NCBI GenBank assembly: GCA_038058475.1 | Contig: JBBUAW010000007.1 | Span: 1-59,615 of the forward strand | DNA: 59,615 nt | Source: Patescibacteria group bacterium | Lineage (GTDB): Bacteria > Patescibacteriota > Minisyncoccia > Phycocordibacterales > JACOZG01 | Direction: 5' to 3' | Shown here: piece after piece, positions 1-59,615 of the stretch | How the letters are laid out: the number at the start of each line of letters is the position of its first letter | Numbering within the stretch: position 1 is the first letter of the stretch | The notes under the pieces: generated by a model | Databases searched by the model: none | Seen by the model: the letters and a program-made list of their open reading frames with translations, nothing else | Told to the model about the DNA's origin: nothing | Translations under genes and position numbers: made by a program

Positions 1-422
1 TGTTCGGGTTCACCAACCCGCTCCTCATCACCATTATCGTCTTGCGACGACATGGCGAGTGGACGAAACCAAACCGAGTCGAGATTGCCTGTCTCGTGTT
101 TGGTCTGTTGTCTCTCGGCCTGTGGCTGGAGGTTCGTGGAAACAAAGAGATGGCCCAGTACGCACTCTATCTGGCGATTGTCGCGGACTTGTTCGCGGCG
201 ATTCCCACGATCGTGTTCGTCTGGACACAACCCAATGGTGATCGTCCGTTTGCCTGGGTGTTGTTCGCGGTCGGCTACGGACTGGCAATCTTCGCCATCA
301 CTGAACATACCTTCGCGAACTACGTTCTTCCGTTCTACATGTTCTTCGGAGCATCGAGCGTTACGCTTCCACTCGCTCTGTATCGGTGGCGACACAAAGT
401 CCCACTGTCGGAGTGGGTATGA
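1..422 (+). CDS. integral membrane protein, C-terminal part (ORF open at left window edge)
   Basis: Frame 3 is open from nt 3 to the TGA at 420-422. The product is a series of hydrophobic helices. The segment is visibly more GC-rich than the following genes. No family recognised. Confidence 0.5.
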   Translation, partial: FGFTNPLLITIIVLRRHGEWTKPNRVEIACLVFGLLSLGLWLEVRGNKEMAQYALYLAIVADLFAAIPTIVFVWTQPNGDRPFAWVLFAVGYGLAIFAITEHTFANYVLPFYMFFGASSVTLPLALYRWRHKVPLSEWV

Positions 423-444
423 ACCGCAGACAGAGAAATCATCC

Positions 445-490
445 AAGGCCCCTCGTGGTAGCAATATCACCACTTGAGGCCTTTTTTATT
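445..490 (+). terminator. rho-independent terminator
   Basis: GC-rich hairpin (GGCCCCTCGTGGT...ACCACTTGAGGCC) followed by a TTTTTT run. Confidence 0.6.
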
Positions 491-503
491 CTTCAATCTT
501 TTG

Positions 504-512
504 TGCTAGGAT
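504..512 (+). promoter_or_regulatory. extended -10 (TGcTAGGAT) 6 nt upstream of the alaS ATG
   Basis: TAGGAT at 507-512 with TG at 504-505; ATG at 519; no SD in between. Confidence 0.45.
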
Positions 513-518
513 TTTTGA

Positions 519-2213
519 ATGGAAGCACAGGAATTGCGGCAACGATTCTTGGATTTTTTCGCCGCGCGCGGGCATAAGATTGTGCCGTCGGCGTCATTGA
601 TTCCGACCGATCCGTCGGTGTTGTTGACGACGGCCGGCATGCAGCCGTTTAAGGATTATTATCTTCATCCCGCCGCCGCCGAAAAAGATTTCGGCGGCGG
701 CAATATCGCTTCGGTGCAAAAATGTTTTCGCACTTCCGATATTGACGAAGTGGGCGACGATTCGCATCTGACTTTTTTTGAGATGCTCGGTAATTTCAGC
801 TTCGGCGGTTACACCAAGAAGATGGCAATCGCTTATGCTTACGAATTTATTACTCAAGAATTAAATTTGTCGATCGCTTATGTAACGATTTTCAAGGGTT
901 CAGACATCGCGCCCAAAGATGAGGAATCGCGCGCGGTGTGGCAAGAGCTCGGTATCACCGATGTGCGCGAGGAGGGGATGGAAGACGTTTTTTGGGGGCC
1001 GACGGGGAGGGCCGGACCGTGCGGTCCGACGACCGAAATTTACTGCCTAAACGCGGCCGGGCGCGCGGTGGAAATCTGGAATCTCGTTTTCAATCAATTC
1101 TTTTTCAACGGAACGCGCGAGGAATTGCTCTCGGGCACCAGTGGGAAAAAACTTGAACCACTCTCAACTCTTGGTGTGGATACGGGGATGGGGCTGGAAC
1201 GGTTGGCGATGATTGTACAGAAAAAAAAGAGCATTTTTGAAACGGATTTATTCCAAAAATTATTTGCCAATCCGGCCTTAACTGAATTATCAATCCACGA
1301 TCAGAGAATTTTCGCCGACCACGCCCGGGCGATCAGTTTCTTAATTGCCGATGGCGTTCGGCCGAGCAATAAAGGCGCGGGCTATGTTTTGCGGCGATTA
1401 TTGCGGCGATTATTATCGCGAAATAAACCGGAACTTTTTAAAATCGCGTTAGATTGGGTCAAGTCTGAATATCGCACCATTTATCCGGAATTGGCATCAG
1501 CCGATGTTTTTAATCTGGTCGCCGCCGAACAAAAACAATTCGGCGCGGCGCTTGATTTGGGATTGAAGGAATTGGCTAAACTTAAAAAAATTGATACCGT
1601 GGCAGCGTTTCAACTATACGAAACTTACGGCTTGCCGTTTGAAGTGATTAAAGATCACGCGCCGGACTTATCCCAGATTGAGTTTGAAAAAGAATTTGAA
1701 CGGCATCAAGAAATTTCGCGCGGCGGTTTGGAAAAAAAATTTGCCGGCGGTTTGGTTGATCGCGAACCGGCGACGATTCGTCTGCACACCGCGCATCATC
1801 TTCTGCTGGCGGCGCTGCAACAACTGTTTGGCAAACAACTTAAACAGCGCGGTTCCAACATCAACCAAGAACGTTTGCGGCTGGATTTTACTTTTGAGCG
1901 CAGATTGACGGCCGAAGAAATAAAAGAAGTGGAAAAAATTGTGAACGAAAAAATAACCGAAAATTTGCCGGTGGCGAAAAAAGATCTGTCGCGTGCCGAA
2001 GCGGAAAAACTCGGCGCGGAGATGGAGTTCGGCCAGAAATACGGCGAAACGGTATCAGTTTATTCTATTGAAGACGAAAAAGGAAAACCGTTCAGTTTGG
2101 AATTCTGCGGCGGGCCGCACGTCGCGCGAACGGGCGAACTCGGCCGGTTTAAAATCATCAAAGATGAAACCGTCGCCGCCGGCCTGCGGAGGATTAAAGC
2201 GATACTGGAATAA
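519..2213 (+). CDS. alaS: alanyl-tRNA synthetase, reduced form (564 aa, no C-Ala domain)
   Basis: Class II AlaRS core motifs (FFEMLGNFSFGGY, GPCGPTTEIY, VDTGMGLERL) plus editing-domain HxxxH (HTAHHLL) and CGGPHV. Confidence 0.95.
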   Translation: MEAQELRQRFLDFFAARGHKIVPSASLIPTDPSVLLTTAGMQPFKDYYLHPAAAEKDFGGGNIASVQKCFRTSDIDEVGDDSHLTFFEMLGNFSFGGYTKKMAIAYAYEFITQELNLSIAYVTIFKGSDIAPKDEESRAVWQELGITDVREEGMEDVFWGPTGRAGPCGPTTEIYCLNAAGRAVEIWNLVFNQFFFNGTREELLSGTSGKKLEPLSTLGVDTGMGLERLAMIVQKKKSIFETDLFQKLFANPALTELSIHDQRIFADHARAISFLIADGVRPSNKGAGYVLRRLLRRLLSRNKPELFKIALDWVKSEYRTIYPELASADVFNLVAAEQKQFGAALDLGLKELAKLKKIDTVAAFQLYETYGLPFEVIKDHAPDLSQIEFEKEFERHQEISRGGLEKKFAGGLVDREPATIRLHTAHHLLLAALQQLFGKQLKQRGSNINQERLRLDFTFERRLTAEEIKEVEKIVNEKITENLPVAKKDLSRAEAEKLGAEMEFGQKYGETVSVYSIEDEKGKPFSLEFCGGPHVARTGELGRFKIIKDETVAAGLRRIKAILE

Positions 2214-2235
2214 CAATCAATGTTATACTTATCTC

Positions 2236-3438
2236 ATGTCTAAACCGTCACTCATTATTGACTTGCGCAGCGATAGCGTCAGTGGGGCTTTGGTCGAGCC
2301 GAAGTTTGACCAAAAAAAACGCGCGGTTTGCTCGGAATTTCTGAAGACCAGCCGGCGGGAAATTAATTTTCAAACCCAATTCAATCTGGAACGTTTTTTC
2401 GGTGATTTGGTGACAACATTAAAACAAGTTTTGGCGGAATTGCTGACTGACGGAACACGGCCGAATAATTTGACCTGTTTTTTGGCCGCCCCTTTTTACG
2501 TGTCGCAGACCCGAACCGTCAAACAAGTCCAGCCGGCCGCCGTGACGGCAACTAAACATCTGATCGAAAATTTAGTTGAAGCTGACCGGCGCCAATTTCA
2601 GGCCACCGCCGAGCCGCTTTATCGCGAGATTCCAAATGATACTCACGAATTGATTGAACGAAAAATCATGCAGTTAAAACTAAATCGTTATGAAACCAAT
2701 TCACCGTTCGGGAAAAAAGCGCGAGAAATTGAAATTAGCCATTATTTAAGCGTCAGTTCTCGAAAAGTGCTGGATCGTTTTCGCGAATTATTTAGTGTTA
2801 GTTTACCTAAGGCGCGGCCGGTTTTCCATTCTTTCTCCTTCGCTTTTTACGCGCTGGCGCGCGACCGTTTATTGGCAAATCAATTGGCTCGCCAGTCGTC
2901 GGAAAACATTCTTCTTTTGGATTTAAGCGGCGAGATGACGGAAATTTCTTTACTCGCCCAGGGAATTTTATGGGAAACCGTCTCGTTTCCCTTGGGGCGG
3001 AATTTTTTAATTCGTCGGTTGGCGCATGATTTTAAAACTGTGCCTGAAGAAGCCCTCTCCGCTTTGCGAATTTGCGCGCGCGGCGACTATAATAAATTAT
3101 CCGACAGCCGAATGCGCGCCGCGCTGGCCGCGGCCGGTGCGGATTGGCTCGCCCAATTTAAAGAAGCTCTCGCTACATTAATTGAGGCTCACCTGGGAAC
3201 GAATAAACTTTTGGCGGTCGGCGATCCAGAAATAGCCCCGGTTTTTTTGGATTGGATCAAACAAGAGTCGTACAAAGATTTGTTGATTTCCGAAAAGGGG
3301 ATAATTCCCTCGCTTCTGACCAGCCAAACTTTTTCCGACGAATGTCATCAGCGCCGCTCGCCAGCCAATATTGATCTTCGGTTGTTGCTGGAAGTAATTT
3401 TTTATGATAAATTGATGACGCTTAATAAGTATGGGTAA
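2236..3438 (+). CDS. hypothetical protein, possibly actin-like ATPase fold (FtsA/PilM-like, weak)
   Basis: The track start 1993 lies inside alaS, so the first ATG after the alaS stop is used. N-terminal LIIDLRSDSVSGALV resembles an actin-fold phosphate-1 motif. The gene overlaps the next gene by 8 nt. Confidence 0.6.
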   Translation: MSKPSLIIDLRSDSVSGALVEPKFDQKKRAVCSEFLKTSRREINFQTQFNLERFFGDLVTTLKQVLAELLTDGTRPNNLTCFLAAPFYVSQTRTVKQVQPAAVTATKHLIENLVEADRRQFQATAEPLYREIPNDTHELIERKIMQLKLNRYETNSPFGKKAREIEISHYLSVSSRKVLDRFRELFSVSLPKARPVFHSFSFAFYALARDRLLANQLARQSSENILLLDLSGEMTEISLLAQGILWETVSFPLGRNFLIRRLAHDFKTVPEEALSALRICARGDYNKLSDSRMRAALAAAGADWLAQFKEALATLIEAHLGTNKLLAVGDPEIAPVFLDWIKQESYKDLLISEKGIIPSLLTSQTFSDECHQRRSPANIDLRLLLEVIFYDKLMTLNKYG

Positions 3439-4690
3439 AGAATTGATTCAAGACATCAAACAACCGAAACGGCGTTTGGCGGAGATTTTGCCTAGAAATC
3501 GCGTAATCAACGATGAGGTGATAGAGCCGCCGCGGCCGCGCCGTCGCCGCGGATGGCTCTGGTTTTTTTTACTGTTAATTATTTTTGGCTTACCGGCGGT
3601 TTATTTCGCCTCTCAATATTTTGCTCAAGCACAGATTAAGGTTGTGCCCAAACGAGCAATTTTAAAATTAGCCGAAACTTTTCAAGCCTTGGCCTTGCCG
3701 GTGGAAGGGGAAGCTCCGGCAGAATCAAAAATCGGCTATCAAACGATGACGGTTCAGGCGAGCGAAGAAACCCCTGTCGCCGTGAGTGAAAAAAAATCAG
3801 TATCCGAACGGGCCAGTGGCAAAATTTTGATTGTTAATCGCTATAGTTCCAGACCGCAAAAATTGATCGCCACCACTCGTTTTCAAGACGTGACTGGCCG
3901 GATTTATCGCCTTCCGAAAGAGGTTAACGTCCCGGGTTATGTTTTGGTTAACGGTAAAATGACCGATGGAGAAATTGAAACCGCCGTGGAAGCCGATAAA
4001 CCGGGGGCGGAATTTAACGGAGAAGTTAAAGAACTGACCATTCCGGCTTTTAAGAGCGACGCGCGGTTTGAAAAAATTACGGCGCGGGGTTTGGCGCCGT
4101 TCACCGGCGGTTTTGTCGGCGAACGCGCCGTAATCGCGCCGGCCGATCGAACGAAAGCCGAACAAGAACTGACCGAACGTCTACGCTCAATATTACTTGA
4201 TGAAGCAACAGCTTCCGTCCCGGACGGTTTTTTGACCTTTCCCGCCGGGCAATTTTTTAAATTTCAAAGTCGAACGGAAACTAAAACTCCGGAGACTTTA
4301 ACTGTCACTCTGGACGGAGAATTGACCGCCTTGATTTTTTCCCGCCGCAAATTAAGCCAATATCTCGCCGCCTCGGCGCTGACGGATTATGGCGGCGAAG
4401 AAGTGGAAATTACTGATTTTGACAATCTGAAGTTTGAAATTTCTCAAACTGACACTTTTGATCCCCTGACCGCCAAAGCCGTGGAAATAAAAGTCAACGG
4501 TTCAGCCGAGTTGGTTTGGCAGTTTGACCGGTCGGCTCTGCAAAAAGCGCTAGCTGGCGTCAGTCAAGAAGATTATCAAACGGTGTTTTTAAAATTTCCA
4601 AGCATCGTTCATATTGAAACGGTAATTCAACCGCCTTGGTTGAGGCGTTTTCCGTCGGAGACCGCCCGGATTGAAATTTTGGTTGATTGA
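3431..4690 (+). CDS. hypothetical membrane-anchored protein (one N-terminal TM, large extracytoplasmic part)
   Basis: 419-aa ORF; basic N-terminus (PRPRRRRG) followed by the TM segment WLWFFLLLIIFGLPAVYF; translationally coupled to 2236-3438. Confidence 0.6.
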   Translation: MGKELIQDIKQPKRRLAEILPRNRVINDEVIEPPRPRRRRGWLWFFLLLIIFGLPAVYFASQYFAQAQIKVVPKRAILKLAETFQALALPVEGEAPAESKIGYQTMTVQASEETPVAVSEKKSVSERASGKILIVNRYSSRPQKLIATTRFQDVTGRIYRLPKEVNVPGYVLVNGKMTDGEIETAVEADKPGAEFNGEVKELTIPAFKSDARFEKITARGLAPFTGGFVGERAVIAPADRTKAEQELTERLRSILLDEATASVPDGFLTFPAGQFFKFQSRTETKTPETLTVTLDGELTALIFSRRKLSQYLAASALTDYGGEEVEITDFDNLKFEISQTDTFDPLTAKAVEIKVNGSAELVWQFDRSALQKALAGVSQEDYQTVFLKFPSIVHIETVIQPPWLRRFPSETARIEILVD

Positions 4691-4691
4691 T

Positions 4692-4720
4692 TTGACCAAT
4701 AATTCAATCTTTGTTAGTAT
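4692..4720 (+). promoter_or_regulatory. sigma70-like promoter TTGACC-N17-TAGTAT upstream of infA
   Basis: -35 at 4692-4697, -10 at 4715-4720 preceded by TGt; about 34 nt before the infA ATG. Confidence 0.5.
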
Positions 4721-4754
4721 AGGATTATAGGTCTAAATCGCCACGAAATACGGA

Positions 4755-4970
4755 ATGGATCAGAAACCTAATGAATCAGTTACCGCAGTGGTCGTTGAGG
4801 CGTTGCCTAATGTTTTGTTTCGGGTGATTCTCGATTCAAACGGCGAGCAAATTTTAGCTTACCTCGCCGGCAAGATGCGCCTACATCGCATTAAGGTGTT
4901 AGTCGGCGATCGGGTTGAGCTTTGGCTTGACCCTTATGGCGGTAAGGCGCGAATTATTAAACGGCTATAG
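4755..4970 (+). CDS. infA: translation initiation factor IF-1
   Basis: 71-aa S1-like OB-fold sequence (VVEALPNVLFRV...GKMRLHRIKVLVGDRV); canonical position before rpmJ-rpsM. Confidence 0.95.
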   Translation: MDQKPNESVTAVVVEALPNVLFRVILDSNGEQILAYLAGKMRLHRIKVLVGDRVELWLDPYGGKARIIKRL

Positions 4971-4974
4971 ATTA

Positions 4975-5091
4975 ATGCAGATTAAATCAACAGTCAGAAA
5001 ACGTTGTGCCAGTTGTCGGATGGTCAAACGTCGAGGCCATCTGTATGTTCTTTGCCGCACCAAACCGCGGCATAAACAAAAACAAGCTTAA
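4975..5091 (+). CDS. rpmJ: 50S ribosomal protein L36
   Basis: 38-codon ORF below the track cutoff: MQIKSTVRKRCASCRMVKRRGHLYVLCRTKPRHKQKQA. It has the Cys/His zinc-ribbon pattern and sits between infA and rpsM. Confidence 0.9.
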   Translation: MQIKSTVRKRCASCRMVKRRGHLYVLCRTKPRHKQKQA

Positions 5092-5102
5092 TATTTTTAT
5101 CT

Positions 5103-5483
5103 ATGCGCATTGCCGGTGTCACTTTACCAGACGGAAAACAGTTGGGAACCGCCCTGACGGCGATTTATGGTGTTGGCCGGAGTCGCGCTGTCAAAATCTT
5201 AAGGCAAGCCAAAATTGATGCCAATAAGCGGACCAACACCGTCACGACCGCCGAAGAAACAGCGATTCGCAAGTTGATTGAAGAATTGAAAATTGAAGGC
5301 GCCCTAAAACGGGAGATCGCCGGTAATATTAAACGTTTGATTGACATTAAATCCTATCGCGGCGCACGGCATGAACGACATCTGCCCGTGCGCGGCCAGC
5401 GGACAAAGACTAATTCTCGGACGCGGCGCGGTAATGTTCGCAAAACCATGGGTTCGGGCCGGAAGAAATTGGAGAAAAAATAA
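5103..5483 (+). CDS. rpsM: 30S ribosomal protein S13
   Basis: MRIAGV...TAIYGVGRSRA...IKSYRGARH signature; conserved cluster order. Confidence 0.97.
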   Translation: MRIAGVTLPDGKQLGTALTAIYGVGRSRAVKILRQAKIDANKRTNTVTTAEETAIRKLIEELKIEGALKREIAGNIKRLIDIKSYRGARHERHLPVRGQRTKTNSRTRRGNVRKTMGSGRKKLEKK

Positions 5484-5491
5484 TTTTAATT

Positions 5492-5935
5492 ATGGGTAAG
5501 AAACGAATTGTAGCGCAAACAGGAGCGACCGTCGCCGAAACGGCGGCTGGCCAAGCCGCCGCCGGTCGCGGCGGCGCGGCCAAACATAAATTGGAAACCG
5601 GAGTGATTCAAATTCAGGCAACGTTTAACAACACCAAATTGTCGCTCCATGATTTAAACGGCAACTTAATCGCTTGGGTGACCAGCGGCGGTTTGGGTTT
5701 TGCCGGAGCCAAAAAAGGAACGACTTTTGCCGCCGGTAAAGTTGGCGAACGATTAGCGGATCGCGCTCTGGCTTTAGGGGTCAAAGAGGCCAATGTCATT
5801 ATTAAAGGGGTCGGCGCCGGACGCGAAGCGGCGTTGCGCGCTTTTTCCGCCAAGGGAATAAATATTTTATCCATCAAAGACGCTACCCCGGTGCCGTTCA
5901 ACGGCCCGAAACCGCGCAAGCCGCGCCGCGTTTAA
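5492..5935 (+). CDS. rpsK: 30S ribosomal protein S11
   Basis: IQATFNNT...SGGLGFAGAKKGT...PFNGPKPRKPRRV, typical S11. Confidence 0.97.
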   Translation: MGKKRIVAQTGATVAETAAGQAAAGRGGAAKHKLETGVIQIQATFNNTKLSLHDLNGNLIAWVTSGGLGFAGAKKGTTFAAGKVGERLADRALALGVKEANVIIKGVGAGREAALRAFSAKGINILSIKDATPVPFNGPKPRKPRRV

Positions 5936-5951
5936 AGTTTAAAATCCAATT

Positions 5952-6554
5952 ATGAAAATCGGTCCAAAATATAAAATTTGCCGGCGATTAAATGAAAAAG
6001 TTTTTGGTAAATGCCAAACCACCAAGTTCAGCATTTCCGGCAGTGCCAATAAGAATAAAAAATCAGCGGCCCCGGCGGGCCGCCGCGCCCTTTCGGAATA
6101 CGGCAGTCAACTGTTAGAAAAACAAAAAGCTCGTTACACCTACGGCGTCAGCGAGCATCAATTTAGCCGCTATGTCCGAAGCCATCAAGACCAAACCGCG
6201 CTCTATTCGGCATTGGAAACCCGCTTGGATAATGTCGTCTTTCGTCTCGGTTGGGCGCCATCTCGGGCGGCGGCGCGCCAGGCGATTACGCATGGCCACA
6301 TCACCGTCAATGATCACCGTCTGTCCATTCCGTCTTACGCGGTTAAAATCGGTGATAAAATAAGAATTAAACCGGCCAGCAAAAATTCCGCCTGTTTCCG
6401 TAATTTAGACGAACGTCTGCGCGATTATCAGCCGCCGGCTTGGTTACAGGCGCCGGCGGCGGGCGAAGGGGTGATTTCGACCGCGCCGCTGGCCGGCAGC
6501 GCGGAGATGAATTTGAATTTCGGCGCCATTATTGATTTTTACAGTCGAGTTTAA
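5952..6554 (+). CDS. rpsD: 30S ribosomal protein S4
   Basis: S4 N-terminal domain plus S4 RNA-binding domain (RLDNVVFRLGWA.SRAAARQAITHGHI.VN). Confidence 0.97.
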   Translation: MKIGPKYKICRRLNEKVFGKCQTTKFSISGSANKNKKSAAPAGRRALSEYGSQLLEKQKARYTYGVSEHQFSRYVRSHQDQTALYSALETRLDNVVFRLGWAPSRAAARQAITHGHITVNDHRLSIPSYAVKIGDKIRIKPASKNSACFRNLDERLRDYQPPAWLQAPAAGEGVISTAPLAGSAEMNLNFGAIIDFYSRV

Positions 6555-6590
6555 TTATTATCAATTCGGTCACGTTTTAATAAAAATAAT

Positions 6591-7583
6591 ATGGAACTAA
6601 ATATCATCTTACCGTCTAAGCCGAGAATTATCGCTGAAGACGCCATCCGCGGCAGTTACGAGGTTGACGGTCTTTACCCGGGCTACGGCCACACTCTCGG
6701 TAATTCTTTGCGCCGGATCGCTCTTTCGTCAATCATCGGCACGGCGATCACCTCGCTTAAAATCGACGGCGCGCCGCATGAATTTTCCACTCTGGTTGGC
6801 GTTAAAGAAGATGCTTTGGCGATTATTCTCAATCTGAAAAAACTTCGTTTTAAAATGTCCGGTGACGAACCCCAAACCGCGCAGATTGAAGTCAAAGGAG
6901 TAAAAACTATTACCGGCGCGGACATCACCGCCGGCGGTCAGGTGGAAATCATTAATCCCCAGCAAACTATTGCCACCATCACCGACAAAAACACCAATTT
7001 GAAAATAGAATTAACCTTGGAAAAAGGCGTGGGTTACGTGTCTAAAGAAGTGCTACAACAACTCCGACCGGCGGCCATCGGCACGATTATTTTAGACGCC
7101 AGTTTTACGCCGATTCGCCGCGTCAATTATGAGGTAGAAAATATGCGAGTCGGCGATCGCACCGATTACAACCGTCTCCGTTTTAATATTGAAACTGACG
7201 GCACTATCGCGCCGCGGGAGGCCTTTGAAAAAGCCATTGAAATCGCCATCAACCAGTTGAAAGCGATTATAGGTTTTAAGGAAGAGGAAAAAATAATTGA
7301 ACAAGTAACGGCCGAAGCGGCGGCGCCTTCAGAAATGCCGCCGGTTGAAGAGGCCGAAAAAAATAAGACGCCGCCGGATGTTGATTTTTTGAAAACGCGC
7401 GTGGAAGATCTAAAACTTTCCTCCCGTGTGATTCGGGTGCTGACGGAAAATGGCGTGCGGACGATCGGCGGCCTCACCCGTAAGCGCGAGTCAGATTTGA
7501 CCGATGTTTCCGGTTTGGGCGAGCGAGGGATTGAGGAAATTAAAAAATTGTTGAAAAAACATAATTTGGAATTGAAATCGTAA
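6591..7583 (+). CDS. rpoA: DNA-directed RNA polymerase alpha subunit
   Basis: N-terminal dimerisation domain (GHTLGNSLRR) and C-terminal HhH domain (LKLSSRVIRVLTENGVRTIGGL). Confidence 0.97.
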   Translation: MELNIILPSKPRIIAEDAIRGSYEVDGLYPGYGHTLGNSLRRIALSSIIGTAITSLKIDGAPHEFSTLVGVKEDALAIILNLKKLRFKMSGDEPQTAQIEVKGVKTITGADITAGGQVEIINPQQTIATITDKNTNLKIELTLEKGVGYVSKEVLQQLRPAAIGTIILDASFTPIRRVNYEVENMRVGDRTDYNRLRFNIETDGTIAPREAFEKAIEIAINQLKAIIGFKEEEKIIEQVTAEAAAPSEMPPVEEAEKNKTPPDVDFLKTRVEDLKLSSRVIRVLTENGVRTIGGLTRKRESDLTDVSGLGERGIEEIKKLLKKHNLELKS

Positions 7584-7585
7584 TT

Positions 7586-7936
7586 ATGAAGCACGGTCAA
7601 CATCAACGAAAATTCGGCCGAAAAACGGACGTGCGCCGCGCGCTCCTGAAAGGTTTGGCGTTGGCGTTGATTGAACGCGGCAAAATTAAAACCACGGCGG
7701 CGAAAGCCAAATCACTCCGGCCGTTAATTGAAAAATTAGTTACCCGCGCCCGCCGGGGCGATCTGGCCAGTCAACGTTTAATCTTTTCACGCCTCGGCCA
7801 CTCGCCGGCCATTGTCAAATTTATCAAAGAAATCGGACCGCGTTACGCCAAGCGAGCGGGCGGTTACACCAGAATCAGTAAATTACCGGCGCGGACGAGC
7901 GATGGGAGTCCATTGGCGATTATTGAATTTGTGTAA
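7586..7936 (+). CDS. rplQ: 50S ribosomal protein L17
   Basis: MKHGQHQRKFGRKTDVRRALL...GGYTRI, typical L17; follows rpoA. Confidence 0.95.
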   Translation: MKHGQHQRKFGRKTDVRRALLKGLALALIERGKIKTTAAKAKSLRPLIEKLVTRARRGDLASQRLIFSRLGHSPAIVKFIKEIGPRYAKRAGGYTRISKLPARTSDGSPLAIIEFV

Positions 7937-7965
7937 CGAATGATCACGAATGGGGACGAATAAAG

Positions 7966-7971
7966 TATAAT
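7966..7971 (+). promoter_or_regulatory. -10 TATAAT 6 nt upstream of the rplM ATG
   Basis: TATAAT at 7966-7971, ATG at 7978, no SD. Confidence 0.45.
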
Positions 7972-7977
7972 AAACTA

Positions 7978-8343
7978 ATGAAAACGAATGAAAACAATTT
8001 AATAATTACCATTGACGCGGCTGGCGAGACGCTCGGTCGCGTGGCCAGTCGCGCGGCGGCGCATTTGCGCGGTAAAAATTCTCCCGCTTTTGAACGTCAT
8101 CAATTGCCGCGCGCCAAAGTTAAGATTGTGAACGCCGCCAAAGTCAAAATCACCGGCCGGAAACTGACGGATAAACTTTACCACCGGTATAGCGGCTATC
8201 CGGGCGGTTTGCGAGCGGAATCATTGGAACAGTTGCTGGCGCGGCGCGGCGCGGCGGAAGTTTTTCGTTTGGCGATCAAACGGATGTTGCCGGCCAATAA
8301 ATTGCGCGACCCGATTTTAAAAAATTTGACCGTGGAAAATTAA
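7978..8343 (+). CDS. rplM: 50S ribosomal protein L13
   Basis: IDAAGETLGRVASRAA..LRGK, YHRYSGYPGG, MLP.NKL, typical L13. Confidence 0.95.
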   Translation: MKTNENNLIITIDAAGETLGRVASRAAAHLRGKNSPAFERHQLPRAKVKIVNAAKVKITGRKLTDKLYHRYSGYPGGLRAESLEQLLARRGAAEVFRLAIKRMLPANKLRDPILKNLTVEN

Positions 8344-8360
8344 ATAAAAAAATCAAAATC

Positions 8361-8804
8361 ATGATTGCCAAAGAAAAAACCAAAACCAAAACCAAGACCA
8401 AAAAAGTTGCGAATGATCGTTATACCGAGGCAGTTGGTCGGCGAAAAACCGCCGTGGCTCGCGTCCGGATTTTTCCCGCCGGCAAAACCACCTGGATGAT
8501 TAACGGCAAAACTTTAGAACAGTATTTTTCAACTGGTGAATTGCAACAAATGGCGCGCGCGCCGTTGCTCTCGCTTAATCCGGCGGTCACCGTGCGATCG
8601 GAAGTCAAGGTGACCGGCAGTGGTATCGTCTCGCAAGCCGGCGCGGTCGCGCATGGTTTGGCGCGCGCCTTGATTAAAGAAGACGCCGCCCGCCGGCCAA
8701 TTCTAAAAAAAGCCCTTCTCCTTCGCCGTGATCCGCGAATGAAAGAACGGCGCAAATTCGGTTTGAAGAAAGCACGCAAGGCCCCGCAGTGGAGTAAGCG
8801 GTAA
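8361..8804 (+). CDS. rpsI: 30S ribosomal protein S9
   Basis: GRRKTAVARVR...GGG/GSG..SQAGAVAHG.ARAL...RDPR.KERRKFGLKKARKAPQWSKR; N-terminal (KT)n extension. Confidence 0.95.
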   Translation: MIAKEKTKTKTKTKKVANDRYTEAVGRRKTAVARVRIFPAGKTTWMINGKTLEQYFSTGELQQMARAPLLSLNPAVTVRSEVKVTGSGIVSQAGAVAHGLARALIKEDAARRPILKKALLLRRDPRMKERRKFGLKKARKAPQWSKR

Positions 8805-8880
8805 TTTCGTAATTCGTAATGTTGGTGTCTAGCCGCGATCGTGGCCAGATGTAAACATTGTTGAGCATCTAAACAAAAAA

Positions 8881-8909
8881 TTGACAGATTATTCATAATA
8901 TGCTAGCTT
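8881..8909 (+). promoter_or_regulatory. sigma70-like promoter TTGACA-N17-TAGCTT (TGc-extended)
   Basis: -35 at 8881-8886, -10 at 8904-8909; about 80 nt upstream of the ORF at 8992, which has a GGAG SD. Confidence 0.5.
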
Positions 8910-8991
8910 AAACAGCGGAAATCGAACTGGTGTTCGATCCCCAACCACGGGGCAAAAGTGGCCTAGGACCTTGTAATTCGGAGAACATGAA

Positions 8992-9546
8992 ATGAAACTT
9001 TTTAACGTTAGCGTCGCTCTCGGTAGTTTTGTTTTTGGATTAGTTATTGGCGTCTATCTCCCAATTTTCCCAGACACACCGAGAACTATCCCCGATGTGC
9101 AAACGTTTGTCACCAAACCACATCAACAAACAGTTCCTGAACTGGTTGTCGGCTACAATGGACCGGATGGTAAGCCGTTCGAGCTCGTCTATGATACCAA
9201 GAGCCGAAGGGTAATTCTGCGAGTGGACTCATCATCGGAGAGTTTTTTCAACGCAGATGAACTGGAACGACTCAAATCCGAGGTGGTGCGATTAATCTTG
9301 TCTGGCAAAACTTCACTCCCGCTAGGTGATAGTGGTATTTCCTTCCGATTTGCCGAAGGACAATATCCTATCTGGGGTCCACATGAAGAAGTTGGCCCGG
9401 GTTATAACTATAAGTCTCTGTTTTTTGCCGAGGGGGCGGCGATCAAAGACGGCATCATTGAGGCACAGGGACTTCCAAACAGACCTGGTCACTATTACCC
9501 ATACCCGCCAGATCTTTGGCCAAATTCTCAACCCGGTTCAAGATGA
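8992..9546 (+). CDS. hypothetical membrane-anchored protein
   Basis: 184-aa ORF with GGAGAAC SD and an N-terminal TM (VALGSFVFGLVIGVYLPIF); no family recognised; followed by a clean terminator. Confidence 0.6.
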   Translation: MKLFNVSVALGSFVFGLVIGVYLPIFPDTPRTIPDVQTFVTKPHQQTVPELVVGYNGPDGKPFELVYDTKSRRVILRVDSSSESFFNADELERLKSEVVRLILSGKTSLPLGDSGISFRFAEGQYPIWGPHEEVGPGYNYKSLFFAEGAAIKDGIIEAQGLPNRPGHYYPYPPDLWPNSQPGSR

Positions 9547-9587
9547 ACGGAGACGTTGACTTCCGTCATCCGTCACAATAAACTCAA

Positions 9588-9618
9588 GACCGCATGGTTC
9601 GCCGTGCGGTCTTTTTTT
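9588..9618 (+). terminator. rho-independent terminator
   Basis: GACCGCATGG-TTCG-CCGTGCGGTC hairpin followed by T7. Confidence 0.8.
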
Positions 9619-9640
9619 ATCTACAAACCAAATCAGAAGT

Positions 9641-9695
9641 GTCACTGGCAAGGAGAGTCCTTGCCAAGACTTGCCAAGAGTCCTTGCCAGTGGTC
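9641..9695. repeat. nested inverted/direct repeat element
   Basis: CACTGGCAAGGA ... TCCTTGCCAGTG form 12-bp arms. Inside are an internal copy of TCCTTGCCA and a duplicated CTTGCCAAGA. Two mutually exclusive hairpins are possible. Confidence 0.6.
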
Positions 9696-9808
9696 ATTAC
9701 ACCCTGATCTGCTTCGCCAATTCTCATAATATCAGTTTAGACGAAGCAATCAGGATGAGTTTTGATAAGGTGATGAAGAGGGATAGGGACAGATTTAATA
9801 AGGTCTAG
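9690..9808 (+). pseudogene. possible C-terminal remnant of a MazG-like NTP pyrophosphohydrolase
   Basis: Short frame ...LICFANSHNISLDEAIRMSFDKVMKRDRDRFNKV* resembles MazG-family C-termini. No N-terminal part or start codon is present. Confidence 0.3.
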
Positions 9809-9825
9809 ATTGCGCCAATTATTTA

Positions 9826-9834
9826 TGCTATAGT
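9826..9834 (+). promoter_or_regulatory. extended -10 (TGcTATAGT) 6 nt upstream of the hicB GTG
   Basis: TATAGT at 9829-9834, TG at 9826-9827, GTG start at 9841. Confidence 0.45.
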
Positions 9835-9840
9835 CGTTCT

Positions 9841-10092
9841 GTGTCTAAAGAATTTGAATATAAAATTGAATACGAGGTTGATAAAGAAACAAATCAAATT
9901 GTGGCGACTATCCCAGAATTAAATCATATCTCATCGTTCGGCGATTCTTTCGCTGAAGCTGAAGCCAATGTCCGAGAGGCGGCTCTCGGTTATCTAGAAG
10001 TTCTGGTAAGGGAGAAAAAAGAAATTCCGAAACCGGCCTTTCGTACCGAGGGTACCTATCTTAAAATCCTGGTATCTAAAACTGCCTCATAA
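9841..10092 (+). CDS. hicB: HicB-family antitoxin
   Basis: 83 aa, GTG start. HicB-like N-terminal fold sequence (VATIPELNHISSFGDSFAEAEANVREAALGYLE). A 3-nt gap separates it from hicA. Confidence 0.8.
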   Translation: MSKEFEYKIEYEVDKETNQIVATIPELNHISSFGDSFAEAEANVREAALGYLEVLVREKKEIPKPAFRTEGTYLKILVSKTAS

Positions 10093-10095
10093 GCG

Positions 10096-10323
10096 ATGGG
10101 TAAATTAGGCAGACTGCCGGTCAGAAAAGTTATTCAGAAACTAAATAAAGCCGGTTTCGTAGAAACCCATCGTCGAGGCAGCCACATCTATCTTAAAAGT
10201 GGTGACGGTGAAAGATTTGTTACTGTGCCGGCTCACGGCTCTAAAGATATTCCTATCGGTACGCTCTATAATATCGTTGTCCGGCAAGCTGGTTTGTCTG
10301 TAAATGAGTTCAATAATTTGTAA
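10096..10323 (+). CDS. hicA: HicA-family mRNA interferase toxin
   Basis: 75 aa; YcfA/HicA pattern (KVIQKLNKAGFVETHRRGSHIYLK...VTVPAHGSKDIPIGTLYNIV). Confidence 0.88.
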   Translation: MGKLGRLPVRKVIQKLNKAGFVETHRRGSHIYLKSGDGERFVTVPAHGSKDIPIGTLYNIVVRQAGLSVNEFNNL

Positions 10324-10924
10324 AATCAGAAATGGAAATCTAATTTTTGTGTTTGACAAACCCCCTCTCTTTCCTGTAGTAATAAGCTCGGAAAGTGGCA
10401 ATGGGCCACTGATCATTGTCAACGGCCGTAGTGAGCCAGTCCTTGAAAGGAGAATCACGGTGGTAAAAAGAATCAGTATCACTTTGGCGCCATACCTGCA
10501 AAGGTATATCGCCAATCATAAAGGTAAGGTCGACGATCCGCTGTGGAAGTCTATCGGCACCGCTCTGCGAGTTCCGGCTGACATTGTTTCCATTCTGGTA
10601 GACGATCTTAGCCGTGGTGCGCGCTTCCCGTACGATATTGCGCCACCAAAGACCAGCGGGCACATGAAGGAGTTCCAAAGTTGTTGTTCTCGTGAACTTT
10701 TTTCCACCCAGCAAAAAGCAGGTGCTGGCTCATGTGACTGTGAAAGTGGTGGACGGTGAACCAACGATTGATTTTGTTGAGTGGCGTTGTTGAGAAACTG
10801 CGACCACAGATGGAGATCGTTTACGATCTTTTGTCGCAAGCGCTCGGCAAATAGTGAATTTGTTCGTCCTGTGTTTATGCGCTTCGATAACTATCGGGGC
10901 GCCTTTTTCTTTGGGGTAATTTTG

Positions 10925-10933
10925 TGATAGATT
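10925..10933 (+). promoter_or_regulatory. extended -10 (TGaTAGATT) in front of the ncRNA candidate
   Basis: TAGATT at 10928-10933 with TG at 10925-10926; the predicted start is about 10940, just before the 5' arm of the closing helix. Confidence 0.4.
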
Positions 10934-10939
10934 ATGCCG

Positions 10940-11139
10940 GAAGTCGGGGGCGGACACACTAACTGTTCCTAGAAGCTCGAGGTTCGGGGTGCACGCTTAA
11001 ACCCCCGCCTGTGAGGACCCAGAGATGGCTGGCAAAAACGGAGAGCCGAGAACGGGGCGCCGTGAGAGGAGCGTCTATAATCTCGTTCGGCCGACGGGCC
11101 AGTTAGAGCGAAAGCCACTGTCCTACCCCCGACTTTTTT
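10940..11139 (+). ncRNA. candidate structured ncRNA (about 200 nt, class unknown)
   Basis: GC-rich with no credible ORF. The 5' GUCGGGGG (10943-10950) pairs with 3' CCCCCGAC (11126-11133), followed by T6. Nested helices are GGAC/GUCC, CUGG/CCAG and GCCGAGAAC/GUUCGGC, plus a CGGGG/CCCCG hairpin. Confidence 0.4.
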
Positions 11140-11148
11140 GTTTATTGA

Positions 11149-11197
11149 GACCGCGCGGTTCATTCCGCCCGAGGCGGACAGGCCAGCGGTCTTTTTT
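11149..11197 (+). terminator. rho-independent terminator (second, tandem)
   Basis: GACCGC...GCGGTC outer stem with an inner CCGCC-CGA-GGCGG hairpin, followed by T6. Confidence 0.7.
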
Positions 11198-11235
11198 CTT
11201 ATTCAAAAATTAGTCGTCAAACCGGGTGTTGTTGT

Positions 11236-11269
11236 TTGACAGCGAAGAAAAATTGAGTATGATTAGAAT
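11236..11269 (+). promoter_or_regulatory. grpE-dnaK-dnaJ promoter (TTGACA-N16-TATGAT, adjacent TAGAAT)
   Basis: -35 at 11236-11241 and -10 TATGAT at 11258-11263. TAGAAT at 11264-11269 lies 7 nt before the grpE ATG at 11277. No CIRCE inverted repeat was seen. Confidence 0.6.
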
Positions 11270-11276
11270 CTAAATT

Positions 11277-11849
11277 ATGGATTCAGAAAAAGAAGAAAAA
11301 GAAATAAAAATTGAAGAAACGGCCGATGCCGAAATCGTGCCGGAGGACGGCGAGGGGGCGACGGAAACGGCCGAAGCCAAGTTAAAAAAATTGCGCGAGG
11401 AATTAAAACAATGCCAGACGGAAAAACAGGATTATCTGGCAATGTCGCAACGGCTGAAAGCCGACTATCTTAATTTACAACGCGAAACGGCGACCGCCAG
11501 AGACGAGCTGGTCAAATTCGCCACCGAGCCGTTGTTGCGCCAGATTTTGGAATTGGCCGACAGTTTTGAATTAGCCTTTTCCAATCATGCGGCCTGGCAG
11601 ACAGTTGACGCTAACTGGCGAACTGGGGTAGAATATATTTACGCCAAATTACAAAATATTATGGAACAGGCGGGTTTAAAGGAAATTCCGGCCCAAGGGG
11701 AATTATTTGATCCGTTGAAGCACCATGCGTTAGAATTGGTGGAAGCCAAAAACCAAACAAAAATTAATCGGGTCGTGGAGGTGGTGCAAAAGGGCTACAC
11801 TTTGTATGCTAAAATAATTCGGCCGGCGCAAGTCCGGGTCGGTAAATAA
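11277..11849 (+). CDS. grpE: nucleotide exchange factor GrpE
   Basis: Acidic N-terminus, coiled coil (LKADYLNLQRE) and C-terminal beta domain (FDP..H.A...V...); precedes dnaK. Confidence 0.93.
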   Translation: MDSEKEEKEIKIEETADAEIVPEDGEGATETAEAKLKKLREELKQCQTEKQDYLAMSQRLKADYLNLQRETATARDELVKFATEPLLRQILELADSFELAFSNHAAWQTVDANWRTGVEYIYAKLQNIMEQAGLKEIPAQGELFDPLKHHALELVEAKNQTKINRVVEVVQKGYTLYAKIIRPAQVRVGK

Positions 11850-11886
11850 TTTTTAATAAAACATATAAATATAAGACCAAAAAATT

Positions 11887-13809
11887 ATGGCAAAAATTTT
11901 GGGAATTGATTTAGGCACCACTTATTCGGCTATGGCCTATATTGAAGGCGGAACGCCCAAGATTATTGAGAACAGCGAGGGCGCGCGCACCACGCCTTCC
12001 GTCGTCACTCAATCCAAATCCGGCGAACGGCTGGTCGGATTGTTGGCCAAGCGGCAGGCCATCACCAATCCGACCAACACGATTTTCGGCATTAAACGGC
12101 TGATGGGCCATCGCTTTGACGACCCGTTGGTCAAGCGCGATCGCGACATCGCCCCGTTTGTCATTGAGCGCTCCGAAGACGGCGGCGTCAAAGTGAAATT
12201 AGGCGAAAAATTCCATCGGCCGGAAGAAATTTCGGCGATGATTTTACAAAAACTAAAACGCGATGCCGAAGCCAAGTTAGGCGAAAAAATTGAAGAAGCG
12301 GTGATCACCGTGCCCGCTTATTTTGACGATTCGCAACGGAAGGCGACGCGCGATGCCGGCGAGATCGCCGGTTTTAAAGTCAAACGGATTATTAATGAAC
12401 CGACCGCCGCGGCTTTAGCTTACGGTTTCAATAAAAAGAAAGACGAAAAAATCGTCGTCTACGATTTCGGCGGCGGCACCTTGGATGTCTCGGTGCTGGA
12501 TATTATTGGCGGCAGTTCGCCGACGGACGAAGAACAAAGCATTCAAGTCAAGTCCACCGACGGCGATTCGCATCTGGGCGGCGACGATATTGACCAAAAA
12601 ATTATTCGCTGGATTGCCGATGAATTTAAAAAAGAATCGGGCATTGACGTGACCAAAGACCCGTTGGCCCTGCAACGGCTTAAAGAAGCGGCGGAAAAAA
12701 CCAAACATGAATTATCGGAAACGCGCGAGGCCGAAATTAACATTCCATTTATCACCTCGGACGCTAGCGGGCCGCGCCACCTGCTCTTGAAAATGACGCG
12801 CGCCAAGCTGGAAGACTTGGCGCAGGAATTTATTGACCGGTCAATTAAAATTATGCGTCAGGCCTTGACCGCTTCCGGCTATCAAATTTCAGACATTGAC
12901 GAAATAATTCTGGTCGGCGGCCAGACGCGGATGCCGGCCATCATTGCCGCCGTCAGAAAATTTTTCAACAAAGAACCGAATCGTTCAATCAATCCGGACG
13001 AGGTGGTGGCGATCGGCGCGGCGATTCAAGCCGGTATTTTTCAAGGTGATGTTAAGGACGTTTTGTTGTTGGACGTTATTCCTCTTTCTCTCGGCATCGA
13101 AACGATGGGTGGCGTCAGCACGAAAATTATTGAACGAAATACCACCATCCCGGCTTCCAAATCTCAAATTTTTTCCACGGCGGCGGATAATCAAATTTCA
13201 GTGGAAATTCATGTGCTTCAGGGTGAACGAACCATGGTCACGGATAACAAAAGTTTGGGCCGTTTTATTTTGGACGGCATTCCGCCCGCGCCGCGCGGCC
13301 GGCCGCAAGTAGAAGTGACTTTTGATGTTGACGCCAATGGCATTTTAAACGTCAAAGCCAAAGATAAAACCACTGGTCGCGAACAATCAATCAGGATTGA
13401 GGCTCGTTCTAGTCTGACGCCGGAAGACATTGAACGGATGAAAAAAGAGGCCGAGATGCATTCGGCCGAAGATCAGAAGAAGAAAGAAGAAGTAGAAATG
13501 CGAAATAACGCGGATCAATTGGTCTATACCGCTGAGAAGGCTGTGGCTGATGCGGCGGGGAAAATCAGTGACGAATTAAAAAAAGAGATTGAAGAAAAAA
13601 TCGTTAATTTAAAAAAACAGCGCGATACCGGCGCCGGAGCAGATGAATTGAAACGCGCCAGCGCCGAGTTATCGGCGGCGCTGTCTAAAATCAGCGAAGC
13701 GATGCAAAAAGCTCCTGGTAATCAAAATAGCGGCGGCCCCACGGATAATTCCAAAACCGACGACCCGAAAACCGACACCGGACCGATTCGTGACGCCGAA
13801 ACTTCTTAA
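11887..13809 (+). CDS. dnaK: molecular chaperone DnaK (Hsp70)
   Basis: [27 protein letters not shown] Hsp70 signatures; 640 aa. Confidence 0.98.
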
Positions 13810-13817
13810 AAATTAAA

Positions 13818-14900
13818 ATGGCCAAAGATTATTATGAAATTTTAGGCTTGACTCGGAACGCCACGTCGGAAGAAGTGCGAAAAGCTTTCCATAAATTGGC
13901 GCACAAATACCATCCGGACAAAAAAGGCGGCGATGAGAGTAAGTTTAAAGAGGTGAACGAAGCTTATCAGATTTTATCTGATGAACGCAAACGGCAAGCT
14001 TATGATCATTACGGTGAAGCCGGCAGTACCGGCGGTTGGGCCGGTCAAAATGCCGGCGCCGGTGATTGGCAATTTGACTTCAGCGGTTTTGACGCCGCCG
14101 GACAAGGAACGCAATTTGATCTCGGCGATTTATTTAGCGAATTTTTCGGCGGTGAACGGGACGGCCGTCGGCGCCAACGGCGCGGCCGCGATATCTCGGT
14201 GGATATCCAAATTTCCTTTGCTGAAGCGGTCTTCGGCAGCGAACGCAATTTACTGATTTCCAAAATCGGTCAATGCGAACGCTGTAACGGCACCGGCGCT
14301 GAAACCGGTTCAACGCGGCGTCAGTGCGAGGCCTGTAATGGCCGCGGCCAGATCCGCGAAACCCGCCGCTCCTTGCTCGGATCCATCTCGGCCGTGCGGA
14401 CTTGTGAAAAATGTAATGGGGTGGGGGAAAGACCGGAAAAAAATTGTGCGGTTTGCGGCGGCCCGGGTGTGTTGAAAAAAAATGAAGAAATCAAAGTGAC
14501 GATTCCGGCTGGCGTCAATGACGGCGAAATGATTCGTCTTTCCGGTCGCGGCGAAGCCGCCGCGCACGGCACTTTCGGCGATCTCTACATCAAAGTGCAT
14601 GTGGAAAAACATCCCATCTTCAGACGAGAGGGCGAACAATTGGCAATGGATTTGTCAATTAAATTATCGGACGCAATTTTGGGCGCGGAGCAAGAAATTA
14701 AAGTGCTGGACGGCCAAATTAAAATAAAAATTCCCGAAGGCGTTTCCAGCGGTGAAATTTTGCGCGTCAAGGGACGCGGCGTGCCGATCGGCCCGGGCCG
14801 TCGCGGTGATTTGTATATTCATCTTAAAGTCAAAACACCGGAAAAAATTTCTAAAAAAGCGCGAAAGTTGGTGGAAGATTTGCGGATTGAAGGCTTATAA
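13818..14900 (+). CDS. dnaJ: molecular chaperone DnaJ
   Basis: J domain with HPD (KYHPDKK), G/F region, four CxxCxGxG repeats (CERCNGTG, CEACNGRG, CEKCNGVG, CAVCGGPG). Confidence 0.97.
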   Translation: MAKDYYEILGLTRNATSEEVRKAFHKLAHKYHPDKKGGDESKFKEVNEAYQILSDERKRQAYDHYGEAGSTGGWAGQNAGAGDWQFDFSGFDAAGQGTQFDLGDLFSEFFGGERDGRRRQRRGRDISVDIQISFAEAVFGSERNLLISKIGQCERCNGTGAETGSTRRQCEACNGRGQIRETRRSLLGSISAVRTCEKCNGVGERPEKNCAVCGGPGVLKKNEEIKVTIPAGVNDGEMIRLSGRGEAAAHGTFGDLYIKVHVEKHPIFRREGEQLAMDLSIKLSDAILGAEQEIKVLDGQIKIKIPEGVSSGEILRVKGRGVPIGPGRRGDLYIHLKVKTPEKISKKARKLVEDLRIEGL

Positions 14901-14938
14901 AAAAAGCCCCGCTAATCGCCATCTGGCGAAGCGAGGCT
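14899..14938 (-). terminator. rho-independent terminator for the minus-strand lipoprotein gene
   Basis: Minus strand reads AGCCUCGCU-UCGCC-AGAU-GGCGA-UU-AGCGGGGCU followed by U6; no T-run on the plus strand. Confidence 0.65.
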
Positions 14939-14974
14939 CTGTCAAAAATCTGCACTACGTTTGGTTTTCTTCCG

Positions 14975-15784
14975 TTACCGATTAATGATAATCGGCGCCC
15001 GCACGCCTTGGCTTTGACAAGTGGTGACTGTTTTCGTGACCGGTCGCGTTAATGACCAAGTCGTTTCCGTTTCGGTGTTCAGAGAGCTCGGCGAAGGGTG
15101 GTAATAACGAATGGTTTGCGCCACTTCAATAATCACCGGTGGCAAAACATTTCGACAATCGGCACAATCCGTCCCGGGCGGACAGGAAGCAAAAACCATT
15201 TCGTTGCCTTGATAGCAGAAACTTTCGGTGTCGCCGCAGGCGCCGGCTTCTTCGCAGATTCCGTTATTGGACCCGGTGCCGGCGATCGGATAGCAAGTGT
15301 CGCCGCAAACCGTCGCTTCGCCGGTTAACTCAACGACAACCTCGCCGTTTAGCAGTTGTTCATAACCAACAACTGACAACACCACTGTCCGCCCCTCAAA
15401 ATTGCGCGTTAAAGTGGCCCCCGGCCGCAATTCCAAACCGCCGCCGGTACCGGTTGCCGCAGACGTCCCGGCGTTCAAAACCGTCGCCGGAATTGCCGGA
15501 TAACCCTCGGCGGTGATGGTGATGGACGAAAGACCGCCGTTAACAGTGGTAAACGGCGGCAGCGATTCAATTTCCATTTTGGACTCGCAATCTTCGCCGC
15601 CGGTATAAATCCCCGGCCGCAAAGAGCCCGCGCCTTGGCTGGCCGCCACCGACATAGTCATTTCGTTGTTATGATTGGCATTGCCAATCCGGGAAGAAGA
15701 AACCGTTGCTTCGTTACCGCAACCGGTCGCTAGGCAAATTCCCAAACAGTTGAACAGTCCGTACCCAATCTCCAATGTCCTCAT
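14975..15784 (-). CDS. Cys-rich putative lipoprotein, GC-rich gene
   Basis: Start set at MRTLEIG... . Lipobox LATGC follows a hydrophobic segment. The C-terminus has 10 Cys including ...CPPGTDCADC. No family recognised. Confidence 0.6.
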   Translation of the reverse strand: MRTLEIGYGLFNCLGICLATGCGNEATVSSSRIGNANHNNEMTMSVAASQGAGSLRPGIYTGGEDCESKMEIESLPPFTTVNGGLSSITITAEGYPAIPATVLNAGTSAATGTGGGLELRPGATLTRNFEGRTVVLSVVGYEQLLNGEVVVELTGEATVCGDTCYPIAGTGSNNGICEEAGACGDTESFCYQGNEMVFASCPPGTDCADCRNVLPPVIIEVAQTIRYYHPSPSSLNTETETTWSLTRPVTKTVTTCQSQGVRAPIIINR

Positions 15785-15867
15785 CCTCGTTCTCCGTAAA
15801 AAATCCCATTCAAACACAAAGAACTAACCGTTTTTATCTTAACACACTGCATTAATCTTACAAATAA

Positions 15868-15876
15868 TGGTAAACT
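15868..15876 (+). promoter_or_regulatory. extended -10 (TGgTAAACT) 7 nt upstream of ATG 15884
   Basis: TAAACT at 15871-15876, TG at 15868-15869, ATG at 15884. Confidence 0.4.
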
Positions 15877-15883
15877 ATCAGTG

Positions 15884-16534
15884 ATGTCTGATCTGCTTGC
15901 CGTTTTGACGATGGTGGTCGGCGCCGGCCTTTTACTCTTTATCCGGTTTTGGCAGAGCCGCCGGCGGAGCCGGCACTGGCTGGCCGATCTTCTCACCGCG
16001 CTCGGCCTCGTCGCGCTGATGGCCGCGGCGCTCGGCTGGCTCGGCCGCTTGCCTTGGTGTGATTGCGGCTACATCAATCTCTGGTACGGCGACGCTTACG
16101 GCAGTCAAAACTCGCAACATTTATTTGATCCTTACACTTTCACCCATCTGCTCCACGGTCTCGGTTTTTATTTCTTGCTCTGGCTCATTCTGCCGCGGCG
16201 CGTGCCGTTTGTCTGGCGATTGTTGATGGCGGTCGCGCTGGAGGCGAGTTGGGAAGTAGTGGAAAATACCTCGCTGGTGATTGAATATTATCGCGCGGTC
16301 ACCGCTTCACTCGGTTACTATGGCGACACGATTATTAACTCGCTCGGCGATATCGCGACGATGAGCCTGGCTTTTATCTTAGCCGCCCGTTTTCCCGCCT
16401 GGATCAGTGTGGTCATTTTTGTCGGCATTGAAGTCTTGTTTTTGATTTGGATTCGCGATAACTTGACTCTCAATATCTTGATGCTCCTTTACCCGATTGA
16501 ATCAATTAAGCTTTGGCAGGTTGGCATTGGGTAG
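15884..16534 (+). CDS. multi-pass membrane protein, DUF2585/UPF0314-like
   Basis: Motifs CDCGYINLWYG...SQHLFDPYTFTHLLHG and SWEVVENT recall the UPF0314 family. Assignment is from memory, not searched. GC-rich. Confidence 0.5.
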   Translation: MSDLLAVLTMVVGAGLLLFIRFWQSRRRSRHWLADLLTALGLVALMAAALGWLGRLPWCDCGYINLWYGDAYGSQNSQHLFDPYTFTHLLHGLGFYFLLWLILPRRVPFVWRLLMAVALEASWEVVENTSLVIEYYRAVTASLGYYGDTIINSLGDIATMSLAFILAARFPAWISVVIFVGIEVLFLIWIRDNLTLNILMLLYPIESIKLWQVGIG

Positions 16535-16561
16535 TATCCTGTGTTATAATAACGAGACATT

Positions 16562-16909
16562 ATGAGAAATTTTTTATACGTCATTATCGCGGTCATCGTC
16601 GCGGTTTCCGCAAATTCAATAAGCGCTGTCTGGGCAAAACCAGAGAATAAATTCTCAATCTGGCTCTTGGCCGTTATTCTTATTTCCCCATTAGTTTTTA
16701 TCACTTATGGGTTTGTCACTTCTAGAATCGGCGTGGCGCTGGCTTCCAGTGTGATTGATTCTTTGATGATTATCGGGTCAATTATAGTCGGCCTCTTTTT
16801 CTTTAATGAGTGGAATAAAATCCTAGGACTCCAGTATCTTGGAATGGGGCTCGCTGTTCTCGGTGTTCTATTAATCATCTTCTCTCCCTACCTGACATTC
16901 ACGAAATGA
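16562..16909 (+). CDS. small 4-TM transporter-like protein (SMR/EamA-half-like)
   Basis: 115 aa with four hydrophobic helices; no TM1 glutamate of EmrE type; stop overlaps the next start (ATGA). Confidence 0.6.
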   Translation: MRNFLYVIIAVIVAVSANSISAVWAKPENKFSIWLLAVILISPLVFITYGFVTSRIGVALASSVIDSLMIIGSIIVGLFFFNEWNKILGLQYLGMGLAVLGVLLIIFSPYLTFTK

Positions 16910-18714
16910 ATCCGTATAAAAACGATAAATCATTCTTGGAACCGATTGATTTTTCTTCCGTCAATGAAACATCCTTGGCATTTGCAGACTATCTCACCGC
17001 CCACTTTGAAGAAATTGCGGACATCCTGCTTGAATATGAGAGCTTTGAAGTGGTCAAGGATGAGTTTAATCGGACCATTGACCTTTTTAGAAATCTTTAT
17101 GAAAACAAAGACTATTTTATTCTTCGCGTTAATGATATCACAGCTTTTTTACCCAGAAATCAACCGCTCTACGCCTTTTCTTGTTTCGTTGCCGTGCCGT
17201 CTCTGATGGCGCGCGAGGTGCATTTCCGCATTCCGCACAGTATGCGCGGCTTTTTCTCGAAATTACTCCAAACACTTAAAATAAAAGAATTTTTTCCCAA
17301 TATTATTATTTCAAAAAAAGAAAGATTAGAATTCTTAAAAGAGCGGTCGGCGCTTCTCATGGACCCTAAAAATACCAATAGTTTGCCGATAACCGACGCA
17401 GTTGTTTTTACCGGAACTCCCCACCATGCAGAACGTCTTCGTTCAATTTTTGACACCCGAACATTGTTTATTGCCAATGGCGCCGGACATAATCCGGTTA
17501 TAGTCTCGATTGATGCTGATATACAAAAGACCGTAGAAGCGACACTTAAACTCCAATTATACAACCAAGGACAGGATTGTGCCGCGCCCAATGCGATTTT
17601 AGTCTATCAGAATGTTTATCAGCCGTTTTTGCATTCATTGCGTGCCGAATTGGCAAAAGTGAAAATCGGCCCATATCGCGACCGGTCTTGCCGAGTCGGC
17701 CCGATCAGCGATCCTGAAGATCTGAAACGGATTGGGGGGTTTATTGTTGATAATCAAGTTTGGCTTGACCCGAGCACCAAGGGAGTGATTCGGACAGCCG
17801 AAACAATTGTAGAACCGACGATTATTTGCAAACCGCTGAAAGAGGGAGGAAATTATTCGGAAATTTTCGCGCCAATCATTTTTGTCCAGAAATACGAAAA
17901 AGATGCCGATCTGGCTTTATATTTTGAAAATCAGCAATACGCCCGAAATGCTATGTATGTTACTTTGTATGGCGACAGTAAATATATCAGAAATCTTATT
18001 GGAAAAAAAATTGGGGGGAAAATACTGCATCACAAAGAAACTTTTCTTCATAATACTCACTTGCACGCGCCGGGAGTGGAGCGGGGGACGCAGCCCTACG
18101 GGGGTTACGGTTACGGCGCGTCAAGCATCAGCATTAACGGCAAAATTATGCCAAAACCGACTTGTCCCCAGCGAGACATTTATGAACACCTGGTGAAGCC
18201 CTTGATTAAATCGGAAAAAATAAAAGAGTATAAAGATAGATTGTCTCGGTTGACTAAAAAAGTAACCAAGAATATCCCCAAACTGATGGGACTTAAACTG
18301 AATACGCCAGCCGTTCAGAAAGAAATAAATACCGGGAAAAGCTATTTGGATTTTTTGAGCATTAAAAAAATAGGTCGACGGTATGTGGAATTATCGGCCA
18401 AACAAATGTTTCTGCTTCGGGAACACGCGGACTCCGAGTTGATCGCCCGACTGGAAATGGAAGATAAAAAACAGATTCAAATTTTGCGAAAATTTTTAAT
18501 GAATCGCAAAAGGATTGATTTGGGCGAATTTACCACCTTTCTTTATTCAATTTCAAAAAAACCGGGACTTTCGGCGGCGGGAAATCGCCACCGGCAATTG
18601 CATTTTTTCCACAATATTTATCAACTTCTTTTCGGCAAAAAATCGGGGCCGCGGCTAGCCCAATTCCTGCTTGACACCGACCGGCAAAAAATTTGCGAAC
18701 TTTTGGATGTTTAA
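16906..18714 (+). CDS. aldehyde dehydrogenase-superfamily enzyme fused to a class-I aaRS-type C-terminal helical (tRNA-binding-like) domain
   Basis: ALDH landmarks PRNQPL, FTGTP, GQDCAAPN (Cys nucleophile) and EIFAPI. ELGG is replaced by ANGAGHNP. The tail HFFHNIYQLLFGKKSGPRLAQFLLDTDRQKICELL parallels the GltX/LysRS-I C-terminus. Confidence 0.6.
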   Translation: MNPYKNDKSFLEPIDFSSVNETSLAFADYLTAHFEEIADILLEYESFEVVKDEFNRTIDLFRNLYENKDYFILRVNDITAFLPRNQPLYAFSCFVAVPSLMAREVHFRIPHSMRGFFSKLLQTLKIKEFFPNIIISKKERLEFLKERSALLMDPKNTNSLPITDAVVFTGTPHHAERLRSIFDTRTLFIANGAGHNPVIVSIDADIQKTVEATLKLQLYNQGQDCAAPNAILVYQNVYQPFLHSLRAELAKVKIGPYRDRSCRVGPISDPEDLKRIGGFIVDNQVWLDPSTKGVIRTAETIVEPTIICKPLKEGGNYSEIFAPIIFVQKYEKDADLALYFENQQYARNAMYVTLYGDSKYIRNLIGKKIGGKILHHKETFLHNTHLHAPGVERGTQPYGGYGYGASSISINGKIMPKPTCPQRDIYEHLVKPLIKSEKIKEYKDRLSRLTKKVTKNIPKLMGLKLNTPAVQKEINTGKSYLDFLSIKKIGRRYVELSAKQMFLLREHADSELIARLEMEDKKQIQILRKFLMNRKRIDLGEFTTFLYSISKKPGLSAAGNRHRQLHFFHNIYQLLFGKKSGPRLAQFLLDTDRQKICELLDV

Positions 18715-18716
18715 GA
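18615..18716 (+). repeat. direct repeat 'a' (3' end of the ALDH-fusion gene), copy 1
   Basis: About 102 bp, near-identical (2-3 mismatches) to 21073-21174. Confidence 0.9.
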
Positions 18717-18738
18717 TCATTACAAATATATCCATCTT

Positions 18739-19230
18739 TTAATCCTCGCAGACAAAAACCATCTTTAAAGTTTCCGGCAGATTTTTGTTATTTGGATATT
18801 TTATAATCTCAGACTTTTTGAAACCAGACTTTTCGTAAGCCCTGATAGCTCTCGCATTGTTGGGGCGGACCTCCAGATAAATTTTATTAATATCAAGCCC
18901 TTGCGCTTTCTCTAGCATTTTTTTTATAGCGATTGTTCCGTAACCCCTGTCTCGGTATTCTTTTTCTCCTATAATAATTTGTGTCTCATACCAGGCGGAT
19001 TTGCGTTTAACAAATGATATGTGTCCGATGATAGTTTTGCCCACGGTGATAAGAAAATGATAAGCGCTTTTTTCACCAGTAACTATCCGAGAAAAATATT
19101 TTTCTATTTTTTGGTCGGCAATGCGGCGCAGTATACCGCTGGTTAAGGTAAGCAGTTCCTTATCTCTCCACCACTTGGTGAAATATTTTTTGTCACCCGG
19201 GACGATTTTTCGTAATTTTAGTCTGTCCAT
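18739..19230 (-). CDS. GNAT-family N-acetyltransferase (RimJ/RimL-like)
   Basis: Acetyl-CoA motif EYRDRGYGTIAIKKMLEKA and ARAIRAYEKSGFK. Start set at MDRLKLRKI (19230). The track start 19332 would read through a terminator hairpin. Confidence 0.8.
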   Translation of the reverse strand: MDRLKLRKIVPGDKKYFTKWWRDKELLTLTSGILRRIADQKIEKYFSRIVTGEKSAYHFLITVGKTIIGHISFVKRKSAWYETQIIIGEKEYRDRGYGTIAIKKMLEKAQGLDINKIYLEVRPNNARAIRAYEKSGFKKSEIIKYPNNKNLPETLKMVFVCED

Positions 19231-19276
19231 AAATAAAAACGAGGCTAAGAGAAGTATAACACTTTTCTTAGCCTCG
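19231..19276 (-). terminator. rho-independent terminator between the rSAM and GNAT genes
   Basis: Perfect 11-bp stem CGAGGCTAAGA/TCTTAGCCTCG with a 15-nt loop, followed on the minus strand by TTTTTATTT, which abuts the GNAT ATG. Confidence 0.7.
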
Positions 19277-19356
19277 CGTACCACCATCCCAGTGTGTTTT
19301 AGTGGCAGTTGCTGGGTCGTTGACAAGTGCAAAGCACTTTTAGTTTTGGCAACGAC

Positions 19357-20859
19357 CTAACCCTGATAATCGACTGTTGCCCTCGTTTTTTTCGTTTGGG
19401 TATCGTTTTCTGCATAATACTCACCCCCTTCTTTTGCAGTTTGGAGAAATTCTGGCTCTAACACCATCGCTTCCCGCAGTTGTTCTCGAAGAATCTCTTG
19501 AGTCATTCGACGGTAGAAATCACACATCCTTTCGATCTTGGCGGTTTTAGTTGCTCGAGCAAACTCTTGTGTGATATTACAACCGCCGGCGCATTGTCCC
19601 TCGATCATGCATCCTTTGCACATCTCCATTACGCCAGTGAGATGATCTCTCACGAAACAATGATAAGCGGCGCCGGGCGCGTGGAACGATTGGATTTCCG
19701 AAAGATTGCCGAGTTGAGTCGTGCTATAACTACATCCGTAAATATTTCCGGACGGGCCTACGCACATGCTGTTGCCGCGAACTGCGCCGCAAAACGCCAC
19801 GCGACTCTCCAGTGTAAATTCGTTAAGATTTTCAGCCGGTCGAGACCAGAAACCAGGAACATCGACACCTTTTGCTGCCGCATAGCGCCGGATGCTCATC
19901 AGTTTCGTGACAACCCCCTCCACCGGAATTTCTACCATATTGACTACATCAATATCGATTCTGATATTCTTCATGCCACGGGCTATCGCCCAATCGATAA
20001 TTGACTCATCAAGCTGGTGAAAATTATTTTCGGTGACTGTCACCGCAATGCCATCGAGCGGGTATCTCGCCTGAGCCAACGCATCGAATCCACGCATGAT
20101 CTGGAGAAATGTACCGTCTCCGGACTTTGTCAGTCGTACACGATCATTTTCCTCACGCGAGCCATCGAGACTGGAAGCGATCTCAACGCCATACTCTTTG
20201 AGGGTCGCGGCGATCTCCGGCATGATAAGCGAAGCGTTTGTATTGATCGAGAAACGGAATTCGAACTCCGAGCTGTAGGTGGCATGACAATATTCAAGCA
20301 CTTGCTTAATCACGGACCATACTAGCAGTGGTTCGCCTCCACCGAAGTTGATTTCGGCGGTACTCTTTCCGTGCCCGCGAAGAATCTCGAGATACCGACC
20401 CACCGTTTCTTTAGCTGTTTCGAACCGCATAAACTTTTTTGGATTGTTGATACGGTCGGAAGTTTCCAAGTTGTTGAAATGGATGCAGTAGGTGCAACGG
20501 AAGTTGCACGCCTCGCTCATGATGAGTTCAAAATAGTCAATCAGCGAACCGCTGATAATTTCTGCTTCGCGCCCCTTCATCTTCTCCTCAAGAAATGCTC
20601 GATCATCAAAATCCTCGGTAACGAGAAAATAACATCGTAATAATTCCTCAATCGCTTCCCGATCTTCCTCAGTCAGTTCATTGCCGAGTTGTAAACAAAT
20701 CGTTGTTGGTTTCGAAAACAACTCTATAAATTCTAGCGTCTCGGCAGGAATAATTTTTGGGTAACCAAACAACGAGTGCCAAATTACTGCGCAGTCGCTA
20801 TTCCGGACGACTTGCAAGAACGGTGACTTCACATATACGGCATTGAAATTAATTTCCAC
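19357..20859 (-). CDS. radical SAM / SPASM-domain maturase with N-terminal RRE(PqqD)-like domain
   Basis: CNFRCTYC (CxxxCxxC) about 115 aa from the N-terminus. C-terminal auxiliary-cluster Cys motifs CGAVRGNSMCVGPSGNIYGC and CKGCMIEGQCAGGC. GTG start with AAGGA SD. Confidence 0.88.
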   Translation of the reverse strand: MEINFNAVYVKSPFLQVVRNSDCAVIWHSLFGYPKIIPAETLEFIELFSKPTTICLQLGNELTEEDREAIEELLRCYFLVTEDFDDRAFLEEKMKGREAEIISGSLIDYFELIMSEACNFRCTYCIHFNNLETSDRINNPKKFMRFETAKETVGRYLEILRGHGKSTAEINFGGGEPLLVWSVIKQVLEYCHATYSSEFEFRFSINTNASLIMPEIAATLKEYGVEIASSLDGSREENDRVRLTKSGDGTFLQIMRGFDALAQARYPLDGIAVTVTENNFHQLDESIIDWAIARGMKNIRIDIDVVNMVEIPVEGVVTKLMSIRRYAAAKGVDVPGFWSRPAENLNEFTLESRVAFCGAVRGNSMCVGPSGNIYGCSYSTTQLGNLSEIQSFHAPGAAYHCFVRDHLTGVMEMCKGCMIEGQCAGGCNITQEFARATKTAKIERMCDFYRRMTQEILREQLREAMVLEPEFLQTAKEGGEYYAENDTQTKKTRATVDYQG

Positions 20860-20932
20860 GGCAGTTTCCTTTCCATGTAATGTAAAGGTGCTATTACTTG
20901 AACCCCCCGCGAAGTTTCAAGGTTACTAATAC

Positions 20933-21072
20933 CACCTTATACCCACTCGACATTTTGTCAAGACGAAAAAATTTTGCTAGAATCTCAATAATGAACTCTT
21001 TTAAAAACAAAATTAATATACTGGCTTGGGTGACGATTATCGGAGGAACGATTGCCGTGGTGGCGGTATCGT
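20933..21072 (+). repeat. direct repeat 'h' (histidine-kinase promoter and first ~27 codons), diverged copy
   Basis: The first 52 bp are identical to 23651-23702. The coding part is only partly identical to the real kinase 5' end (roughly three-quarters by eye), with many synonymous differences. Confidence 0.9.
20955..20983 (+). promoter_or_regulatory. duplicated promoter TTGTCA-N17-TAGAAT
   Basis: Identical to the kinase promoter; -10 ends 7 nt before ATG 20991. Confidence 0.55.
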
Positions 21073-21116
21073 TATTTATCAACTTCTTCTCGGCAAAGAA
21101 TCGGGGCCGCGGCTAG
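20991..21116 (+). pseudogene. chimeric 41-codon ORF (kinase N-terminal TM fragment fused out of frame to the ALDH-gene 3' end)
   Basis: MNSFKNKINILAWVTIIGGTIAVVAVSLFINFFSAKNRGRG*; junction at 21072/21073 within the microhomology TATTTATCAAC. Confidence 0.6.
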
Positions 21117-21174
21117 CCCAATTCCTGCTTGACACCGACCGGCAAAAAATTTGCGAACTTTTGGATGTTTAGGT
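21073..21174 (+). repeat. direct repeat 'a', copy 2
   Basis: Matches 18615-18716, including the gene's last codons and stop region. Confidence 0.9.
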
Positions 21175-21205
21175 GAATCCAAAAAATTACCAGTAATAGT
21201 GAAAT

Positions 21206-21856
21206 ATGGACGAAATAAAAATTCAGGAAAATCGCGAAAAAGATTCTATAAGAAAATACTGGTTTGGATACCTAGCGCATAATTTTGTAGTTAAAAAACT
21301 GTTTGCGTTATCGTCCAAACGATTACAAAACAGAATAGTGAGTTTGGTCGTCGGTACACCAAGAAGTATTCTCGATACATCGTGCGGAGACGACGACTTA
21401 ATAGTCAGAATTTGTCGAAAATTCGGAGCGAGCATCTGTATTGCCAACGACCTTTCTCCCCAATTAACATCTTTTATCAATGATACCGGAGTAATTTTGA
21501 GACGCACTAATTTTAATATATTATCCCAACCCTTTGTCAATAAATTTGATCTTGTTGTCTGTAAAAATACTCTTCACCATATACCCAAAGACTACCAGGC
21601 CAATCTGATTGGTTATTTATTGAAAATATCGCGTCAACTAATAATCGTTGACATTGAGAACCCAAAAAACAGCAGCATCAGAGCGAGAATCTGGAATTGG
21701 TATTATCGGATCATCCTTGGGGACAAGAGCGATTATTTTTTAGATTTCGAAGAGTTTCAATCAACCCTTTCGTCTGCTGGAAACCAATTTACTTTTGGCA
21801 AATTTCCGACAATGAAAGGAGATTATATGTATGGTGTCACCACTAAAGAAACTTAA
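21206..21856 (+). CDS. class I SAM-dependent methyltransferase
   Basis: Motif I variant ILDTSCGDDDL and post-II DLVVCKNTLHHIP; AT-rich; 3' end overlaps the convergent CYTH gene by 14 nt. Confidence 0.7.
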   Translation: MDEIKIQENREKDSIRKYWFGYLAHNFVVKKLFALSSKRLQNRIVSLVVGTPRSILDTSCGDDDLIVRICRKFGASICIANDLSPQLTSFINDTGVILRRTNFNILSQPFVNKFDLVVCKNTLHHIPKDYQANLIGYLLKISRQLIIVDIENPKNSSIRARIWNWYYRIILGDKSDYFLDFEEFQSTLSSAGNQFTFGKFPTMKGDYMYGVTTKET

Positions 21857-22457
21857 GATCGGACTCCAGTCTCGCGTAATCTTCTCTGGATCCAGAAAAA
21901 ACCCAATCTACTTTTTTCGTCAACCTTTTACATAAGTCATTAAACTGATCTTTACCCATGGGCAACAAATCAAACTCACTTAATATTCTCCCTAACCGCC
22001 CTCGCTCCTGCTCGATTAATTTTTCATCCTCAGTGTTTATCATTTTTTCTATTTCTATGTAAGATATAGGTCCGGCGTTGACTGACGCAATTTCATAATC
22101 ATCTTTTTTTGAAACAAAACGTGTTGTTTGTCGCCGCATAACCTTAGAATCAAAACCCAGTGCGTTGAAGATTTTAACGAAACCTAAAAACTGTTCTAGT
22201 TTGATTTGTTGAATCACTTCCATCCGGTCATGGGTATGAAAGTCGCCTCGTTTTAGAACTACCTCCGAGTATTTTTTTGAATTGGTTCTTACCCTGATGT
22301 CATAATTTATATTATTTATGGTACCGAGAAACAAAACCGAGATTCTGTTTTCAGATGAACTCAATACAAATTGAGAAATAATTTTTTTTTCGACAAGCTC
22401 TCGTTTTTCTTCCGGTATTTCTGACCTCAACTCAATTTCTTTGTTTATTAAACTCAT
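21843..22457 (-). CDS. CYTH-domain protein (triphosphate tunnel metalloenzyme / CyaB-like)
   Basis: N-terminal EIELR (ExExK-type) and C-terminal YIEIE motifs, about 200 aa, AT-rich. Confidence 0.65.
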   Translation of the reverse strand: MSLINKEIELRSEIPEEKRELVEKKIISQFVLSSSENRISVLFLGTINNINYDIRVRTNSKKYSEVVLKRGDFHTHDRMEVIQQIKLEQFLGFVKIFNALGFDSKVMRRQTTRFVSKKDDYEIASVNAGPISYIEIEKMINTEDEKLIEQERGRLGRILSEFDLLPMGKDQFNDLCKRLTKKVDWVFSGSREDYARLESDLKFL

Positions 22458-22463
22458 AGCGCC

Positions 22464-22472
22464 ATACTATCA
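22464..22472 (-). promoter_or_regulatory. extended -10 (TGaTAGTAT) 6 nt upstream of the CYTH ATG
   Basis: Minus strand reads TGATAGTAT-ggcgct-ATG(22457). Confidence 0.45.
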
Positions 22473-22486
22473 CAATTTGAATGTAC

Positions 22487-22515
22487 AAAAAAGAGCGACC
22501 TGCCTTAGGTCGCTC
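22487..22515 (-). terminator. rho-independent terminator after the Tmk-like gene
   Basis: GAGCGACC/GGTCGCTC 8-bp stem, followed on the minus strand by T6. Confidence 0.8.
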
Positions 22516-22535
22516 ATTGAGTGTGATTTTTCGTC

Positions 22536-23084
22536 TTACAAATCGATAGCCTTGACCACGATTTCGGCGCAGGCTTCCGGTGAAAACCTTTGAGTGTCAA
22601 TCATCACGAATGGCAGATTGAACTCTAATGCGTTTTTATAAAACAGAGTTGTGATTTCGCGTTGGATATCAAGCACTCGTCGATCCCCCGCAGACAATCC
22701 CCGATGCATCATTCTCTCTGCTTGAACTTCGTAATTCAGAGAGAGAATTACTGTCAGCGTCGGTGTGACGACAGAAAGAAAATCGTTTGCTGGCACTACG
22801 ACCCCCATTGCTTGGTGATAGGTGTAAGTCGAGAGCCAATACCGATCCGAAACGATTTTACCGCCGTTGGCTAAGATGGACCCAATCTCCTCGGAGGCGT
22901 CATAAATGCCATCCCGGTAAAATTTATAGTGTTCTTCCGGCGGCGAACTCTTGTCCACTCGTTCTCGAATTACGAGATACTTCCTAGGTGGTGTGGCATA
23001 AGCTACAGCTCCCAATTTTTTTGCCAGGATTGGGCAGAGTGTGCTTTTACCACACCCGTCCGCGCCCTCTATGACAATGAACAT
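22536..23084 (-). CDS. thymidylate kinase-family nucleotide kinase (divergent)
   Basis: P-loop IVIEGADGCGKST and DRYWLSTYTYHQ (the DRY..S..AYQ motif of Tmk). The region after the P-loop is atypical (AYATPPRKY). Confidence 0.7.
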   Translation of the reverse strand: MFIVIEGADGCGKSTLCPILAKKLGAVAYATPPRKYLVIRERVDKSSPPEEHYKFYRDGIYDASEEIGSILANGGKIVSDRYWLSTYTYHQAMGVVVPANDFLSVVTPTLTVILSLNYEVQAERMMHRGLSAGDRRVLDIQREITTLFYKNALEFNLPFVMIDTQRFSPEACAEIVVKAIDL

Positions 23085-23087
23085 GTT

Positions 23088-23567
23088 TTACCTCCTTTCC
23101 CATTGAACGTTCAAAAGTAACAATCTTTTTCTTTTGTCGCCGATAGTTACTTCTACAATATCACCGATTGTGATGCCTAACACAGCTTGGCCAAGCGGTG
23201 CCATATAGGATACACTAGTCCCGGTATTATCGAAGATCATAGCACTACCGACACGAAAACTCTTTTCCTCGCCCGTATCCAGGTATTTGACTGTAACAAG
23301 ACAACCAATTCTCACCTTACCATCTGTTGGTAATGGGGTATATTCAACGAGTGAAGCCTCCCTCCTAACCAACAGGAGTTGTCGTAAATGATTTGACCAC
23401 ATTGCTGCTGCTCTTTGACCTTCCTCATAGCCTGGATTGTCATGTGAAGTTTCTGCTCCCTGTTGGCAACTCTCTCCGATTTCCCGCAAGGCCTTCTCGA
23501 TCTCCTTCTTTGTTTCTTTAATCTTACGATCGAGCGTTTCCAGATCCTCCTTCAAGAAATATCCCAT
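23088..23567 (-). CDS. GreA/GreB-family (Gre/Rnk-like) factor
   Basis: N-terminal coiled coil with tip ETSHDNPGYEEG (compare GDLSENAEY) and a C-terminal Gre FKBP-like domain (RIGCLVTV..L.TGEE..F.V). GGAG SD. Confidence 0.7.
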   Translation of the reverse strand: MGYFLKEDLETLDRKIKETKKEIEKALREIGESCQQGAETSHDNPGYEEGQRAAAMWSNHLRQLLLVRREASLVEYTPLPTDGKVRIGCLVTVKYLDTGEEKSFRVGSAMIFDNTGTSVSYMAPLGQAVLGITIGDIVEVTIGDKRKRLLLLNVQWERR

Positions 23568-23650
23568 ATTTTAAATCTCCTAGGGTCGTTAGACCGATTT
23601 TCTACTCAAGCCGGCCACTGATTTTCAAGGTACCAACCTTTCACTCCATA

Positions 23651-23790
23651 CACCTTATACCCACTCGACATTTTGTCAAGACGAAAAAATTTTGCTAGAA
23701 TCCCAATAATGAACCCTCGTAAAAACAAAATAAATGTCTTGGCCTGGATAATTATTATTGGCGGGACAATCGCTGTGGTGGTGGTATCAT
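23651..23790 (+). repeat. direct repeat 'h', resident copy (bidirectional promoter and kinase 5' end)
   Basis: See 20933-21072. The upstream ACCTTGAAA (-35 of the leftward promoter) is also shared by both copies. Confidence 0.9.
23673..23701 (+). promoter_or_regulatory. kinase promoter TTGTCA-N17-TAGAAT (TGc-extended), 7 nt before the ATG
   Basis: -35 at 23673-23678, -10 at 23696-23701, ATG at 23709. Confidence 0.6.
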
Positions 23791-25253
23791 TTATTTTATA
23801 TCAACACACGGTGAATCTTCTTACTGGCAATCTGCGGCAACGGATTGAGAGTATTGCGCGAACTGCCGTTCCCGCCTTTGATCCAAAAGATATTAAGGAA
23901 TTACAAACAGAACCTGATTGGCAGAAGCCGGAGTGGAGCAGGGTGGTAAATCAATTGTTGGCCATTGAGCAGAGTCATATCGACATTCTTTTCGCCTACA
24001 TTTTTAGAAAAGATCCCAACGATCCAAATCAAATGAATTTTGTGGCGGACTCCCATTCAATAAATCCATACGCCAACACCGATGACGATCCGACAAATGA
24101 TGTTGACGCTAATCGAGACGGTGTTATTGAGCCGGATGGAGCTGATTATCTACAGTGGCCCGGACAAGATTACGAACCCCCTCCGGAAGGAACTTTTAGG
24201 GCGTATGAAGTTGGTCCCACCACCAGTAAAGAATTATATGAAGATTCATTCGGGCGTGTGATTACCGGCTACGCTCCAATCGTGAGTAACGGAGAGACAA
24301 TCGCGGTGCTGGCGATTGACATAAAAGCCGATGATTTTTTTACTATTACGCGGCAAACCCTTTATCCGTTTTTAAGTTTTATTTTTTTCCTTATTCTTAT
24401 CATTTTATTCCTCTTCTATTTTATTATCAAAATGTGGGGTAAGCAATTAAAGAAGGAAGTGGCACATGTGGAACAAGTTGAAGGTCTGGTGAGCGAATTA
24501 AATAAAACTAACGATAAACTCTGGGCGGCTAATGACAAACTGCAAGAGCTGGACAAACTAAAAACGGAATTCGTATCAATGGCGACGCATCAATTGCGGT
24601 CACCGCTGACGGCAATCAAGGGTTACGCGTCAATGTTGCTGGAAAATTCGTTCGGGCCGGTGGAAACAAAAGCGCGCGGGGCGATGGAGATTATTTTTCA
24701 ATCCAGTCAAAAGTTGGTTCATGTGATTGAAGATTTTCTCAATATCACGCGGATTGAACTCGGCACGATGAAATATGAAAAAATCCAGTTTGATTTCAGT
24801 TCTCTGGTGAACAATGTCGTGACGGAATTAAAACCGAACATTGAAAAACGCCGACTCAAGTTTTCGGTGGAAGTGGCGCCGAAAGTCAATTTTCACGTAA
24901 CCGGCGATTCGGGGAAGCTGTCGCAGGTGGTTAGCAATTTGATTGATAATGCGATTAAATATACGCCGCCGCTTTCAACCGGCGGCGAACCTGGCACAAT
25001 TCGGATTTTACTCGATCGCGTTAAAGAAAAAATTCGACTGGTGGTGGCGGACAACGGCGCCGGCATTCCGGCCGCAACGATTCCAAAATTATTCCAAAAA
25101 TTCATTCGCGCCGACGACGCCGGTAAATTAAACATCACCGGCACCGGTCTCGGCCTTTATGTCGCCAAGCAAATTGTAGAAGCGCACAACGGCAAAATCT
25201 GGGCCGAGTCGGACGGCCCGGGCCGCGGCAGTCGGTTTGTGGTGGAGGTATAA
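23709..25253 (+). CDS. sensor histidine kinase with extracytoplasmic domain
   Basis: H-box MATHQLRSPLTAIKGY, N-box NLIDNAIKYTP, G-boxes DNGAGIP and GTGLGLYVAK. Two TMs flank a roughly 200-aa domain. No response regulator is adjacent. Confidence 0.9.
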   Translation: MNPRKNKINVLAWIIIIGGTIAVVVVSFILYQHTVNLLTGNLRQRIESIARTAVPAFDPKDIKELQTEPDWQKPEWSRVVNQLLAIEQSHIDILFAYIFRKDPNDPNQMNFVADSHSINPYANTDDDPTNDVDANRDGVIEPDGADYLQWPGQDYEPPPEGTFRAYEVGPTTSKELYEDSFGRVITGYAPIVSNGETIAVLAIDIKADDFFTITRQTLYPFLSFIFFLILIILFLFYFIIKMWGKQLKKEVAHVEQVEGLVSELNKTNDKLWAANDKLQELDKLKTEFVSMATHQLRSPLTAIKGYASMLLENSFGPVETKARGAMEIIFQSSQKLVHVIEDFLNITRIELGTMKYEKIQFDFSSLVNNVVTELKPNIEKRRLKFSVEVAPKVNFHVTGDSGKLSQVVSNLIDNAIKYTPPLSTGGEPGTIRILLDRVKEKIRLVVADNGAGIPAATIPKLFQKFIRADDAGKLNITGTGLGLYVAKQIVEAHNGKIWAESDGPGRGSRFVVEV

Positions 25254-25262
25254 TTTAGAACG

Positions 25263-25796
25263 ATGAATTCAAAATATTTTTGGTTGTTTTTCCTCATTTT
25301 TGTCATCATTGGCGGTATTTTTTATGTGTCGGATAAAAATATTCACCAAACAGACGTTAATAATTGGCCGGTTTACCGGAATGAAAAATATGGTTTTGCG
25401 GTGAAATATCCGCCGGGGTGGGGGTTTTCGGAAGCGACCGAAGAACCGGAAGCCGGGAGAGAAGGTCCCAGATTTAAAACCCATTATATTATTTTTGGTA
25501 AAAATGGTTATAAAACTCCCGAGATTGAACTTTCTCACCAAAATCAATTAGAGATTTTTGAAGAAGATATTCAAGAAATTTTAAGATTCTTTATTGAAAC
25601 TGGGCATGAGCCGCGTTATCTGAAAACAGGTGAAGAAATACATAACGGAATTACAATGATGAAATACCATTCTAACTTACCGACTGACGATAAAGACTTT
25701 TTTTATATTTTTCAAAAAAATGGCATTGTTTATGTTTTCCACACTCTCGGTATTTTTGCCGAACCAATGCTTGATTCATTTGTCTTTTTGAAGTAA
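25263..25796 (+). CDS. hypothetical membrane-anchored protein
   Basis: 177 aa, N-terminal TM, no family recognised; 9 nt after the kinase stop. Confidence 0.55.
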   Translation: MNSKYFWLFFLIFVIIGGIFYVSDKNIHQTDVNNWPVYRNEKYGFAVKYPPGWGFSEATEEPEAGREGPRFKTHYIIFGKNGYKTPEIELSHQNQLEIFEEDIQEILRFFIETGHEPRYLKTGEEIHNGITMMKYHSNLPTDDKDFFYIFQKNGIVYVFHTLGIFAEPMLDSFVFLK

Positions 25797-25878
25797 GTGC
25801 GCGATAATTTGTCCTGGAGGTTTTGACGAACAGTTCGTCGGAACATTTTTTGTTCTTTGCACAAATGAGGAGACAGTG

Positions 25879-27048
25879 ATGAAAAAACGAAATGCCCGCA
25901 GTGTTTGTTGGTTGTGCAGTTTGCTGGTATCGGTGTCAATGACTAGTGGTCAGATGGCTGCTCCAGCGACCACTTTTTCTTGGCCGGTTGATTCAAATTA
26001 CCATTCTGATTTCGGTCCTTTTCTTAACTTTGGTAATTTCCAAAAATATCACCTTGGCGAGGATTGGAATGCGACTGATGGTCAAGATTTCGGCGAACCG
26101 GTTTATGCCGTCGCTAACGGTAAAGTTGTTGATCTGCAGAATATAAATCAGCCCGATCCTTGGGGTAAAGTGATAGTCATTGAACACATTCTGTTCAATG
26201 GTCAAAAACTTTATTCGCTCTACGCCCATCTTGAAGATCTCTACGTTGTCAAGGGAACAGTTGTTGCCATAGGCGAACAAATCGGCACCATCGGAGACGC
26301 CAATGGTTATTATGGACCGCAAAATAATAGCGGCCCGCATTTGCACTTTGAGATTCGTAATGATCCTAGGTGGCGCGACGCGCCGCAAGGTTATACCCGC
26401 TCACCCCTTGATCTTAAAGTAGCCCGCCGCTTCAAAAATCCATCGCTCTTTATTGACGACCGAATTGGTTTGCAATCAGTCCCGCTCGCGGCCGGCAACT
26501 GGACGGCGATCAATCCGAAAGTTAATAGTTCGTCGGCTTTGCTTTTTATCACTTCCGGCCAGCGAACTATGACTTACAATCAGGCGGTGGCCGAAAAGTT
26601 GGTTGACGCCAAAATCCAATACCGTTGGCTTGGTGATTGGACCTGGAAGAACCTGGTAATCACTGAAATGAATTGTTTCAGTACTACCGAGTACCGCTTT
26701 CGCGCGAAGAAGTCCGGTGTGACTCTGAATTTAATTCTGCCCGGTCATAACTTTCAAGCCGCGCGCGCGGTGCAAGACATCATCTGGTTTGCTTCAATTA
26801 ATCCGAATTTCCATTCTTGCCAACCGGAAACGATTGAAAGTTTCAGTGCCAATGATGAGCGGTTTGATTTTCGCCAACTGACCTGCGATTATCAACACCC
26901 GCATCACAATACGACCACGACCGCCATTCCGGTTCGTCATGCCACTAACTGGAAATATCCGTTATTCCGATTTATTTCCTACTATGATCCGGAGACAGAA
27001 GTTTGGAGTGAGTGGTTGGAATTAGCGCCCGGTCAACTTGATCCATAA
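25879..27048 (+). CDS. secreted M23-family metallopeptidase with unknown C-terminal domain
   Basis: GAGGAG SD, signal peptide, HLGEDWNA (HxxxD) and GPHLHFEI (HxH) motifs. Confidence 0.85.
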   Translation: MKKRNARSVCWLCSLLVSVSMTSGQMAAPATTFSWPVDSNYHSDFGPFLNFGNFQKYHLGEDWNATDGQDFGEPVYAVANGKVVDLQNINQPDPWGKVIVIEHILFNGQKLYSLYAHLEDLYVVKGTVVAIGEQIGTIGDANGYYGPQNNSGPHLHFEIRNDPRWRDAPQGYTRSPLDLKVARRFKNPSLFIDDRIGLQSVPLAAGNWTAINPKVNSSSALLFITSGQRTMTYNQAVAEKLVDAKIQYRWLGDWTWKNLVITEMNCFSTTEYRFRAKKSGVTLNLILPGHNFQAARAVQDIIWFASINPNFHSCQPETIESFSANDERFDFRQLTCDYQHPHHNTTTTAIPVRHATNWKYPLFRFISYYDPETEVWSEWLELAPGQLDP

Positions 27049-27116
27049 ATCTCTTCACCCTCTCTTTGTTAGTAGAATCCGCCCCGCGCGCCAGTCGCCG
27101 GGGCTTTTTCTTTGTG

Positions 27117-27122
27117 TATAAT
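27117..27122 (+). promoter_or_regulatory. -10 TATAAT 8 nt upstream of the ATPase ATG
   Basis: TATAAT at 27117-27122, ATG at 27131. Confidence 0.4.
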
Positions 27123-27130
27123 TAGAAATA

Positions 27131-28978
27131 ATGGCAAAAGATTTTGAAGTTTGGCTGGCCGGATTGATTGTAATCGCGCTGGGCGTTCACTACACCGGCG
27201 CGGCGCCGAAAGTTTTGGCCGATTGGTTAATACTGGCCGCGGCTTTGTTCGGCACGGCGCCGGTACTCGTCAGCGCCGCGCGCCAGCTTTGGCGCCGTGA
27301 AATTTCAATGGATCTGCTTGCTTCGGTCGCGTTAATTTTTTCGCTCTTAAGTCAAGAGTGGACATCGGCCGCTTTCATCGCCTTAATGTTGGTCGCCGCG
27401 CGTTTTTTACAAAAAATTACCGAGCGCCAAGCGGAGCGAAGTATTAAAAGTTTGCTTAAGTTGCGGCCGAATTTAGCCAATCGAATTAACCGCGGTCAAT
27501 TAGAAACAGTGTCAATCAATCAATTATCGGCTGGCGACACAATCATTGTTGATTTAGGGGAAAGAATTCCGGTGGACGGCGTCATTAGTTCGGGCGCAAT
27601 CACGGTTGACGAGTCGTCGCTTACCGGCGAATCGCTACCGGTGGAAAAAAATATCGGCGCTAAAGTTTTTAGTTCGACCATCCTAGTTTCCGGCAGCGCC
27701 CAGATCATTGTTGAAAAAATTGGTCGCGACACGACTTTGGAAAAAATCATCGCGCTGGTGGAATCGGCCGGCCAACATAAACCGCGTTACCAAACTATCG
27801 GTGAACGATTTGGAAAAATTTATTTAATCGGCATTTTTTTGGTTTCCGGTTTGGTTTTTTATCTGACGCAAAATACTTCGCTGGTGTTATCAATCGTGCT
27901 GGTGGTTTGCGCCGACGACGTCGCCGTGGCCGTGCCGCTCGCGTATTTAGCCGCGACCCGGGCCGCCGCGCGGCGCGGCGTGATCATCAAAGGCAGTAAT
28001 TATTTGGAGGCGCTCGGCGATGTGACCACAATCGTTTTTGATAAAACCGGCACTTTGACGACCGGACAATTGCAATTGGTGGAAATTGTTCCGCTGGCGC
28101 CTTGGACCAAACATAACATCTTGGCTTACGGCGGCGCGCTGGCCGAACAATCCAAACACCCGATTGCGAAAGCCGTCGTCGCTTACGCGCAAGCGGAAAA
28201 AATTCAATTGGCCTTGGCCGAGCGCGTGGAAGAGCTCGGCGGTTTGGGTTTAGTCGGCGCCAGCGGCGGCCAAGAAATTATTTTCGCGCGCGGCGCCTTA
28301 ATGACGGCCAGAAATATTCGCGGTTTTGAATTATTGCAATCGGAAATTGACCGCTTGGAAAACGAAGGAAAGAGTCTGACTTATCTCGCGATTAACAATA
28401 AACTTGCCGGTCTATTGGCTTTTACCGACCAGATTCGGCCGGAAACAAAAAAAACGATTGATCAATTGCATCAATTAGGCATCAGGCGCACTGTAATGTT
28501 GACGGGCGACAACCAACGGGTGGCCAAAACCGTCGCCAACGCCAGCGGTATTAAAGAAGTTCACTCGCAACTTTTGCCCGGGCAAAAAGTTGAACATCTA
28601 AAACATTATTTGACCACCGACCGGACGGTGGCGATGGTGGGCGACGGCATCAATGACGCCGCGGCTTTGCGCGGCGCGACGGTCGGTATCGTCCTCGGCG
28701 CCATCGGTTACGACGTAGCGATTGAGTCGGCCGATATTGTTTTGATGCGCGATCAGATTTCTAAAATTCCCGAATTAATTAAATTGGCGCGGTTTGTAAA
28801 ACGGATTGCGTTGCAAGATTTTGTTTTGTGGGGCATTTCCAACATTCTTGGTTTAAGTTTGGTTTTCAGCGGGGTGATCGGGCCGGCCGGCGCCGCGGCT
28901 TACAATTTCATCACTGATTTTTTCCCATTGTTTAATTCTTTGCGCGCCGGCCGAAAACAACATGGCAAAAATTCTTGA
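27131..28978 (+). CDS. P1B-like P-type ATPase without N-terminal metal-binding domain; atypical TM motif CAD instead of CPC
   Basis: TGES, DKTGTLT, MLTGDN and GDGINDAAAL are present. The ion-path helix reads LVVCADDVAVAVPLA where CPx is expected. Confidence 0.85.
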   Translation: MAKDFEVWLAGLIVIALGVHYTGAAPKVLADWLILAAALFGTAPVLVSAARQLWRREISMDLLASVALIFSLLSQEWTSAAFIALMLVAARFLQKITERQAERSIKSLLKLRPNLANRINRGQLETVSINQLSAGDTIIVDLGERIPVDGVISSGAITVDESSLTGESLPVEKNIGAKVFSSTILVSGSAQIIVEKIGRDTTLEKIIALVESAGQHKPRYQTIGERFGKIYLIGIFLVSGLVFYLTQNTSLVLSIVLVVCADDVAVAVPLAYLAATRAAARRGVIIKGSNYLEALGDVTTIVFDKTGTLTTGQLQLVEIVPLAPWTKHNILAYGGALAEQSKHPIAKAVVAYAQAEKIQLALAERVEELGGLGLVGASGGQEIIFARGALMTARNIRGFELLQSEIDRLENEGKSLTYLAINNKLAGLLAFTDQIRPETKKTIDQLHQLGIRRTVMLTGDNQRVAKTVANASGIKEVHSQLLPGQKVEHLKHYLTTDRTVAMVGDGINDAAALRGATVGIVLGAIGYDVAIESADIVLMRDQISKIPELIKLARFVKRIALQDFVLWGISNILGLSLVFSGVIGPAGAAAYNFITDFFPLFNSLRAGRKQHGKNS

Positions 28979-29789
28979 CGGCCGAATCGTTCAAGCGGAA
29001 ATCAAAAAAACGCTGATGGCGGCGCGGCGGCGTTTATTATTTGAACCGCAATTGGTGATTATCCAGGTTGGCGCTCGACCGGAATCAAATTTATACATTG
29101 AACGGAAACAAAAATTTGGCGAGGAAATCGGCGTGAAAGTTACTCGCGCGCGTTATGCGGAAAAAATCACCGAAACCAAATTAATCTCGGCGATTAAAAA
29201 TTTTAACGCCGATCCGACCGTGCAGGGGATCATCGTGCAATTACCCCTGCCGCGTCACTTACCACCGGCGCCGATTTTGAATGCCGTTGATTTGGCCAAA
29301 GATGTAGACGGACTAGCGGCCGGCAGTAACTTTCAATCGGCCACCGCGCGCGCAGTTTTAACTTTATTAGATTATTATAATTTTCCGCTGGCCGGACGGA
29401 AAGTGACGGTGGTGGGACGCTCGACGCTGGTGGGCAAACCGATCGCCTTGGCCTGTCTGAAGGTCGGCGCGACCGTAACGATTGGCCATCAGCAAACGAA
29501 AAATTTAAGCATGATAACTAAACGGGCTGACATTTTAATCGTGGCCACCGGCGCCGCTGGTTTAATTACTAAAAATTATGTGCGGCCGGAGCAAGTGGTA
29601 ATTGATGTGGGGATTAATGTTGTTGATAATCAAAAACAAAAAAGAAAAATTATCGGCGATGTGACGTTTGCCGAAGTGGCGAAAATTGTCCGGGCGATCT
29701 CGCCGGTGCCGGGCGGCGTCGGACCTCTGACGATTGCTTGTCTCTTTGAAAATTTATTGAGCACCTGCACAAAAAATCCCGCCGATTAA
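28962..29789 (+). CDS. folD: bifunctional methylenetetrahydrofolate dehydrogenase/cyclohydrolase
   Basis: ILDGR..., YIERKQK, VVGRSTLVGKP, PVPGGVGPLT, typical FolD. Confidence 0.93.
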   Translation: MAKILDGRIVQAEIKKTLMAARRRLLFEPQLVIIQVGARPESNLYIERKQKFGEEIGVKVTRARYAEKITETKLISAIKNFNADPTVQGIIVQLPLPRHLPPAPILNAVDLAKDVDGLAAGSNFQSATARAVLTLLDYYNFPLAGRKVTVVGRSTLVGKPIALACLKVGATVTIGHQQTKNLSMITKRADILIVATGAAGLITKNYVRPEQVVIDVGINVVDNQKQKRKIIGDVTFAEVAKIVRAISPVPGGVGPLTIACLFENLLSTCTKNPAD

Positions 29790-29827
29790 CTAGACGGGAT
29801 AGTGATTGACGGTTGATAAAATAATCA

Positions 29828-29932
29828 TCAATTAAGAACAAAAAAACTGATGATACTGACTGTTGCCGAAACAATTAGGGCGATAACGGAAAGGACATTG
29901 CCGCCTTTTAAGGCAATATTATTTGTAGACAT
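29828..29932 (-). CDS. candidate 34-aa hydrophobic peptide
   Basis: Below the track cutoff: MSTNNIALKGGNVLSVIALIVSATVSIISFFVLN. AAAGGAG SD lies 8 nt upstream of the ATG. Confidence 0.4.
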   Translation of the reverse strand: MSTNNIALKGGNVLSVIALIVSATVSIISFFVLN

Positions 29933-29958
29933 CGATCAAACTCCTTTGGTTAGTTGTT

Positions 29959-29978
29959 CCAGTCTAATCCAGTCTAAA
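29959..29978. repeat. tandem 10-bp repeat CCAGTCTAA(T/A) x2
   Basis: Read directly; lies 27-46 nt upstream (minus sense) of the small peptide ATG. The minus strand reads TTAGACTGG ATTAGACTGG. Confidence 0.7.
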
Positions 29979-30000
29979 TTTAACATAAAATTGTTTTTTA

Positions 30001-30042
30001 AACAAAGAAATCCCTCACCCAACAATTAAGTTAGGTGAGGGA
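30001..30042 (-). terminator. rho-independent terminator of the PEP-CTERM gene
   Basis: TCCCTCACC/GGTGAGGGA 9-bp stem, followed on the minus strand by TTTCTTTGTT. Confidence 0.7.
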
Positions 30043-30076
30043 TTGTGTCAACTAATCAGTGTTCAGTAGTGTTCGG

Positions 30077-30877
30077 TCAGCTGACCGCTGGCTCGAACTT
30101 CGGTTCGCGCCGGCGGCGAATCAACATCGCAGCCATGCCGACGCCGAGCAACGACAAGGTCGCGGGCTCGGGGACGATCACGCCGGAAACTGAAATATGA
30201 CCGTCCCAACCGTTGAGAGTAAACCATTCCGGCGCCGGCGGTGACGACGGCGACCAGTAATTCTGATTGAAACTGGCAGAAGAATTAGTTACTCGGCCGC
30301 CAATCACATAAAAGTTCGCAAAGGCGTTTGTCCACAATTCTTTTTCGCCGCCCGGCTGACGAACCCAATAATTATAATTGGTGTTCGCGTCATAGGAAAG
30401 AGAAAACACTGGTCTTCCCCCGACATAAGGCCAAGGGTCGGCGTCCACGAACGAGTATTCGTCAATCGACAAACGGCCGTTCACCGACGGCCCTTGATTG
30501 TCCGTCGGAAATTCACCCGGATCTTCGGCAAACGACCCGTGCATATAGATCGAAGCCGAAAATCTGCCGATTACCCCATCGTTCGGATTGTCGTCGGGAT
30601 AAAGATCAACGCTTCCCGATATTTCCGATACCAGTAAACCGTTGCCGTTGACCGAACCCCAACCGCGAACATCGTCATGACCGCTACTCGCGTAGCCGTT
30701 ACCAATATTACGGCTACCTCCGCCACCGCCACCACCACCGGGCGGCACCGTCGGAACAGGCGGTAGAACCGGGCCAGCCGAAGCCAACCCCCAATTCCCC
30801 AACAGCACTAATGCGACTGCGACCATAACCGTCATCAGACTCCATTTCGCTTTCATTGTTATTCTCCCAACTGACAA
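30077..30877 (-). CDS. secreted PEP-CTERM-anchored protein, GC-rich gene
   Basis: Signal peptide, G8 run, C-terminal VPEPATLSLLGVGMAAMLIRRRR (PEP motif, TM, Arg cluster). The start may be the internal MKAKW (30856). Confidence 0.8.
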   Translation of the reverse strand: MSVGRITMKAKWSLMTVMVAVALVLLGNWGLASAGPVLPPVPTVPPGGGGGGGGSRNIGNGYASSGHDDVRGWGSVNGNGLLVSEISGSVDLYPDDNPNDGVIGRFSASIYMHGSFAEDPGEFPTDNQGPSVNGRLSIDEYSFVDADPWPYVGGRPVFSLSYDANTNYNYWVRQPGGEKELWTNAFANFYVIGGRVTNSSASFNQNYWSPSSPPAPEWFTLNGWDGHISVSGVIVPEPATLSLLGVGMAAMLIRRRREPKFEPAVS

Positions 30878-30973
30878 TGACCAGAAAACGGCTTAACCAC
30901 GGTGGGAAAGCCTACAATTGCTATGCTAGCAGAAATCAAATAATTTGTCAAACTTTGGTAATCATCATAATGC

Positions 30974-30982
30974 TGTTATGAT
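30974..30982 (+). promoter_or_regulatory. extended -10 (TGtTATGAT) 6 nt upstream of the trpS ATG
   Basis: TATGAT at 30977-30982, ATG at 30989. Confidence 0.45.
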
Positions 30983-30988
30983 TAGCCG

Positions 30989-31972
30989 ATGTCTAACCAA
31001 CAAAAAATTATTCTCTCCGGCGTCAAGCCCACCGGCCGGCCGCACATCGGCAATTATTTCGGCGCAATGAAGCAATTCGTTGATCTTCAAGAAAATTACG
31101 AGTCTTACATTATGATTGCCGACTACCACGCGTTAACGAGCATTACCGGCGCGGCGGCACTCGCTCAAGATATTTTTGAAGTGGCGGTTGATTATTTAGC
31201 GATTGGTCTGGATCCGGCGCGCGCGGTAATTTTTCAGCAATCGGCCGTGCTGGAGCATACTGAACTGGCTTGGATTTTTAATTGTTTGACGACGATGCCG
31301 TATCTCGCCCGCGCCCACGCTTACAAAGACGCGCTGGCGAAGGATAAAGAGATTAATGTCGGTGTTTTTGCCTATCCGTTATTGATGGCGGCGGATATTT
31401 TACTCTATGACGCCGACGCGGTGCCGGTGGGGTTGGACCAAAAACAACATGTGGAAATCGCCCGCGACACGGCCGAAAAATTTAATCGTTTGTTCGGCGA
31501 AACTTTCAAACTGCCAGCACCGTTGATTTTGGACGAAGTTAAGACCGTCATCGGTTTGGACGGCCAAAAAATGTCCAAGAGTTATCGCAATACCATCCCG
31601 TTGTTTGCGACCGAACGGGAATTGAAGCAATTGGTAATGAGCGTCAAAACTGATTCCAAAGGGGAAACGGAACCGAAAAATCCGGAAGAATGCAACGTGT
31701 TCGCTTTGCATCGGCTTTTCTCCGAAACGGATTTGCCGGAACTGAAACGACGTTACGTCAAAGGTGAAATCGGTTATCGGGAGTCAAAAGAAATTTTATT
31801 CAAAAATATGAATGCTTATTTGGCGCCTTTGCGCGAGAAACGAGCGGGGATTGCCGCCGACCGCGATCGCGTTCTGGAAATTCTCCGCGCCGGTGGGGAA
31901 AAAGCGCGAGCGCGAGCGAGCGCCAAGATGGCGGCGGTGAGACAAAAGATTGGAGTGGAGTTAAAATTTTAA
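30989..31972 (+). CDS. trpS: tryptophanyl-tRNA synthetase
   Basis: HIGN (GRPHIGNYFG) and KMSKS motifs, 327 aa. Confidence 0.95.
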   Translation: MSNQQKIILSGVKPTGRPHIGNYFGAMKQFVDLQENYESYIMIADYHALTSITGAAALAQDIFEVAVDYLAIGLDPARAVIFQQSAVLEHTELAWIFNCLTTMPYLARAHAYKDALAKDKEINVGVFAYPLLMAADILLYDADAVPVGLDQKQHVEIARDTAEKFNRLFGETFKLPAPLILDEVKTVIGLDGQKMSKSYRNTIPLFATERELKQLVMSVKTDSKGETEPKNPEECNVFALHRLFSETDLPELKRRYVKGEIGYRESKEILFKNMNAYLAPLREKRAGIAADRDRVLEILRAGGEKARARASAKMAAVRQKIGVELKF

Positions 31973-31978
31973 ATATTT

Positions 31979-33385
31979 ATGCAAAACCGCACTTTGATTA
32001 AAGATTTGAAAAATAAGGTCGGCGAGACGGTGACGCTCGCCGGTTGGGTGGACGCGCGGCGGGATCACGGTAAATTGATTTTTTTGGATTTGCGGGAGGC
32101 CACGGGGAAAGTGCAAATGGTCGCTCTTCCTAATCATACCGAAGTGCATCAAGTTGCCGCCACGTTGCGAAACGAATGGGTGATTAAGGTTACCGGTCAA
32201 GTCAATAAACGACCGCTGAAAATGATCAATCCCGACTGGCCGAACGGCGATTTGGAAATTGAAATTTTGACGTTGGAAATTTTGAACGAAGCGACGCCAC
32301 CGGCGATTCCCGTTGATTCCGACGGCTGGGAGATTGGCGAGGAAAATCGCTTAAAGTTTCGTTATCTTGATTTGCGCCGCCCGCGCTTGCAAAAAAATCT
32401 TCGCTTTCGACACCGCTTAATAAAATTTATCCGCGATTATTTGTCCGAACGGGAATTCATTGAAGTGGAGACGCCGATTTTGACTAAAACGACGCCGGAG
32501 GGCGCGCGGGATTATCTCGTGCCGGCGCGACTTTATCCGGGCAATTTTTACGCTTTACCGCAATCGCCCCAACAATACAAACAACTTTTGATGGTGGCGG
32601 GGGTGGAAAGATATTTTCAAATCGCTCGTTGTTTCCGCGACGAGGATACGCGCGGCGACCGCCAACCAGAATTTACGCAACTGGATTTGGAAATAGCCTT
32701 TGCGGCCCAAGAAGAAGTAATGAGATTGAATGAAGAATTACTCATCGCTTTGGTCCAAAAATTATCGCCGGAAAAAAAGATTTTACAAATTCCGTTTCCG
32801 CGATTGACTTACCGCGAAGCGATGGAAAAATACGGCACCGACCGGCCGGATTTGCGGCCGGCTGCTTCCGCGGCTGATGAGAATAAAACCATTCTGGCTT
32901 TTTGTTGGGTCATTGATTTTCCGTTTTTTGAGAAAGATGAGAAAGAAAATTGGATTTTTACTCACAATCCATTTTCGGCGCCAAAATCAGAATTTTTGGA
33001 ATCATTGATTAAAAAAGAAAAAATCGGCGAAATTATCACCAGCCAATATGACATTACCCTAAACGGTTTTGAGATTGGCGGCGGCAGTCTTCGCAATCAT
33101 CGGCCGGAAAATCTAAAATCGGTGTTGGAAATTTTGGGCCATAATCATAATGATATTCAAACTAATTTCGGCCACATGCTTCAAGCGTTGGCCTCCGGCG
33201 CACCGCCGCACGGCGGCATCGCGTGGGGATTAGATCGATTAATCAGCCTTTTGGCGAACGAACCGAATATCCGCGAAGTAATCGCGTTCCCGAAAACCGG
33301 CGAGGGACGAGACTTAATGATGAACGCGCCGGCGCCGGCGACCGCTGAACAACTTAAAGAATTATGGCTGAAAAGTTTGCGGTAA
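31979..33385 (+). CDS. aspS: aspartyl-tRNA synthetase, bacterial-type core lacking the GAD insertion domain
   Basis: OB domain, FQIARCFRDED, GGGSLRNH and PPHGGIAWGLDRL. Only about 20 aa lie between ...GTDRPDLR and WVIDFPFF. Confidence 0.93.
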   Translation: MQNRTLIKDLKNKVGETVTLAGWVDARRDHGKLIFLDLREATGKVQMVALPNHTEVHQVAATLRNEWVIKVTGQVNKRPLKMINPDWPNGDLEIEILTLEILNEATPPAIPVDSDGWEIGEENRLKFRYLDLRRPRLQKNLRFRHRLIKFIRDYLSEREFIEVETPILTKTTPEGARDYLVPARLYPGNFYALPQSPQQYKQLLMVAGVERYFQIARCFRDEDTRGDRQPEFTQLDLEIAFAAQEEVMRLNEELLIALVQKLSPEKKILQIPFPRLTYREAMEKYGTDRPDLRPAASAADENKTILAFCWVIDFPFFEKDEKENWIFTHNPFSAPKSEFLESLIKKEKIGEIITSQYDITLNGFEIGGGSLRNHRPENLKSVLEILGHNHNDIQTNFGHMLQALASGAPPHGGIAWGLDRLISLLANEPNIREVIAFPKTGEGRDLMMNAPAPATAEQLKELWLKSLR

Positions 33386-34101
33386 GAGTCGGCGAGTTTG
33401 AGGGACCTTTGCCGCTGTTACTTGAGCTGGTGGAGAAAAAACGATTATCCATCAGTCGAATATCGCTCGCTGAAGTGGCGGATGATTTTTTGAATTATGT
33501 CCGCGGATTGGAACAACCATCCAAATCTTTGCTGGCCGAATTTATCGTGATTGCTTCCACACTGATGTTGATTAAATCAATTTCTCTTCTGCCGTCGCTG
33601 ACGCTGAAACAAGAAGAGAACGAGGAGATCGGCGATTTGGAACGTCGGCTGAAACTTTATGAAATTATCCGCGACGCCGCCGTCGGTCTGCGCGCGCGAT
33701 GGGGACGACAAATGATTTTTTATCCGGAATCGCGGCGACTGAAAACCGTTGTCTTTTCGCCGACCGCCGAACTTACCGTTGGCAATCTGTTAGCCACGAT
33801 GAATAATTTAATTCAATCGTTGCCGCTCGCCGTTGAAAAATTACCATCGCTGGCCATCAGAAAAATCGCCAGTTTGGAAGAAACGATTAAAGATTTAACC
33901 AAGCGGATTCAGATGTCTTTGCGGATGAATTTCAGCGATTTTGTGAAAAATAAACAAGAAAAGACTAATATCATCGTTAGTTTTTTGGCTTTGTTGGAGC
34001 TCTGCAAACGGGGTTTAGTGGAAGTTGAACAGGGGAATCATTTGGCCGACATTAAAATTGAAACGAAAATGGCCGGCCTGCCTCATTATGATATAATCTG
34101 A
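33364..34101 (+). CDS. scpA: segregation and condensation protein A
   Basis: FEGPLPLLLELVEKKRLSI...ISLAEVADDF, typical ScpA; precedes scpB. Confidence 0.9.
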   Translation: MAEKFAVRVGEFEGPLPLLLELVEKKRLSISRISLAEVADDFLNYVRGLEQPSKSLLAEFIVIASTLMLIKSISLLPSLTLKQEENEEIGDLERRLKLYEIIRDAAVGLRARWGRQMIFYPESRRLKTVVFSPTAELTVGNLLATMNNLIQSLPLAVEKLPSLAIRKIASLEETIKDLTKRIQMSLRMNFSDFVKNKQEKTNIIVSFLALLELCKRGLVEVEQGNHLADIKIETKMAGLPHYDII

Positions 34102-34107
34102 AAAATC

Positions 34108-34668
34108 ATGGCCGCTATTTTAGAACAACAATTGGAAGCACTGCTTTTTTGGCAGGCGTCGCCGCAGAGCGTCAAACAATTAGCGACGGCTTTATCTGTC
34201 AGTGAAGAAGAAGTTCGTTCCAGTTTGACTCGTTTGGAACAAACATTAGCCGGCCGCGGCCTTAGACTGGTCGCCAAAGATAACGAATTTACTTTGGGTA
34301 CCGCACCGGAATTCGGAGAATTATTTGAACGGCTGGCCAAGGACGAATTGAAAGCCGATCTCGGCCGCGCCGGATTGGAAACTTTAACCATCATTTTGTA
34401 TCGCGGTCCGATCGCGAAGTCGGGAATTGATTATTTGCGCGGAGTTAATTCCGGTTTTACTCTCCGGCAATTGCTAATTCGCGGATTAATTGAAAAAATT
34501 CCCAATCCTCAATCTGCCCGCAGTTCGCTTTATCGGTCGACTTTTGACTTAATGTCGCTTTTGGGTTTGACGCAATTGTCGGAGTTGCCGGAATTTGAAA
34601 CGATTAAGAAAAAAATTGATGATTTTTATCATGTCAACAACGAAACCGCGACGGCAGCCAATCAGTAA
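34108..34668 (+). CDS. scpB: segregation and condensation protein B
   Basis: LEALLFW....V..LA......EV...L..L, GRGLRLV, LETLTIILYRGPI, winged-helix ScpB pattern. Confidence 0.9.
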   Translation: MAAILEQQLEALLFWQASPQSVKQLATALSVSEEEVRSSLTRLEQTLAGRGLRLVAKDNEFTLGTAPEFGELFERLAKDELKADLGRAGLETLTIILYRGPIAKSGIDYLRGVNSGFTLRQLLIRGLIEKIPNPQSARSSLYRSTFDLMSLLGLTQLSELPEFETIKKKIDDFYHVNNETATAANQ

Positions 34669-35533
34669 GACATATGAGCGGCTGGTGCTGGCCAGCACGA
34701 TTTTTTTTATTGTTCTGGCTGTCTGGACTGCCGATTGGTCAGTGTTCAAATTTAAGACAACACCCCCGATCAATACGCTAAACCGGATTGAAAAATCAAT
34801 TCCACCGATTAATCCGTTTGAAAATTTGACGCTCGAGGCCCAAGCGGTCTTGGTTTTTTATCCGGATGAAGAAAAAATAATTTTTGCCAAAAATGCCGAC
34901 CACCCTTTACCTATTGCTTCATTGACTAAAATAATGGCGAGCTTGGCCGCCGAGCGCATTTTAACTCCCGAGTCAACGATTCAATTTATGAATCGGCCTT
35001 GGCGATTGGCAAATTTAACGGATTATCTTCTGGTCTCGTCATCCAACGCCGCCGCGGCGGCGTTAGCCGCCGCGGCAGAGAAGAACGATGATCCGCAAAA
35101 TCGGTTGGTCAATGAAATGAATGCCCAAGCCGCGGCGATCGGTTTGACGACGACTCATTTTAACAATCCCACCGGTCTTGACTCAATCGCCGGCGAACCG
35201 GGGGGCGTCGGCTCGGCTTATGATGTCGCCAAATTGCTCGTCTATATTTTAAAAAATCGGCCGGATTTATTGACTGCCACTCGCTATCCAGAAGTCGAGG
35301 TGGCAGCGACGGATGGCTTTCGCTATCATTTAGTCAACACCAACGAAATTATCGGTGAAATTCCCGGTCTCCTGGCTTCCAAAACCGGCTATACTGATTC
35401 GGCCCAGGGGAATCTGGCGATAATTTTCGACCGCGGTCTTAATCAACCGGTGGTGTTGGTGGTGCTTGGTTCAAGTGTGGCCGGTCGTTTCCAAGACATT
35501 AAAAATTTAATCGCCGCCGTTTATGATTATTGA
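34631..35533 (+). CDS. D-alanyl-D-alanine carboxypeptidase (S11, PBP5-like)
   Basis: SxxK (ASLTK), SxN (SSN) and KTG (KTGYT) motifs, N-terminal TM. The start is uncertain (34595 or 34631). Confidence 0.85.
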   Translation: MSTTKPRRQPISKTYERLVLASTIFFIVLAVWTADWSVFKFKTTPPINTLNRIEKSIPPINPFENLTLEAQAVLVFYPDEEKIIFAKNADHPLPIASLTKIMASLAAERILTPESTIQFMNRPWRLANLTDYLLVSSSNAAAAALAAAAEKNDDPQNRLVNEMNAQAAAIGLTTTHFNNPTGLDSIAGEPGGVGSAYDVAKLLVYILKNRPDLLTATRYPEVEVAATDGFRYHLVNTNEIIGEIPGLLASKTGYTDSAQGNLAIIFDRGLNQPVVLVVLGSSVAGRFQDIKNLIAAVYDY

Positions 35534-36590
35534 TGTTTTTAAAGTTTTTACGCCGAGTCTGATCGCCTTTTTTGTCGGTTTGGCGATCACCCCGTTTTTA
35601 ACTCACTATCTTTATAAATACAAATTATGGAAGAAGAAGGCCGGCAAAATCGCCCCGGACGGCCGCGAGACGCCGATTTTCAATCAGCTGCATCAAACGC
35701 GAGAAGTCGGCACGCCGCGTTTGGGCGGAATTATTATTTGGGTCAGTACGATTTTAAGCATTTTTGGTTTTTGGCTCCTGGCTAAATTTTTCCCGACGGA
35801 ATTGACAACCAAATTAAATTTTTTCAGCCGCAATCAAACTTGGCTGCCGCTTTTCACTTTGATGGCCGGTTCGTTGGTCGGTTTGATTGATGATATTTTA
35901 GAAATTATGGGCAGTGCAATCAATCGCGCCGTGCCGCGCGGCGGTTTGCCCTTTCGCCAACGTCTCATTTTAGTCACTTTATTGGGATTAATCGGCGCTT
36001 GGTGGTTTTATTATAAACTCGGCTTATCCACGATTGACATTCCGTTTTGGGGAGAATTAACAATCGGTTGGTTAATCATTCCTTTTTTCGTCGCCGTGAT
36101 GATTTTCCTCTTTTCCAGCGGTGTAATTGACGGTTTAGACGGTTTAGCTGGCGGCGTGATGGCTATCATCTTCGGCGCTTATTCAGGCATCGCTTTTTTT
36201 CAAAATCAAATTGACTTGGCGGCTTTTTCGGCGGTCATCACCGGCAGTATCTTGGCTTTTCTTTGGTTTAATATTCCGCCGGCGCGATTTTATATGTCGG
36301 AAACCGGTATTTTAGGATTAACTACCACCTTGACGATCATTGCCTTTTTAACAAAGTCAGTGGTGGTCTTGCCGATCATCGCTTTTCCGCTATTTGCCAC
36401 GGCCGCGAGCAATATCCTTCAATTATGGTCAAAAAAATTTAGGCACGGCCGGAAAATTTTTCTCGTCGCGCCGTTGCATCATCATTTTGAGGCCCTGGGC
36501 TGGCCGCCGGCCAAAGTGGTAATGCGTTATTGGGTGATCGGCGTAGTCGCGGCGATCATCGGAATGATTATTACTCTCATCGGCCGCTGA
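35523..36590 (+). CDS. mraY: phospho-N-acetylmuramoyl-pentapeptide transferase
   Basis: 10-TM protein with the GLIDDILE and VIDGLDGLAGG motifs. Confidence 0.95.
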   Translation: MIIDVFKVFTPSLIAFFVGLAITPFLTHYLYKYKLWKKKAGKIAPDGRETPIFNQLHQTREVGTPRLGGIIIWVSTILSIFGFWLLAKFFPTELTTKLNFFSRNQTWLPLFTLMAGSLVGLIDDILEIMGSAINRAVPRGGLPFRQRLILVTLLGLIGAWWFYYKLGLSTIDIPFWGELTIGWLIIPFFVAVMIFLFSSGVIDGLDGLAGGVMAIIFGAYSGIAFFQNQIDLAAFSAVITGSILAFLWFNIPPARFYMSETGILGLTTTLTIIAFLTKSVVVLPIIAFPLFATAASNILQLWSKKFRHGRKIFLVAPLHHHFEALGWPPAKVVMRYWVIGVVAAIIGMIITLIGR

Positions 36591-37690
36591 TGATGCACCG
36601 CCGAGTTCTCAACCGCCGTTTCTTTTTTTTCATTCTGGCGTTGGCGCTCGGCGGTTTTTTTATTTTTTTATCGGCGTCTTTAGGTTTACTTAATCGCGGG
36701 GGCGCCAGTTACGGCCGCGTGATTTTGAAGCAATTATTAATATTGATTGGAGCGATTGGTCTGATGCTGATGGCCGCTAATTTTGATTATCACCGTCTGC
36801 GACGTTGGGCCCTGCCGATTTTTCTTGTGGCCCTAGCCGTCAGTCTACTGGTTTTTGTTCCCGGATTGGGTTTTTCTTCCGGCGGCGCCAGACGCTGGCT
36901 GTCAATCGGGACGCAGACTTTCCAGCCGTCGGAATTATTAAAACTCGGTTTCATTATTTATTTGGCCGCCTGGTTGACGCGAACCAATGTCCAGTTGACC
37001 AGTTGGGCCTCCGGTTTCTTGCCCTTCGTGTTATTGATGGGCGTAACCGGCGCGACTCTGATTGCCGAACCTGACCTCGGCACTTTTTCAGTTTTAGCCG
37101 TTTCGGCTCTAGTAATGTTTTTTGTGGCCGGTGGCCATTGGCGCCAACTTTTATTGATTTCTGTTTTGGGTTTGATTCTCATCGGTGGCACGATTGCCGC
37201 CAAACCATATGCTCGAGAACGAATTTTAACTTTTATTCATCCCCAAGAAAATCTTTTAACTTCTTCTTATCAACTTAACCAATCATTGATCGCTATCGGT
37301 TCCGGCGGTTGGTTGGGTCGCGGGTTAGGCCGGAGCATTCAAAAATTTAACTATTTGCCAGAACCGATCGGCGATTCTATTTTTGCCGTGGCGGCGGAAG
37401 AATTTGGTTTATTTGGCGGTCTGTCGATTATTTTGATTTTTATTATTTTTGCCTGGTGGGGATTGGCGTTGGCGGCCCAAGCTTCCGATCGATTCGGGCG
37501 CGTTCTGATTACCGGCATCATTGTCTTAATCGCCACTGGGGCTTTTGTTAATATTGCTTCAATGCTTGGTCTTTTGCCTTTAACCGGTATTCCTTTAATT
37601 TTTATCAGCCATGGCGGTAGTTCGCTTCTGTTTTCCTTGCTCGGTTGTGGTATTATTTTGAATGTCGGTAGATTTGCTTTAAAATCTTAA
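36590..37690 (+). CDS. ftsW: SEDS-family peptidoglycan glycosyltransferase FtsW/RodA
   Basis: QPSELLK, GSGGWLGRGLG and PEP.GDSIFA motifs. Start set at the ATG overlapping the mraY stop (the track start 36530 lies inside mraY). Confidence 0.92.
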   Translation: MMHRRVLNRRFFFFILALALGGFFIFLSASLGLLNRGGASYGRVILKQLLILIGAIGLMLMAANFDYHRLRRWALPIFLVALAVSLLVFVPGLGFSSGGARRWLSIGTQTFQPSELLKLGFIIYLAAWLTRTNVQLTSWASGFLPFVLLMGVTGATLIAEPDLGTFSVLAVSALVMFFVAGGHWRQLLLISVLGLILIGGTIAAKPYARERILTFIHPQENLLTSSYQLNQSLIAIGSGGWLGRGLGRSIQKFNYLPEPIGDSIFAVAAEEFGLFGGLSIILIFIIFAWWGLALAAQASDRFGRVLITGIIVLIATGAFVNIASMLGLLPLTGIPLIFISHGGSSLLFSLLGCGIILNVGRFALKS

Positions 37691-37692
37691 TT

Positions 37693-38826
37693 ATGAAAAT
37701 TGTTTTTACCGGCGGCGGTACGGGCGGACATTTTTATCCTATTATCGCGGTGGCGGAAGAAATTAACGCGATTATCAAGGAACGCAAGTTGATTAACGTT
37801 AAACTTTATTATTTTTCCGATACACCATACGATGAACCAGCTTTGTTTGAAAATAATATTCAATTTCAACGCGTCCGTTCAGGTAAACGGCGGCGTTATT
37901 TTTCATTTTTGAATTTTTTTGATTTCTTTAAGATTTTCTGGGGCACCTTAACGGCCCTGATTAAACTTTATTTCATTTATCCGGATGTTGTTTTCAGTAA
38001 GGGCGGTTATGCCAGCGGACCGACCGTATTGGCGGCGCGTTTGTTACGGATTCCGATTTTTATTCATGAATCGGATTCCCGCCCGGGACGGGCGAATCTT
38101 TGGGCCGGTCGTTTTGCCAAACGAATTGCTTTGTCTTACGCCGAAGCGGCTGAATTTTTTAAACCGAAACAGCAAAAAATCATCGCGGTTACCGGCAATC
38201 CCGTGCGCCACAATTTGCGTTATCCTTTGAGTCAGGGCGCGCGGGAATTTTTAGGTTTGGAAGAGAATATCCCGATTATTTTAATTGTTGGCGGTTCGCA
38301 GGGAGCAGAAATTATTAACGAAGTGGCGGTAGACGCTCTGCCGACCTTGATTGAACGTTACGGTATAATTCACCAGGTCGGAGCGGCTAACCTAAGCGCG
38401 GTGGAAAAACGGTCGCGGATCGTGCTGGAAAATAACAAACTGGCCGGGCGTTATAAATTATTTGCTTTTCTCAACCCTTCGGCGATGCGGATGGCCGCCG
38501 GCGCGGCGGCATTGGTGGTGTCGCGCGCCGGTTCAATTGTTTTTGAAATTGCTGCTTGGCGGATTCCAGCAATTCTGGTGCCGATTCCGGAAGCAATCAG
38601 TCATGATCAACGTTCCAACGCTTTCACTTACGCGCGCGGCGGCGCGGCGGTGGTGATTGAGCAAAATAATTTTCTGCCGACAGTCTTAGTGTCGGAAATC
38701 AACCGCTTGATCGGCCAGCCGCAACTATTGGAAACAATGCGCGCGGCCGCCGGCCGTTTCGCCAAACCGCAAGCCGCGCGCCTGATTGCCGATGAGTTGA
38801 TGAATATCGCCTTGAGTCACGAATGA
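37693..38826 (+). CDS. murG: UDP-N-acetylglucosamine--LPS/lipid I transferase MurG
   Basis: GGGTGGHFYP, GGSQGA and ISRAG-type (VSRAGS) motifs. Confidence 0.95.
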   Translation: MKIVFTGGGTGGHFYPIIAVAEEINAIIKERKLINVKLYYFSDTPYDEPALFENNIQFQRVRSGKRRRYFSFLNFFDFFKIFWGTLTALIKLYFIYPDVVFSKGGYASGPTVLAARLLRIPIFIHESDSRPGRANLWAGRFAKRIALSYAEAAEFFKPKQQKIIAVTGNPVRHNLRYPLSQGAREFLGLEENIPIILIVGGSQGAEIINEVAVDALPTLIERYGIIHQVGAANLSAVEKRSRIVLENNKLAGRYKLFAFLNPSAMRMAAGAAALVVSRAGSIVFEIAAWRIPAILVPIPEAISHDQRSNAFTYARGGAAVVIEQNNFLPTVLVSEINRLIGQPQLLETMRAAAGRFAKPQAARLIADELMNIALSHE

Positions 38827-38865
38827 TGAGTGTCGGGGGAAATTCCTCCCGGCAGTCTAGATTTT

Positions 38866-38899
38866 AAAAAAAGGCCCCTCCCGCACGATTGGGAGGGGC
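38866..38899 (-). terminator. rho-independent terminator (minus strand)
   Basis: GCCCCTCCC/GGGAGGGGC stem, followed on the minus strand by T7; there is no T-run on the plus strand. Confidence 0.8.
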
Positions 38900-39190
38900 G
38901 AATGTGGCGAGATGTAGCGAGACAAAACCTGAAACAATTTCATTTTTCCACTCAAAACTGTGAACGCGAGGCAGCAAGATGGCGTCGGGACACCTCTTTT
39001 CTTTTGTACAATGTTGATTGATTTGAATCTGGTGGTTATATCGAGAGTGATGCCGGTGAGGCTGACAACCTCGTTTAAGCGCTACTTTTTATCCTCGGTT
39101 ATTCACCCAGGTTCACGCAACCGATTTTCAATCATCTCCGTCGGCTTTTTCAAACCAGATATTGAAACAACCAGACGTCAATCAACTCCA
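38866..39190 (-). ncRNA. candidate ~320-nt non-coding (or micro-ORF) transcript, class unknown
   Basis: Bounded by a near-consensus minus-strand promoter (39223-39196) and the terminator at 38866-38899. The longest minus-strand ORFs are at most 26 codons. Plus-strand track ORFs here look spurious. Confidence 0.35.
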
Positions 39191-39195
39191 CTATT

Positions 39196-39223
39196 AGTAT
39201 ATATGGATAAGTTTTTGTGTCAA
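39196..39223 (-). promoter_or_regulatory. sigma70-like promoter TTGACA-N16-TATACT (minus strand)
   Basis: -35 at 39223-39218, -10 at 39201-39196. Confidence 0.55.
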
Positions 39224-39225
39224 AC

Positions 39226-39273
39226 AAAAAGGACGCCGTCTGTTTGGATATTGGTCCGGGCAGGATGGCGTCC
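39226..39273 (-). terminator. hairpin with minus-strand T-run (terminator-like)
   Basis: GGACGCCGTC...GATGGCGTCC 10-bp stem, followed on the minus strand by TTTTTGTTTG. It sits between the minus promoter and the gltX promoter. Confidence 0.45.
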
Positions 39274-39326
39274 GACTTACTAAACGAGCTCGATGTTTTG
39301 GTTGATTTCCTAAAAATCTTGTTGGT

Positions 39327-39335
39327 TGCTACAAT
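39327..39335 (+). promoter_or_regulatory. extended -10 (TGcTACAAT) 9 nt upstream of the gltX ATG
   Basis: TACAAT at 39330-39335, ATG at 39345. Confidence 0.4.
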
Positions 39336-39344
39336 AAACGGATT

Positions 39345-40646
39345 ATGTCAGTCATTGTGCGATTTGCGCCGAGTCCGACCGGGCCGTTGCATCTTGGTGG
39401 CGCGCGGACGGCGCTGTTTAACTATCTTTTTGCCAAAAAAGCCGGCGGGAAAATCTATCTGCGGATTGAAGACACTGACCGCGAGCGGTCCAAACCGGAA
39501 TTTGAACAAAATATTTTTGACAGTCTCAATTGGCTCGGTTTGAAATTTGATAATTCGGAGCCGATTCGCCAATCGGCGCGCAGTGAAGTTTATCAAAAGG
39601 TTTTGACTCAATTAATTTCCACCGGCGCGGCTTATATCTCAAAAGAAGAAAACCAAGCGGGGAGCGATGAAAATAAAAGAAGCGAGGTCGTCCGTTTTAA
39701 GAATCCGAACCAGACAATTTCTTTCGTTGATTTGATTCGCGGCGAAATTACTTTTGATACCAAAGAATTAGGCGATTTTGTGATTGCCAAAAGTTTAACC
39801 GAACCGCTTTACCATTTAGCCGCGGTCGCCGACGATATTGAAATGGGAGTCACACAGGTAATTCGGGGCGAGGACCATATTTCCAACACTCCGCGGCAAA
39901 TTTTATTGATTGAGGCGCTTGGCGCCGCGCGGCCGACCTACGCTCACATTCCGCTGATTTTAGCCCCGGACCGGTCAAAATTATCCAAAAGGCACGGCGC
40001 CGTATCAGTTACCGAATATCGCGCGCGGGGTTATTTACCGGAAGCGCTGGTTAATTATTTAGCGTTACTCGGTTGGAACCCGGGTACGGCCGAAGAAATT
40101 TTTTCGCTTGATGAATTGGTTCAACGGTTTTTGCTCGCCAAAGTCCAGAAAGCCGGCGCAATTTTTGATTTGGTAAAATTGAATTGGCTGAATCGGGAAT
40201 ATTTGAAACGATTGCCGGACGAAATTTTAATCAATCAAGCGCCGCCGGAAATTGACGAAAAAATTGTTCGTAAAATTATGCCCCTGATCAAAGAACGGCT
40301 AACCATTTTAACCGACTTAAAACAATTGCTTGGCGAAAGAGGGGAATTTAATTATTTTTTTCAACCACCAGCTTACGGTCTAGAGTTGTTAAAAAATCAG
40401 AAGCATTTTAAAAAATTATCCGAATTAATTAACTCTGTGGGTAATCGTGATGATGATTTTACCGCCGAAAAAATAAAAGCGAAAATCATGCCTTATGCCG
40501 ATCAAGAGGGGAGAAGTGAGGTTTTGTGGCCTTTTCGGGCGGCTTTGACTGGTCGGGAAAAATCACCCGACCCGTTCACAGTGGCGGCGATTTTGGGAAA
40601 GGAGGAAACCTTAAAACGTTTGGTGTATGCCGAGAATCTGGTTTAA
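39345..40646 (+). CDS. gltX: glutamyl-tRNA synthetase
   Basis: RFAPSPTGPLHLGGARTA (HIGH class) and KLSKRHG (KMSKS); 433 aa. Confidence 0.95.
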   Translation: MSVIVRFAPSPTGPLHLGGARTALFNYLFAKKAGGKIYLRIEDTDRERSKPEFEQNIFDSLNWLGLKFDNSEPIRQSARSEVYQKVLTQLISTGAAYISKEENQAGSDENKRSEVVRFKNPNQTISFVDLIRGEITFDTKELGDFVIAKSLTEPLYHLAAVADDIEMGVTQVIRGEDHISNTPRQILLIEALGAARPTYAHIPLILAPDRSKLSKRHGAVSVTEYRARGYLPEALVNYLALLGWNPGTAEEIFSLDELVQRFLLAKVQKAGAIFDLVKLNWLNREYLKRLPDEILINQAPPEIDEKIVRKIMPLIKERLTILTDLKQLLGERGEFNYFFQPPAYGLELLKNQKHFKKLSELINSVGNRDDDFTAEKIKAKIMPYADQEGRSEVLWPFRAALTGREKSPDPFTVAAILGKEETLKRLVYAENLV

Positions 40647-41889
40647 ACTATTTTTTGTCTTTTTTTTATTGTGGGCGGCGGGCGCCGCGCGCGCGGCGAC
40701 GTTGGATGATATTCGCAGCCGCATCAGTGATCACAACGCGGAGATTAGAAAATTGGAAACACAAATCAACGCTTACCAAAAAGAATTACAAACAATCGGT
40801 CAAACTAGCCGAAGTCTACAGGGCGAAATTGCCCGATTGGAAACGACGCGCAAAAAATTAGCGACGGACATTCAAGTCACCGAGCAAAAGATTGCCAAAA
40901 CCGATTTGACGATTGATCAATTGACGCTGGAAATCGGCGATAAAGATCAGACTCTGGCGCGCCGCCGCGCCGCCACCGAAGAAAGTTTGAGACAATGGCG
41001 CCAATTGCAGGATTTATCGCCACTAGAAGTCATTTTGCGCTACGATCATTTTTCGGATATTTTAACCGAGCTCGGCGCTTTGACGGCCTTTCAGCGCCAA
41101 TTGGAACAAGATATTTTTTTAGTCTCAAAATTAAAAGATGAATTGGAAACTACTCGCTTAGCGACGGAAACTGAACGAAAAAATTTGGCGGCCCTGAAAA
41201 TTCGTTTGGCTGACCAGCGGCAAATTGCCCAAGAAAATCAAACCGCCAAAGACCAATTATTGAAACAGACGAAAAATCAGGAAGTTAATTATAAAAAATT
41301 ATTGACTGAAACGGTGGCTCGGAAAGAGGCGTTTGAGAAAGAATTGACCGATTTGGAATCCCAGTTGCGGATTTATGTTGATTTAAGTAAATTACCACCC
41401 GCTGGGAAGGGTTTACTCCGTTGGCCGCTGCAAAATATTTTTATCACTCAAGAATTTGGTAAAACCGTCGCCGCTAAACGACTCTATGTTTCCGGTACCC
41501 ATAACGGCGTGGATTTTCGGGCGAGTGTTGGCACGCCGGTAGCGGCGGCTAGCTCCGGTTTGGTGAAAGGAACAGGGGACACCGATTTGGTTTGCCGCGG
41601 CGCCTCATACGGCAAATGGGTGCTGATTGAACATCCAAATGGTTTAAGCACGATTTACGGTCATCTTTCACTTATTAAAGCCGTTGCCGGTCAGACGGTA
41701 ACCACCGGTGAAGTTATTGGTTATAGCGGCCAAACCGGCTATTCCACCGGACCGCATTTGCATCTCTCGGTGGTGGCCACTCAAGGTTTGCGTTTGGATA
41801 CTTATAATTTCAAATCCTGCGCCGCCGCGAAAATTACGATGCCCCTAGCCGATCCAAGCGCTTATCTGGATCCGTTGCTTTACTTGTAA
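40627..41889 (+). CDS. coiled-coil M23 peptidase (EnvC-like)
   Basis: Signal peptide, about 230-aa coiled coil, M23 motifs HNGVDF and GPHLHLSV. Confidence 0.88.
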   Translation: MPRIWFKLFFVFFLLWAAGAARAATLDDIRSRISDHNAEIRKLETQINAYQKELQTIGQTSRSLQGEIARLETTRKKLATDIQVTEQKIAKTDLTIDQLTLEIGDKDQTLARRRAATEESLRQWRQLQDLSPLEVILRYDHFSDILTELGALTAFQRQLEQDIFLVSKLKDELETTRLATETERKNLAALKIRLADQRQIAQENQTAKDQLLKQTKNQEVNYKKLLTETVARKEAFEKELTDLESQLRIYVDLSKLPPAGKGLLRWPLQNIFITQEFGKTVAAKRLYVSGTHNGVDFRASVGTPVAAASSGLVKGTGDTDLVCRGASYGKWVLIEHPNGLSTIYGHLSLIKAVAGQTVTTGEVIGYSGQTGYSTGPHLHLSVVATQGLRLDTYNFKSCAAAKITMPLADPSAYLDPLLYL

Positions 41890-41890
41890 A

Positions 41891-42073
41891 ATGGGGGAGT
41901 TAAGATTTATAATTAATCCAATGAAAAATTTAAATCAACATTCAAGTCAACCAAATAAATCCGCCGGTTTGATTAAAATTTTATTGTTCTTAATCCTGAT
42001 AGTTGTCTTGTTAACCTACTTAAAAATTGATCTGAGACAATTAGTGGACACTTACTGGTCAAAAATTTTTTGA
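41891..42073 (+). CDS. small membrane protein (60 aa)
   Basis: Single TM LIKILLFLILIVVLLTYL; start abuts the upstream stop. Confidence 0.45.
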   Translation: MGELRFIINPMKNLNQHSSQPNKSAGLIKILLFLILIVVLLTYLKIDLRQLVDTYWSKIF

Positions 42074-42246
42074 TAGACAAACAAATCGGAATATGCTAGC
42101 CTTAAGATAGGAATTGATAAGTTGTTTAGGTTGAATCAGTTCCATCCTTAATTATCAAGCTATTTTGACAAACTAGGCAAGAAATTGTCTAGTTTTTTAA
42201 TGCCATTTTTACTTTAACCAAAATCGGCTTAACCGGACTTTTAGCC

Positions 42247-42738
42247 GTGGCTCAATTAAGCTCGCCGCCGATCACTTCAGTTACGACTACAACCACCGTG
42301 CCATTGGCACCAGTTGAATCAGTAATCAAATCAGATTCATTTGAACTAGCCGTCACGGTAATTGATTTGACGACTAATCAAACGATTAGTCCAACGATTG
42401 AAGTTCATTCGGCGCCGCCGGAAATGACTATTCCGGAATTGATTGAAAAAACCAGCCGCGATTACGACCTTGATCCGCGGTTAGCTTTAGCGGTGGCTAA
42501 GTGCGAAAATAATTTCAAACACTATAATCAAGATGGTGAGGTTTTGCGCGGTCGAGCTAATCGTTATGATGTCGGTATTTTTCAAATCAATGAACAATAT
42601 CACTTGGCGAAGAGTCGCGAGTTAGGTTTTGATATTTACACGCCGGATGGCAACATTGAATATGCGGTTTGGTTAATGAAAACCTCCGGTCGCGCGCCTT
42701 GGGTTTGGAGTCAACCGTGCTGGAGCAAAGAGGTTTAA
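42247..42738 (+). CDS. lytic transglycosylase (SLT-like) domain protein
   Basis: AVAKCENNF (catalytic Glu) and VGIFQINEQYH. The GTG start is provisional. The frame is open from 42193 and encodes a TM-like segment without a canonical start. Confidence 0.7.
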   Translation: MAQLSSPPITSVTTTTTVPLAPVESVIKSDSFELAVTVIDLTTNQTISPTIEVHSAPPEMTIPELIEKTSRDYDLDPRLALAVAKCENNFKHYNQDGEVLRGRANRYDVGIFQINEQYHLAKSRELGFDIYTPDGNIEYAVWLMKTSGRAPWVWSQPCWSKEV

Positions 42739-42786
42739 TGCGCAAAAGATATATTGTGCGACATACCCTTACGGATCGGGCGAGCT

Positions 42787-43191
42787 CTATAATCCAGGAC
42801 AATTAGCGGCCGGAGTATACCCCGCTCGCCTAGCGTCTTCAACAGTGGTAAACCAAACTTTATTTTCTTCTTTAATCCGAACCGCCCCCGGACACCAAGG
42901 ATAATGGTATTTAGTGCCGTTTTTTGAGCCGACAAATGTACTATTGACCGAAGAAGCGGATTGGCGTTGATTATTCGTAGTTAACCCCATTGTTGTCGTG
43001 GCTAAATTATCAATCTCAATCCTAATTGGCTCCCTCGCCTCTTTTAGTTTAGTCAGACGTCCTAAACCGAAACTTAAGCCAGCGATCAAGAAAAAATTAA
43101 CGATTACCACCCCGCCTTTTCGGCGGATAAGTCCAGACTTGATTTTTTCCCAATAATTTTTTAGACTGATAGGACTTAATATATGGCTCAT
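42787..43191 (-). CDS. membrane-anchored protein with C-terminal Ada-type Cys metal-binding-like domain
   Basis: N-terminal TM. C-terminal [42 protein letters not shown]. Its 5' end overlaps the divergent rpmA start by 9 nt. Confidence 0.55.
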
Positions 43192-43455
43192 AGAAAAGCG
43201 GGCGGTACCGCTAAAAATTTACGCGATTCCCAGCCGAAGTTTTTAGGCATTAAGCTTTTTGACGGCGAACTAGCCGGTCCCGGCGCGATTATTCTGCGTC
43301 AGCGGGGAACAAATTTTCTACCCGGAAAAAACACCGGTCTTGGTCGCGATCACACTATTTTCGCATTGAAAGCCGGCCGCGTCCAGTTCCGCACTCGCCG
43401 AAAAACCGGTTACGATTCTGGTGTGCGAAAAATCAAAGAAGTTTCGATTATTTAG
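43183..43455 (+). CDS. rpmA: 50S ribosomal protein L27
   Basis: [24 protein letters not shown]...RQRGT.F.PG.N.G.GRDHT.FAL. Confidence 0.96.
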
Positions 43456-43912
43456 TTTTTTCTTCTTCCGGCGTAATTTTGATTTTAATTATTCCTTCAC
43501 CGCCGCCACTGGAAATTTTTAAATCATAATCGCCGACGGCTTTAATCGGCCGAATGAGTTCCAACCAATCCGGTTCAAGCTCAATTTTGGTTTCTTTTTT
43601 GATTGCTTCAATAATTGCCAATCGATCAATTCCTTCAAATAAATGACCTTGTTCATTGGCTTTGGCTTCAATGGTGATAACCGTCTTACCGGTATTCAAT
43701 TGGCCGATCAGTTCAACAGCTTTGGTTCTTAATTTGCCACGCCGATTCTCGTCTTGTTGTTTTAGCAATTCAACGCGTTGGCGCGCCGCGCGATCGGCCA
43801 CTAAGGCCAGACCGCTTGGCAAAAGATGATTTCGCGCGTAACCGCCGGTAACATTTTTCACTTCAAATTTTTTTCCCACTCCCCGCACATCACCCAAAAG
43901 GACGATTTTCAT
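43448..43912 (-). CDS. rplI: 50S ribosomal protein L9
   Basis: [32 protein letters not shown]. Confidence 0.95.
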
Positions 43913-43945
43913 GGGTCTAATCTTACTTGATTCCCCTATCGCCGC

Positions 43946-45199
43946 CTACTTGACAGAATTGAGAATTTCAATCGCTTTGTTTAATTGCGGGTCAAAATCA
44001 GGTTGACTTCCCGACCCCTCATCTTTTTTTGGCCGCTTAACAATTACCTGTGGCGTTAGGCCGTTATCCGATAAACTTTGCCCTTTGGGCGTATACCACT
44101 TAGCGATAGTAATCTTTATTGAACTGTCATCTGTCACTTTGACCAATTCCTGCACCGAGCCTTTGCCGAAAGTTTTCTCCCCCACCAACACCGCTTTGCC
44201 ATATTCAGAAAGAGCGCCAGCTAAAATTTCCGAAGCTGACGCGCTACCACCGTCAACTAAAATCGCCAATTTTAACCGATCAGTAAAGACATCATAACCG
44301 TGGCTACGGTGAATTTTTTCTTCTTCACTGTCGCGCCCGCGTTCAATCACTACCGGCGCGCCGGCCGGCAAAAACCAACTGGCCAAATCCACGGCGGCTT
44401 CCAATAAACCACCCGGATTACCACGCAAATCAATAATCAATTTATTAGTTTTTGCCGCGACAAATTCGCGCAAAGCCACGCGAAATGTTTCCGACGCATT
44501 AGCGCTGAAACTAAAAAGTTTAATGATAAAAATACCGTCTTTGATTTCCGTTTTAACGGTTGGAATGGTAATTTTCGCTCGAGTAATGACAAAATCGCGC
44601 AATTTTTCTTCGTCTTTTCGCACAATTGATAATTTTACCACGGTGCCAATCTCGCCACGGATTAAATTGACGGCTTCATCAATCATTATTTTTTCGGTGT
44701 CTTGGTCGTTAATCTTAATAATCTGATCACCGGCAATTATTCCCGCCAACGCCGCCGGTGTTCCGGCCAATGGCGAAACGACAGTGAGAATTTTATCGCG
44801 TAAGTCAATTTCAATTCCGATGCCACCGAAATTACCGTTAATACTTTCCTCAAAACTTTTCTTTTCTACTGGTGGCAAAAAAACAGTATAGGGATCGCCG
44901 AGCGCGTCCACCATCCCGCCGATTGCCCCCCAAAGCCGTTTTTGGGTTTTTTCTGTTTCATCAGTAGTGGTCGTTGCCGCGCCATTGTCAACAAATTTTT
45001 CATCAATGACATTCCAGGCTTTCCAAAATGGTGCGAAATCAATCTTCGCCGATGCTGTCGTTTCCAGATTAAATAACGAGGTAATTTTTTTAAATGCCGG
45101 GCGCTCTTCAAAACCAACTACGGCGCCGGCCAAAAAAGAACCGGCCAAAACCGCTATCACCAGTAATCCCCAAATAAGGCGCCAAAGATTTTTTTGCAT
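43946..45199 (-). CDS. ctpA: carboxy-terminal processing protease (S41) with PDZ domain
   Basis: DLRGNPGGLL and GGSASASEILAGAL motifs. Start set at MQKNLW... before the TM. Confidence 0.9.
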   Translation of the reverse strand: MQKNLWRLIWGLLVIAVLAGSFLAGAVVGFEERPAFKKITSLFNLETTASAKIDFAPFWKAWNVIDEKFVDNGAATTTTDETEKTQKRLWGAIGGMVDALGDPYTVFLPPVEKKSFEESINGNFGGIGIEIDLRDKILTVVSPLAGTPAALAGIIAGDQIIKINDQDTEKIMIDEAVNLIRGEIGTVVKLSIVRKDEEKLRDFVITRAKITIPTVKTEIKDGIFIIKLFSFSANASETFRVALREFVAAKTNKLIIDLRGNPGGLLEAAVDLASWFLPAGAPVVIERGRDSEEEKIHRSHGYDVFTDRLKLAILVDGGSASASEILAGALSEYGKAVLVGEKTFGKGSVQELVKVTDDSSIKITIAKWYTPKGQSLSDNGLTPQVIVKRPKKDEGSGSQPDFDPQLNKAIEILNSVK

Positions 45200-45216
45200 C
45201 AAAGTCTTACTACTAG

Positions 45217-45222
45217 TATAAT
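45217..45222 (+). promoter_or_regulatory. -10 TATAAT 7 nt upstream of the corA ATG
   Basis: TATAAT at 45217-45222, ATG at 45230. Confidence 0.45.
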
Positions 45223-45229
45223 GAATTGA

Positions 45230-46153
45230 ATGATTAAAAAGCAAGATTACAATGGTCTAACTTGGATTGATTTGGAAGCGCCGACTGAAGTGGAACTTAA
45301 ACAAGTTGTTGTGGAATATAAGATTCATCCATTGGCGGCCGCCGAACTCGCTAATCCTTCCACGCGTTCAAAAGTTGATTTGTATTCGGATTTTATTTAT
45401 TTAATTCTTCATTTCCCGATTTGCCATCTGTGTTACGGTAAACGGCCGATTACCGGCGAAGATACCGAAGAAGTTGATTTTATCATCGGTCAAAATTTTT
45501 TACTGACAGTCCATTATAAACCAATGGAAAGTTTAACTGAATTTTCCCGAATTTTTACGGTCAATTATTTTAAAGAGCGCGGCCGAAAACTCCACGCCGG
45601 GTATATTTTTTATTATCTAATGCGGCATCTTTATAATTCTTTGTCCACCGGTCTGGATTATGTCAATGGCGTTTTAAAGCAAGCGGAACAGAAAATTTTC
45701 GCCGGTGAGGAAAAAGCAATGATTCAGTTGCTGGCTTCAATTAACCGCAATCTGTTTGATTTCCGTTGGGCGTTGAAAACTCACCGACAAATTCTTGATT
45801 CTTTGGTCGTCGCTGGTCAAGAATTTTTTGGCCAAGGTTTCAAATATTATTTGGCGACGATAACCGGCGAATATGAAAAAATCTGGAATATGTTGGAGAG
45901 TAATCGCGAAACTTTTCTTGATCTGCGCCAAACCAATGAATCAATGTTGTCAATAAAAACCAACGAAACGATTAAACTTCTTACCGTCTTGGCGTTTATC
46001 TTTTTTCCGTTAACAATTGCCACGCAATTTTTCGGCATGAATATTGATCTGCCGCTGGTGAACCAGCCTAGTGGTTATTTGATCGTGATCGGCCTGATGG
46101 TGGTTATTTCCGCCATTATGTTCGTTTGGGCCCGTTTCCGGCGATGGCTCTAA
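45230..46153 (+). CDS. corA: CorA-family magnesium/cobalt transporter
   Basis: GMN motif (FFGMNIDLP) between two C-terminal TMs. Confidence 0.92.
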   Translation: MIKKQDYNGLTWIDLEAPTEVELKQVVVEYKIHPLAAAELANPSTRSKVDLYSDFIYLILHFPICHLCYGKRPITGEDTEEVDFIIGQNFLLTVHYKPMESLTEFSRIFTVNYFKERGRKLHAGYIFYYLMRHLYNSLSTGLDYVNGVLKQAEQKIFAGEEKAMIQLLASINRNLFDFRWALKTHRQILDSLVVAGQEFFGQGFKYYLATITGEYEKIWNMLESNRETFLDLRQTNESMLSIKTNETIKLLTVLAFIFFPLTIATQFFGMNIDLPLVNQPSGYLIVIGLMVVISAIMFVWARFRRWL

Positions 46154-47473
46154 CTTTTTTTAACACCATGACGGCCAAGAAAGAACTGTTTGTTCCCCGG
46201 TCTTTGACGGCGGTCAGTTTTTACGCTTGCGGGCCGACAGTTTACGCCGCGCCGCATCTCGGTAATTTACGAACTTTTGTCACCAGTGATTTATTGCATC
46301 GCATCTTGCGCCGCAGCGGTTATACCGTGCGTTTGGTAATTAATATCACCGATGTGGATGATAAAACTATTGCTGGCGCCCAAGCGGCCAATATGTCACT
46401 CGGTGATTTTACCGGCCAATATGAACAAAATTTTCTGGCTGACCTTGCCGCTCTTAATATTTTGCGGCCAGCCGCTTTGCCGAAAGCAACGGACTTTGTC
46501 GGTCAAATGATTGTTTTGATTGAAAATTTATTGAAAAAAGGTTTGGCCTATCCCGCGGCGGATGGAATTTATTTTAAAATCGCCGCTTTTCCCGATTATG
46601 GCCGATTGGCTAAATTAACGGAAATAAAAAACAATCAAACCGAACGCGCCGATTTTGCTCTTTGGAAATTTTATAAGCCAAGCGACGGTTCGACGGTTTG
46701 GGCCCCCCCGGCCCGGCTGGCACATTGAATGTTCGGCGATGATTGCGGCGACACTCGGTGAGCAAATTGACATCCATTTAGGCGGCACGGATTTAATCTT
46801 CCCTCATCATGAGAACGAACGGGCGCAATCGGAGAGTCTGAGTGGGCAACCGCTGGCTTGTTATTGGCTCCATTCGGCGTTTGTCACGATAGCTGAAGAA
46901 AAAATGGCTAAGTCGCTCGGCAATATTATCCATTTGACCGATTTGGCGGATAAAAAAATTGCGCCCCTCGCCTACCGTTATCTCTTATTGACCGTTCATT
47001 ATCGAACCCTATTGAATTTTACTTGGGGCTCACTTGTTGCGGCGGCGAAAGCGTACGAGAAGTTGAAAGGGTTGGTTAATGAATGGTCAAACCCTAGCGT
47101 CGTCACCAGTGAGACAAATGAGGGTAAAGTGATTGAAAGCTACAAACAAAGTTTCAACCGCGCGCTGGAAGACGATTTGAACCTGCCGCAAGCGTTGGCG
47201 GTCGCGTGGGAAATGGTTAAAGATGACAAACAAAAGCGTCGCGATAAGTTAACAACTTTGATTGACTTTGATCAAGTGTTGGGACTTAATTTAAAAACTC
47301 CAATCATCGCGTTAGAGATTCCAGAGTCGGTTAAAATACTGGTGGCGCAAAGAAGGAAGGCTAGGCAGCGAGCCGATTGGTCGGCCGCTGACCAATTACG
47401 ACAACAAATTGAGGCTTTGGGCTATATCGTCAAAGATACTGCGACTGACGCACAAATAATCCCGATTAAATAA
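46144..47473 (+). pseudogene. cysS: cysteinyl-tRNA synthetase interrupted by a frameshift in a C7 run (46703-46709)
   Basis: Frame 1 encodes MALTFFNTMTAKKELF...CGPTVYAAPHLGN (HIGH). Frame 2 continues with RPGWHIECSAM...KMAKSLGN (KMSKS). Removing one C restores ...VWAPRPGWHIEC. Confidence 0.85.
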
Positions 47474-47528
47474 ATCACTATCCCCTTTTCGTCCCCTGAT
47501 TAAGTTTTGATTTTTTCGCTTTTAGTTT

Positions 47529-47534
47529 TACACT
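47529..47534 (+). promoter_or_regulatory. -10 TACACT 6 nt upstream of the dnaB ATG
   Basis: TTGATT-N16-TACACT; ATG at 47541. Confidence 0.4.
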
Positions 47535-47540
47535 TTCAAG

Positions 47541-48896
47541 ATGGCTACCGTCGCCCCGTTTGTGAAAGCCGGAATTCGCGTCCCGCCGCAAGATCTGGCG
47601 GCTGAACAAGCATTGCTCGGTTCAATTATGATTAAACCGAGCGGACTTAATGACTTGGTCACGATGATCGGACCGGATGATTTTTATTCCGAGCGCCATC
47701 GACGCATCTACCGCGCGATGCTTAAACTGTTTGATAAAAATCAGCCGATTGATTTAGTGGCGATGACTTCCAGTTTAACCGAGAGCAAACAGCTCGACGG
47801 CGTCGGCGGGGCCAGTTATTTGGTGGAGTTGACCAATTCTGTGCCGTCAGCCAGCAATTTAAAATATTATGCCGAAACGGTGCGAAAAAAAGCGCAATTG
47901 CGGCGGTTAATTGATTCGGCCGAACATTTATCAGAACTCGGTTATCACGAAGAAGAAGAAATAGAATCAATTTTTGAAAAAGCCGAAAAGACAATTTTCA
48001 GTCTGGTCAATTTTTCACGCCGGACTTTCACCAGTCTGAAAGACACTTTGGTTGAAGCTTGGGAACGATTTGAACGGCTGCACAAATCCGGTGAAGGTAT
48101 TCGCGGTTTGGCGACTGGCTTCAAGGGTTTAGACGATCGCTTGTCCGGATTGCAACGTTCCGATTTGATTATTTTAGCCGCGCGGCCGTCAATGGGCAAA
48201 ACTTCGCTGGCGCTGGACATCGCGCGGCAGGTAGCCAAACGCAATGTGCCGGTTTGCATCTTTTCACTGGAAATGAGTTCGCAACAATTGGTTGACCGGC
48301 TGATTGCCGCCGAAAGCCATGTTGATTCGTGGAAATTGAGGACTGGCCGCTTGTCAACCGACGGTGAGTTTTCTAATATCCGCGACGCGCTGGATACTTT
48401 ATCCAAGGCGCCAATTTTCATTGATGATGATCCGTCAAACAACATTACGAAAATGAAGTCGGTGGCGCGGCGGCTGAAAAGCGAGCACGATCTCGGTTTG
48501 ATTGTCGTGGATTATCTCCAATTGATGATTCCGCGCCGCGAATCCGATTCTTTGGTCCAGCAAGTAACGGAAATTTCGCGCTCGCTCAAGGCGCTGGCGC
48601 GGGAATTGGATGTGCCGGTGCTGGCGTTGTCGCAGTTGAATCGGGCGGTGGAACAGCGCGGCGGCCGGCCGCGGTTGTCGGATCTTCGCGATTCCGGTTC
48701 CATTGAACAGGACGCGGACGTGGTGATGTTTATTCATCGGGAAGACAAATATAACGAGAATTCGGACAAAAAAAATATCGCCGAAATTATGATTGAAAAA
48801 CACCGCAACGGCCCGACCGGCTCGGTGGAACTTTATTTTGACGATAAACGGGTTTGTTTTACCAGTATTGAAAAAGGCGACTTCGGCGGGTTTTAA
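47541..48896 (+). CDS. dnaB: replicative DNA helicase
   Basis: PQDLAAEQALLGS..., Walker A ARPSMGKTS, VVDYLQLM, SQLNR. Confidence 0.96.
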   Translation: MATVAPFVKAGIRVPPQDLAAEQALLGSIMIKPSGLNDLVTMIGPDDFYSERHRRIYRAMLKLFDKNQPIDLVAMTSSLTESKQLDGVGGASYLVELTNSVPSASNLKYYAETVRKKAQLRRLIDSAEHLSELGYHEEEEIESIFEKAEKTIFSLVNFSRRTFTSLKDTLVEAWERFERLHKSGEGIRGLATGFKGLDDRLSGLQRSDLIILAARPSMGKTSLALDIARQVAKRNVPVCIFSLEMSSQQLVDRLIAAESHVDSWKLRTGRLSTDGEFSNIRDALDTLSKAPIFIDDDPSNNITKMKSVARRLKSEHDLGLIVVDYLQLMIPRRESDSLVQQVTEISRSLKALARELDVPVLALSQLNRAVEQRGGRPRLSDLRDSGSIEQDADVVMFIHREDKYNENSDKKNIAEIMIEKHRNGPTGSVELYFDDKRVCFTSIEKGDFGGF

Positions 48897-48898
48897 AG

Positions 48899-49510
48899 AT
48901 GTCTGACATTATTGAAAAATTAGTGGCGACCTTTATTCGTTTCCCGGGGATCGGGCCGCGCCAGGCGCGGCGGTTTATTTACCATTTATTGGCGCAAAAT
49001 TCGCTGACGATTGAAAATCTGGCTCAAGATTTGCTGACGCTTAAGCAGACCGTGAACCAGTGCCGAAGTTGTTGTCGTTTTTTTATCGTCAACAATCGCG
49101 CCGCGGCCAAAGAAATTTGTGAATTGTGTTTGGATGAAAGTCGCGACCCGAGTATTTTAATGATTGTGGAAAAAGATTCCGATTTGGAAGTAGTCAGAAA
49201 ATCCGGTCATTATTCCGGCCAATTTTTTGTCTTGGGTGGCCTCGTGCCAATTTTGGAAGAAGCGCCAGCTAAAAAAATCCGCCTCAATCCCCTGCTGGAG
49301 AAAATTAAAGCAACGAAAAATCAATTAAAAGAAATTATTATCGCCCTCGCCGCCAACCCCGAAGGCGATAACACCGGTGAATATCTGCAACGCGCGCTCG
49401 CGCCGCTCGGGATTAAAATTACTATTTTAGGCCGCGGTCTTTCCACGGGCACGGAACTGGAATATTCCGACGCCGAAACTTTGAGAAACGCGCTTAAAAA
49501 TCGAGCTTAG
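48899..49510 (+). CDS. recR: recombination protein RecR
   Basis: HhH (FPGIGPRQARR), Cys4 finger (CRSCC...CELC), Toprim region. Confidence 0.92.
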   Translation: MSDIIEKLVATFIRFPGIGPRQARRFIYHLLAQNSLTIENLAQDLLTLKQTVNQCRSCCRFFIVNNRAAAKEICELCLDESRDPSILMIVEKDSDLEVVRKSGHYSGQFFVLGGLVPILEEAPAKKIRLNPLLEKIKATKNQLKEIIIALAANPEGDNTGEYLQRALAPLGIKITILGRGLSTGTELEYSDAETLRNALKNRA

Positions 49511-49805
49511 AAATTTTAATCTGCGTGAATGGTTGGCGATGGCCGCGCTTAACCCGATGGCGAGTTTTAGATTTGTATTTAAACACCAACACTTTTTTAC
49601 TTCGACTGGCGCCTAGATTTTCCGCCTCCACTTTCGCTCCCGCGACCAGCGGCCGACCGACTTGCACTCTTTCACCGTCGGCAGTCAATAAGACCTCATT
49701 AAAAATGATTTTTTGATCGGCGGTATCAAGTTTTTCAATCTTTAATGAATCCCCTTCCGCCACCTGATACTGTTTACCGCCGGTTTTGATGACTGCTAAT
49801 TTCAT
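49494..49805 (-). CDS. rplU: 50S ribosomal protein L21
   Basis: MKLAVIKTGGKQYQV..GD...IEKL. Confidence 0.95.
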   Translation of the reverse strand: MKLAVIKTGGKQYQVAEGDSLKIEKLDTADQKIIFNEVLLTADGERVQVGRPLVAGAKVEAENLGASRSKKVLVFKYKSKTRHRVKRGHRQPFTQIKISKLDF

Positions 49806-49846
49806 GGCTTGAAGACTACCTTATTTCCGACCACTTGGCCACTTGA
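49802..49846. repeat. 45-bp direct repeat, copy 1 (rplU 5' flank / PIN gene 3' end)
   Basis: CATGGCTTGAAGACTACCTTATTTCCGACCACTTGGCCACTTGAC; 4 mismatches to 50480-50524. Confidence 0.9.
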
Positions 49847-50288
49847 CAATTTCCCAATGTTGTTGAAAAAATTCTTTGGGCGTAACAATAATAGTCGGAA
49901 AAGAAAATCTTTTTAATTTTAAGGTCATAAAATCTTTTCGATCAAGAGTAATTAAAAAATCTACTTTATAATCTAACGCCCCAGCGAGTACCGGTGCGTC
50001 TTCTAAATTTATCAAGCGACCAATCTTTTGAACAAGCTTTGGTTTTGGATTAGGCAGAATTTTAACCTTACTCCATCCAAGCAGCAAATTTATATTATTG
50101 ATGTTTGATGGATATTTAAGTGTAATCACTTCTCTCACTTCATCTTGAACATACTGGTTAATGCAGGTGATTAAACGCTCATTCCTAGATTCGTGGCACA
50201 AACGAAAAGAGCCACCAGTTGAAGAAAATACAGCCGCAATGACAACACTCGAATCTAAAAAAATTTTAACTCGTGAGGTCTCATTCAT
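49821..50288 (-). CDS. PIN-domain toxin (VapC-like)
   Basis: N-terminal IFLDSSVVIAA acidic motif and ...LITLDRKDF; overlaps the upstream small gene by 4 nt; AT-rich. Confidence 0.8.
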   Translation of the reverse strand: MNETSRVKIFLDSSVVIAAVFSSTGGSFRLCHESRNERLITCINQYVQDEVREVITLKYPSNINNINLLLGWSKVKILPNPKPKLVQKIGRLINLEDAPVLAGALDYKVDFLITLDRKDFMTLKLKRFSFPTIIVTPKEFFQQHWEIVKWPSGRK

Positions 50289-50482
50289 CTAACCAGTGAC
50301 GGATATGACTTACGAAACAATTCTTTGCGTATTTTTTTGGCGAAGGGTTTAATTTTTTTCCAAACTAAATCATCGCGATCAGGGGCGACTTCTTCCCACT
50401 CCAACCGATAACGACGTAAGACGGAGGCGATCTCACGTCTTGCTTGAGTAATGGGTTTTTGAGTTTCAATAGTGCTAGGCAT
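50285..50482 (-). CDS. putative antitoxin of the PIN toxin
   Basis: 65-aa ORF translationally coupled (ATGA) to the PIN gene; no family recognised. Confidence 0.55.
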   Translation of the reverse strand: MPSTIETQKPITQARREIASVLRRYRLEWEEVAPDRDDLVWKKIKPFAKKIRKELFRKSYPSLVR

Positions 50483-50524
50483 GGCCTGAAGATTACCTTA
50501 TTTCCGACCGTTTGGCCACTTGAC
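50480..50524. repeat. 45-bp direct repeat, copy 2
   Basis: CATGGCCTGAAGATTACCTTATTTCCGACCGTTTGGCCACTTGAC, immediately 5' of the antitoxin ATG. Confidence 0.9.
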
Positions 50525-50542
50525 GTTCTTAAAATTATCGGT

Positions 50543-50674
50543 CTAAATACTCGGCCGGCGAAAAGGCGGACGGAAGCCCTTATTTTTACCTGGGGCATTT
50601 TTGAACCACGACGGGGTGCGATAAGCCGGCGCGCCCGGCTTCTTTCCGATTTGATTATGTTTTTTCATCTCCAT
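50543..50674 (-). CDS. candidate 43-aa highly basic peptide
   Basis: Below the track cutoff: MEMKKHNQIGKKPGAPAYRTPSWFKNAPGKNKGFRPPFRRPSI. GAGGA lies 5 nt upstream. It starts 2 nt after the rmuC stop. Confidence 0.3.
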   Translation of the reverse strand: MEMKKHNQIGKKPGAPAYRTPSWFKNAPGKNKGFRPPFRRPSI

Positions 50675-50675
50675 A

Positions 50676-51746
50676 TTATTCCTCAATTGAGGTCGGTTTA
50701 TCAAGTACTGTTGTTTCTATATTCATTGATTCACCGGTAATTTTCAAAATATCTTTATCAATTTTTTTAAACTCGCGATGAGAAGCGTTGTAGTGATTGA
50801 TCACTGTTCCAAGTGCTCCACCTAATTTAGAATGATATTCTTCGTATACAATAAGATGCTTTTGGAGTTCACCTACATTTTTGATAACCCCCTTTACTGA
50901 CTCTTCAATTTGCAACGCTTTCAATCCTTGCAAAACGGTTTGCAAATAAGCGAGAAAGGAAGTTGGCGAAACGATAATCACATGTTTGTCTTTAAAGGCG
51001 TATTCCACCAAATCGCGCGTATTAACCTTAACCGCCCCGACCTGGGCGATTAAAAGGTCGTAATAAATCGCCTCGTGCGGAATAAACATAAAGGCGAAAT
51101 CCATCGTCCCTTCGCTCGGTTTGACGTATTTCGCCGTTTCGTCAATGCGGTTTTTTAAATCCTGCTTGAATGATTTTTCCAGCCGTTCCCGTTCGGCCGG
51201 ATCTTTTTCCTCCGCCAAGCGGTTGTAATTTTCCAGCGAAAATTTTGAATCAATCGGAATGATTTTATCTTTGACGAACACCACCGCGTCCACAATCGTG
51301 CCGTCGTTAAACGGATATTGCATTTGATAACTACCGCTCGGCAAAACATTTTTCAGCAAAGTTTCCAAAAAATATTCTCCGAGAACGCCGCGCTGTTTTG
51401 GGTTCTTGAGAATGTCTTGGAGACTCTTGAGCTGGTCGGCGAAGCCGACGACTTGGCGGTTAGTTTCGTCTAATTTAGTTAATCGTTCGGTGACCTCGCG
51501 GATAATTTTCGCCGATTCGCCGAATTGACTGCGCATGGAGTCAAACATCGTCCGGCTTGATTCCGTTAATTTATTATCTACCGTTTTAACCAATTCGCTC
51601 AATTGATTTTGCAGTAACAAAAAACCATTGTCATTTTCGCCGGTGGCCTCGCCTCCAACTTGCCGATTGGTTAAGACGCGCCACAAAACCGCACCAGCCA
51701 CGGCGCCGCCAACAAGCGCTAAAATAATTATCAACCAAATTGGCAT
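50676..51746 (-). CDS. rmuC: DNA recombination protein RmuC
   Basis: N-terminal TM, coiled coil, RmuC nuclease-like core (DAVVFVKDKIIPIDSKF, FAFMFIPHEAIYY). Confidence 0.9.
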   Translation of the reverse strand: MPIWLIIILALVGGAVAGAVLWRVLTNRQVGGEATGENDNGFLLLQNQLSELVKTVDNKLTESSRTMFDSMRSQFGESAKIIREVTERLTKLDETNRQVVGFADQLKSLQDILKNPKQRGVLGEYFLETLLKNVLPSGSYQMQYPFNDGTIVDAVVFVKDKIIPIDSKFSLENYNRLAEEKDPAERERLEKSFKQDLKNRIDETAKYVKPSEGTMDFAFMFIPHEAIYYDLLIAQVGAVKVNTRDLVEYAFKDKHVIIVSPTSFLAYLQTVLQGLKALQIEESVKGVIKNVGELQKHLIVYEEYHSKLGGALGTVINHYNASHREFKKIDKDILKITGESMNIETTVLDKPTSIEE

Positions 51747-51753
51747 TGGAGCG

Positions 51754-51762
51754 ATTATAGCA
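51754..51762 (-). promoter_or_regulatory. extended -10 (TGcTATAAT) 7 nt upstream of the rmuC ATG
   Basis: Minus strand reads ATGCTATAAT-cgctcca-ATG(51746). Confidence 0.5.
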
Positions 51763-51763
51763 T

Positions 51764-51792
51764 AAAAAAACGGCAGGGGTTGAACCCTGCCG
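51764..51792 (-). terminator. rho-independent terminator (minus strand)
   Basis: CGGCAGGG/CCCTGCCG stem, followed on the minus strand by T7. Confidence 0.8.
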
Positions 51793-51832
51793 GGTGCTTT
51801 GTCTAATCACGCCGTCCCGAATCGCACCACCT

Positions 51833-51859
51833 TCAGAACGGCCAACTAAGGCGTTCCAT
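51833..51859 (-). CDS. 8-codon mini-ORF (MERLSWPF) with a very strong SD, leader-peptide-like
   Basis: GAAGGAGGAAAG sits just upstream of the ATG. The ORF lies between the promoter at 51931-51903 and the terminator at 51792-51764. Confidence 0.3.
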   Translation of the reverse strand: MERLSWPF

Positions 51860-51902
51860 CTCGCTTTCCTCCTTCAAAATAACTCTATTATGGACATTGC
51901 TT

Positions 51903-51931
51903 ATGCTAGCATAACAAAAAATAAAAGTCAA
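51903..51931 (-). promoter_or_regulatory. sigma70-like promoter TTGACT-N17-TAGCAT (minus strand)
   Basis: -35 at 51931-51926. The -10 at 51908-51903 lies within the palindrome ATGCTAGCAT. Confidence 0.5.
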
Positions 51932-52206
51932 ATTTTGGTCTATTGCGGAGGGTTACCCTTGGTGATTTCATTGGTATTGCCGATTTCCTTTTATGACTCT
52001 TGCTGGCGAAATAATTATTATACAACATCCAATATCTGAGAGGCGTTTCCTCCCAGCAGAATCCCCCGCGAAAAAATGGAATTGAACGCTTTACATATTA
52101 ATTAGTTTGAGCCACAATATTTCATTTTCCGTCGAAAATGAAATTTCCAGCCCCGGACTCAGCTATTTTTCCTGCTGAAAAAATATGCTTCTGTCTTCAA
52201 AAATTG

Positions 52207-52243
52207 CCCGCAGGCAAAGCAGTTTGCCTGCGGTTTTCGTTTT
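52207..52243. terminator. bidirectional rho-independent terminator
   Basis: CCGCAGGCAAA/TTTGCCTGCGG 11-bp stem; TTTTCGTTTT on the plus strand, ATTTTT on the minus strand; downstream of tRNA-Glu in the minus sense. Confidence 0.75.
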
Positions 52244-52335
52244 ATGGTCACAGATAATTTTCTGCTGAAAATTTCCGCGACCCCGCCTCGCGCCGCCGCG
52301 CTCCGGCCGTCATAAAGCTCCAAGTATTCGCTTTA

Positions 52336-52407
52336 TGACCCCACCGGGAATCGGACCCGGATTCCAAGCTTGAGAAGCTTGTGTCCTAACCGTTAGACGA
52401 TAGGGCC
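52336..52407 (-). tRNA. tRNA-Glu (anticodon CUC), CCA not encoded
   Basis: 72-nt cloverleaf folded by hand. Acceptor GGCCCTA/TGGGGTC, D arm GTCT-AACGGTTA-GGAC, anticodon stem CAAGC/GCTTG with loop TTCTCAA, T arm CCGGG-TCCGATT-CCCGG. Confidence 0.9.
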
Positions 52408-52412
52408 ATAGA

Positions 52413-52421
52413 TGATATAAT
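52413..52421 (+). promoter_or_regulatory. extended -10 (TGaTATAAT) upstream of copA
   Basis: TATAAT at 52416-52421, 14 nt before ATG 52436. Confidence 0.45.
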
Positions 52422-52435
52422 AGATTAGAAAATTT

Positions 52436-54706
52436 ATGAAAACAACCAAAACCTTCAAAATCAAAGGCATGCATTGCGCCAGTTGCGCGTTGACGATTGA
52501 AAAAGCGGCGGCGAAAATGGCGGGCGTTAAAACGGCGCAGGTGAATTTCGCCACTGAAACTCTCCTCTTGGAATTTGACGAGAGTCAAGTTACGTCGAAA
52601 AATTTACAAGTCGCGGTCAAGGCCGTCGGCTATGAGTTGTTGATTCCCGAAGAAATTGAAGCCCGAAAAATGACTTCGCATCACGGTGGGACGGTGAATC
52701 TTTTAGAACAAGAAAAACGGGACAGAGAAAAAGAATTAGCGGTTCTAAAAAAGAGAATTATCGTTGGCGCAGTTTTGTCGGTAATAATTTTTCTGGGCAG
52801 TTTTCCGGAATGGTTTTCGTTTATGCCGGAAATTCTTCAGCGATATTTAGTTCTGTTGATTTTAACGACACCGGTGCAATTTTGGGTGGGCGCGCGGTTT
52901 TACAGCGGACTCAAAATTTTATTCAAATATCGGACAGCGGATATGAATACCCTGATCGCGATTGGCACTTTGGCGGCTTATTTTTATAGCGCCGCCGTAA
53001 CTTTTTTCCCGGCATTTTTCAGTCGCGGCGGTCTGGCGCCGGGAATTTATTTTGACACGGCGGCGGTGATTATCACTTTAATTTTGCTCGGCCGTTATCT
53101 GGAACTTTTAGCCAAGGGGCGGGCGTCGGAAGCGATTAAAAAATTGATGAGACTCTCGGCCAAAACCGCGCGCGTGGTTCGCCAAGACCAAGAAGTGGAG
53201 ATTTCTATCGCCGAAGTGCAAGTTGGCGACATTATCATTGTTCGCCCCGGCGAAAAAATTCCAGTAGACGGCGAAGTCATTGACGGCCGTTCAACGGTGG
53301 ATGAATCTTTTGTTACCGGCGAGAGTCTGCCGGTGACTAAAGAATCCGGTTCAAAAGTGATTGGCGCCAGCCTGAATCAAGTCGGCTCTTTCAGATTTCG
53401 AGCGACACGAGTCGGCGGGGAAACGATGCTTGCCCAGATTATTAAAATGGTGGAACGGGCCCAGGGATCAAAAGCGCCGATTCAACGTTTGGCCGATATT
53501 ATTTCCGGTTATTTTGTTCCGGTGGTCCTGGCCGCGGCAATTTTAACTTTTGCCATCTGGTTAATTTTTGGCCCGGCGCCGGCGCTCACTTTTGCTTTGG
53601 TTAATTTTGTCGCGGTGCTGATTATCGCCTGTCCTTGCGCCCTGGGTCTGGCCACGCCGATGGCAATGATGGTGGGTATCGGCCAAGGGGCGGCCAAAGG
53701 AATTTTAATCCGCGAGGCGGCGGCGCTGGAAACGGCGCGACAAATTAACACGGTAATTTTGGATAAAACCGGCACGTTGACTCAAGGTCGACCGGCCGTT
53801 ACGGATATTTTGCCGTTCGGCGGTCAAACCGACCAACAAATCTTACAAATTGCCGCCAGTTTGGAACAAAGGTCAGAACATCCTTTAGGCCAAGCTATTT
53901 TGGCGAAAGCGCAAACGGAAAAAATCAAATTAATTGAAATTTTTGATTTTAAGGCTCTGCCCGGAAAAGGAATTCAGGGAGATTTATTAATCAATGGCGA
54001 AAAATTACCGGCGGCTTTGGGTAATCGCGAGCTCTTAAAAATCCTGTCTTTAAATTCGGAGGAAATTGAATCGGCTATGCAGAAACTGGAAACGGACGGC
54101 AAAACCGCAATGATTTTAATTCAGCGTGGGCAAATTGTCGGCTTGATTGCCGTGGCTGATGTGTTAAAACCGGAAGCGATCGCCGCCGTGAAAGAATTAA
54201 AAACGGCCGGTTTGGAAATCTGGCTCATTACCGGCGATAACGAACGGACGGCCCGGGCGATCGGCCGGCAAGTCGGAATTGAAAATATTTTGGCGCAAGT
54301 TCTGCCGCAAAATAAAGCTGCTCAAGTTGAAACTCTCCAAAAACAAGAGAAGAAGGTGGCGATGATTGGCGACGGCATCAATGACGCGCCGGCTTTGGCG
54401 CAGGCCGATCTGGGAATCGCTATGGGTGAAGGAACCGATGTGGCGATGGAATCGGCCGGCGTCACGTTTCTTCGCGGCGACCTTAAGCTGATTGCCGAAC
54501 TTTTCAAATTATCCCGGCAGACTTTGCGAATTGTCAAACAGAATCTTTTTTGGGCTTTTTTCTATAATATCGCTTTCATTCCGGTGGCCGCCGGCGCGCT
54601 TTATCCGCTTTGGGGCATTTTACTCAATCCGATCTTCGCCGCCGCGGCGATGGCTTTTTCCAGTTTGAGCGTGGTTCTGAATTCCTTGCGATTGAAAACG
54701 AGATAG
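52436..54706 (+). CDS. copA: copper-translocating P1B-type ATPase
   Basis: N-terminal HMA domain GMHCASC, TGES, CPC ([12 protein letters not shown]), [17 protein letters not shown]. Confidence 0.95.
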
Positions 54707-54727
54707 TTTAGAATGGATTGTCTGATT

Positions 54728-55123
54728 ATGAAAATGAAATCTTTCATCACCATCCTCTTAATTTGCGGCTTTGTTTTGGCGGCGGTTTTCAGTATTTTCG
54801 CGATGAATCACAATTTGGGTCATAACGCCGGCGCCGGCGGTTGTTTCGGCGCCTTGACGCAAAAAGCGGATTGTCCCGAAACGCTGAATCCAATTTTATT
54901 TTTCGATTTCCATCTCAATGTTTTTAGAAGTTTTTCCACTGCCGTTTTCGGTCAAAATGTTTTGCTAATTTTATGGCTGATGATTTTTTGGTTTTTGCCA
55001 GGCGGTGTAGCTTTGATTTTTTATCGGCGATTAAAAATTAACTCTAGTTTGGTCGGCGTCTCTCCCCCATCGCCGCTTATTCGTTGGCTGGCGCTACACG
55101 AAAATAGTCCGACTCGGTTCTAG
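54728..55123 (+). CDS. hypothetical membrane protein with a Cys pair
   Basis: Two or three TMs; GGCFGALTQKADCPE between TM1 and TM2; start chosen at MKMKSF. Confidence 0.5.
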   Translation: MKMKSFITILLICGFVLAAVFSIFAMNHNLGHNAGAGGCFGALTQKADCPETLNPILFFDFHLNVFRSFSTAVFGQNVLLILWLMIFWFLPGGVALIFYRRLKINSSLVGVSPPSPLIRWLALHENSPTRF

Positions 55124-55213
55124 TCTCGGGCGCCGAGAGAAAATCGCGCGTCCATTTTAACGGCCCATTACTATCGGGAGTTTTTGGATGGTTTTCTTAA
55201 TCAATAAATTAAT

Positions 55214-55720
55214 ATGACTAAAAATAACATCATTACTATCATCATTGTTATTCTGGTTTTTGTCGGAATAGTTTGGTTGGCTAAGCCAAATGGAAATGGC
55301 ACTAAACCTCCACCGGCGATTACCGCCAATGTCGGCGGGGCAATGCTTAACGCCACTGAAACTTTCTTTAATTTCGGTGAAGTTTCAATGAAGAAAGGAT
55401 TGGTCAAACATGACTTTAAGGTAACCAATCAGTCTGCCACCGTTACAAAAATCGCGAAAATTTATACTTCCTGCATGTGCACTACGGCCTCGATCATTAC
55501 CGGTCAAGACCGAAAAGGGCCGTTCGGTATGCCCGGGCACGGTTTAGTGCCGAAAGCCAACGCCGCCATCGGCGCCGGTGAGGAAGCGACCATTGAAGTC
55601 GTTTTTGACCCAGCGGCGCACGGCCCGGCTGGCGTCGGCCGCATTGAACGGGAAATCTATTTAGAAGACGAGCAAGACAATCAAACCGTTCTGAAATTTG
55701 AAGCGACGGTCACGCCTTAA
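55214..55720 (+). CDS. DUF1573-like membrane-anchored protein
   Basis: FNFGEVSMKKGLVKHDFKVTNQS...IYTSCMCTT, typical of DUF1573 Ig-like domains. Confidence 0.65.
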   Translation: MTKNNIITIIIVILVFVGIVWLAKPNGNGTKPPPAITANVGGAMLNATETFFNFGEVSMKKGLVKHDFKVTNQSATVTKIAKIYTSCMCTTASIITGQDRKGPFGMPGHGLVPKANAAIGAGEEATIEVVFDPAAHGPAGVGRIEREIYLEDEQDNQTVLKFEATVTP

Positions 55721-55728
55721 TAATTGTT

Positions 55729-56520
55729 ATGGAAAATAAAAAAAATAAAATCTGGTGGCTGGTCAGTGCTGCCGTTATTGTTGTCGGCCTCGCGCTGGTT
55801 CTAAAATTTTACGCCGGCGCCTCAACAATCGTCTGGAGTTTAAGTGACGGCGGCAAATGGCTTTTGCCGCTCGTCGGCATTACGGCGCTGGTGGACAGCA
55901 TCAATCCCTGCGCTTTTTCGATTCTGATTCTCACGATCGCTTTCCTCTTAAGCCTCGGCCGACTGCGTTCAAACATTCTGAAAATCGGCGGCGTCTATAT
56001 CTTCGGCGTTTTTACCGCTTATATCTTGATTGGCCTTGGTTTGCTGAAAATTCTCCATTTCTTCAATACCCCGCACTTTATGGGCAAGGTCGGCGCCGGT
56101 CTCTTAATCCTGCTCGGCCTCATTAACTTAATCCAAGAATTATTTCCGAATTCACCGATCAAATTGCGTTTGCCGAAATTCAGCCACGGTCTGATGGCGC
56201 GCGTAATGGAAAAAGCCTCCGTGCCAACGGCTTTTTTGCTCGGCATTTTGGTCGGCCTCTGTGAATTTCCCTGCACCGGCGGGCCGTATTTGATGATTCT
56301 GGGTTTGTTGCATGATCAGGTCACTTATCTCACCGGTATCGGTTATCTCTTCCTCTATAATTTGATTTTTGTTTTGCCGCTCGTCATCATTCTATCTCTG
56401 GCCAGTCATAAATATCTGCTTGACCGCGTTGAGGATTGGCAAAACCGGCGGAAAAAATTGATGCGCCGGGTCGGCGGTTTGGTGATGATTTTGCTCGGCG
56501 TGATTATCTTCTTAATCTAA
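55729..56520 (+). CDS. CcdA/DsbD-like thiol:disulfide transmembrane electron-transfer protein
   Basis: Multi-TM with DSINPCAFS in TM1 and CEFPCTGGPY in a later TM. Confidence 0.55.
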   Translation: MENKKNKIWWLVSAAVIVVGLALVLKFYAGASTIVWSLSDGGKWLLPLVGITALVDSINPCAFSILILTIAFLLSLGRLRSNILKIGGVYIFGVFTAYILIGLGLLKILHFFNTPHFMGKVGAGLLILLGLINLIQELFPNSPIKLRLPKFSHGLMARVMEKASVPTAFLLGILVGLCEFPCTGGPYLMILGLLHDQVTYLTGIGYLFLYNLIFVLPLVIILSLASHKYLLDRVEDWQNRRKKLMRRVGGLVMILLGVIIFLI

Positions 56521-56524
56521 AAAA

Positions 56525-56971
56525 ATGATTATCGCCATTGCTTCAATCTTAATCATCACTTTCGCAGTCTGGTTGATTGGCGAAAAATTATCGCTAAAAA
56601 TTTGTCCCATCTGCGCCGGCGTCAGTTTAACCTGGTTTTGGTTGTGGCTCGGCTGGCAACTGGAAAAATTACCCGTTGCCGATTATCAACTGCCGACGGC
56701 GATTCTGATGGGCGGCACGGTGGTCGGCCTGATGGCTAAACTTGAGTCGGTCATCAAGCCAAAATTCGTTTTATTCTGGAAAACTATTTTTGTGGTTTCG
56801 GGATTTTCCGCGGTCAGCGGTTTACTGGCTGGTAATTGGTTAGCGGTTGCCGCGGGGATAATCTTGGCGGCGGTGACGACTCTCGGATGTCAAGCGCGCG
56901 CCACTGAACCGGAAAAACAAAATTCCAAAATAGCTGAAGACCTTAAAGAAAAGATGAAAAATTGCTGTTGA
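56525..56971 (+). CDS. hypothetical 4-TM protein with a CxxC motif
   Basis: KICPICAG at a TM boundary; C-terminal ...KNCC. Confidence 0.5.
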   Translation: MIIAIASILIITFAVWLIGEKLSLKICPICAGVSLTWFWLWLGWQLEKLPVADYQLPTAILMGGTVVGLMAKLESVIKPKFVLFWKTIFVVSGFSAVSGLLAGNWLAVAAGIILAAVTTLGCQARATEPEKQNSKIAEDLKEKMKNCC

Positions 56972-56987
56972 TGATGACTATCGAATC

Positions 56988-57422
56988 GTGAACAAAAATC
57001 TTCAACCGCTGATTTTCGGTCTGGCCGGCGCTCTCGCCCTGCTCGGGCTTTATTGGTCAATCGTCAGTCTCATTTCTGGTCCGTCATTCGCGCTGGCGCA
57101 ATTCCGCGACTATTGGTATTTTATCGTCGGTCTGGCGGCCGGTTTCGGCGCGCAAGTCGGCTTTTACACTCACTTAAAGAAACTAGTCGCCGCCGGCGCG
57201 GCTGGCGGCCGGGCCGTTGTCGTTTCCGGCGCCGCTTCCACGGGCGCGATGTTGGCTTGTTGCGCGCATTATCTGGCGAATTTTCTGCCGGCGCTGGCGA
57301 CGGTCGGTGTCGCCAGTTTCATCGGTCAATATCAAGTGGAATTTTTCTGGCTTGGTCTAGCCGCCAATCTTTTGGGTCTGAGTTATATTATCAGTCAAAT
57401 TAAAAAATTTACTTCATCATAA
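56988..57422 (+). CDS. hypothetical 4-TM protein with a CC-H motif
   Basis: GTG start; GAMLACCAHYLANFLP in a TM helix. Confidence 0.5.
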   Translation: MNKNLQPLIFGLAGALALLGLYWSIVSLISGPSFALAQFRDYWYFIVGLAAGFGAQVGFYTHLKKLVAAGAAGGRAVVVSGAASTGAMLACCAHYLANFLPALATVGVASFIGQYQVEFFWLGLAANLLGLSYIISQIKKFTSS

Positions 57423-57424
57423 AT

Positions 57425-58648
57425 ATGAATTTAAAAAACATTCTGGCAATAATCGTCATCGCCGTCGTGGTATTTCTTCTCGCGTCAAATAAAATCGGCG
57501 ACCGGCCGCTACCGATCGCAATTTCGCCATCGCCAAATTCCATTTCCGTTTTGGAAACGCAAATCAACAGCGAGGGACCGGTTAGCGTTAAAGTAACGCC
57601 GAAACTTTCCGCCGCCGTCGCCTTTGAAATCACTCTGGACACTCATTCCGAGGAATTAACCGTTGACTTAACGCGCGCAGTAACCTTAAGAGACGAAACC
57701 GGCCGGGAATATCCGCCGCTTGGCTGGCAGGGCGATCCGCCGGGCGGCCATCATCGCGAGGGCCTGCTCACTTTTGGCCAGCTGGCGCCAAGACCGCAAA
57801 CTTTGCAATTGACGGTCCGGCAAATCGGCGGCGTGGCCGAACGAAAATTTAAGTGGATGGCCGCGGTTACAGACGAGCCGCCGGTACCGATCTCAACTTT
57901 AATATCAACCGAACCGGCAGCGGAATTACCCGTCCGCTGGGGCGACCTCGGCGCCAAGCTGGTTGAAACCGGCGTCATTGACGGCGAAAAGTTTGAACAA
58001 CTTTACGCCGGTCGCGGCAACGTTGAATTGACAGCAGAAATAAAAAAGTTACTCTATCGTAAAGATAACGGCCGATTGAAAATCACCGCCGCCAATTCCG
58101 GCGCAATTCTTAATTTGCTCTGGGCGCTCGGCTTGGCGACGAAAAATGAAATTTTGGACACCGGACCGATGCGCGACCAGCGCTACGGCGGTAACGTCGG
58201 CGGATTCGCCTCCACCGGCGGCTGGACTCTAGCCAGAGGCGAGGCGATGGCGCATTACAGCCAGCATTCTTTTTTCACTTTGACGCCGGCGCAACAGCGG
58301 TTAGTTGAACGGGTCAGCCAGAACATTTATCGTCCTTGTTGCGACAATTCAACTTATTTTCCGGATTGCAACCATGGAATGGCGATGCTTGGTCTTTTAG
58401 AATTGATGGCGGCCCAAAATCTGACCGAAACAGACATGTATCGGGTGGCTTTGACGGTTAATGGTTATTGGTTTCCGGACACCTATTTGACTATTGATAA
58501 ATATTTGAAAACTCAAGGTTCATCGCTGGTCCAAGCCGACCCGCAGGAAATTCTCGGCGTTAATTATTCCAGCGGTTCCGGTTACCGTCAGATTATGGCG
58601 AAAATGAAGCCGGCCAGCGGCGGTTCCGGCACCAGTTGTGGAATATAA
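57425..58648 (+). CDS. hypothetical membrane-anchored extracytoplasmic protein with Cys/His motifs
   Basis: N-terminal TM; GDPPGGHHREG; RPCCDNSTYFPDCNHGMAMLG; C-terminal GTSCGI. Confidence 0.6.
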   Translation: MNLKNILAIIVIAVVVFLLASNKIGDRPLPIAISPSPNSISVLETQINSEGPVSVKVTPKLSAAVAFEITLDTHSEELTVDLTRAVTLRDETGREYPPLGWQGDPPGGHHREGLLTFGQLAPRPQTLQLTVRQIGGVAERKFKWMAAVTDEPPVPISTLISTEPAAELPVRWGDLGAKLVETGVIDGEKFEQLYAGRGNVELTAEIKKLLYRKDNGRLKITAANSGAILNLLWALGLATKNEILDTGPMRDQRYGGNVGGFASTGGWTLARGEAMAHYSQHSFFTLTPAQQRLVERVSQNIYRPCCDNSTYFPDCNHGMAMLGLLELMAAQNLTETDMYRVALTVNGYWFPDTYLTIDKYLKTQGSSLVQADPQEILGVNYSSGSGYRQIMAKMKPASGGSGTSCGI

Positions 58649-58684
58649 TCCAAAATTGGTATAATTTCAGGTGTGAGTCCGGAA

Positions 58685-59242
58685 ATGAAAAAATTATTAT
58701 TGGTAATTATTATTTTTTTCGTCGTCAGGGTAGTTTCTGCGACTACCGACGATCCGACTTCAACCTCTACCGACCCCATCGCCACTTCTACTCTTGTCTC
58801 TATTGATATTGATTCTGCCGGCGCCACTACAACCGTCATTATTCCGACCACCACTCCTCCCATTATCCCGACTAACGTTTCAACTTCTAAAAAAACTTTT
58901 ACTTTGACGGTTGATGATATTTCCGAGATTTGCGGTTCTTCAACCGAAATGCCGCCGGCGAAGTATTGGTGGATCTTCGTGAACTCTCTGACCGAAACCG
59001 GCGGCAGTTGTGGCGGCGGTAGTTTTTGCAGTCAGACTTTTACGATCGACGATTTATCGGTCCAGGCCGAAATTCTTCTGCCGCCGCGATCCGATTATTA
59101 TGTGGTTGGAACGTTCTGCAGCGATAATACCAATAACCCTAATAACCCCAACGGCAACTTTTGGTCGCCTAATGCCGTCCGTCCCTTAGAGGGAGATTTT
59201 GCCGCACCGTTTGATCCGATTTTTGATGTCCAAAATACATAA
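58685..59242 (+). CDS. hypothetical Thr-rich surface protein
   Basis: Signal/TM MKKLLLVIIIFFVV, Thr/Ser/Pro-rich linker, Cys-containing C-terminal domain. Confidence 0.55.
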   Translation: MKKLLLVIIIFFVVRVVSATTDDPTSTSTDPIATSTLVSIDIDSAGATTTVIIPTTTPPIIPTNVSTSKKTFTLTVDDISEICGSSTEMPPAKYWWIFVNSLTETGGSCGGGSFCSQTFTIDDLSVQAEILLPPRSDYYVVGTFCSDNTNNPNNPNGNFWSPNAVRPLEGDFAAPFDPIFDVQNT

Positions 59243-59615
59243 TGAAAAATAAATCAAATAATTTTGCCTATATAGATGGCGCAAATTTACATAAAGGAGT
59301 GGCCAGTCTTGGTTGGAAGTTAGATTACGCCCGTTTTCGTGTATGGCTTGGGGAGAAATATGGGGTATCAAATGCATATATCTTTATTGGTTTGATACCT
59401 AAATTTAAAGATCTTTATAAATATCTTCAGGAGTCAGGATTTATTTTAATTTATAAAGAGGTCATTTATGATAAAGATGGAAAACCAAAAGGAAATTGTG
59501 ACACCGATCTGGCTTTGCAAGCCACTTGTGATGCTTATGAAAATAAGTACAAAAAAGCCGTTATTGTCTCAAGTGATGGGGATTATGCTGGTCTAGTGAA
59601 ATTTCTCCAGTTGAA
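59242..59615 (+). CDS. NYN (LabA-like) domain protein, N-terminal part (runs off the window)
   Basis: Not in the track (no stop): MKNKSNNFAYIDGANLHKG...YIFIG...NCDTDLAL...VIVSSDGDYAGLVKFL, an NYN/PIN-like acidic pattern. The ATG overlaps the previous stop (TAATG). Confidence 0.65.
   Translation, partial: MKNKSNNFAYIDGANLHKGVASLGWKLDYARFRVWLGEKYGVSNAYIFIGLIPKFKDLYKYLQESGFILIYKEVIYDKDGKPKGNCDTDLALQATCDAYENKYKKAVIVSSDGDYAGLVKFLQL

Follow-up and report, generated by a model that had tools for sequence, protein, structure and literature searches.

Results

Organisation of the locus

The stretch of patescibacterial DNA analysed here (contig JBBUAW010000007.1, 59,615 nucleotides, referred to below as the window) contains two forward-strand open reading frames of 115 and 602 amino acids. 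Both lie where a first-pass annotation, made from the letters alone, had placed them. The translational coupling that it had described is also seen in the sequence, where an ATGA at 16906-16909 is shared by the stop codon of the first gene and the start codon of the second. The first gene encodes a small membrane protein (SMP) and the second a fusion protein with an aldehyde dehydrogenase (ALDH) domain and a tail resembling class-I lysyl-tRNA synthetase (LysRS-I). The features of the locus are as follows.

16562..16909, forward strand: SMP, a small membrane protein of 115 aa with four transmembrane (TM) segments (ORF, overlap, hydrophobic segments, orthologues)
16906-18714, forward strand: gene of the 602-aa fusion protein
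16906..18177, forward strand: ALDH-superfamily catalytic domain, residues 1-424 (Pfam, AlphaFold/Foldseek, residue mapping)
17158-17160, forward strand: oxyanion Asn85, aligned with Asn169
17476-17478, forward strand: Asn191, in place of the general-base Glu (alignments to 4o5h and ALDH2)
17578-17580, forward strand: nucleophile Cys225, aligned with Cys302
17860-17862, forward strand: Glu319, the nicotinamide-ribose Glu, aligned with Glu399
Further key residues of the ALDH domain, by residue mapping: Arg108 (at the Lys192 position), FTG168-170, His195, His387 and Glu392
18178..18393, forward strand: linker specific to the window-type architecture, residues 425-496 (model secondary structure, charge)
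18394..18714, forward strand: LysRS-I-type tail, residues ~497-602 plus stop (TIGR00467, 1IRX, fold search, alignment to LysRS-I of the CPR)
18739..23567, no strand assigned: intervening block between the fusion and kinase genes (Pfam/NCBIfam scans, GC content, locus comparison)
23673..25253, forward strand: sensor histidine kinase, 526 aa (Pfam, identity to the kinase of locus L001, HMM)

An ALDH domain without the hydrolytic base

The N-terminal part of the fusion protein is a bona fide member of the ALDH superfamily by both Pfam and fold search, an assignment on which the idea of the first-pass annotation depended. Pfam Aldedh (PF00171) matches it with E = 7e-25 and 87.9 bits, above the gathering cutoff of 23, and the landmarks from which the annotation had argued (PRNQPL, FTGTP, GQDCAAPN, EIFAPI and ANGAGHNP) are all present in the translation. 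The full-length AlphaFold model (pLDDT 91) retrieved the ALDH structures ALDH2, GapN and SSADH in Foldseek with E~1e-19 over ~450 columns. The ALDH fold is complete and has the nucleophile Cys225, Asn85 for the oxyanion and the residues of the NAD(P) site.

The absence of the general-base Glu had also been noticed correctly. In the phmmer alignment to PDB 4o5h, N191 falls on the general-base Glu of ELGGKSP, and the profile alignment to ALDH2 places no acidic residue in the general-base (Glu268) segment of the protein, so that ANGAGHNP stands where hydrolytic ALDHs have ELGGKSP with its Glu268. In a comparison of 78 ALDH domains covering three architectures (see below) and taken from CPR, Proteobacteria and Actinobacteria, this Asn is invariant across the subfamily, as are N85, R/K108, FTG168-170, H195, C225 and E319, and F321 is present in 76/78. 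The subfamily signature comprises NG[AS]GHNP, NQGQDC, H387 and E392. At the position equivalent to ALDH2 Glu195 the 78 domains have His or Thr, not Glu, which is compatible with NADP(H).

The methylmalonate-semialdehyde dehydrogenase (MMSDH) model TIGR01722 was among the weak NCBIfam matches of the protein, and no ProA model matched it in the NCBIfam scan. Membership of the LuxC family (PF05893) was rejected for the window protein, which has no Pfam match to it; its relatives give weak secondary LuxC matches of 21.8-26 bits against a cutoff of 21.

The tail derives from class-I lysyl-tRNA synthetase

The tail matches NCBIfam TIGR00467 (class-I LysRS) with E = 1.3e-8 at profile positions 407-499 of 515; only these positions are covered, and the score on the window protein, 30.5-33.8 bits, lies far under the 147.55-bit cutoff. 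Against residues 445-518 of PDB 1IRX the E value was 6.7e-6 with the single sequence and 1.7e-9 with the profile. The tail-only fold search placed 1IRX at the top (probability 1.0, 99 columns, rmsd 2.7 Å, 25% identity), with structures of bacterial GluRS ranking next. Searched among 1.84 billion representatives, the tail profile found LysRS-I proteins of the CPR with E~1e-20 to 1e-24, and the tail aligns end to end with LysRS-I C-termini, especially those of the CPR type. By homology we identify the tail as the C-terminal helical subdomain of the LysRS-I anticodon-binding (alpha-helix cage) domain, the last subdomain being the only part of that region kept in the window protein. In bacterial GluRS and class-I LysRS, the anticodon-binding domain is the alpha-helix cage (PMC2978374); the binding of the tRNA-Lys anticodon by the tail is accordingly a putative function, drawn from this homology.

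The first-pass annotation had proposed an aminoacyl-tRNA synthetase (aaRS) or GatB/YqeY tRNA-binding module, to be checked by profile and fold similarity. The similarity is significant and narrows the first proposal to the LysRS-I type, while the GatB/YqeY (PF02637) origin was rejected, with no Pfam match at E<=1 and no GatB chains in the PDB sequence and fold searches. The likeness to the GltX of the same window was sustained in part: GltX with the quoted motif does lie at 39345-40646, but at sequence level the tail profile gives no match to the C-terminal part of it (hhalign E = 0.32). A GluRS origin was rejected on that ground, and the Glu-type resemblance of the tail is at the level of fold only.

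The conserved motif of the tail is FFxxxYQLLxGKxSGPRLxxFL...LLDV, and Y572, L574, G581, P582 and F587 are invariant although the region is only 34-65% identical. The tail alone is mildly basic (+1.4), and the linker before it is basic on average (mean net charge +4.3, pI 8.8 in 43 orthologues). In the AlphaFold model the linker forms two helices and short strands, with lower confidence at 460-490; it was not found in LysRS-I, where tail-profile matches begin at about position 72. Neither PF01921 nor a purpose-built HMM of the LysRS-I catalytic domain matches the window protein, which lacks the Rossmann catalytic domain together with the HIGH and KMSKS motifs and therefore cannot be a synthetase.

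Fusions of the same ALDH subfamily to complete LysRS-I

More than 120 full-length homologues with 53-82% identity were found, and the homologues in Patescibacteria (CPR) number hundreds. The survey covered 43 independent genomic loci, so the fusion occurs well beyond this contig; its restriction to the contig was one of the refuting cases named in the first-pass annotation. An assembly artefact or chimera was rejected, the architecture recurring in hundreds of independent assemblies.

Three architectures were distinguished. Type A is that of the window (ALDH, linker and LysRS-I tail). In type B, found in some CPR (P0148, P0150, P0159, P0176, L047, L048, L052 and L061), the ALDH domain is followed by a full LysRS-I with its tail; in L054 the ALDH and LysRS-I are adjacent genes. 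Type C has the reverse order, LysRS-I followed by ALDH, and occurs in Photorhabdus, Xenorhabdus, Brenneria, Vibrio, Pseudomonas and actinomycetes. The new observation of this work is thus that the ALDH subfamily of the window protein is fused with a complete LysRS-I in either order, and that such fusions are spread over distant phyla. HIGH- and KMSKS-like motifs are kept in the synthetase halves of the type B and C fusions, and these sister proteins carry an entire, apparently active LysRS-I. The tail of type C is a weak remnant (hhalign probability 91% over 34 columns), and type C enzymes may therefore take lysyl-adenylate directly. In two loci (L005 and L049), LysRS-I genes of the housekeeping type are found at a distance of 1-4 kb from the fusion.

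The first-pass annotation knew of no described family with this architecture, and we likewise found no paper or annotation that describes it. Literature searches for an ALDH-LysRS fusion, a lysyl-tRNA reductase or the formation of lysine aldehyde from tRNA returned no description, and a 2006 survey of organisms with both LysRS classes mentions neither Photorhabdus nor the fusions. The homologues are labelled 'aldehyde dehydrogenase family protein' or, in some databases, 'lysyl-tRNA synthetase class I'. A plasmid search with the Photorhabdus fusion gave generic LysRS or ALDH matches only.

Gene neighbourhood

SMP has four hydrophobic segments (4-20, 31-47, 64-80 and 92-108). It had been called a four-TM, SMR/EamA-half-like protein; the four segments stand, while its matches to the small SMR/DMT transporter families considered (PF00893, PF00892 and PF10639) are all sub-threshold, the best being TMEM234 in an orthologue (E = 2.6e-4), with SMR at 0.67 and EamA at 0.41. 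The membrane-embedded Glu in TM1 that marks proton-coupled SMR proteins is absent from its TM1, and its sole conserved acidic residue is E83, after TM3. Judging from the sequence, SMP is probably a small DMT-type transporter or flippase subunit. The co-occurrence survey proposed in the first-pass annotation found its orthologues (36-65% identity) directly upstream of the fusion gene in 27/43 type A loci.

The sensor kinase was overlooked by the first-pass annotation although it is the strongest contextual partner. It consists of a TM segment, an extracytoplasmic domain of ~190 aa, a second TM segment, HisKA (1.7e-14) and HATPase_c (3e-27). The extracytoplasmic domain is large and conserved; its Cache and EF-hand matches are sub-threshold only, and the homologue search with it gave unannotated fragments. 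Between TM2 and HisKA the kinase itself lacks any cytoplasmic sensor domain. Its 70% identity to the fusion-adjacent kinase of L001 and its HMM match (E = 8e-244) mark it as orthologous to the kinase whose gene usually comes immediately after that of the fusion. That position, on the same strand and with gaps of -59 to +95 nt, is occupied in 35/43 type A loci, whereas the kinase neighbours none of types B and C. Both this pairing and that with SMP (27/43) extend over lineages only ~55% identical. No recurrent response regulator was found within ~7 kb in 45 loci.

In the window, ~5 kb of other genes separate the kinase from the fusion gene. This block encodes GNAT, radical SAM/SPASM maturase-like, methyltransferase, dTMP-kinase-like and GreA-like proteins and a 204-aa protein of no assigned family, and its GC content is 42-43% against 47-50% in the flanks. 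It probably does not belong to the system. The possibility that the GNAT, radical-SAM and methyltransferase genes form a RiPP or tRNA-dependent cluster with the fusion was rejected as a general feature, because no other type A locus has the block and because it separates the genes of fusion and kinase, which are usually neighbours.

The surroundings of type A loci consist of housekeeping, aaRS and chaperone genes. In type C an MFS transporter gene often comes after the fusion, and one lies beside the enzyme in 14 loci from many genera. Transporters thus recur next to it, SMP in type A and MFS in type C. Searches of the window and of nine loci of types B and C gave neither a lysine riboswitch nor a T-box, and no dedicated tRNA genes were found near the loci.

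Discussion

The best explanation of the 602-aa protein is that it belongs to a hitherto undescribed ALDH subfamily that has evolved in association with class-I LysRS. The first-pass annotation had suggested a reducing catalytic domain tethered to a tRNA-recognition module, and both domains were borne out, as an ALDH without the hydrolytic base and a LysRS-I tail. Its further suggestion, that such an enzyme could act on an aminoacyl-tRNA, gains independent support from the complete LysRS-I fused to the same ALDH subfamily. The retention of the tRNA-recognition piece alone in type A argues that the ALDH domain needs tRNA and not just lysine.

The reading that we favour, tentatively and at somewhat less than even probability when taken as a whole, is the ALDH-fold reduction of Lys-tRNA(Lys) to lysine aldehyde followed by export. 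The reaction catalysed, its substrate and the part played by tRNA are all conjectural in it. The tail and the basic linker would dock tRNA(Lys) charged by the cell's own LysRS, and Cys225 would attack the lysyl ester to give a lysyl-thioester. This would escape hydrolysis, because no general base is present, and its reduction with NAD(P)H would yield L-lysine aldehyde (2,6-diaminohexanal). More speculatively, as gene order suggests, the cationic product, or a cyclic imine or dihydropyrazine formed from it spontaneously, would leave the cell via the co-translated four-TM protein, and the co-operonic extracytoplasmic sensor kinase would respond to the product or control the operon. A complete signalling module, in which Lys-tRNA(Lys) would be turned into an amino aldehyde or pyrazine-type signal, exported by the four-TM protein and sensed by the kinase, seems to us unlikely. 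A core role, tRNA-related or regulatory, in place of a secreted metabolite would also suit the housekeeping genes among which type A loci lie.

The same architecture could serve a lysyl transfer without redox chemistry, an alternative to which we give a low probability. Cys225 would take the lysyl group from Lys-tRNA, and an amine or hydroxyl acceptor would resolve the thioester. This acceptor could be the epsilon-amine of the lysyl group itself, with alpha-amino-caprolactam as the product, or it could be a different amino acid, a lipid or a component of the cell wall. If it belonged to the envelope, SMP would be a flippase and the kinase an envelope sensor, forming a functional analogue of MprF under control of the GraS/ApsS type. 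The extracytoplasmic domain of the kinase fits envelope sensing, and SMP resembles the small DMT-type four-TM proteins, a group that includes the ArnE/ArnF lipid flippases. Amines can also intercept ALDH thioesters, as in the engineered amide-forming ALDH PHBDD, which was among the structural matches. However, the NAD(P)-site residues R108, G170 and E319 are invariant in the three architectures and F321 is nearly so, which would be unnecessary in a pure transferase; moreover, the protein has no membrane or lipid-binding segment and the partner of type C is an MFS transporter, not a flippase-like protein.

The kinase is also central to the idea, to our mind equally doubtful, that the protein is an accessory sensor that reports tRNA-Lys charging and/or NAD(P)H to it, loosely as the HisRS-like domain does in GCN2, catalysis being secondary. 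The kinase gene directly downstream, often overlapping, in 35/43 type A loci and absent beside types B and C, the missing cytoplasmic sensor domain of the kinase and the housekeeping, aaRS and chaperone genes around type A are all in keeping with it. Yet C225, N85, E319, N191 and H195 are equally strict in type A and in the kinase-less types B and C, and the large conserved extracytoplasmic domain argues for an external signal.

Still less probable is the oxidative direction, modelled on CoA-acylating ALDHs that hand the acyl group to CoA: an aldehyde would form the Cys225 thioester, and the acyl group would pass to tRNA-Lys, at its 3' end, or to some other acceptor bearing a thiol or hydroxyl. 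The weak match to TIGR01722 points this way, CoA-acylating MMSDH enzymes also having Asn at the general-base position, and the tail could position the tRNA acceptor. Types B and C, however, carry a complete ATP-dependent LysRS with intact motifs, which makes an ATP-independent route to acyl-tRNA redundant, and no aldehyde-generating enzyme recurs in the neighbourhood. An ordinary small-molecule ALDH with a vestigial or structural tail left from an old fusion and with coincidental neighbours would suit the plain annotation as 'aldehyde dehydrogenase family protein' and the intact fold and cofactor residues, but it is just as improbable, given that every member lacks the hydrolytic Glu, that the tail retains the most conserved LysRS-I motif with its five invariant residues, that the LysRS-I fusion arose in two orders and that the neighbours are kept in 35/43 and 27/43 loci across such distant lineages.

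If the favoured reduction of Lys-tRNA(Lys) is correct, this would be the first aminoacyl-tRNA reductase besides glutamyl-tRNA reductase (GluTR), which is, to our knowledge, the only enzyme family known to reduce an aminoacyl-tRNA. The enzyme types known to draw on aminoacyl-tRNAs for purposes other than translation are few, and an ALDH-fold enzyme that reaches tRNA-Lys via a borrowed synthetase domain would be a new class among them. In the less likely case of the complete signalling module, genome-reduced CPR bacteria would have their signal output tied directly to the state of tRNA charging, and the same chemistry would operate in the LysRS-ALDH and MFS cassette of Photorhabdus, Xenorhabdus, Vibrio and Pseudomonas. 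Conserved proteins of Patescibacteria are largely uncharacterised, and a function would be provided for one that is conserved across much of the group and for its sensor-kinase operon. The analysis also corrects a recurring misannotation, the naming of homologues by some sources as 'lysyl-tRNA synthetase class I'. Bacteria that can be grown and genetically manipulated (Photorhabdus, Xenorhabdus, Pseudomonas cichorii and coronafaciens, Vibrio) possess LysRS-ALDH fusions, which makes the hypothesis directly accessible to standard biochemical and metabolomic tests.

Comparison with known systems

The closest chemical precedent is GluTR (HemA) with GluRS, where, as proposed here, a Cys attacks the aminoacyl-tRNA ester and NAD(P)H reduces the thioester to an alpha-amino aldehyde. 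GluRS is, in addition, the closest relative of class-I LysRS, the alpha-helix-cage anticodon domain being common to both. In contrast, the fold of GluTR is unrelated, as the first-pass annotation had surmised: no GluTR family, and none of its N-terminal catalytic, NADPH and dimerisation domains, appeared in Pfam/NCBIfam scans of the window protein at E<=1. The window protein would use lysine and recognise tRNA through a borrowed synthetase subdomain, and its system has no link to tetrapyrrole genes. That subdomain has its homologue in the C-terminus of class-I LysRS itself (LysK; 1IRX; TIGR00467, PF01921), to which the last ~105 residues correspond.

CoA-acylating ALDHs (MMSDH, PduP, EutE) share the ALDH fold, the Cys, a thioester that is transferred and not hydrolysed, and the loss of the general-base Glu, but nothing observed in the window subfamily points to CoA, and it is set apart by a signature of its own and by the tRNA-synthetase module joined to it. 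The NRPS/CAR A-T-R modules, for example those of pyrazine and pyrazinone signal synthases, have the overall logic proposed here: ATP activation of an amino acid and a (thio)ester are followed by reductive release of an amino aldehyde, and such aldehydes can cyclise or dimerise and be exported. The window protein differs in having no adenylation, carrier or SDR-type reductase domains; an aaRS activates and tRNA would be the carrier. In LuxC/LuxE and ProB/ProA (P5CS), finally, an ALDH-superfamily domain without the hydrolytic base reduces an activated acyl group on Cys to the aldehyde, as is proposed for the window protein, and in P5CS the activating and reducing enzymes are fused, as they are in the type B and C proteins. 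The difference is that in the window family an aminoacyl-tRNA synthetase serves as the activating partner, and tRNA would carry the acyl group.

Locus and ALDH domain

The features of the window on which the analysis rests are the following:
16562..16909, + strand: ORF, 115-aa protein with four hydrophobic segments (small 4-TM protein)
16906..18714, + strand: ORF, 602-aa fusion protein
18739-23567: six genes, for GNAT, radical SAM/SPASM, methyltransferase, 204-aa unknown, dTMP-kinase-like and GreA-like proteins
23673..25253: orthologous sensor histidine kinase, 70% identical to the kinase of comparison locus L001

The ATGA at 16906-16909, noted in the first-pass annotation as a sign of translational coupling, is seen in the sequence as the overlap of the first two reading frames, and all the ALDH motifs listed there occur in the 602-aa translation. 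The assignment of the N-terminal part to the ALDH superfamily also holds: the domain comprises 424 residues, Pfam Aldedh scored 87.9 bits against the protein (cutoff 23), and the fold predicted by AlphaFold2 from 37 homologues (pLDDT 91, pTM 0.88) matched many ALDH structures over ~450 columns (E~1e-19). The protein is a member of this superfamily. LuxC identity was rejected on profile grounds, and GluTR identity was rejected as well.

In a profile alignment with human ALDH2 as the numbering ruler, PRNQPL aligns with PWNFPL (Asn169), R108 with Lys192, H111 with Glu195, FTG168-170 with Gly245, C225 with Cys302 and E319 with Glu399. The general-base Glu, already reported as absent, is replaced by N191 when the protein is aligned by phmmer with the ELGGKSP motif of PDB 4o5h, and the segment ANG[AS]GHNP contains no acidic residue. 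Since C225 and the cofactor residues are present and this Glu is not, the protein should be able to form a Cys thioester and to bind NAD(P) while lacking the residue that hydrolyses the thioester. Reductases and acyl-transferring members of the ALDH superfamily likewise have no thioester-hydrolysing residue, and MMSDH presumably also has Asn at the general-base position.

The class-I LysRS tail

The tail proved to be the C-terminal subdomain of the class-I LysRS (LysRS-I) anticodon-binding domain, the only part of that region kept in the window protein and the others of its architecture (type A). Scanned alone, it matched NCBIfam TIGR00467 over residues 488-588 (E=1.3e-8), and residues 445-518 of the Pyrococcus horikoshii LysRS-I (PDB 1IRX) were recovered both with the single sequence (E=6.7e-6) and with a 24-sequence profile (E=1.7e-9), with no other aaRS chain matched in the PDB sequence and profile search. 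In the fold search that had been suggested for the tail, a model of residues 425-602 (pLDDT >89 over the last 100 residues) placed 1IRX first (probability 1.0, 99 columns, rmsd 2.7 Å, 25% identity), followed by a series of bacterial GluRS structures. Among 1.84 billion representative proteins the profile found LysRS-I proteins of ~520-595 aa (E~1e-20 to 1e-24), the alignment reaching their extreme C-terminus (LLDV/LLDI); an insertion common to the tail and Patescibacteria (CPR)-type LysRS-I is missing in the archaeal enzyme.

The proposal of an aaRS-type tail is thus upheld by profile and fold for class-I LysRS, but not in its comparison with the GltX of the same window (39345..40646), which contains the cited motif and whose C-terminus the tail profile did not match (E=0.32). 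GatB/YqeY, also named as a candidate, gave no signal in the Pfam scan or PDB profile search and was rejected. Lacking the catalytic domain, the protein itself is no LysRS. A further appended-domain variant of LysRS-I was also seen: P0263 (679 aa) and the fragments P0177, P0225, P0245 and P0260 are class-I LysRS proteins in which the tail module is followed at the C-terminus by a PF01588 tRNA_bind (EMAPII-like) domain.

Three architectures

The fusion extends well beyond this contig, a point on which the first-pass annotation had made its reading depend: CPR assemblies contain more than 120 full-length homologues (53-82% identity), some misnamed 'lysyl-tRNA synthetase class I' in databases. Eighty loci from species-representative genomes, whose ORFs were scanned with home-made HMMs, contained three architectures.

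Architectures of ALDH-LysRS-I proteins
Type A (window): ALDH + linker + tail; 587-645 aa; CPR
Type B: ALDH + complete LysRS-I + tail; 977-1117 aa; CPR loci L047, L048, L052, L061; further proteins P0148, P0150, P0159, P0176
Type C: LysRS-I catalytic domain + ALDH; 936-991 aa; Photorhabdus, Xenorhabdus, Brenneria, Photobacterium, Vibrio, Pseudomonas, several actinomycetes

In locus L054 the parts of type B are split over two neighbouring genes. Type C, which RefSeq calls merely 'aldehyde dehydrogenase family protein', still shows a faint trace of the tail motif. Both synthetase signatures, HIGH-like (HFGN / HIGT) and KMSKS-like (KMSGSKGN / KISKSKGN), are retained in the LysRS portions of types B and C, with the exception of L052 (1310-4276), where they are degenerate (HFGC; ERHAHEL); this synthetase part may be inactive, and L052 is possibly an intermediate on the way to type A. 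A 409-aa divergent, tail-less paralogue of the ALDH subfamily was seen in one CPR genome, 2.4 kb from a type A gene (L034, 1736-2965, -).

In a comparison of 78 ALDH domains drawn from all three types (40-47% mean identity between types), N85, R/K108, F168-T169-G170, N191, H195-N196-P197, the NQGQDC block with C225, E319, P323, H387 and E392 are invariant, and F321 is conserved in 76. That a single ALDH subfamily is joined to a single synthetase in either order, and in phyla far apart, strongly indicates that both activities work on one substrate chain, and the retention in type A of the tRNA-recognition piece only argues that its ALDH domain requires tRNA.

Gene neighbourhood

Of 43 non-redundant type A loci, 35 have the sensor histidine kinase gene immediately 3' of the fusion gene and in the same orientation (-59 to +95 nt between the two), and 4 more have it close by. 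The small 4-TM gene, whose co-occurrence the first-pass annotation had proposed to survey, is directly upstream in 27. The kinase has a conserved ~190-aa extracytoplasmic domain between two TM segments, with sub-threshold hints of Cache and a Ca-loop. In the window the six-gene block, of lower GC (42-43% vs 47-50%), stands between the kinase and the fusion gene; L008, the closest relative, shares the upstream synteny, and the 2 kb covered downstream of its fusion gene contain no adjacent kinase either. The radical SAM/SPASM protein of the block (19357-20859) is peptide-maturase-like, its best NCBIfam match being the PapB ranthipeptide maturase (E=3e-39, far under cutoff); no precursor peptide was identified. 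Directly 5' of the 4-TM gene lies a DUF2585 membrane protein gene (PF10755, E=9e-66; 15881-16534, +), outside the neighbour clusters occurring in at least 5 type A loci, and at 14975-15817 (-) an ORF of 280 aa, rich in Cys and matched by no Pfam family, has a lipobox-like LATGC close to its N-terminus and sits in a 53% local GC peak. Several more large multi-domain histidine kinases (~590-1016 aa) stand beside the triad of 4-TM, fusion and kinase genes in L014, L030, L046 and L051.

In 14 loci of many genera the gene next after the type C fusion encodes an MFS transporter; type B contexts are variable and housekeeping-like. Some type B neighbours (L048 9969-11611; L052 4176-5792; L053 9624-11213; L054 4252-5835, 9241-10551), which include nucleotidyltransferase + methyltransferase proteins, one ATP-grasp enzyme and ~530-aa proteins with a GTP-cyclohydrolase-II-like C-terminus, may in some lineages make up a small cluster for biosynthesis. 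In L005 and L049, LysRS-I genes of the housekeeping type are located 1-4 kb from the fusion gene. No tRNA gene, T-box or riboswitch was linked to the loci; 5' of the Photorhabdus luminescens LysRS-ALDH gene, ~1.7 kb (L086, 3681-5371) has no ORF of at least 90 aa and no detected Rfam family.

Proposed mechanism

We tentatively propose, at somewhat under even chances, that the core is a tRNA-dependent reductase. Lys-tRNA(Lys) would be docked by the tail and the basic linker (mean net charge +4.3), the lysyl group would move onto Cys225 as a thioester, and NAD(P)H would reduce this to lysine aldehyde. Where ALDH2 has Glu195, the family has His or Thr, residues that are compatible with NADP(H). 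Class-I LysRS reportedly requires tRNA for lysine activation, so that tRNA would be a natural choice of carrier for types B and C too. Gene order suggests that the product might be exported through the 4-TM or MFS partner and sensed by the kinase.

One rival reading is a lysyl transferase without redox chemistry. The protein could instead be an accessory tRNA or redox sensor serving the kinase; the type A surroundings (dnaK-dnaJ-grpE and aaRS genes) would also fit a core regulatory role, and no recurrent response regulator was found near these loci. An acylating ALDH working in the oxidative direction would form the Cys225 thioester from an aldehyde. A last rival is that the tail is vestigial and the enzyme an ordinary ALDH, against which stands the absence of the defining feature of hydrolysing ALDHs.

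No description of the family was found in the literature or in database names, so the architecture appears undescribed, and the reductase prediction can be tested directly in culturable bacteria. If the proposal holds, the protein would combine two known kinds, the ALDH-type acyl reductase that is coupled to an activating enzyme and the tRNA-dependent reductase, and its proposed chemistry would follow the logic of GluRS/GluTR, LuxE/LuxC and ProB/ProA.

Follow-up and report, generated by a model that had tools for sequence, protein, structure and literature searches.

Two alternative gene cassettes, likely added in succession at one Patescibacteria insertion hotspot, are joined by a scar built from both flanking genes

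Several described systems resemble the locus that we report here. In minimal mobile elements (summarised in PMC3787668), variable content lies between two specific conserved genes and carries no mobility genes; some close relatives hold different cassettes, others have empty sites, and transformation followed by homologous recombination in the flanks is the presumed mode of exchange. In homology-facilitated illegitimate recombination (HFIR), one end is anchored by homology and the other is joined at a microhomology of 3-10 nt, so that foreign DNA comes to lie beside the anchor (joints of 3-10 bp; Meier and Wackernagel 2003, cited in PMC6382021). Conservation of com genes throughout the CPR, and natural transformation in Saccharibacteria, are on record (PMC10633639). 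A further likeness is the tandem accretion of genomic islands with duplicated attachment or flank sequence, as in composite tRNA-gene islands and defence-island hotspots between core genes: insertions that follow one another at a single site leave direct repeats between the units, through which either unit can be lost. Finally, integron-like arrays have a linked recombinase and structured attachment sites.

Our locus belongs to a groundwater Patescibacterium (CPR) in which two unrelated cassettes stand in tandem between two conserved genes of the 59.6-kb window, the whole stretch of DNA that we analyzed; the gap between these genes normally measures only ~15 bp. The left flank is an ALDH-like gene (602 aa, 16906-18714, plus strand; Pfam Aldedh, 7e-25) with more than 450 full-length homologues within Patescibacteria. 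A 115-aa ORF (16562-16909, plus strand) lies 5' of it in all relatives (113-119 aa) as the left member of a conserved trio, and family searches with this ORF gave no match. The right flank is a sensor histidine kinase (514 aa, 23709-25253, plus strand; Pfam HisKA and HATPase_c). From left to right, the interval holds the end of the ALDH-like gene (repeat a), the GNAT and radical SAM/SPASM genes of cassette 1, a second copy of kinase and ALDH-like ends (h'a'), the methyltransferase, CYTH-fold, Tmk-like and GreA-like genes of cassette 2, and repeat h, which runs into the kinase. The h'a' segment is a scar of 240 bp that links both cassettes and is built from pieces of the ALDH-like and kinase genes. 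This two-cassette layout with duplicated flanks had been claimed in the original prediction, and we found it at the same positions and far above chance. We consider it likely that the structure is a real chromosomal arrangement in its population, in which two alternative cassettes of one insertion hotspot were added successively.

The two flank duplications are the longest direct repeats within the window, and they differ in their degree of divergence. Repeat a covers the ALDH-like gene's final 102 bp, stop codon included (18615-18716, plus strand), and a' is a second ALDH 3' end (21073-21174, plus strand). When 18615-18734 is aligned with 21073-21192, homology ends at the ALDH stop codon, with two mismatches in 99 bp of coding sequence, both non-synonymous (F576L and K579E), and a stop changed from TAA to TAG; the recurrence had been read correctly. 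The longest exact run is 73 bp. Given the 98% identity of a' to a, the ALDH-like gene is a credible candidate for a homologous anchor. The second repeat comprises the kinase upstream region and start. Its intergenic part lies at 23600-23708 and its coding part, kinase codons 1-27, at 23709-23790 (both plus strand); in the copy, the intergenic part of h' lies at 20893-20990 (plus strand). Identity between 20933-21073 and 23651-23791 is 85%, and a core of 52 bp (20933-20984 and 23651-23702) is exactly identical, as first read. The repeat had been placed at 23651-23790 and 20933-21072; its recurrence stands, but the left limit does not, since fainter homology with a 10-bp indel reaches ~23600 and ~20893, so that nearly the entire intergenic region is repeated. 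The core has no further copies elsewhere in the window. It carries a promoter-like TTGTCA-17-TAGAAT (20955-20983 in h', 23673-23701 in h), which in h ends 7 nt before the kinase ATG. Prediction of sigma-70-like sites returned the plus strand only. The putative kinase promoter appears to be leaderless, and a bidirectional promoter in the h region is plausible.

In contrast to a and a', the coding parts of h and h' are well diverged (24% versus 2-3%; Fisher p = 2e-5). They differ at 20 of 82 positions, with 12 synonymous and 8 non-synonymous mismatches (pS 0.615, pN 0.13; binomial p against neutrality, 6e-4), and h' is about as distant from h as is the kinase of a different lineage (L029). Most differences between h' and h are synonymous, whereas a' is 98% identical to a, so h' derives from a diverged, functional kinase allele that was under purifying selection; a diverged allele under selection is what the original prediction had proposed. 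Beyond the diverged codons comes the recombinant joint (21073-21083), an 11-mer, TATTTATCAAC, that is exact in a (18615-18625) and partial in h (23797-23805). Microhomology present in both parents had been claimed for it. The part concerning a stands, but all that today's h retains at the corresponding position (23797-23805) is TATATCAAC/TATCAAC. The microhomology is 5-11 nt and not demonstrably 11. The joint creates the expected chimeric ORF of 41 codons (20991-21116, plus strand), in which codons 1-27 come from the diverged kinase allele and would encode a transmembrane N-terminus, and the remaining codons run through a' in a frame other than that of ALDH; a gene caller picked the same ORF on an independent contig (L002, 13697-13822).

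Such a structure could also arise in assembly, if the a or h repeats led the assembler to fuse two co-occurring strain haplotypes, or a chromosome and a small circle. Coverage is low (5-7x, as given by contig names), some contigs end within the repeats (L023 at 18659, L025 at 21142 and 23680), one SPAdes contig diverges inside cassette 2 at 22936, indicating some graph complexity, and the 73-bp exact run of a and a' exceeds k=55. However, at least four sample assemblies made independently of each other (ERZ1292635, ERZ1292638, ERZ1292626 and ERZ1292640), all from one well (Hainich H43) and thus from one population, contain the structure at 100% identity, and all four phase the ALDH-like gene and a with cassette 1, and h'a' with cassette 2, in the same way. 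The h'/a' joint must have been present in reads: either parent shares it over at most 11 nt, which is too short for a k-mer graph to create. At 52 bp, the h core falls below the final k commonly used and is resolved at k≥55, and no contig on record shows an alternative pairing or a single cassette with identical proteins. A Logan k=31 contig has its ends within the two repeats, which is how an assembly should behave if the repeats are true. The merging of strains that was first offered as an alternative is accordingly very unlikely.

Reading the arrangement as a genuine one, we can place it among related loci, where adjacency of the two flanking genes is the rule. The gap between the ALDH-like gene and the kinase is 14-111 bp in ~60 related Patescibacteria loci (~31 species genomes and ~34 metagenome contigs), and 14-15 bp in lineages at 66-72% ALDH identity. 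In the window it is filled, as it is in relatives at 73-82% identity, with content that is different each time: cassettes 1 and 2 in the window; an inverted, truncated homologue of cassette 1 (L005-L010); DUF6624, ATP-grasp and GNAT genes (L029); or a 214-aa protein and a GNAT (L030). Since insertions occur only in the window's closest relatives and each is different, the gap is a lineage-specific hotspot. A comparison of this interval across relatives had been suggested as a check on the idea of one variable locus with two alternative occupants, and the idea holds: a cassette 1 homologue lies in the same gap in another lineage, cassette 2 occurs elsewhere as a conserved module, and each cassette is fused, ~35 bp upstream of its first gene, to a homologous kinase-proximal intergenic region. 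Relatives with a single cassette have no flank duplications, so the scar is specific to the two-cassette state. Neither parental allele (a, cassette 1 and h'-kinase, or a', cassette 2 and h-kinase) was present in any collection searched, in which the nearest relatives are only ~80% identical.

The exact bounding of the cassettes by repeated sequence, and the opposite orientation of the cassette 1 homologue in another lineage, would suit a site-specific cassette system, integron-like or invertible, with the 52-bp core or the a segment as attachment site. Such a system is largely refuted, and we give it hardly any weight. No recombinase gene, and no integrase or transposase in precomputed Pfam tables, lies within ~10 kb on either side, scans of the cassette proteins gave no such gene, and no significant inverted repeats were found at the cassette borders. 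Each repeat consists of a piece of a flanking gene and is not a dedicated site, the core is not repeated elsewhere in the window, and repeats of this kind are absent from single-cassette relatives. A search for phage or plasmid similarity at the locus likewise found none.

The cassettes themselves have separate ancestries. In cassette 1, the GNAT acetyltransferase (18739-19332, minus strand; Pfam Acetyltransf_3, 3e-16; 163-182 aa as called on public contigs) shares 59% identity with the GNAT that occupies this gap in L008. The radical SAM/SPASM enzyme (500 aa, 19357-20859, minus strand; Pfam Radical_SAM) is RiPP-maturase-like, with a PapB-like NCBIfam match of 3e-39 that is under the family cutoff, and over the N-terminal 247 aa it shares 80% identity with the truncated copy in L005-L010. 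Cassette 2 is a conserved four-gene module also found elsewhere, collinear with L110 and L111 at 68% DNA identity from the methyltransferase start to the Gre start; in L110, it is likewise divergent from a histidine kinase. Its class I SAM methyltransferase gene (21206-21856, plus strand; weak Pfam matches) lies 89 bp downstream of the chimeric ORF, and the product is 64-68% identical to its homologues in L110 and L111. There follow, on the minus strand, a 204-aa CYTH-fold protein (21843-22457), a thymidylate-kinase-like P-loop kinase (22536-23084; Pfam Thymidylate_kin, 4e-19), which also matches PADLOC PDC-M51B (1e-30) and VakA (4e-16), and a GreA/GreB-like protein (23088-23567; Pfam GreA_GreB, 1e-11; NCBIfam greA, 3e-14, under cutoff). 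The region upstream of the Gre-like gene in L111 can be aligned with the 52-bp core. Read by eye, a minus-strand TTGACA-N14-TATAAG is conserved upstream of the same gene in L111.

Most gene labels in the original prediction are backed by Pfam matches (GNAT, radical SAM, methyltransferase, Tmk-like, the GreA/B C-terminal domain and HisKA/HATPase). The CYTH label is instead backed by fold only, as the 204-aa protein has no Pfam match and no sequence match in the PDB. Its AlphaFold2 model (pLDDT 90) matched triphosphate tunnel metalloenzymes and class IV adenylate cyclases in Foldseek (E 4e-8 to 1e-5, TM 0.6-0.7; 2een_A at 4e-8 and 7ns9 at 5e-7). The conserved motifs are EIELR, DIRVR, EVVLK and ISYIE.E, and in the first of these R replaces the K of the known N-terminal ExExK. 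By predicted fold, the protein may be placed among the CYTH/triphosphate tunnel metalloenzymes, a family marked by an eight-stranded tunnel with charged residues along its lining.

Proteins of the two cassettes show no mutual similarity, and the units share no repeats except at their ends. This bears on a local origin of the scar, in which a microhomology-mediated tandem duplication (from 18615 to kinase codon 27) would be followed by replacement of the right copy with a foreign allele carrying cassette 2 and the kinase, through crossovers in a' and in or beyond the kinase. Tandem duplication classically leaves a head-to-tail joint at a short microhomology, such as that between h' and a', and a' is almost identical to a, as a local copy would be. 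However, a head-to-tail copy should leave something common to both units between the flanks, and nothing is. Two events would be required, tandem duplications tend to be lost, conservation would still have to account for the identity of the 52-bp core, and no relative has a single cassette in duplicate. We regard this origin as improbable.

The most likely route, in our view, is HFIR after DNA uptake, and we infer both this route and the direction of transfer. Cassettes at the hotspot are probably exchanged between strains or species by homologous recombination in both conserved flanks. The scar would then be the recombinant joint of one event between two hotspot alleles. The foreign cassette may have entered on a homologous anchor, either in the kinase or in the ALDH-like gene, and the free end would have been joined at the microhomology, so that kinase codon 27 of one allele met the ALDH-like gene of the other allele 102 bp before its end. 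The opposite end of the exchange would be ordinary homologous recombination. One observation weighs against a single event: donor and recipient must be mosaic, with 98% identity in the ALDH 3' end, 100% in the 52-bp core and 76% in the first 27 kinase codons.

That exact core, with both of its flanks diverged, is what would be expected at a homologous crossover site. It thus suits integration of a circle, the route put forward in the original prediction, in which a linear or excised fragment from another strain (a', cassette 2 and h) circularized at the microhomology and entered by a single crossover in the 52-bp core, or a cassette 1 circle entered through a; each cassette is flanked by direct repeats in just the arrangement of a Campbell-type integrate. 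This route is possible, if rather doubtful, and its final sequence would be the same as that of one-step HFIR, with only the steps in a different order. However, RecA would have a short substrate of 52 bp (73 bp in a), a circular form was not seen, nor was any gene for replication or a recombinase, and an extra end-joining step is needed in an organism group not known for NHEJ.

The outcome may matter for expression and stability. A second copy of the putative kinase promoter now precedes the ORF for a 41-codon chimeric membrane peptide and the methyltransferase gene, and the same h' intergenic copy lies upstream of the radical SAM and GNAT genes on the other strand. Later loss of either cassette could come about through the two pairs of short direct repeats, which are exact over 73 and 52 bp.

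Compared with the known systems, the locus differs from integron-like arrays: it has neither recombinase nor structured sites, and its border repeats are gene fragments. It differs from tandem island accretion in having no integrase and no att site; its repeats are truncated copies of core genes, apparently joined by illegitimate recombination. HFIR has been described in laboratory transformation, whereas in our case a natural product suggests it; as many as 11 nt may form the microhomology, and the anchor gene has 102 bp in duplicate. Like a minimal mobile element, the locus has adjacent conserved flanks, content that differs among relatives, and no integrase, transposase or att-type repeats. 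Here, however, the host is an uncultivated Patescibacterium in which exchange by transformation is putative, and both alternative cassettes are present together, with an internal scar of both flanking genes that records the second addition. Altogether, this is a fairly ordinary case, of a kind already known, and a clear record of recombination adding genes at a hotspot.

The interval between the ALDH-like gene and the sensor histidine kinase holds two gene cassettes joined through duplicated flank fragments, in the order a, cassette 1 (C1), h'a', cassette 2 (C2), h, kinase. Repeat a, the last 102 bp of the ALDH-like gene (18615-18716), recurs as a' at 21073-21174, as originally predicted; the coding part has two mismatches, and the stop codon is TAA in a but TAG in a'. 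The alignment shows that the likeness ends at the ALDH stop codon (the ALDH-like protein is 602 aa long). The second predicted repeat, h, likewise recurs as h' (20933-21073 versus 23651-23791, 85% identity) and contains the expected identical 52-bp core (20933-20984 = 23651-23702). Because weaker homology, with a 10-bp indel, continues leftward to ~20893/23600 in the alignment, h takes in nearly all of the intergenic region as well as kinase codons 1-27. The longest exact runs are 73 bp in a/a' and 52 bp in h/h'; these pairs are the two longest direct repeats anywhere in the 59.6-kb window, so chance is not an issue. At the joint, the anticipated 41-codon chimeric ORF is present (20991-21116), with its a' portion out of the ALDH frame. 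A parental h'-type kinase, beside C1, would start MNSFKNKINILAWVTIIGGTIAVVAVS, and a parental a'-type ALDH-like gene, beside the methyltransferase gene, would end in ...LLLGKESGPRLAQ...V-TAG. Elsewhere in the window, a 46-nt direct repeat (89%) links 28624-28669, in a P-type ATPase gene, with 54352-54397, 25.7 kb away and possibly in a paralogue, and a 45-nt direct repeat (91%) lies at 49803-49847 and 50480-50524, 677 bp apart.

Could this structure be an assembly artefact that merges two strain haplotypes, the alternative raised in the original prediction? Exact-sequence look-up of the ALDH-like, radical SAM (rSAM), and Gre-like proteins across public contigs recovered the same structure in at least four separately assembled samples (ERZ1292635, ERZ1292638, ERZ1292626, and ERZ1292640), all from Hainich aquifer well H43. 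A Logan contig of ERR3858116 also carries the looked-up proteins. Matching contigs are 99.99-100% identical to the window from a through h. Some contigs end within the repeats (L023 at 18659; L025 at 21142 and 23680), as expected because true repeats do this to a graph, and wherever contigs resolved the repeats, the phasing is identical. No more than 11 nt of the joint are shared with either partner; therefore, a de Bruijn graph cannot invent this joint, and it must be in the reads. No contig supports the other pairings, in which a single-cassette chromosome accompanies a 2458- or 2718-bp circle. Coverage is low, at 5-7x by contig names, which leaves some room for an artefact; in ERZ1292638 the contig-name values are 5.46 and 5.42, but both contigs mix cassette and flank, so these values do not tell the depth of one from that of the other. 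Given the short joint and the same phasing in at least four sample assemblies, we consider an artefact very improbable. In the same ERZ1292638 assembly, SPAdes contig NODE_2261 (L002) leaves the window sequence at 22936, within the Tmk-like gene; its terminal 81 nt (15643-15723) resemble a tRNA 5' half, and a sister contig, NODE_35530, begins at 22942. This departure would reflect a minor variant in the graph or a chimeric contig end.

By Pfam, C1 consists of a GNAT gene (18739-19332, minus strand) and an rSAM gene (19357-20859, minus). The rSAM protein is SPASM-type and RiPP maturase-like, scoring under every family cutoff, and no convincing Cys-rich small ORF that could encode a precursor peptide was found in 18700-21210. 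C2 comprises a methyltransferase gene (21206-21856, plus; weak, near-threshold Pfam matches only), a gene for a 204-aa CYTH-fold protein (21843-22457, minus; predicted structure), and Pfam-supported genes for a Tmk-like kinase (22536-23084, minus) and a GreA/B-like protein (23088-23567, minus). The 204-aa protein has no sequence-level match in Pfam or PDB sequence searches. Its AlphaFold model, made from seven homologues (pLDDT 90), resembles triphosphate tunnel metalloenzymes and class IV adenylate cyclases; together with the motifs EIELR, DIRVR, and ISYIE.E, this match upholds by fold the CYTH label first given to it. The Tmk-like protein matches the PADLOC candidate PDC-M51B and the viperin-associated kinase VakA; with the PADLOC match confined to this one protein, no known defence system could be assigned to C2. 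The HisKA/HATPase kinase (Pfam; 23709-25253, plus) forms the right flank. Its catalytic half (~24450-25253, the C-terminal 58%) is 70-79% identical to Patescibacteria kinases of 545-551 aa (P0146, P0147, P0220, and P0231) that have a different N-terminal domain, PF16927, versus only ~50% for most ALDH-linked kinases, which hints at a past kinase domain swap.

ALDH-like homologues are full-length and widespread in Patescibacteria. The kinase directly follows in ~31 species-representative genomes and ~34 further metagenome contigs, where the gap is estimated at 14-111 bp; for lineages at 72%, 70%, and 66% ALDH identity it is 14-15 bp. Filled gaps concentrate in the nearest relatives of the window. 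A 1432-bp insert occupies the gap in the L005-L010 lineage (73%), and in the L030 genome (77%) a 214-aa gene and a GNAT gene precede the contig end. In L029, of the 82% lineage, genes for DUF6624, an MvdD-type ATP-grasp protein, and a GNAT lie ahead of the kinase; a contig end (L004) breaks the link between this insert and the ALDH-like gene. The gap is also filled in the more distant L035 genome, by 946 bp. This comparison of ALDH-to-kinase intervals supports the variable locus bounded by the two genes. The other occupied loci have single inserts, and none has duplicated flank fragments. No integrase or transposase was found within ~10 kb on either side. A mobile-element origin was rejected since the cassettes have no phage or plasmid DNA similarity, and a site-specific mechanism was rejected since there is no recombinase and there are no inverted repeats.

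The flanking genes have features of their own. A 113-119-aa ORF, the 602-aa ALDH-like protein, and the sensor histidine kinase form a conserved tight trio across Patescibacteria (L011-L069 and L113-L188; window 16562-18714 and 23709-25253). The N-terminal ~430 aa of the ALDH-like protein have ~40% identical homologues in Pseudomonas, Photorhabdus, Xenorhabdus, and actinomycetes. The C-terminus weakly resembles that of class I LysRS (TIGR00467, 1e-7); this accounts for the odd "lysyl-tRNA synthetase" label that the protein bears in some sources. The ALDH-like gene, the cassettes, the kinase, and a downstream 177-aa gene (16500-25800) have 35-48% G+C, and the neighbouring DnaK/DnaJ/ATPase genes have 50-54%. 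The ALDH-like gene of relatives is also under the local G+C average, so the low G+C is partly a gene-family property rather than one of insertions. A HicB/HicA toxin-antitoxin pair lies upstream of grpE-dnaK-dnaJ at ~9841-10323, placed from the identical public contig L001 (2936-3418, offset +6905).

The insert of L005-L010 is a C1 homologue (e.g., L008 5342-6773 versus window 18739-20873), inverted relative to the window and co-directional with its flanks. The rSAM proteins are 80% identical over window residues 3-247, and the GNATs are 59% identical. The L005-L010 rSAM has lost its C-terminal half, with the N-terminal 248 aa remaining, and is probably a decaying copy. On the C2 side, the 204-aa protein is rare, with only six homologues. 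The Gre-Tmk-CYTH arrangement with a convergent methyltransferase occurs in two of the three homologue contexts read (metagenomic contigs L110 and L111). Their collinearity with the window, at 68% DNA identity, begins and ends exactly at the methyltransferase start and the Gre start; the third, L112, has a related, rearranged version. Judged by this collinearity, C2 is a conserved module. In L110 (2111-4583 and 4580-10926) the module is also divergent from a histidine kinase, but one with a different N-terminal domain. The module there adjoins a 7TM histidine kinase and an operon with ThiF-like, nitroreductase-like, and aromatic-amino-acid-lyase-like genes, neighbours that suggest a role in a small-molecule or nucleotide-related pathway. 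The 52-bp core upstream of the Gre-like gene can be aligned to the Gre-upstream region of L111, including a minus-strand TTGACA-N14-TATAA element; the core would therefore lie in a putative divergent promoter region that goes with modules of this type. Homologous intergenic copies are fused ~35 bp upstream of the first gene of each cassette, and the ALDH stop codon is fused on the other side; these shared borders give the cassettes the look of alternative alleles of one locus. Altogether, the C1 homologue in the same gap of L005-L010, the C2 module elsewhere, and the matching borders substantiate the view of two alternative occupants of one locus.

The duplicated fragments differ in how far they have diverged. 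Of the 82 positions compared in the 27 shared kinase codons, 20 differ between h and h' (12 synonymous, 8 non-synonymous; pS 0.62, pN 0.13), a significant synonymous excess (p=6e-4). Thus, h' diverged within a working kinase, as the original prediction held, and not as a decaying local copy. Here h' is 76% identical to h, and the L029-lineage kinase is 78-82% identical to either; both are about equally distant from the kinase 5' end of every relative, which does not decide the ancestral copy. The a' copy is much closer to a, at 98% identity (Fisher p=2e-5 against h coding), and its amino acid variants L576 and E579 are found in functional homologues such as that of L035. The C1 and C2 units share nothing internally; this and the substitution pattern of h' exclude simple tandem duplication with neutral decay. 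In the search for the parental alleles, exact-protein look-ups of the rSAM and Gre-like proteins gave only the concatenated context. The nearest ALDH-like and kinase homologues are 82-83% identical, and a metagenome scan gave no match with a single protein and only more distant loci with an alignment.

At its simplest, the explanation to which these observations point needs two events between a pair of alleles of the locus: an illegitimate join and a homologous exchange. The former would connect kinase codon 27 of one allele to a point 102 bp ahead of the ALDH stop of the other, falling within 5-11 nt of shared sequence. The anchor would lie in the ALDH-like gene if C1 was incoming or in the kinase if C2 was; either would work. 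By its geometry, which is the same as that described for transformable bacteria, the joint looks like a product of homology-facilitated illegitimate recombination (HFIR), for which joints of 3-10 nt are on record (PMC6382021 and references therein). DNA uptake genes are reportedly conserved across CPR, and transformation of Saccharibacteria has been shown (PMC10633639). The evidence points to a joint made with no integrase or transposon involved. The route first proposed, in which a circle forms and then crosses over in the 52-bp core, is possible: it yields the same product and accounts for the exact identity of the core, at the cost of extra steps. A duplication whose right-hand unit was then replaced by another allele is a further possibility. 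The divergence is uneven, with 98% identity in a, 100% in the core, and 76% at the kinase 5' end; either the partners were themselves mosaics or short gene conversion came later, and this unevenness is the weakest point of any single-event model.

What might the joint do? A promoter-like TTGTCA-17-TAGAAT with a TG extension ends 7 nt before the ATG in both copies (23673-23711 and 20955-20993), and the kinase start has no Shine-Dalgarno sequence, which together suggest translation of the kinase from a leaderless mRNA. The h' copy would drive the 41-codon ORF (the kinase transmembrane N-terminus plus 14 new residues) and probably also the methyltransferase 89 bp downstream, a gene that a single-cassette allele would have transcribed as part of the ALDH operon. 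The 73- and 52-bp exact direct repeats would permit later loss of either cassette. It is tempting to read all of this jointly as a functional scar, i.e., a RecA-resolvable, mobile-element-free two-cassette switch with a rewired promoter and a new, selected 41-residue membrane peptide, but we think this unlikely. If true, a x a' recombination would give a C2-only genome and h' x h a C1-only genome, the duplicated leaderless promoter would rewire expression of both cassettes, and a CPR population could keep, lose, or regain alternative accessory modules, possibly defence or peptide-modifying ones, by transformation alone.

Patescibacteria (CPR) have tiny genomes with few recognisable mobile elements, and to our knowledge, their gain and exchange of accessory genes is poorly documented. 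This locus is a concrete natural case in which a conserved gene pair has turned into an insertion hotspot in one lineage, where the small modules differ from relative to relative and one genome retains the actual recombinant joint. The joint points to recombination between diverged alleles, through one homologous and one microhomology-mediated crossover, and, having no integrase or transposon, it agrees with the natural competence recently demonstrated for the group. For metagenomics it is also a caution: such duplicated flank fragments mimic strain-merging artefacts yet can be real. The recombination mechanism is already known from model bacteria and no new question is opened; what the locus adds is one more case, new and well preserved, of a familiar process, from a group that has been little studied. 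Tested as a simple tandem duplication, as an integron-like array, and as an assembly chimera, it matches none of them. In its behaviour it resembles the minimal mobile elements of Neisseria (as defined in PMC3787668) and the mobility-gene-free hotspots of other bacteria.
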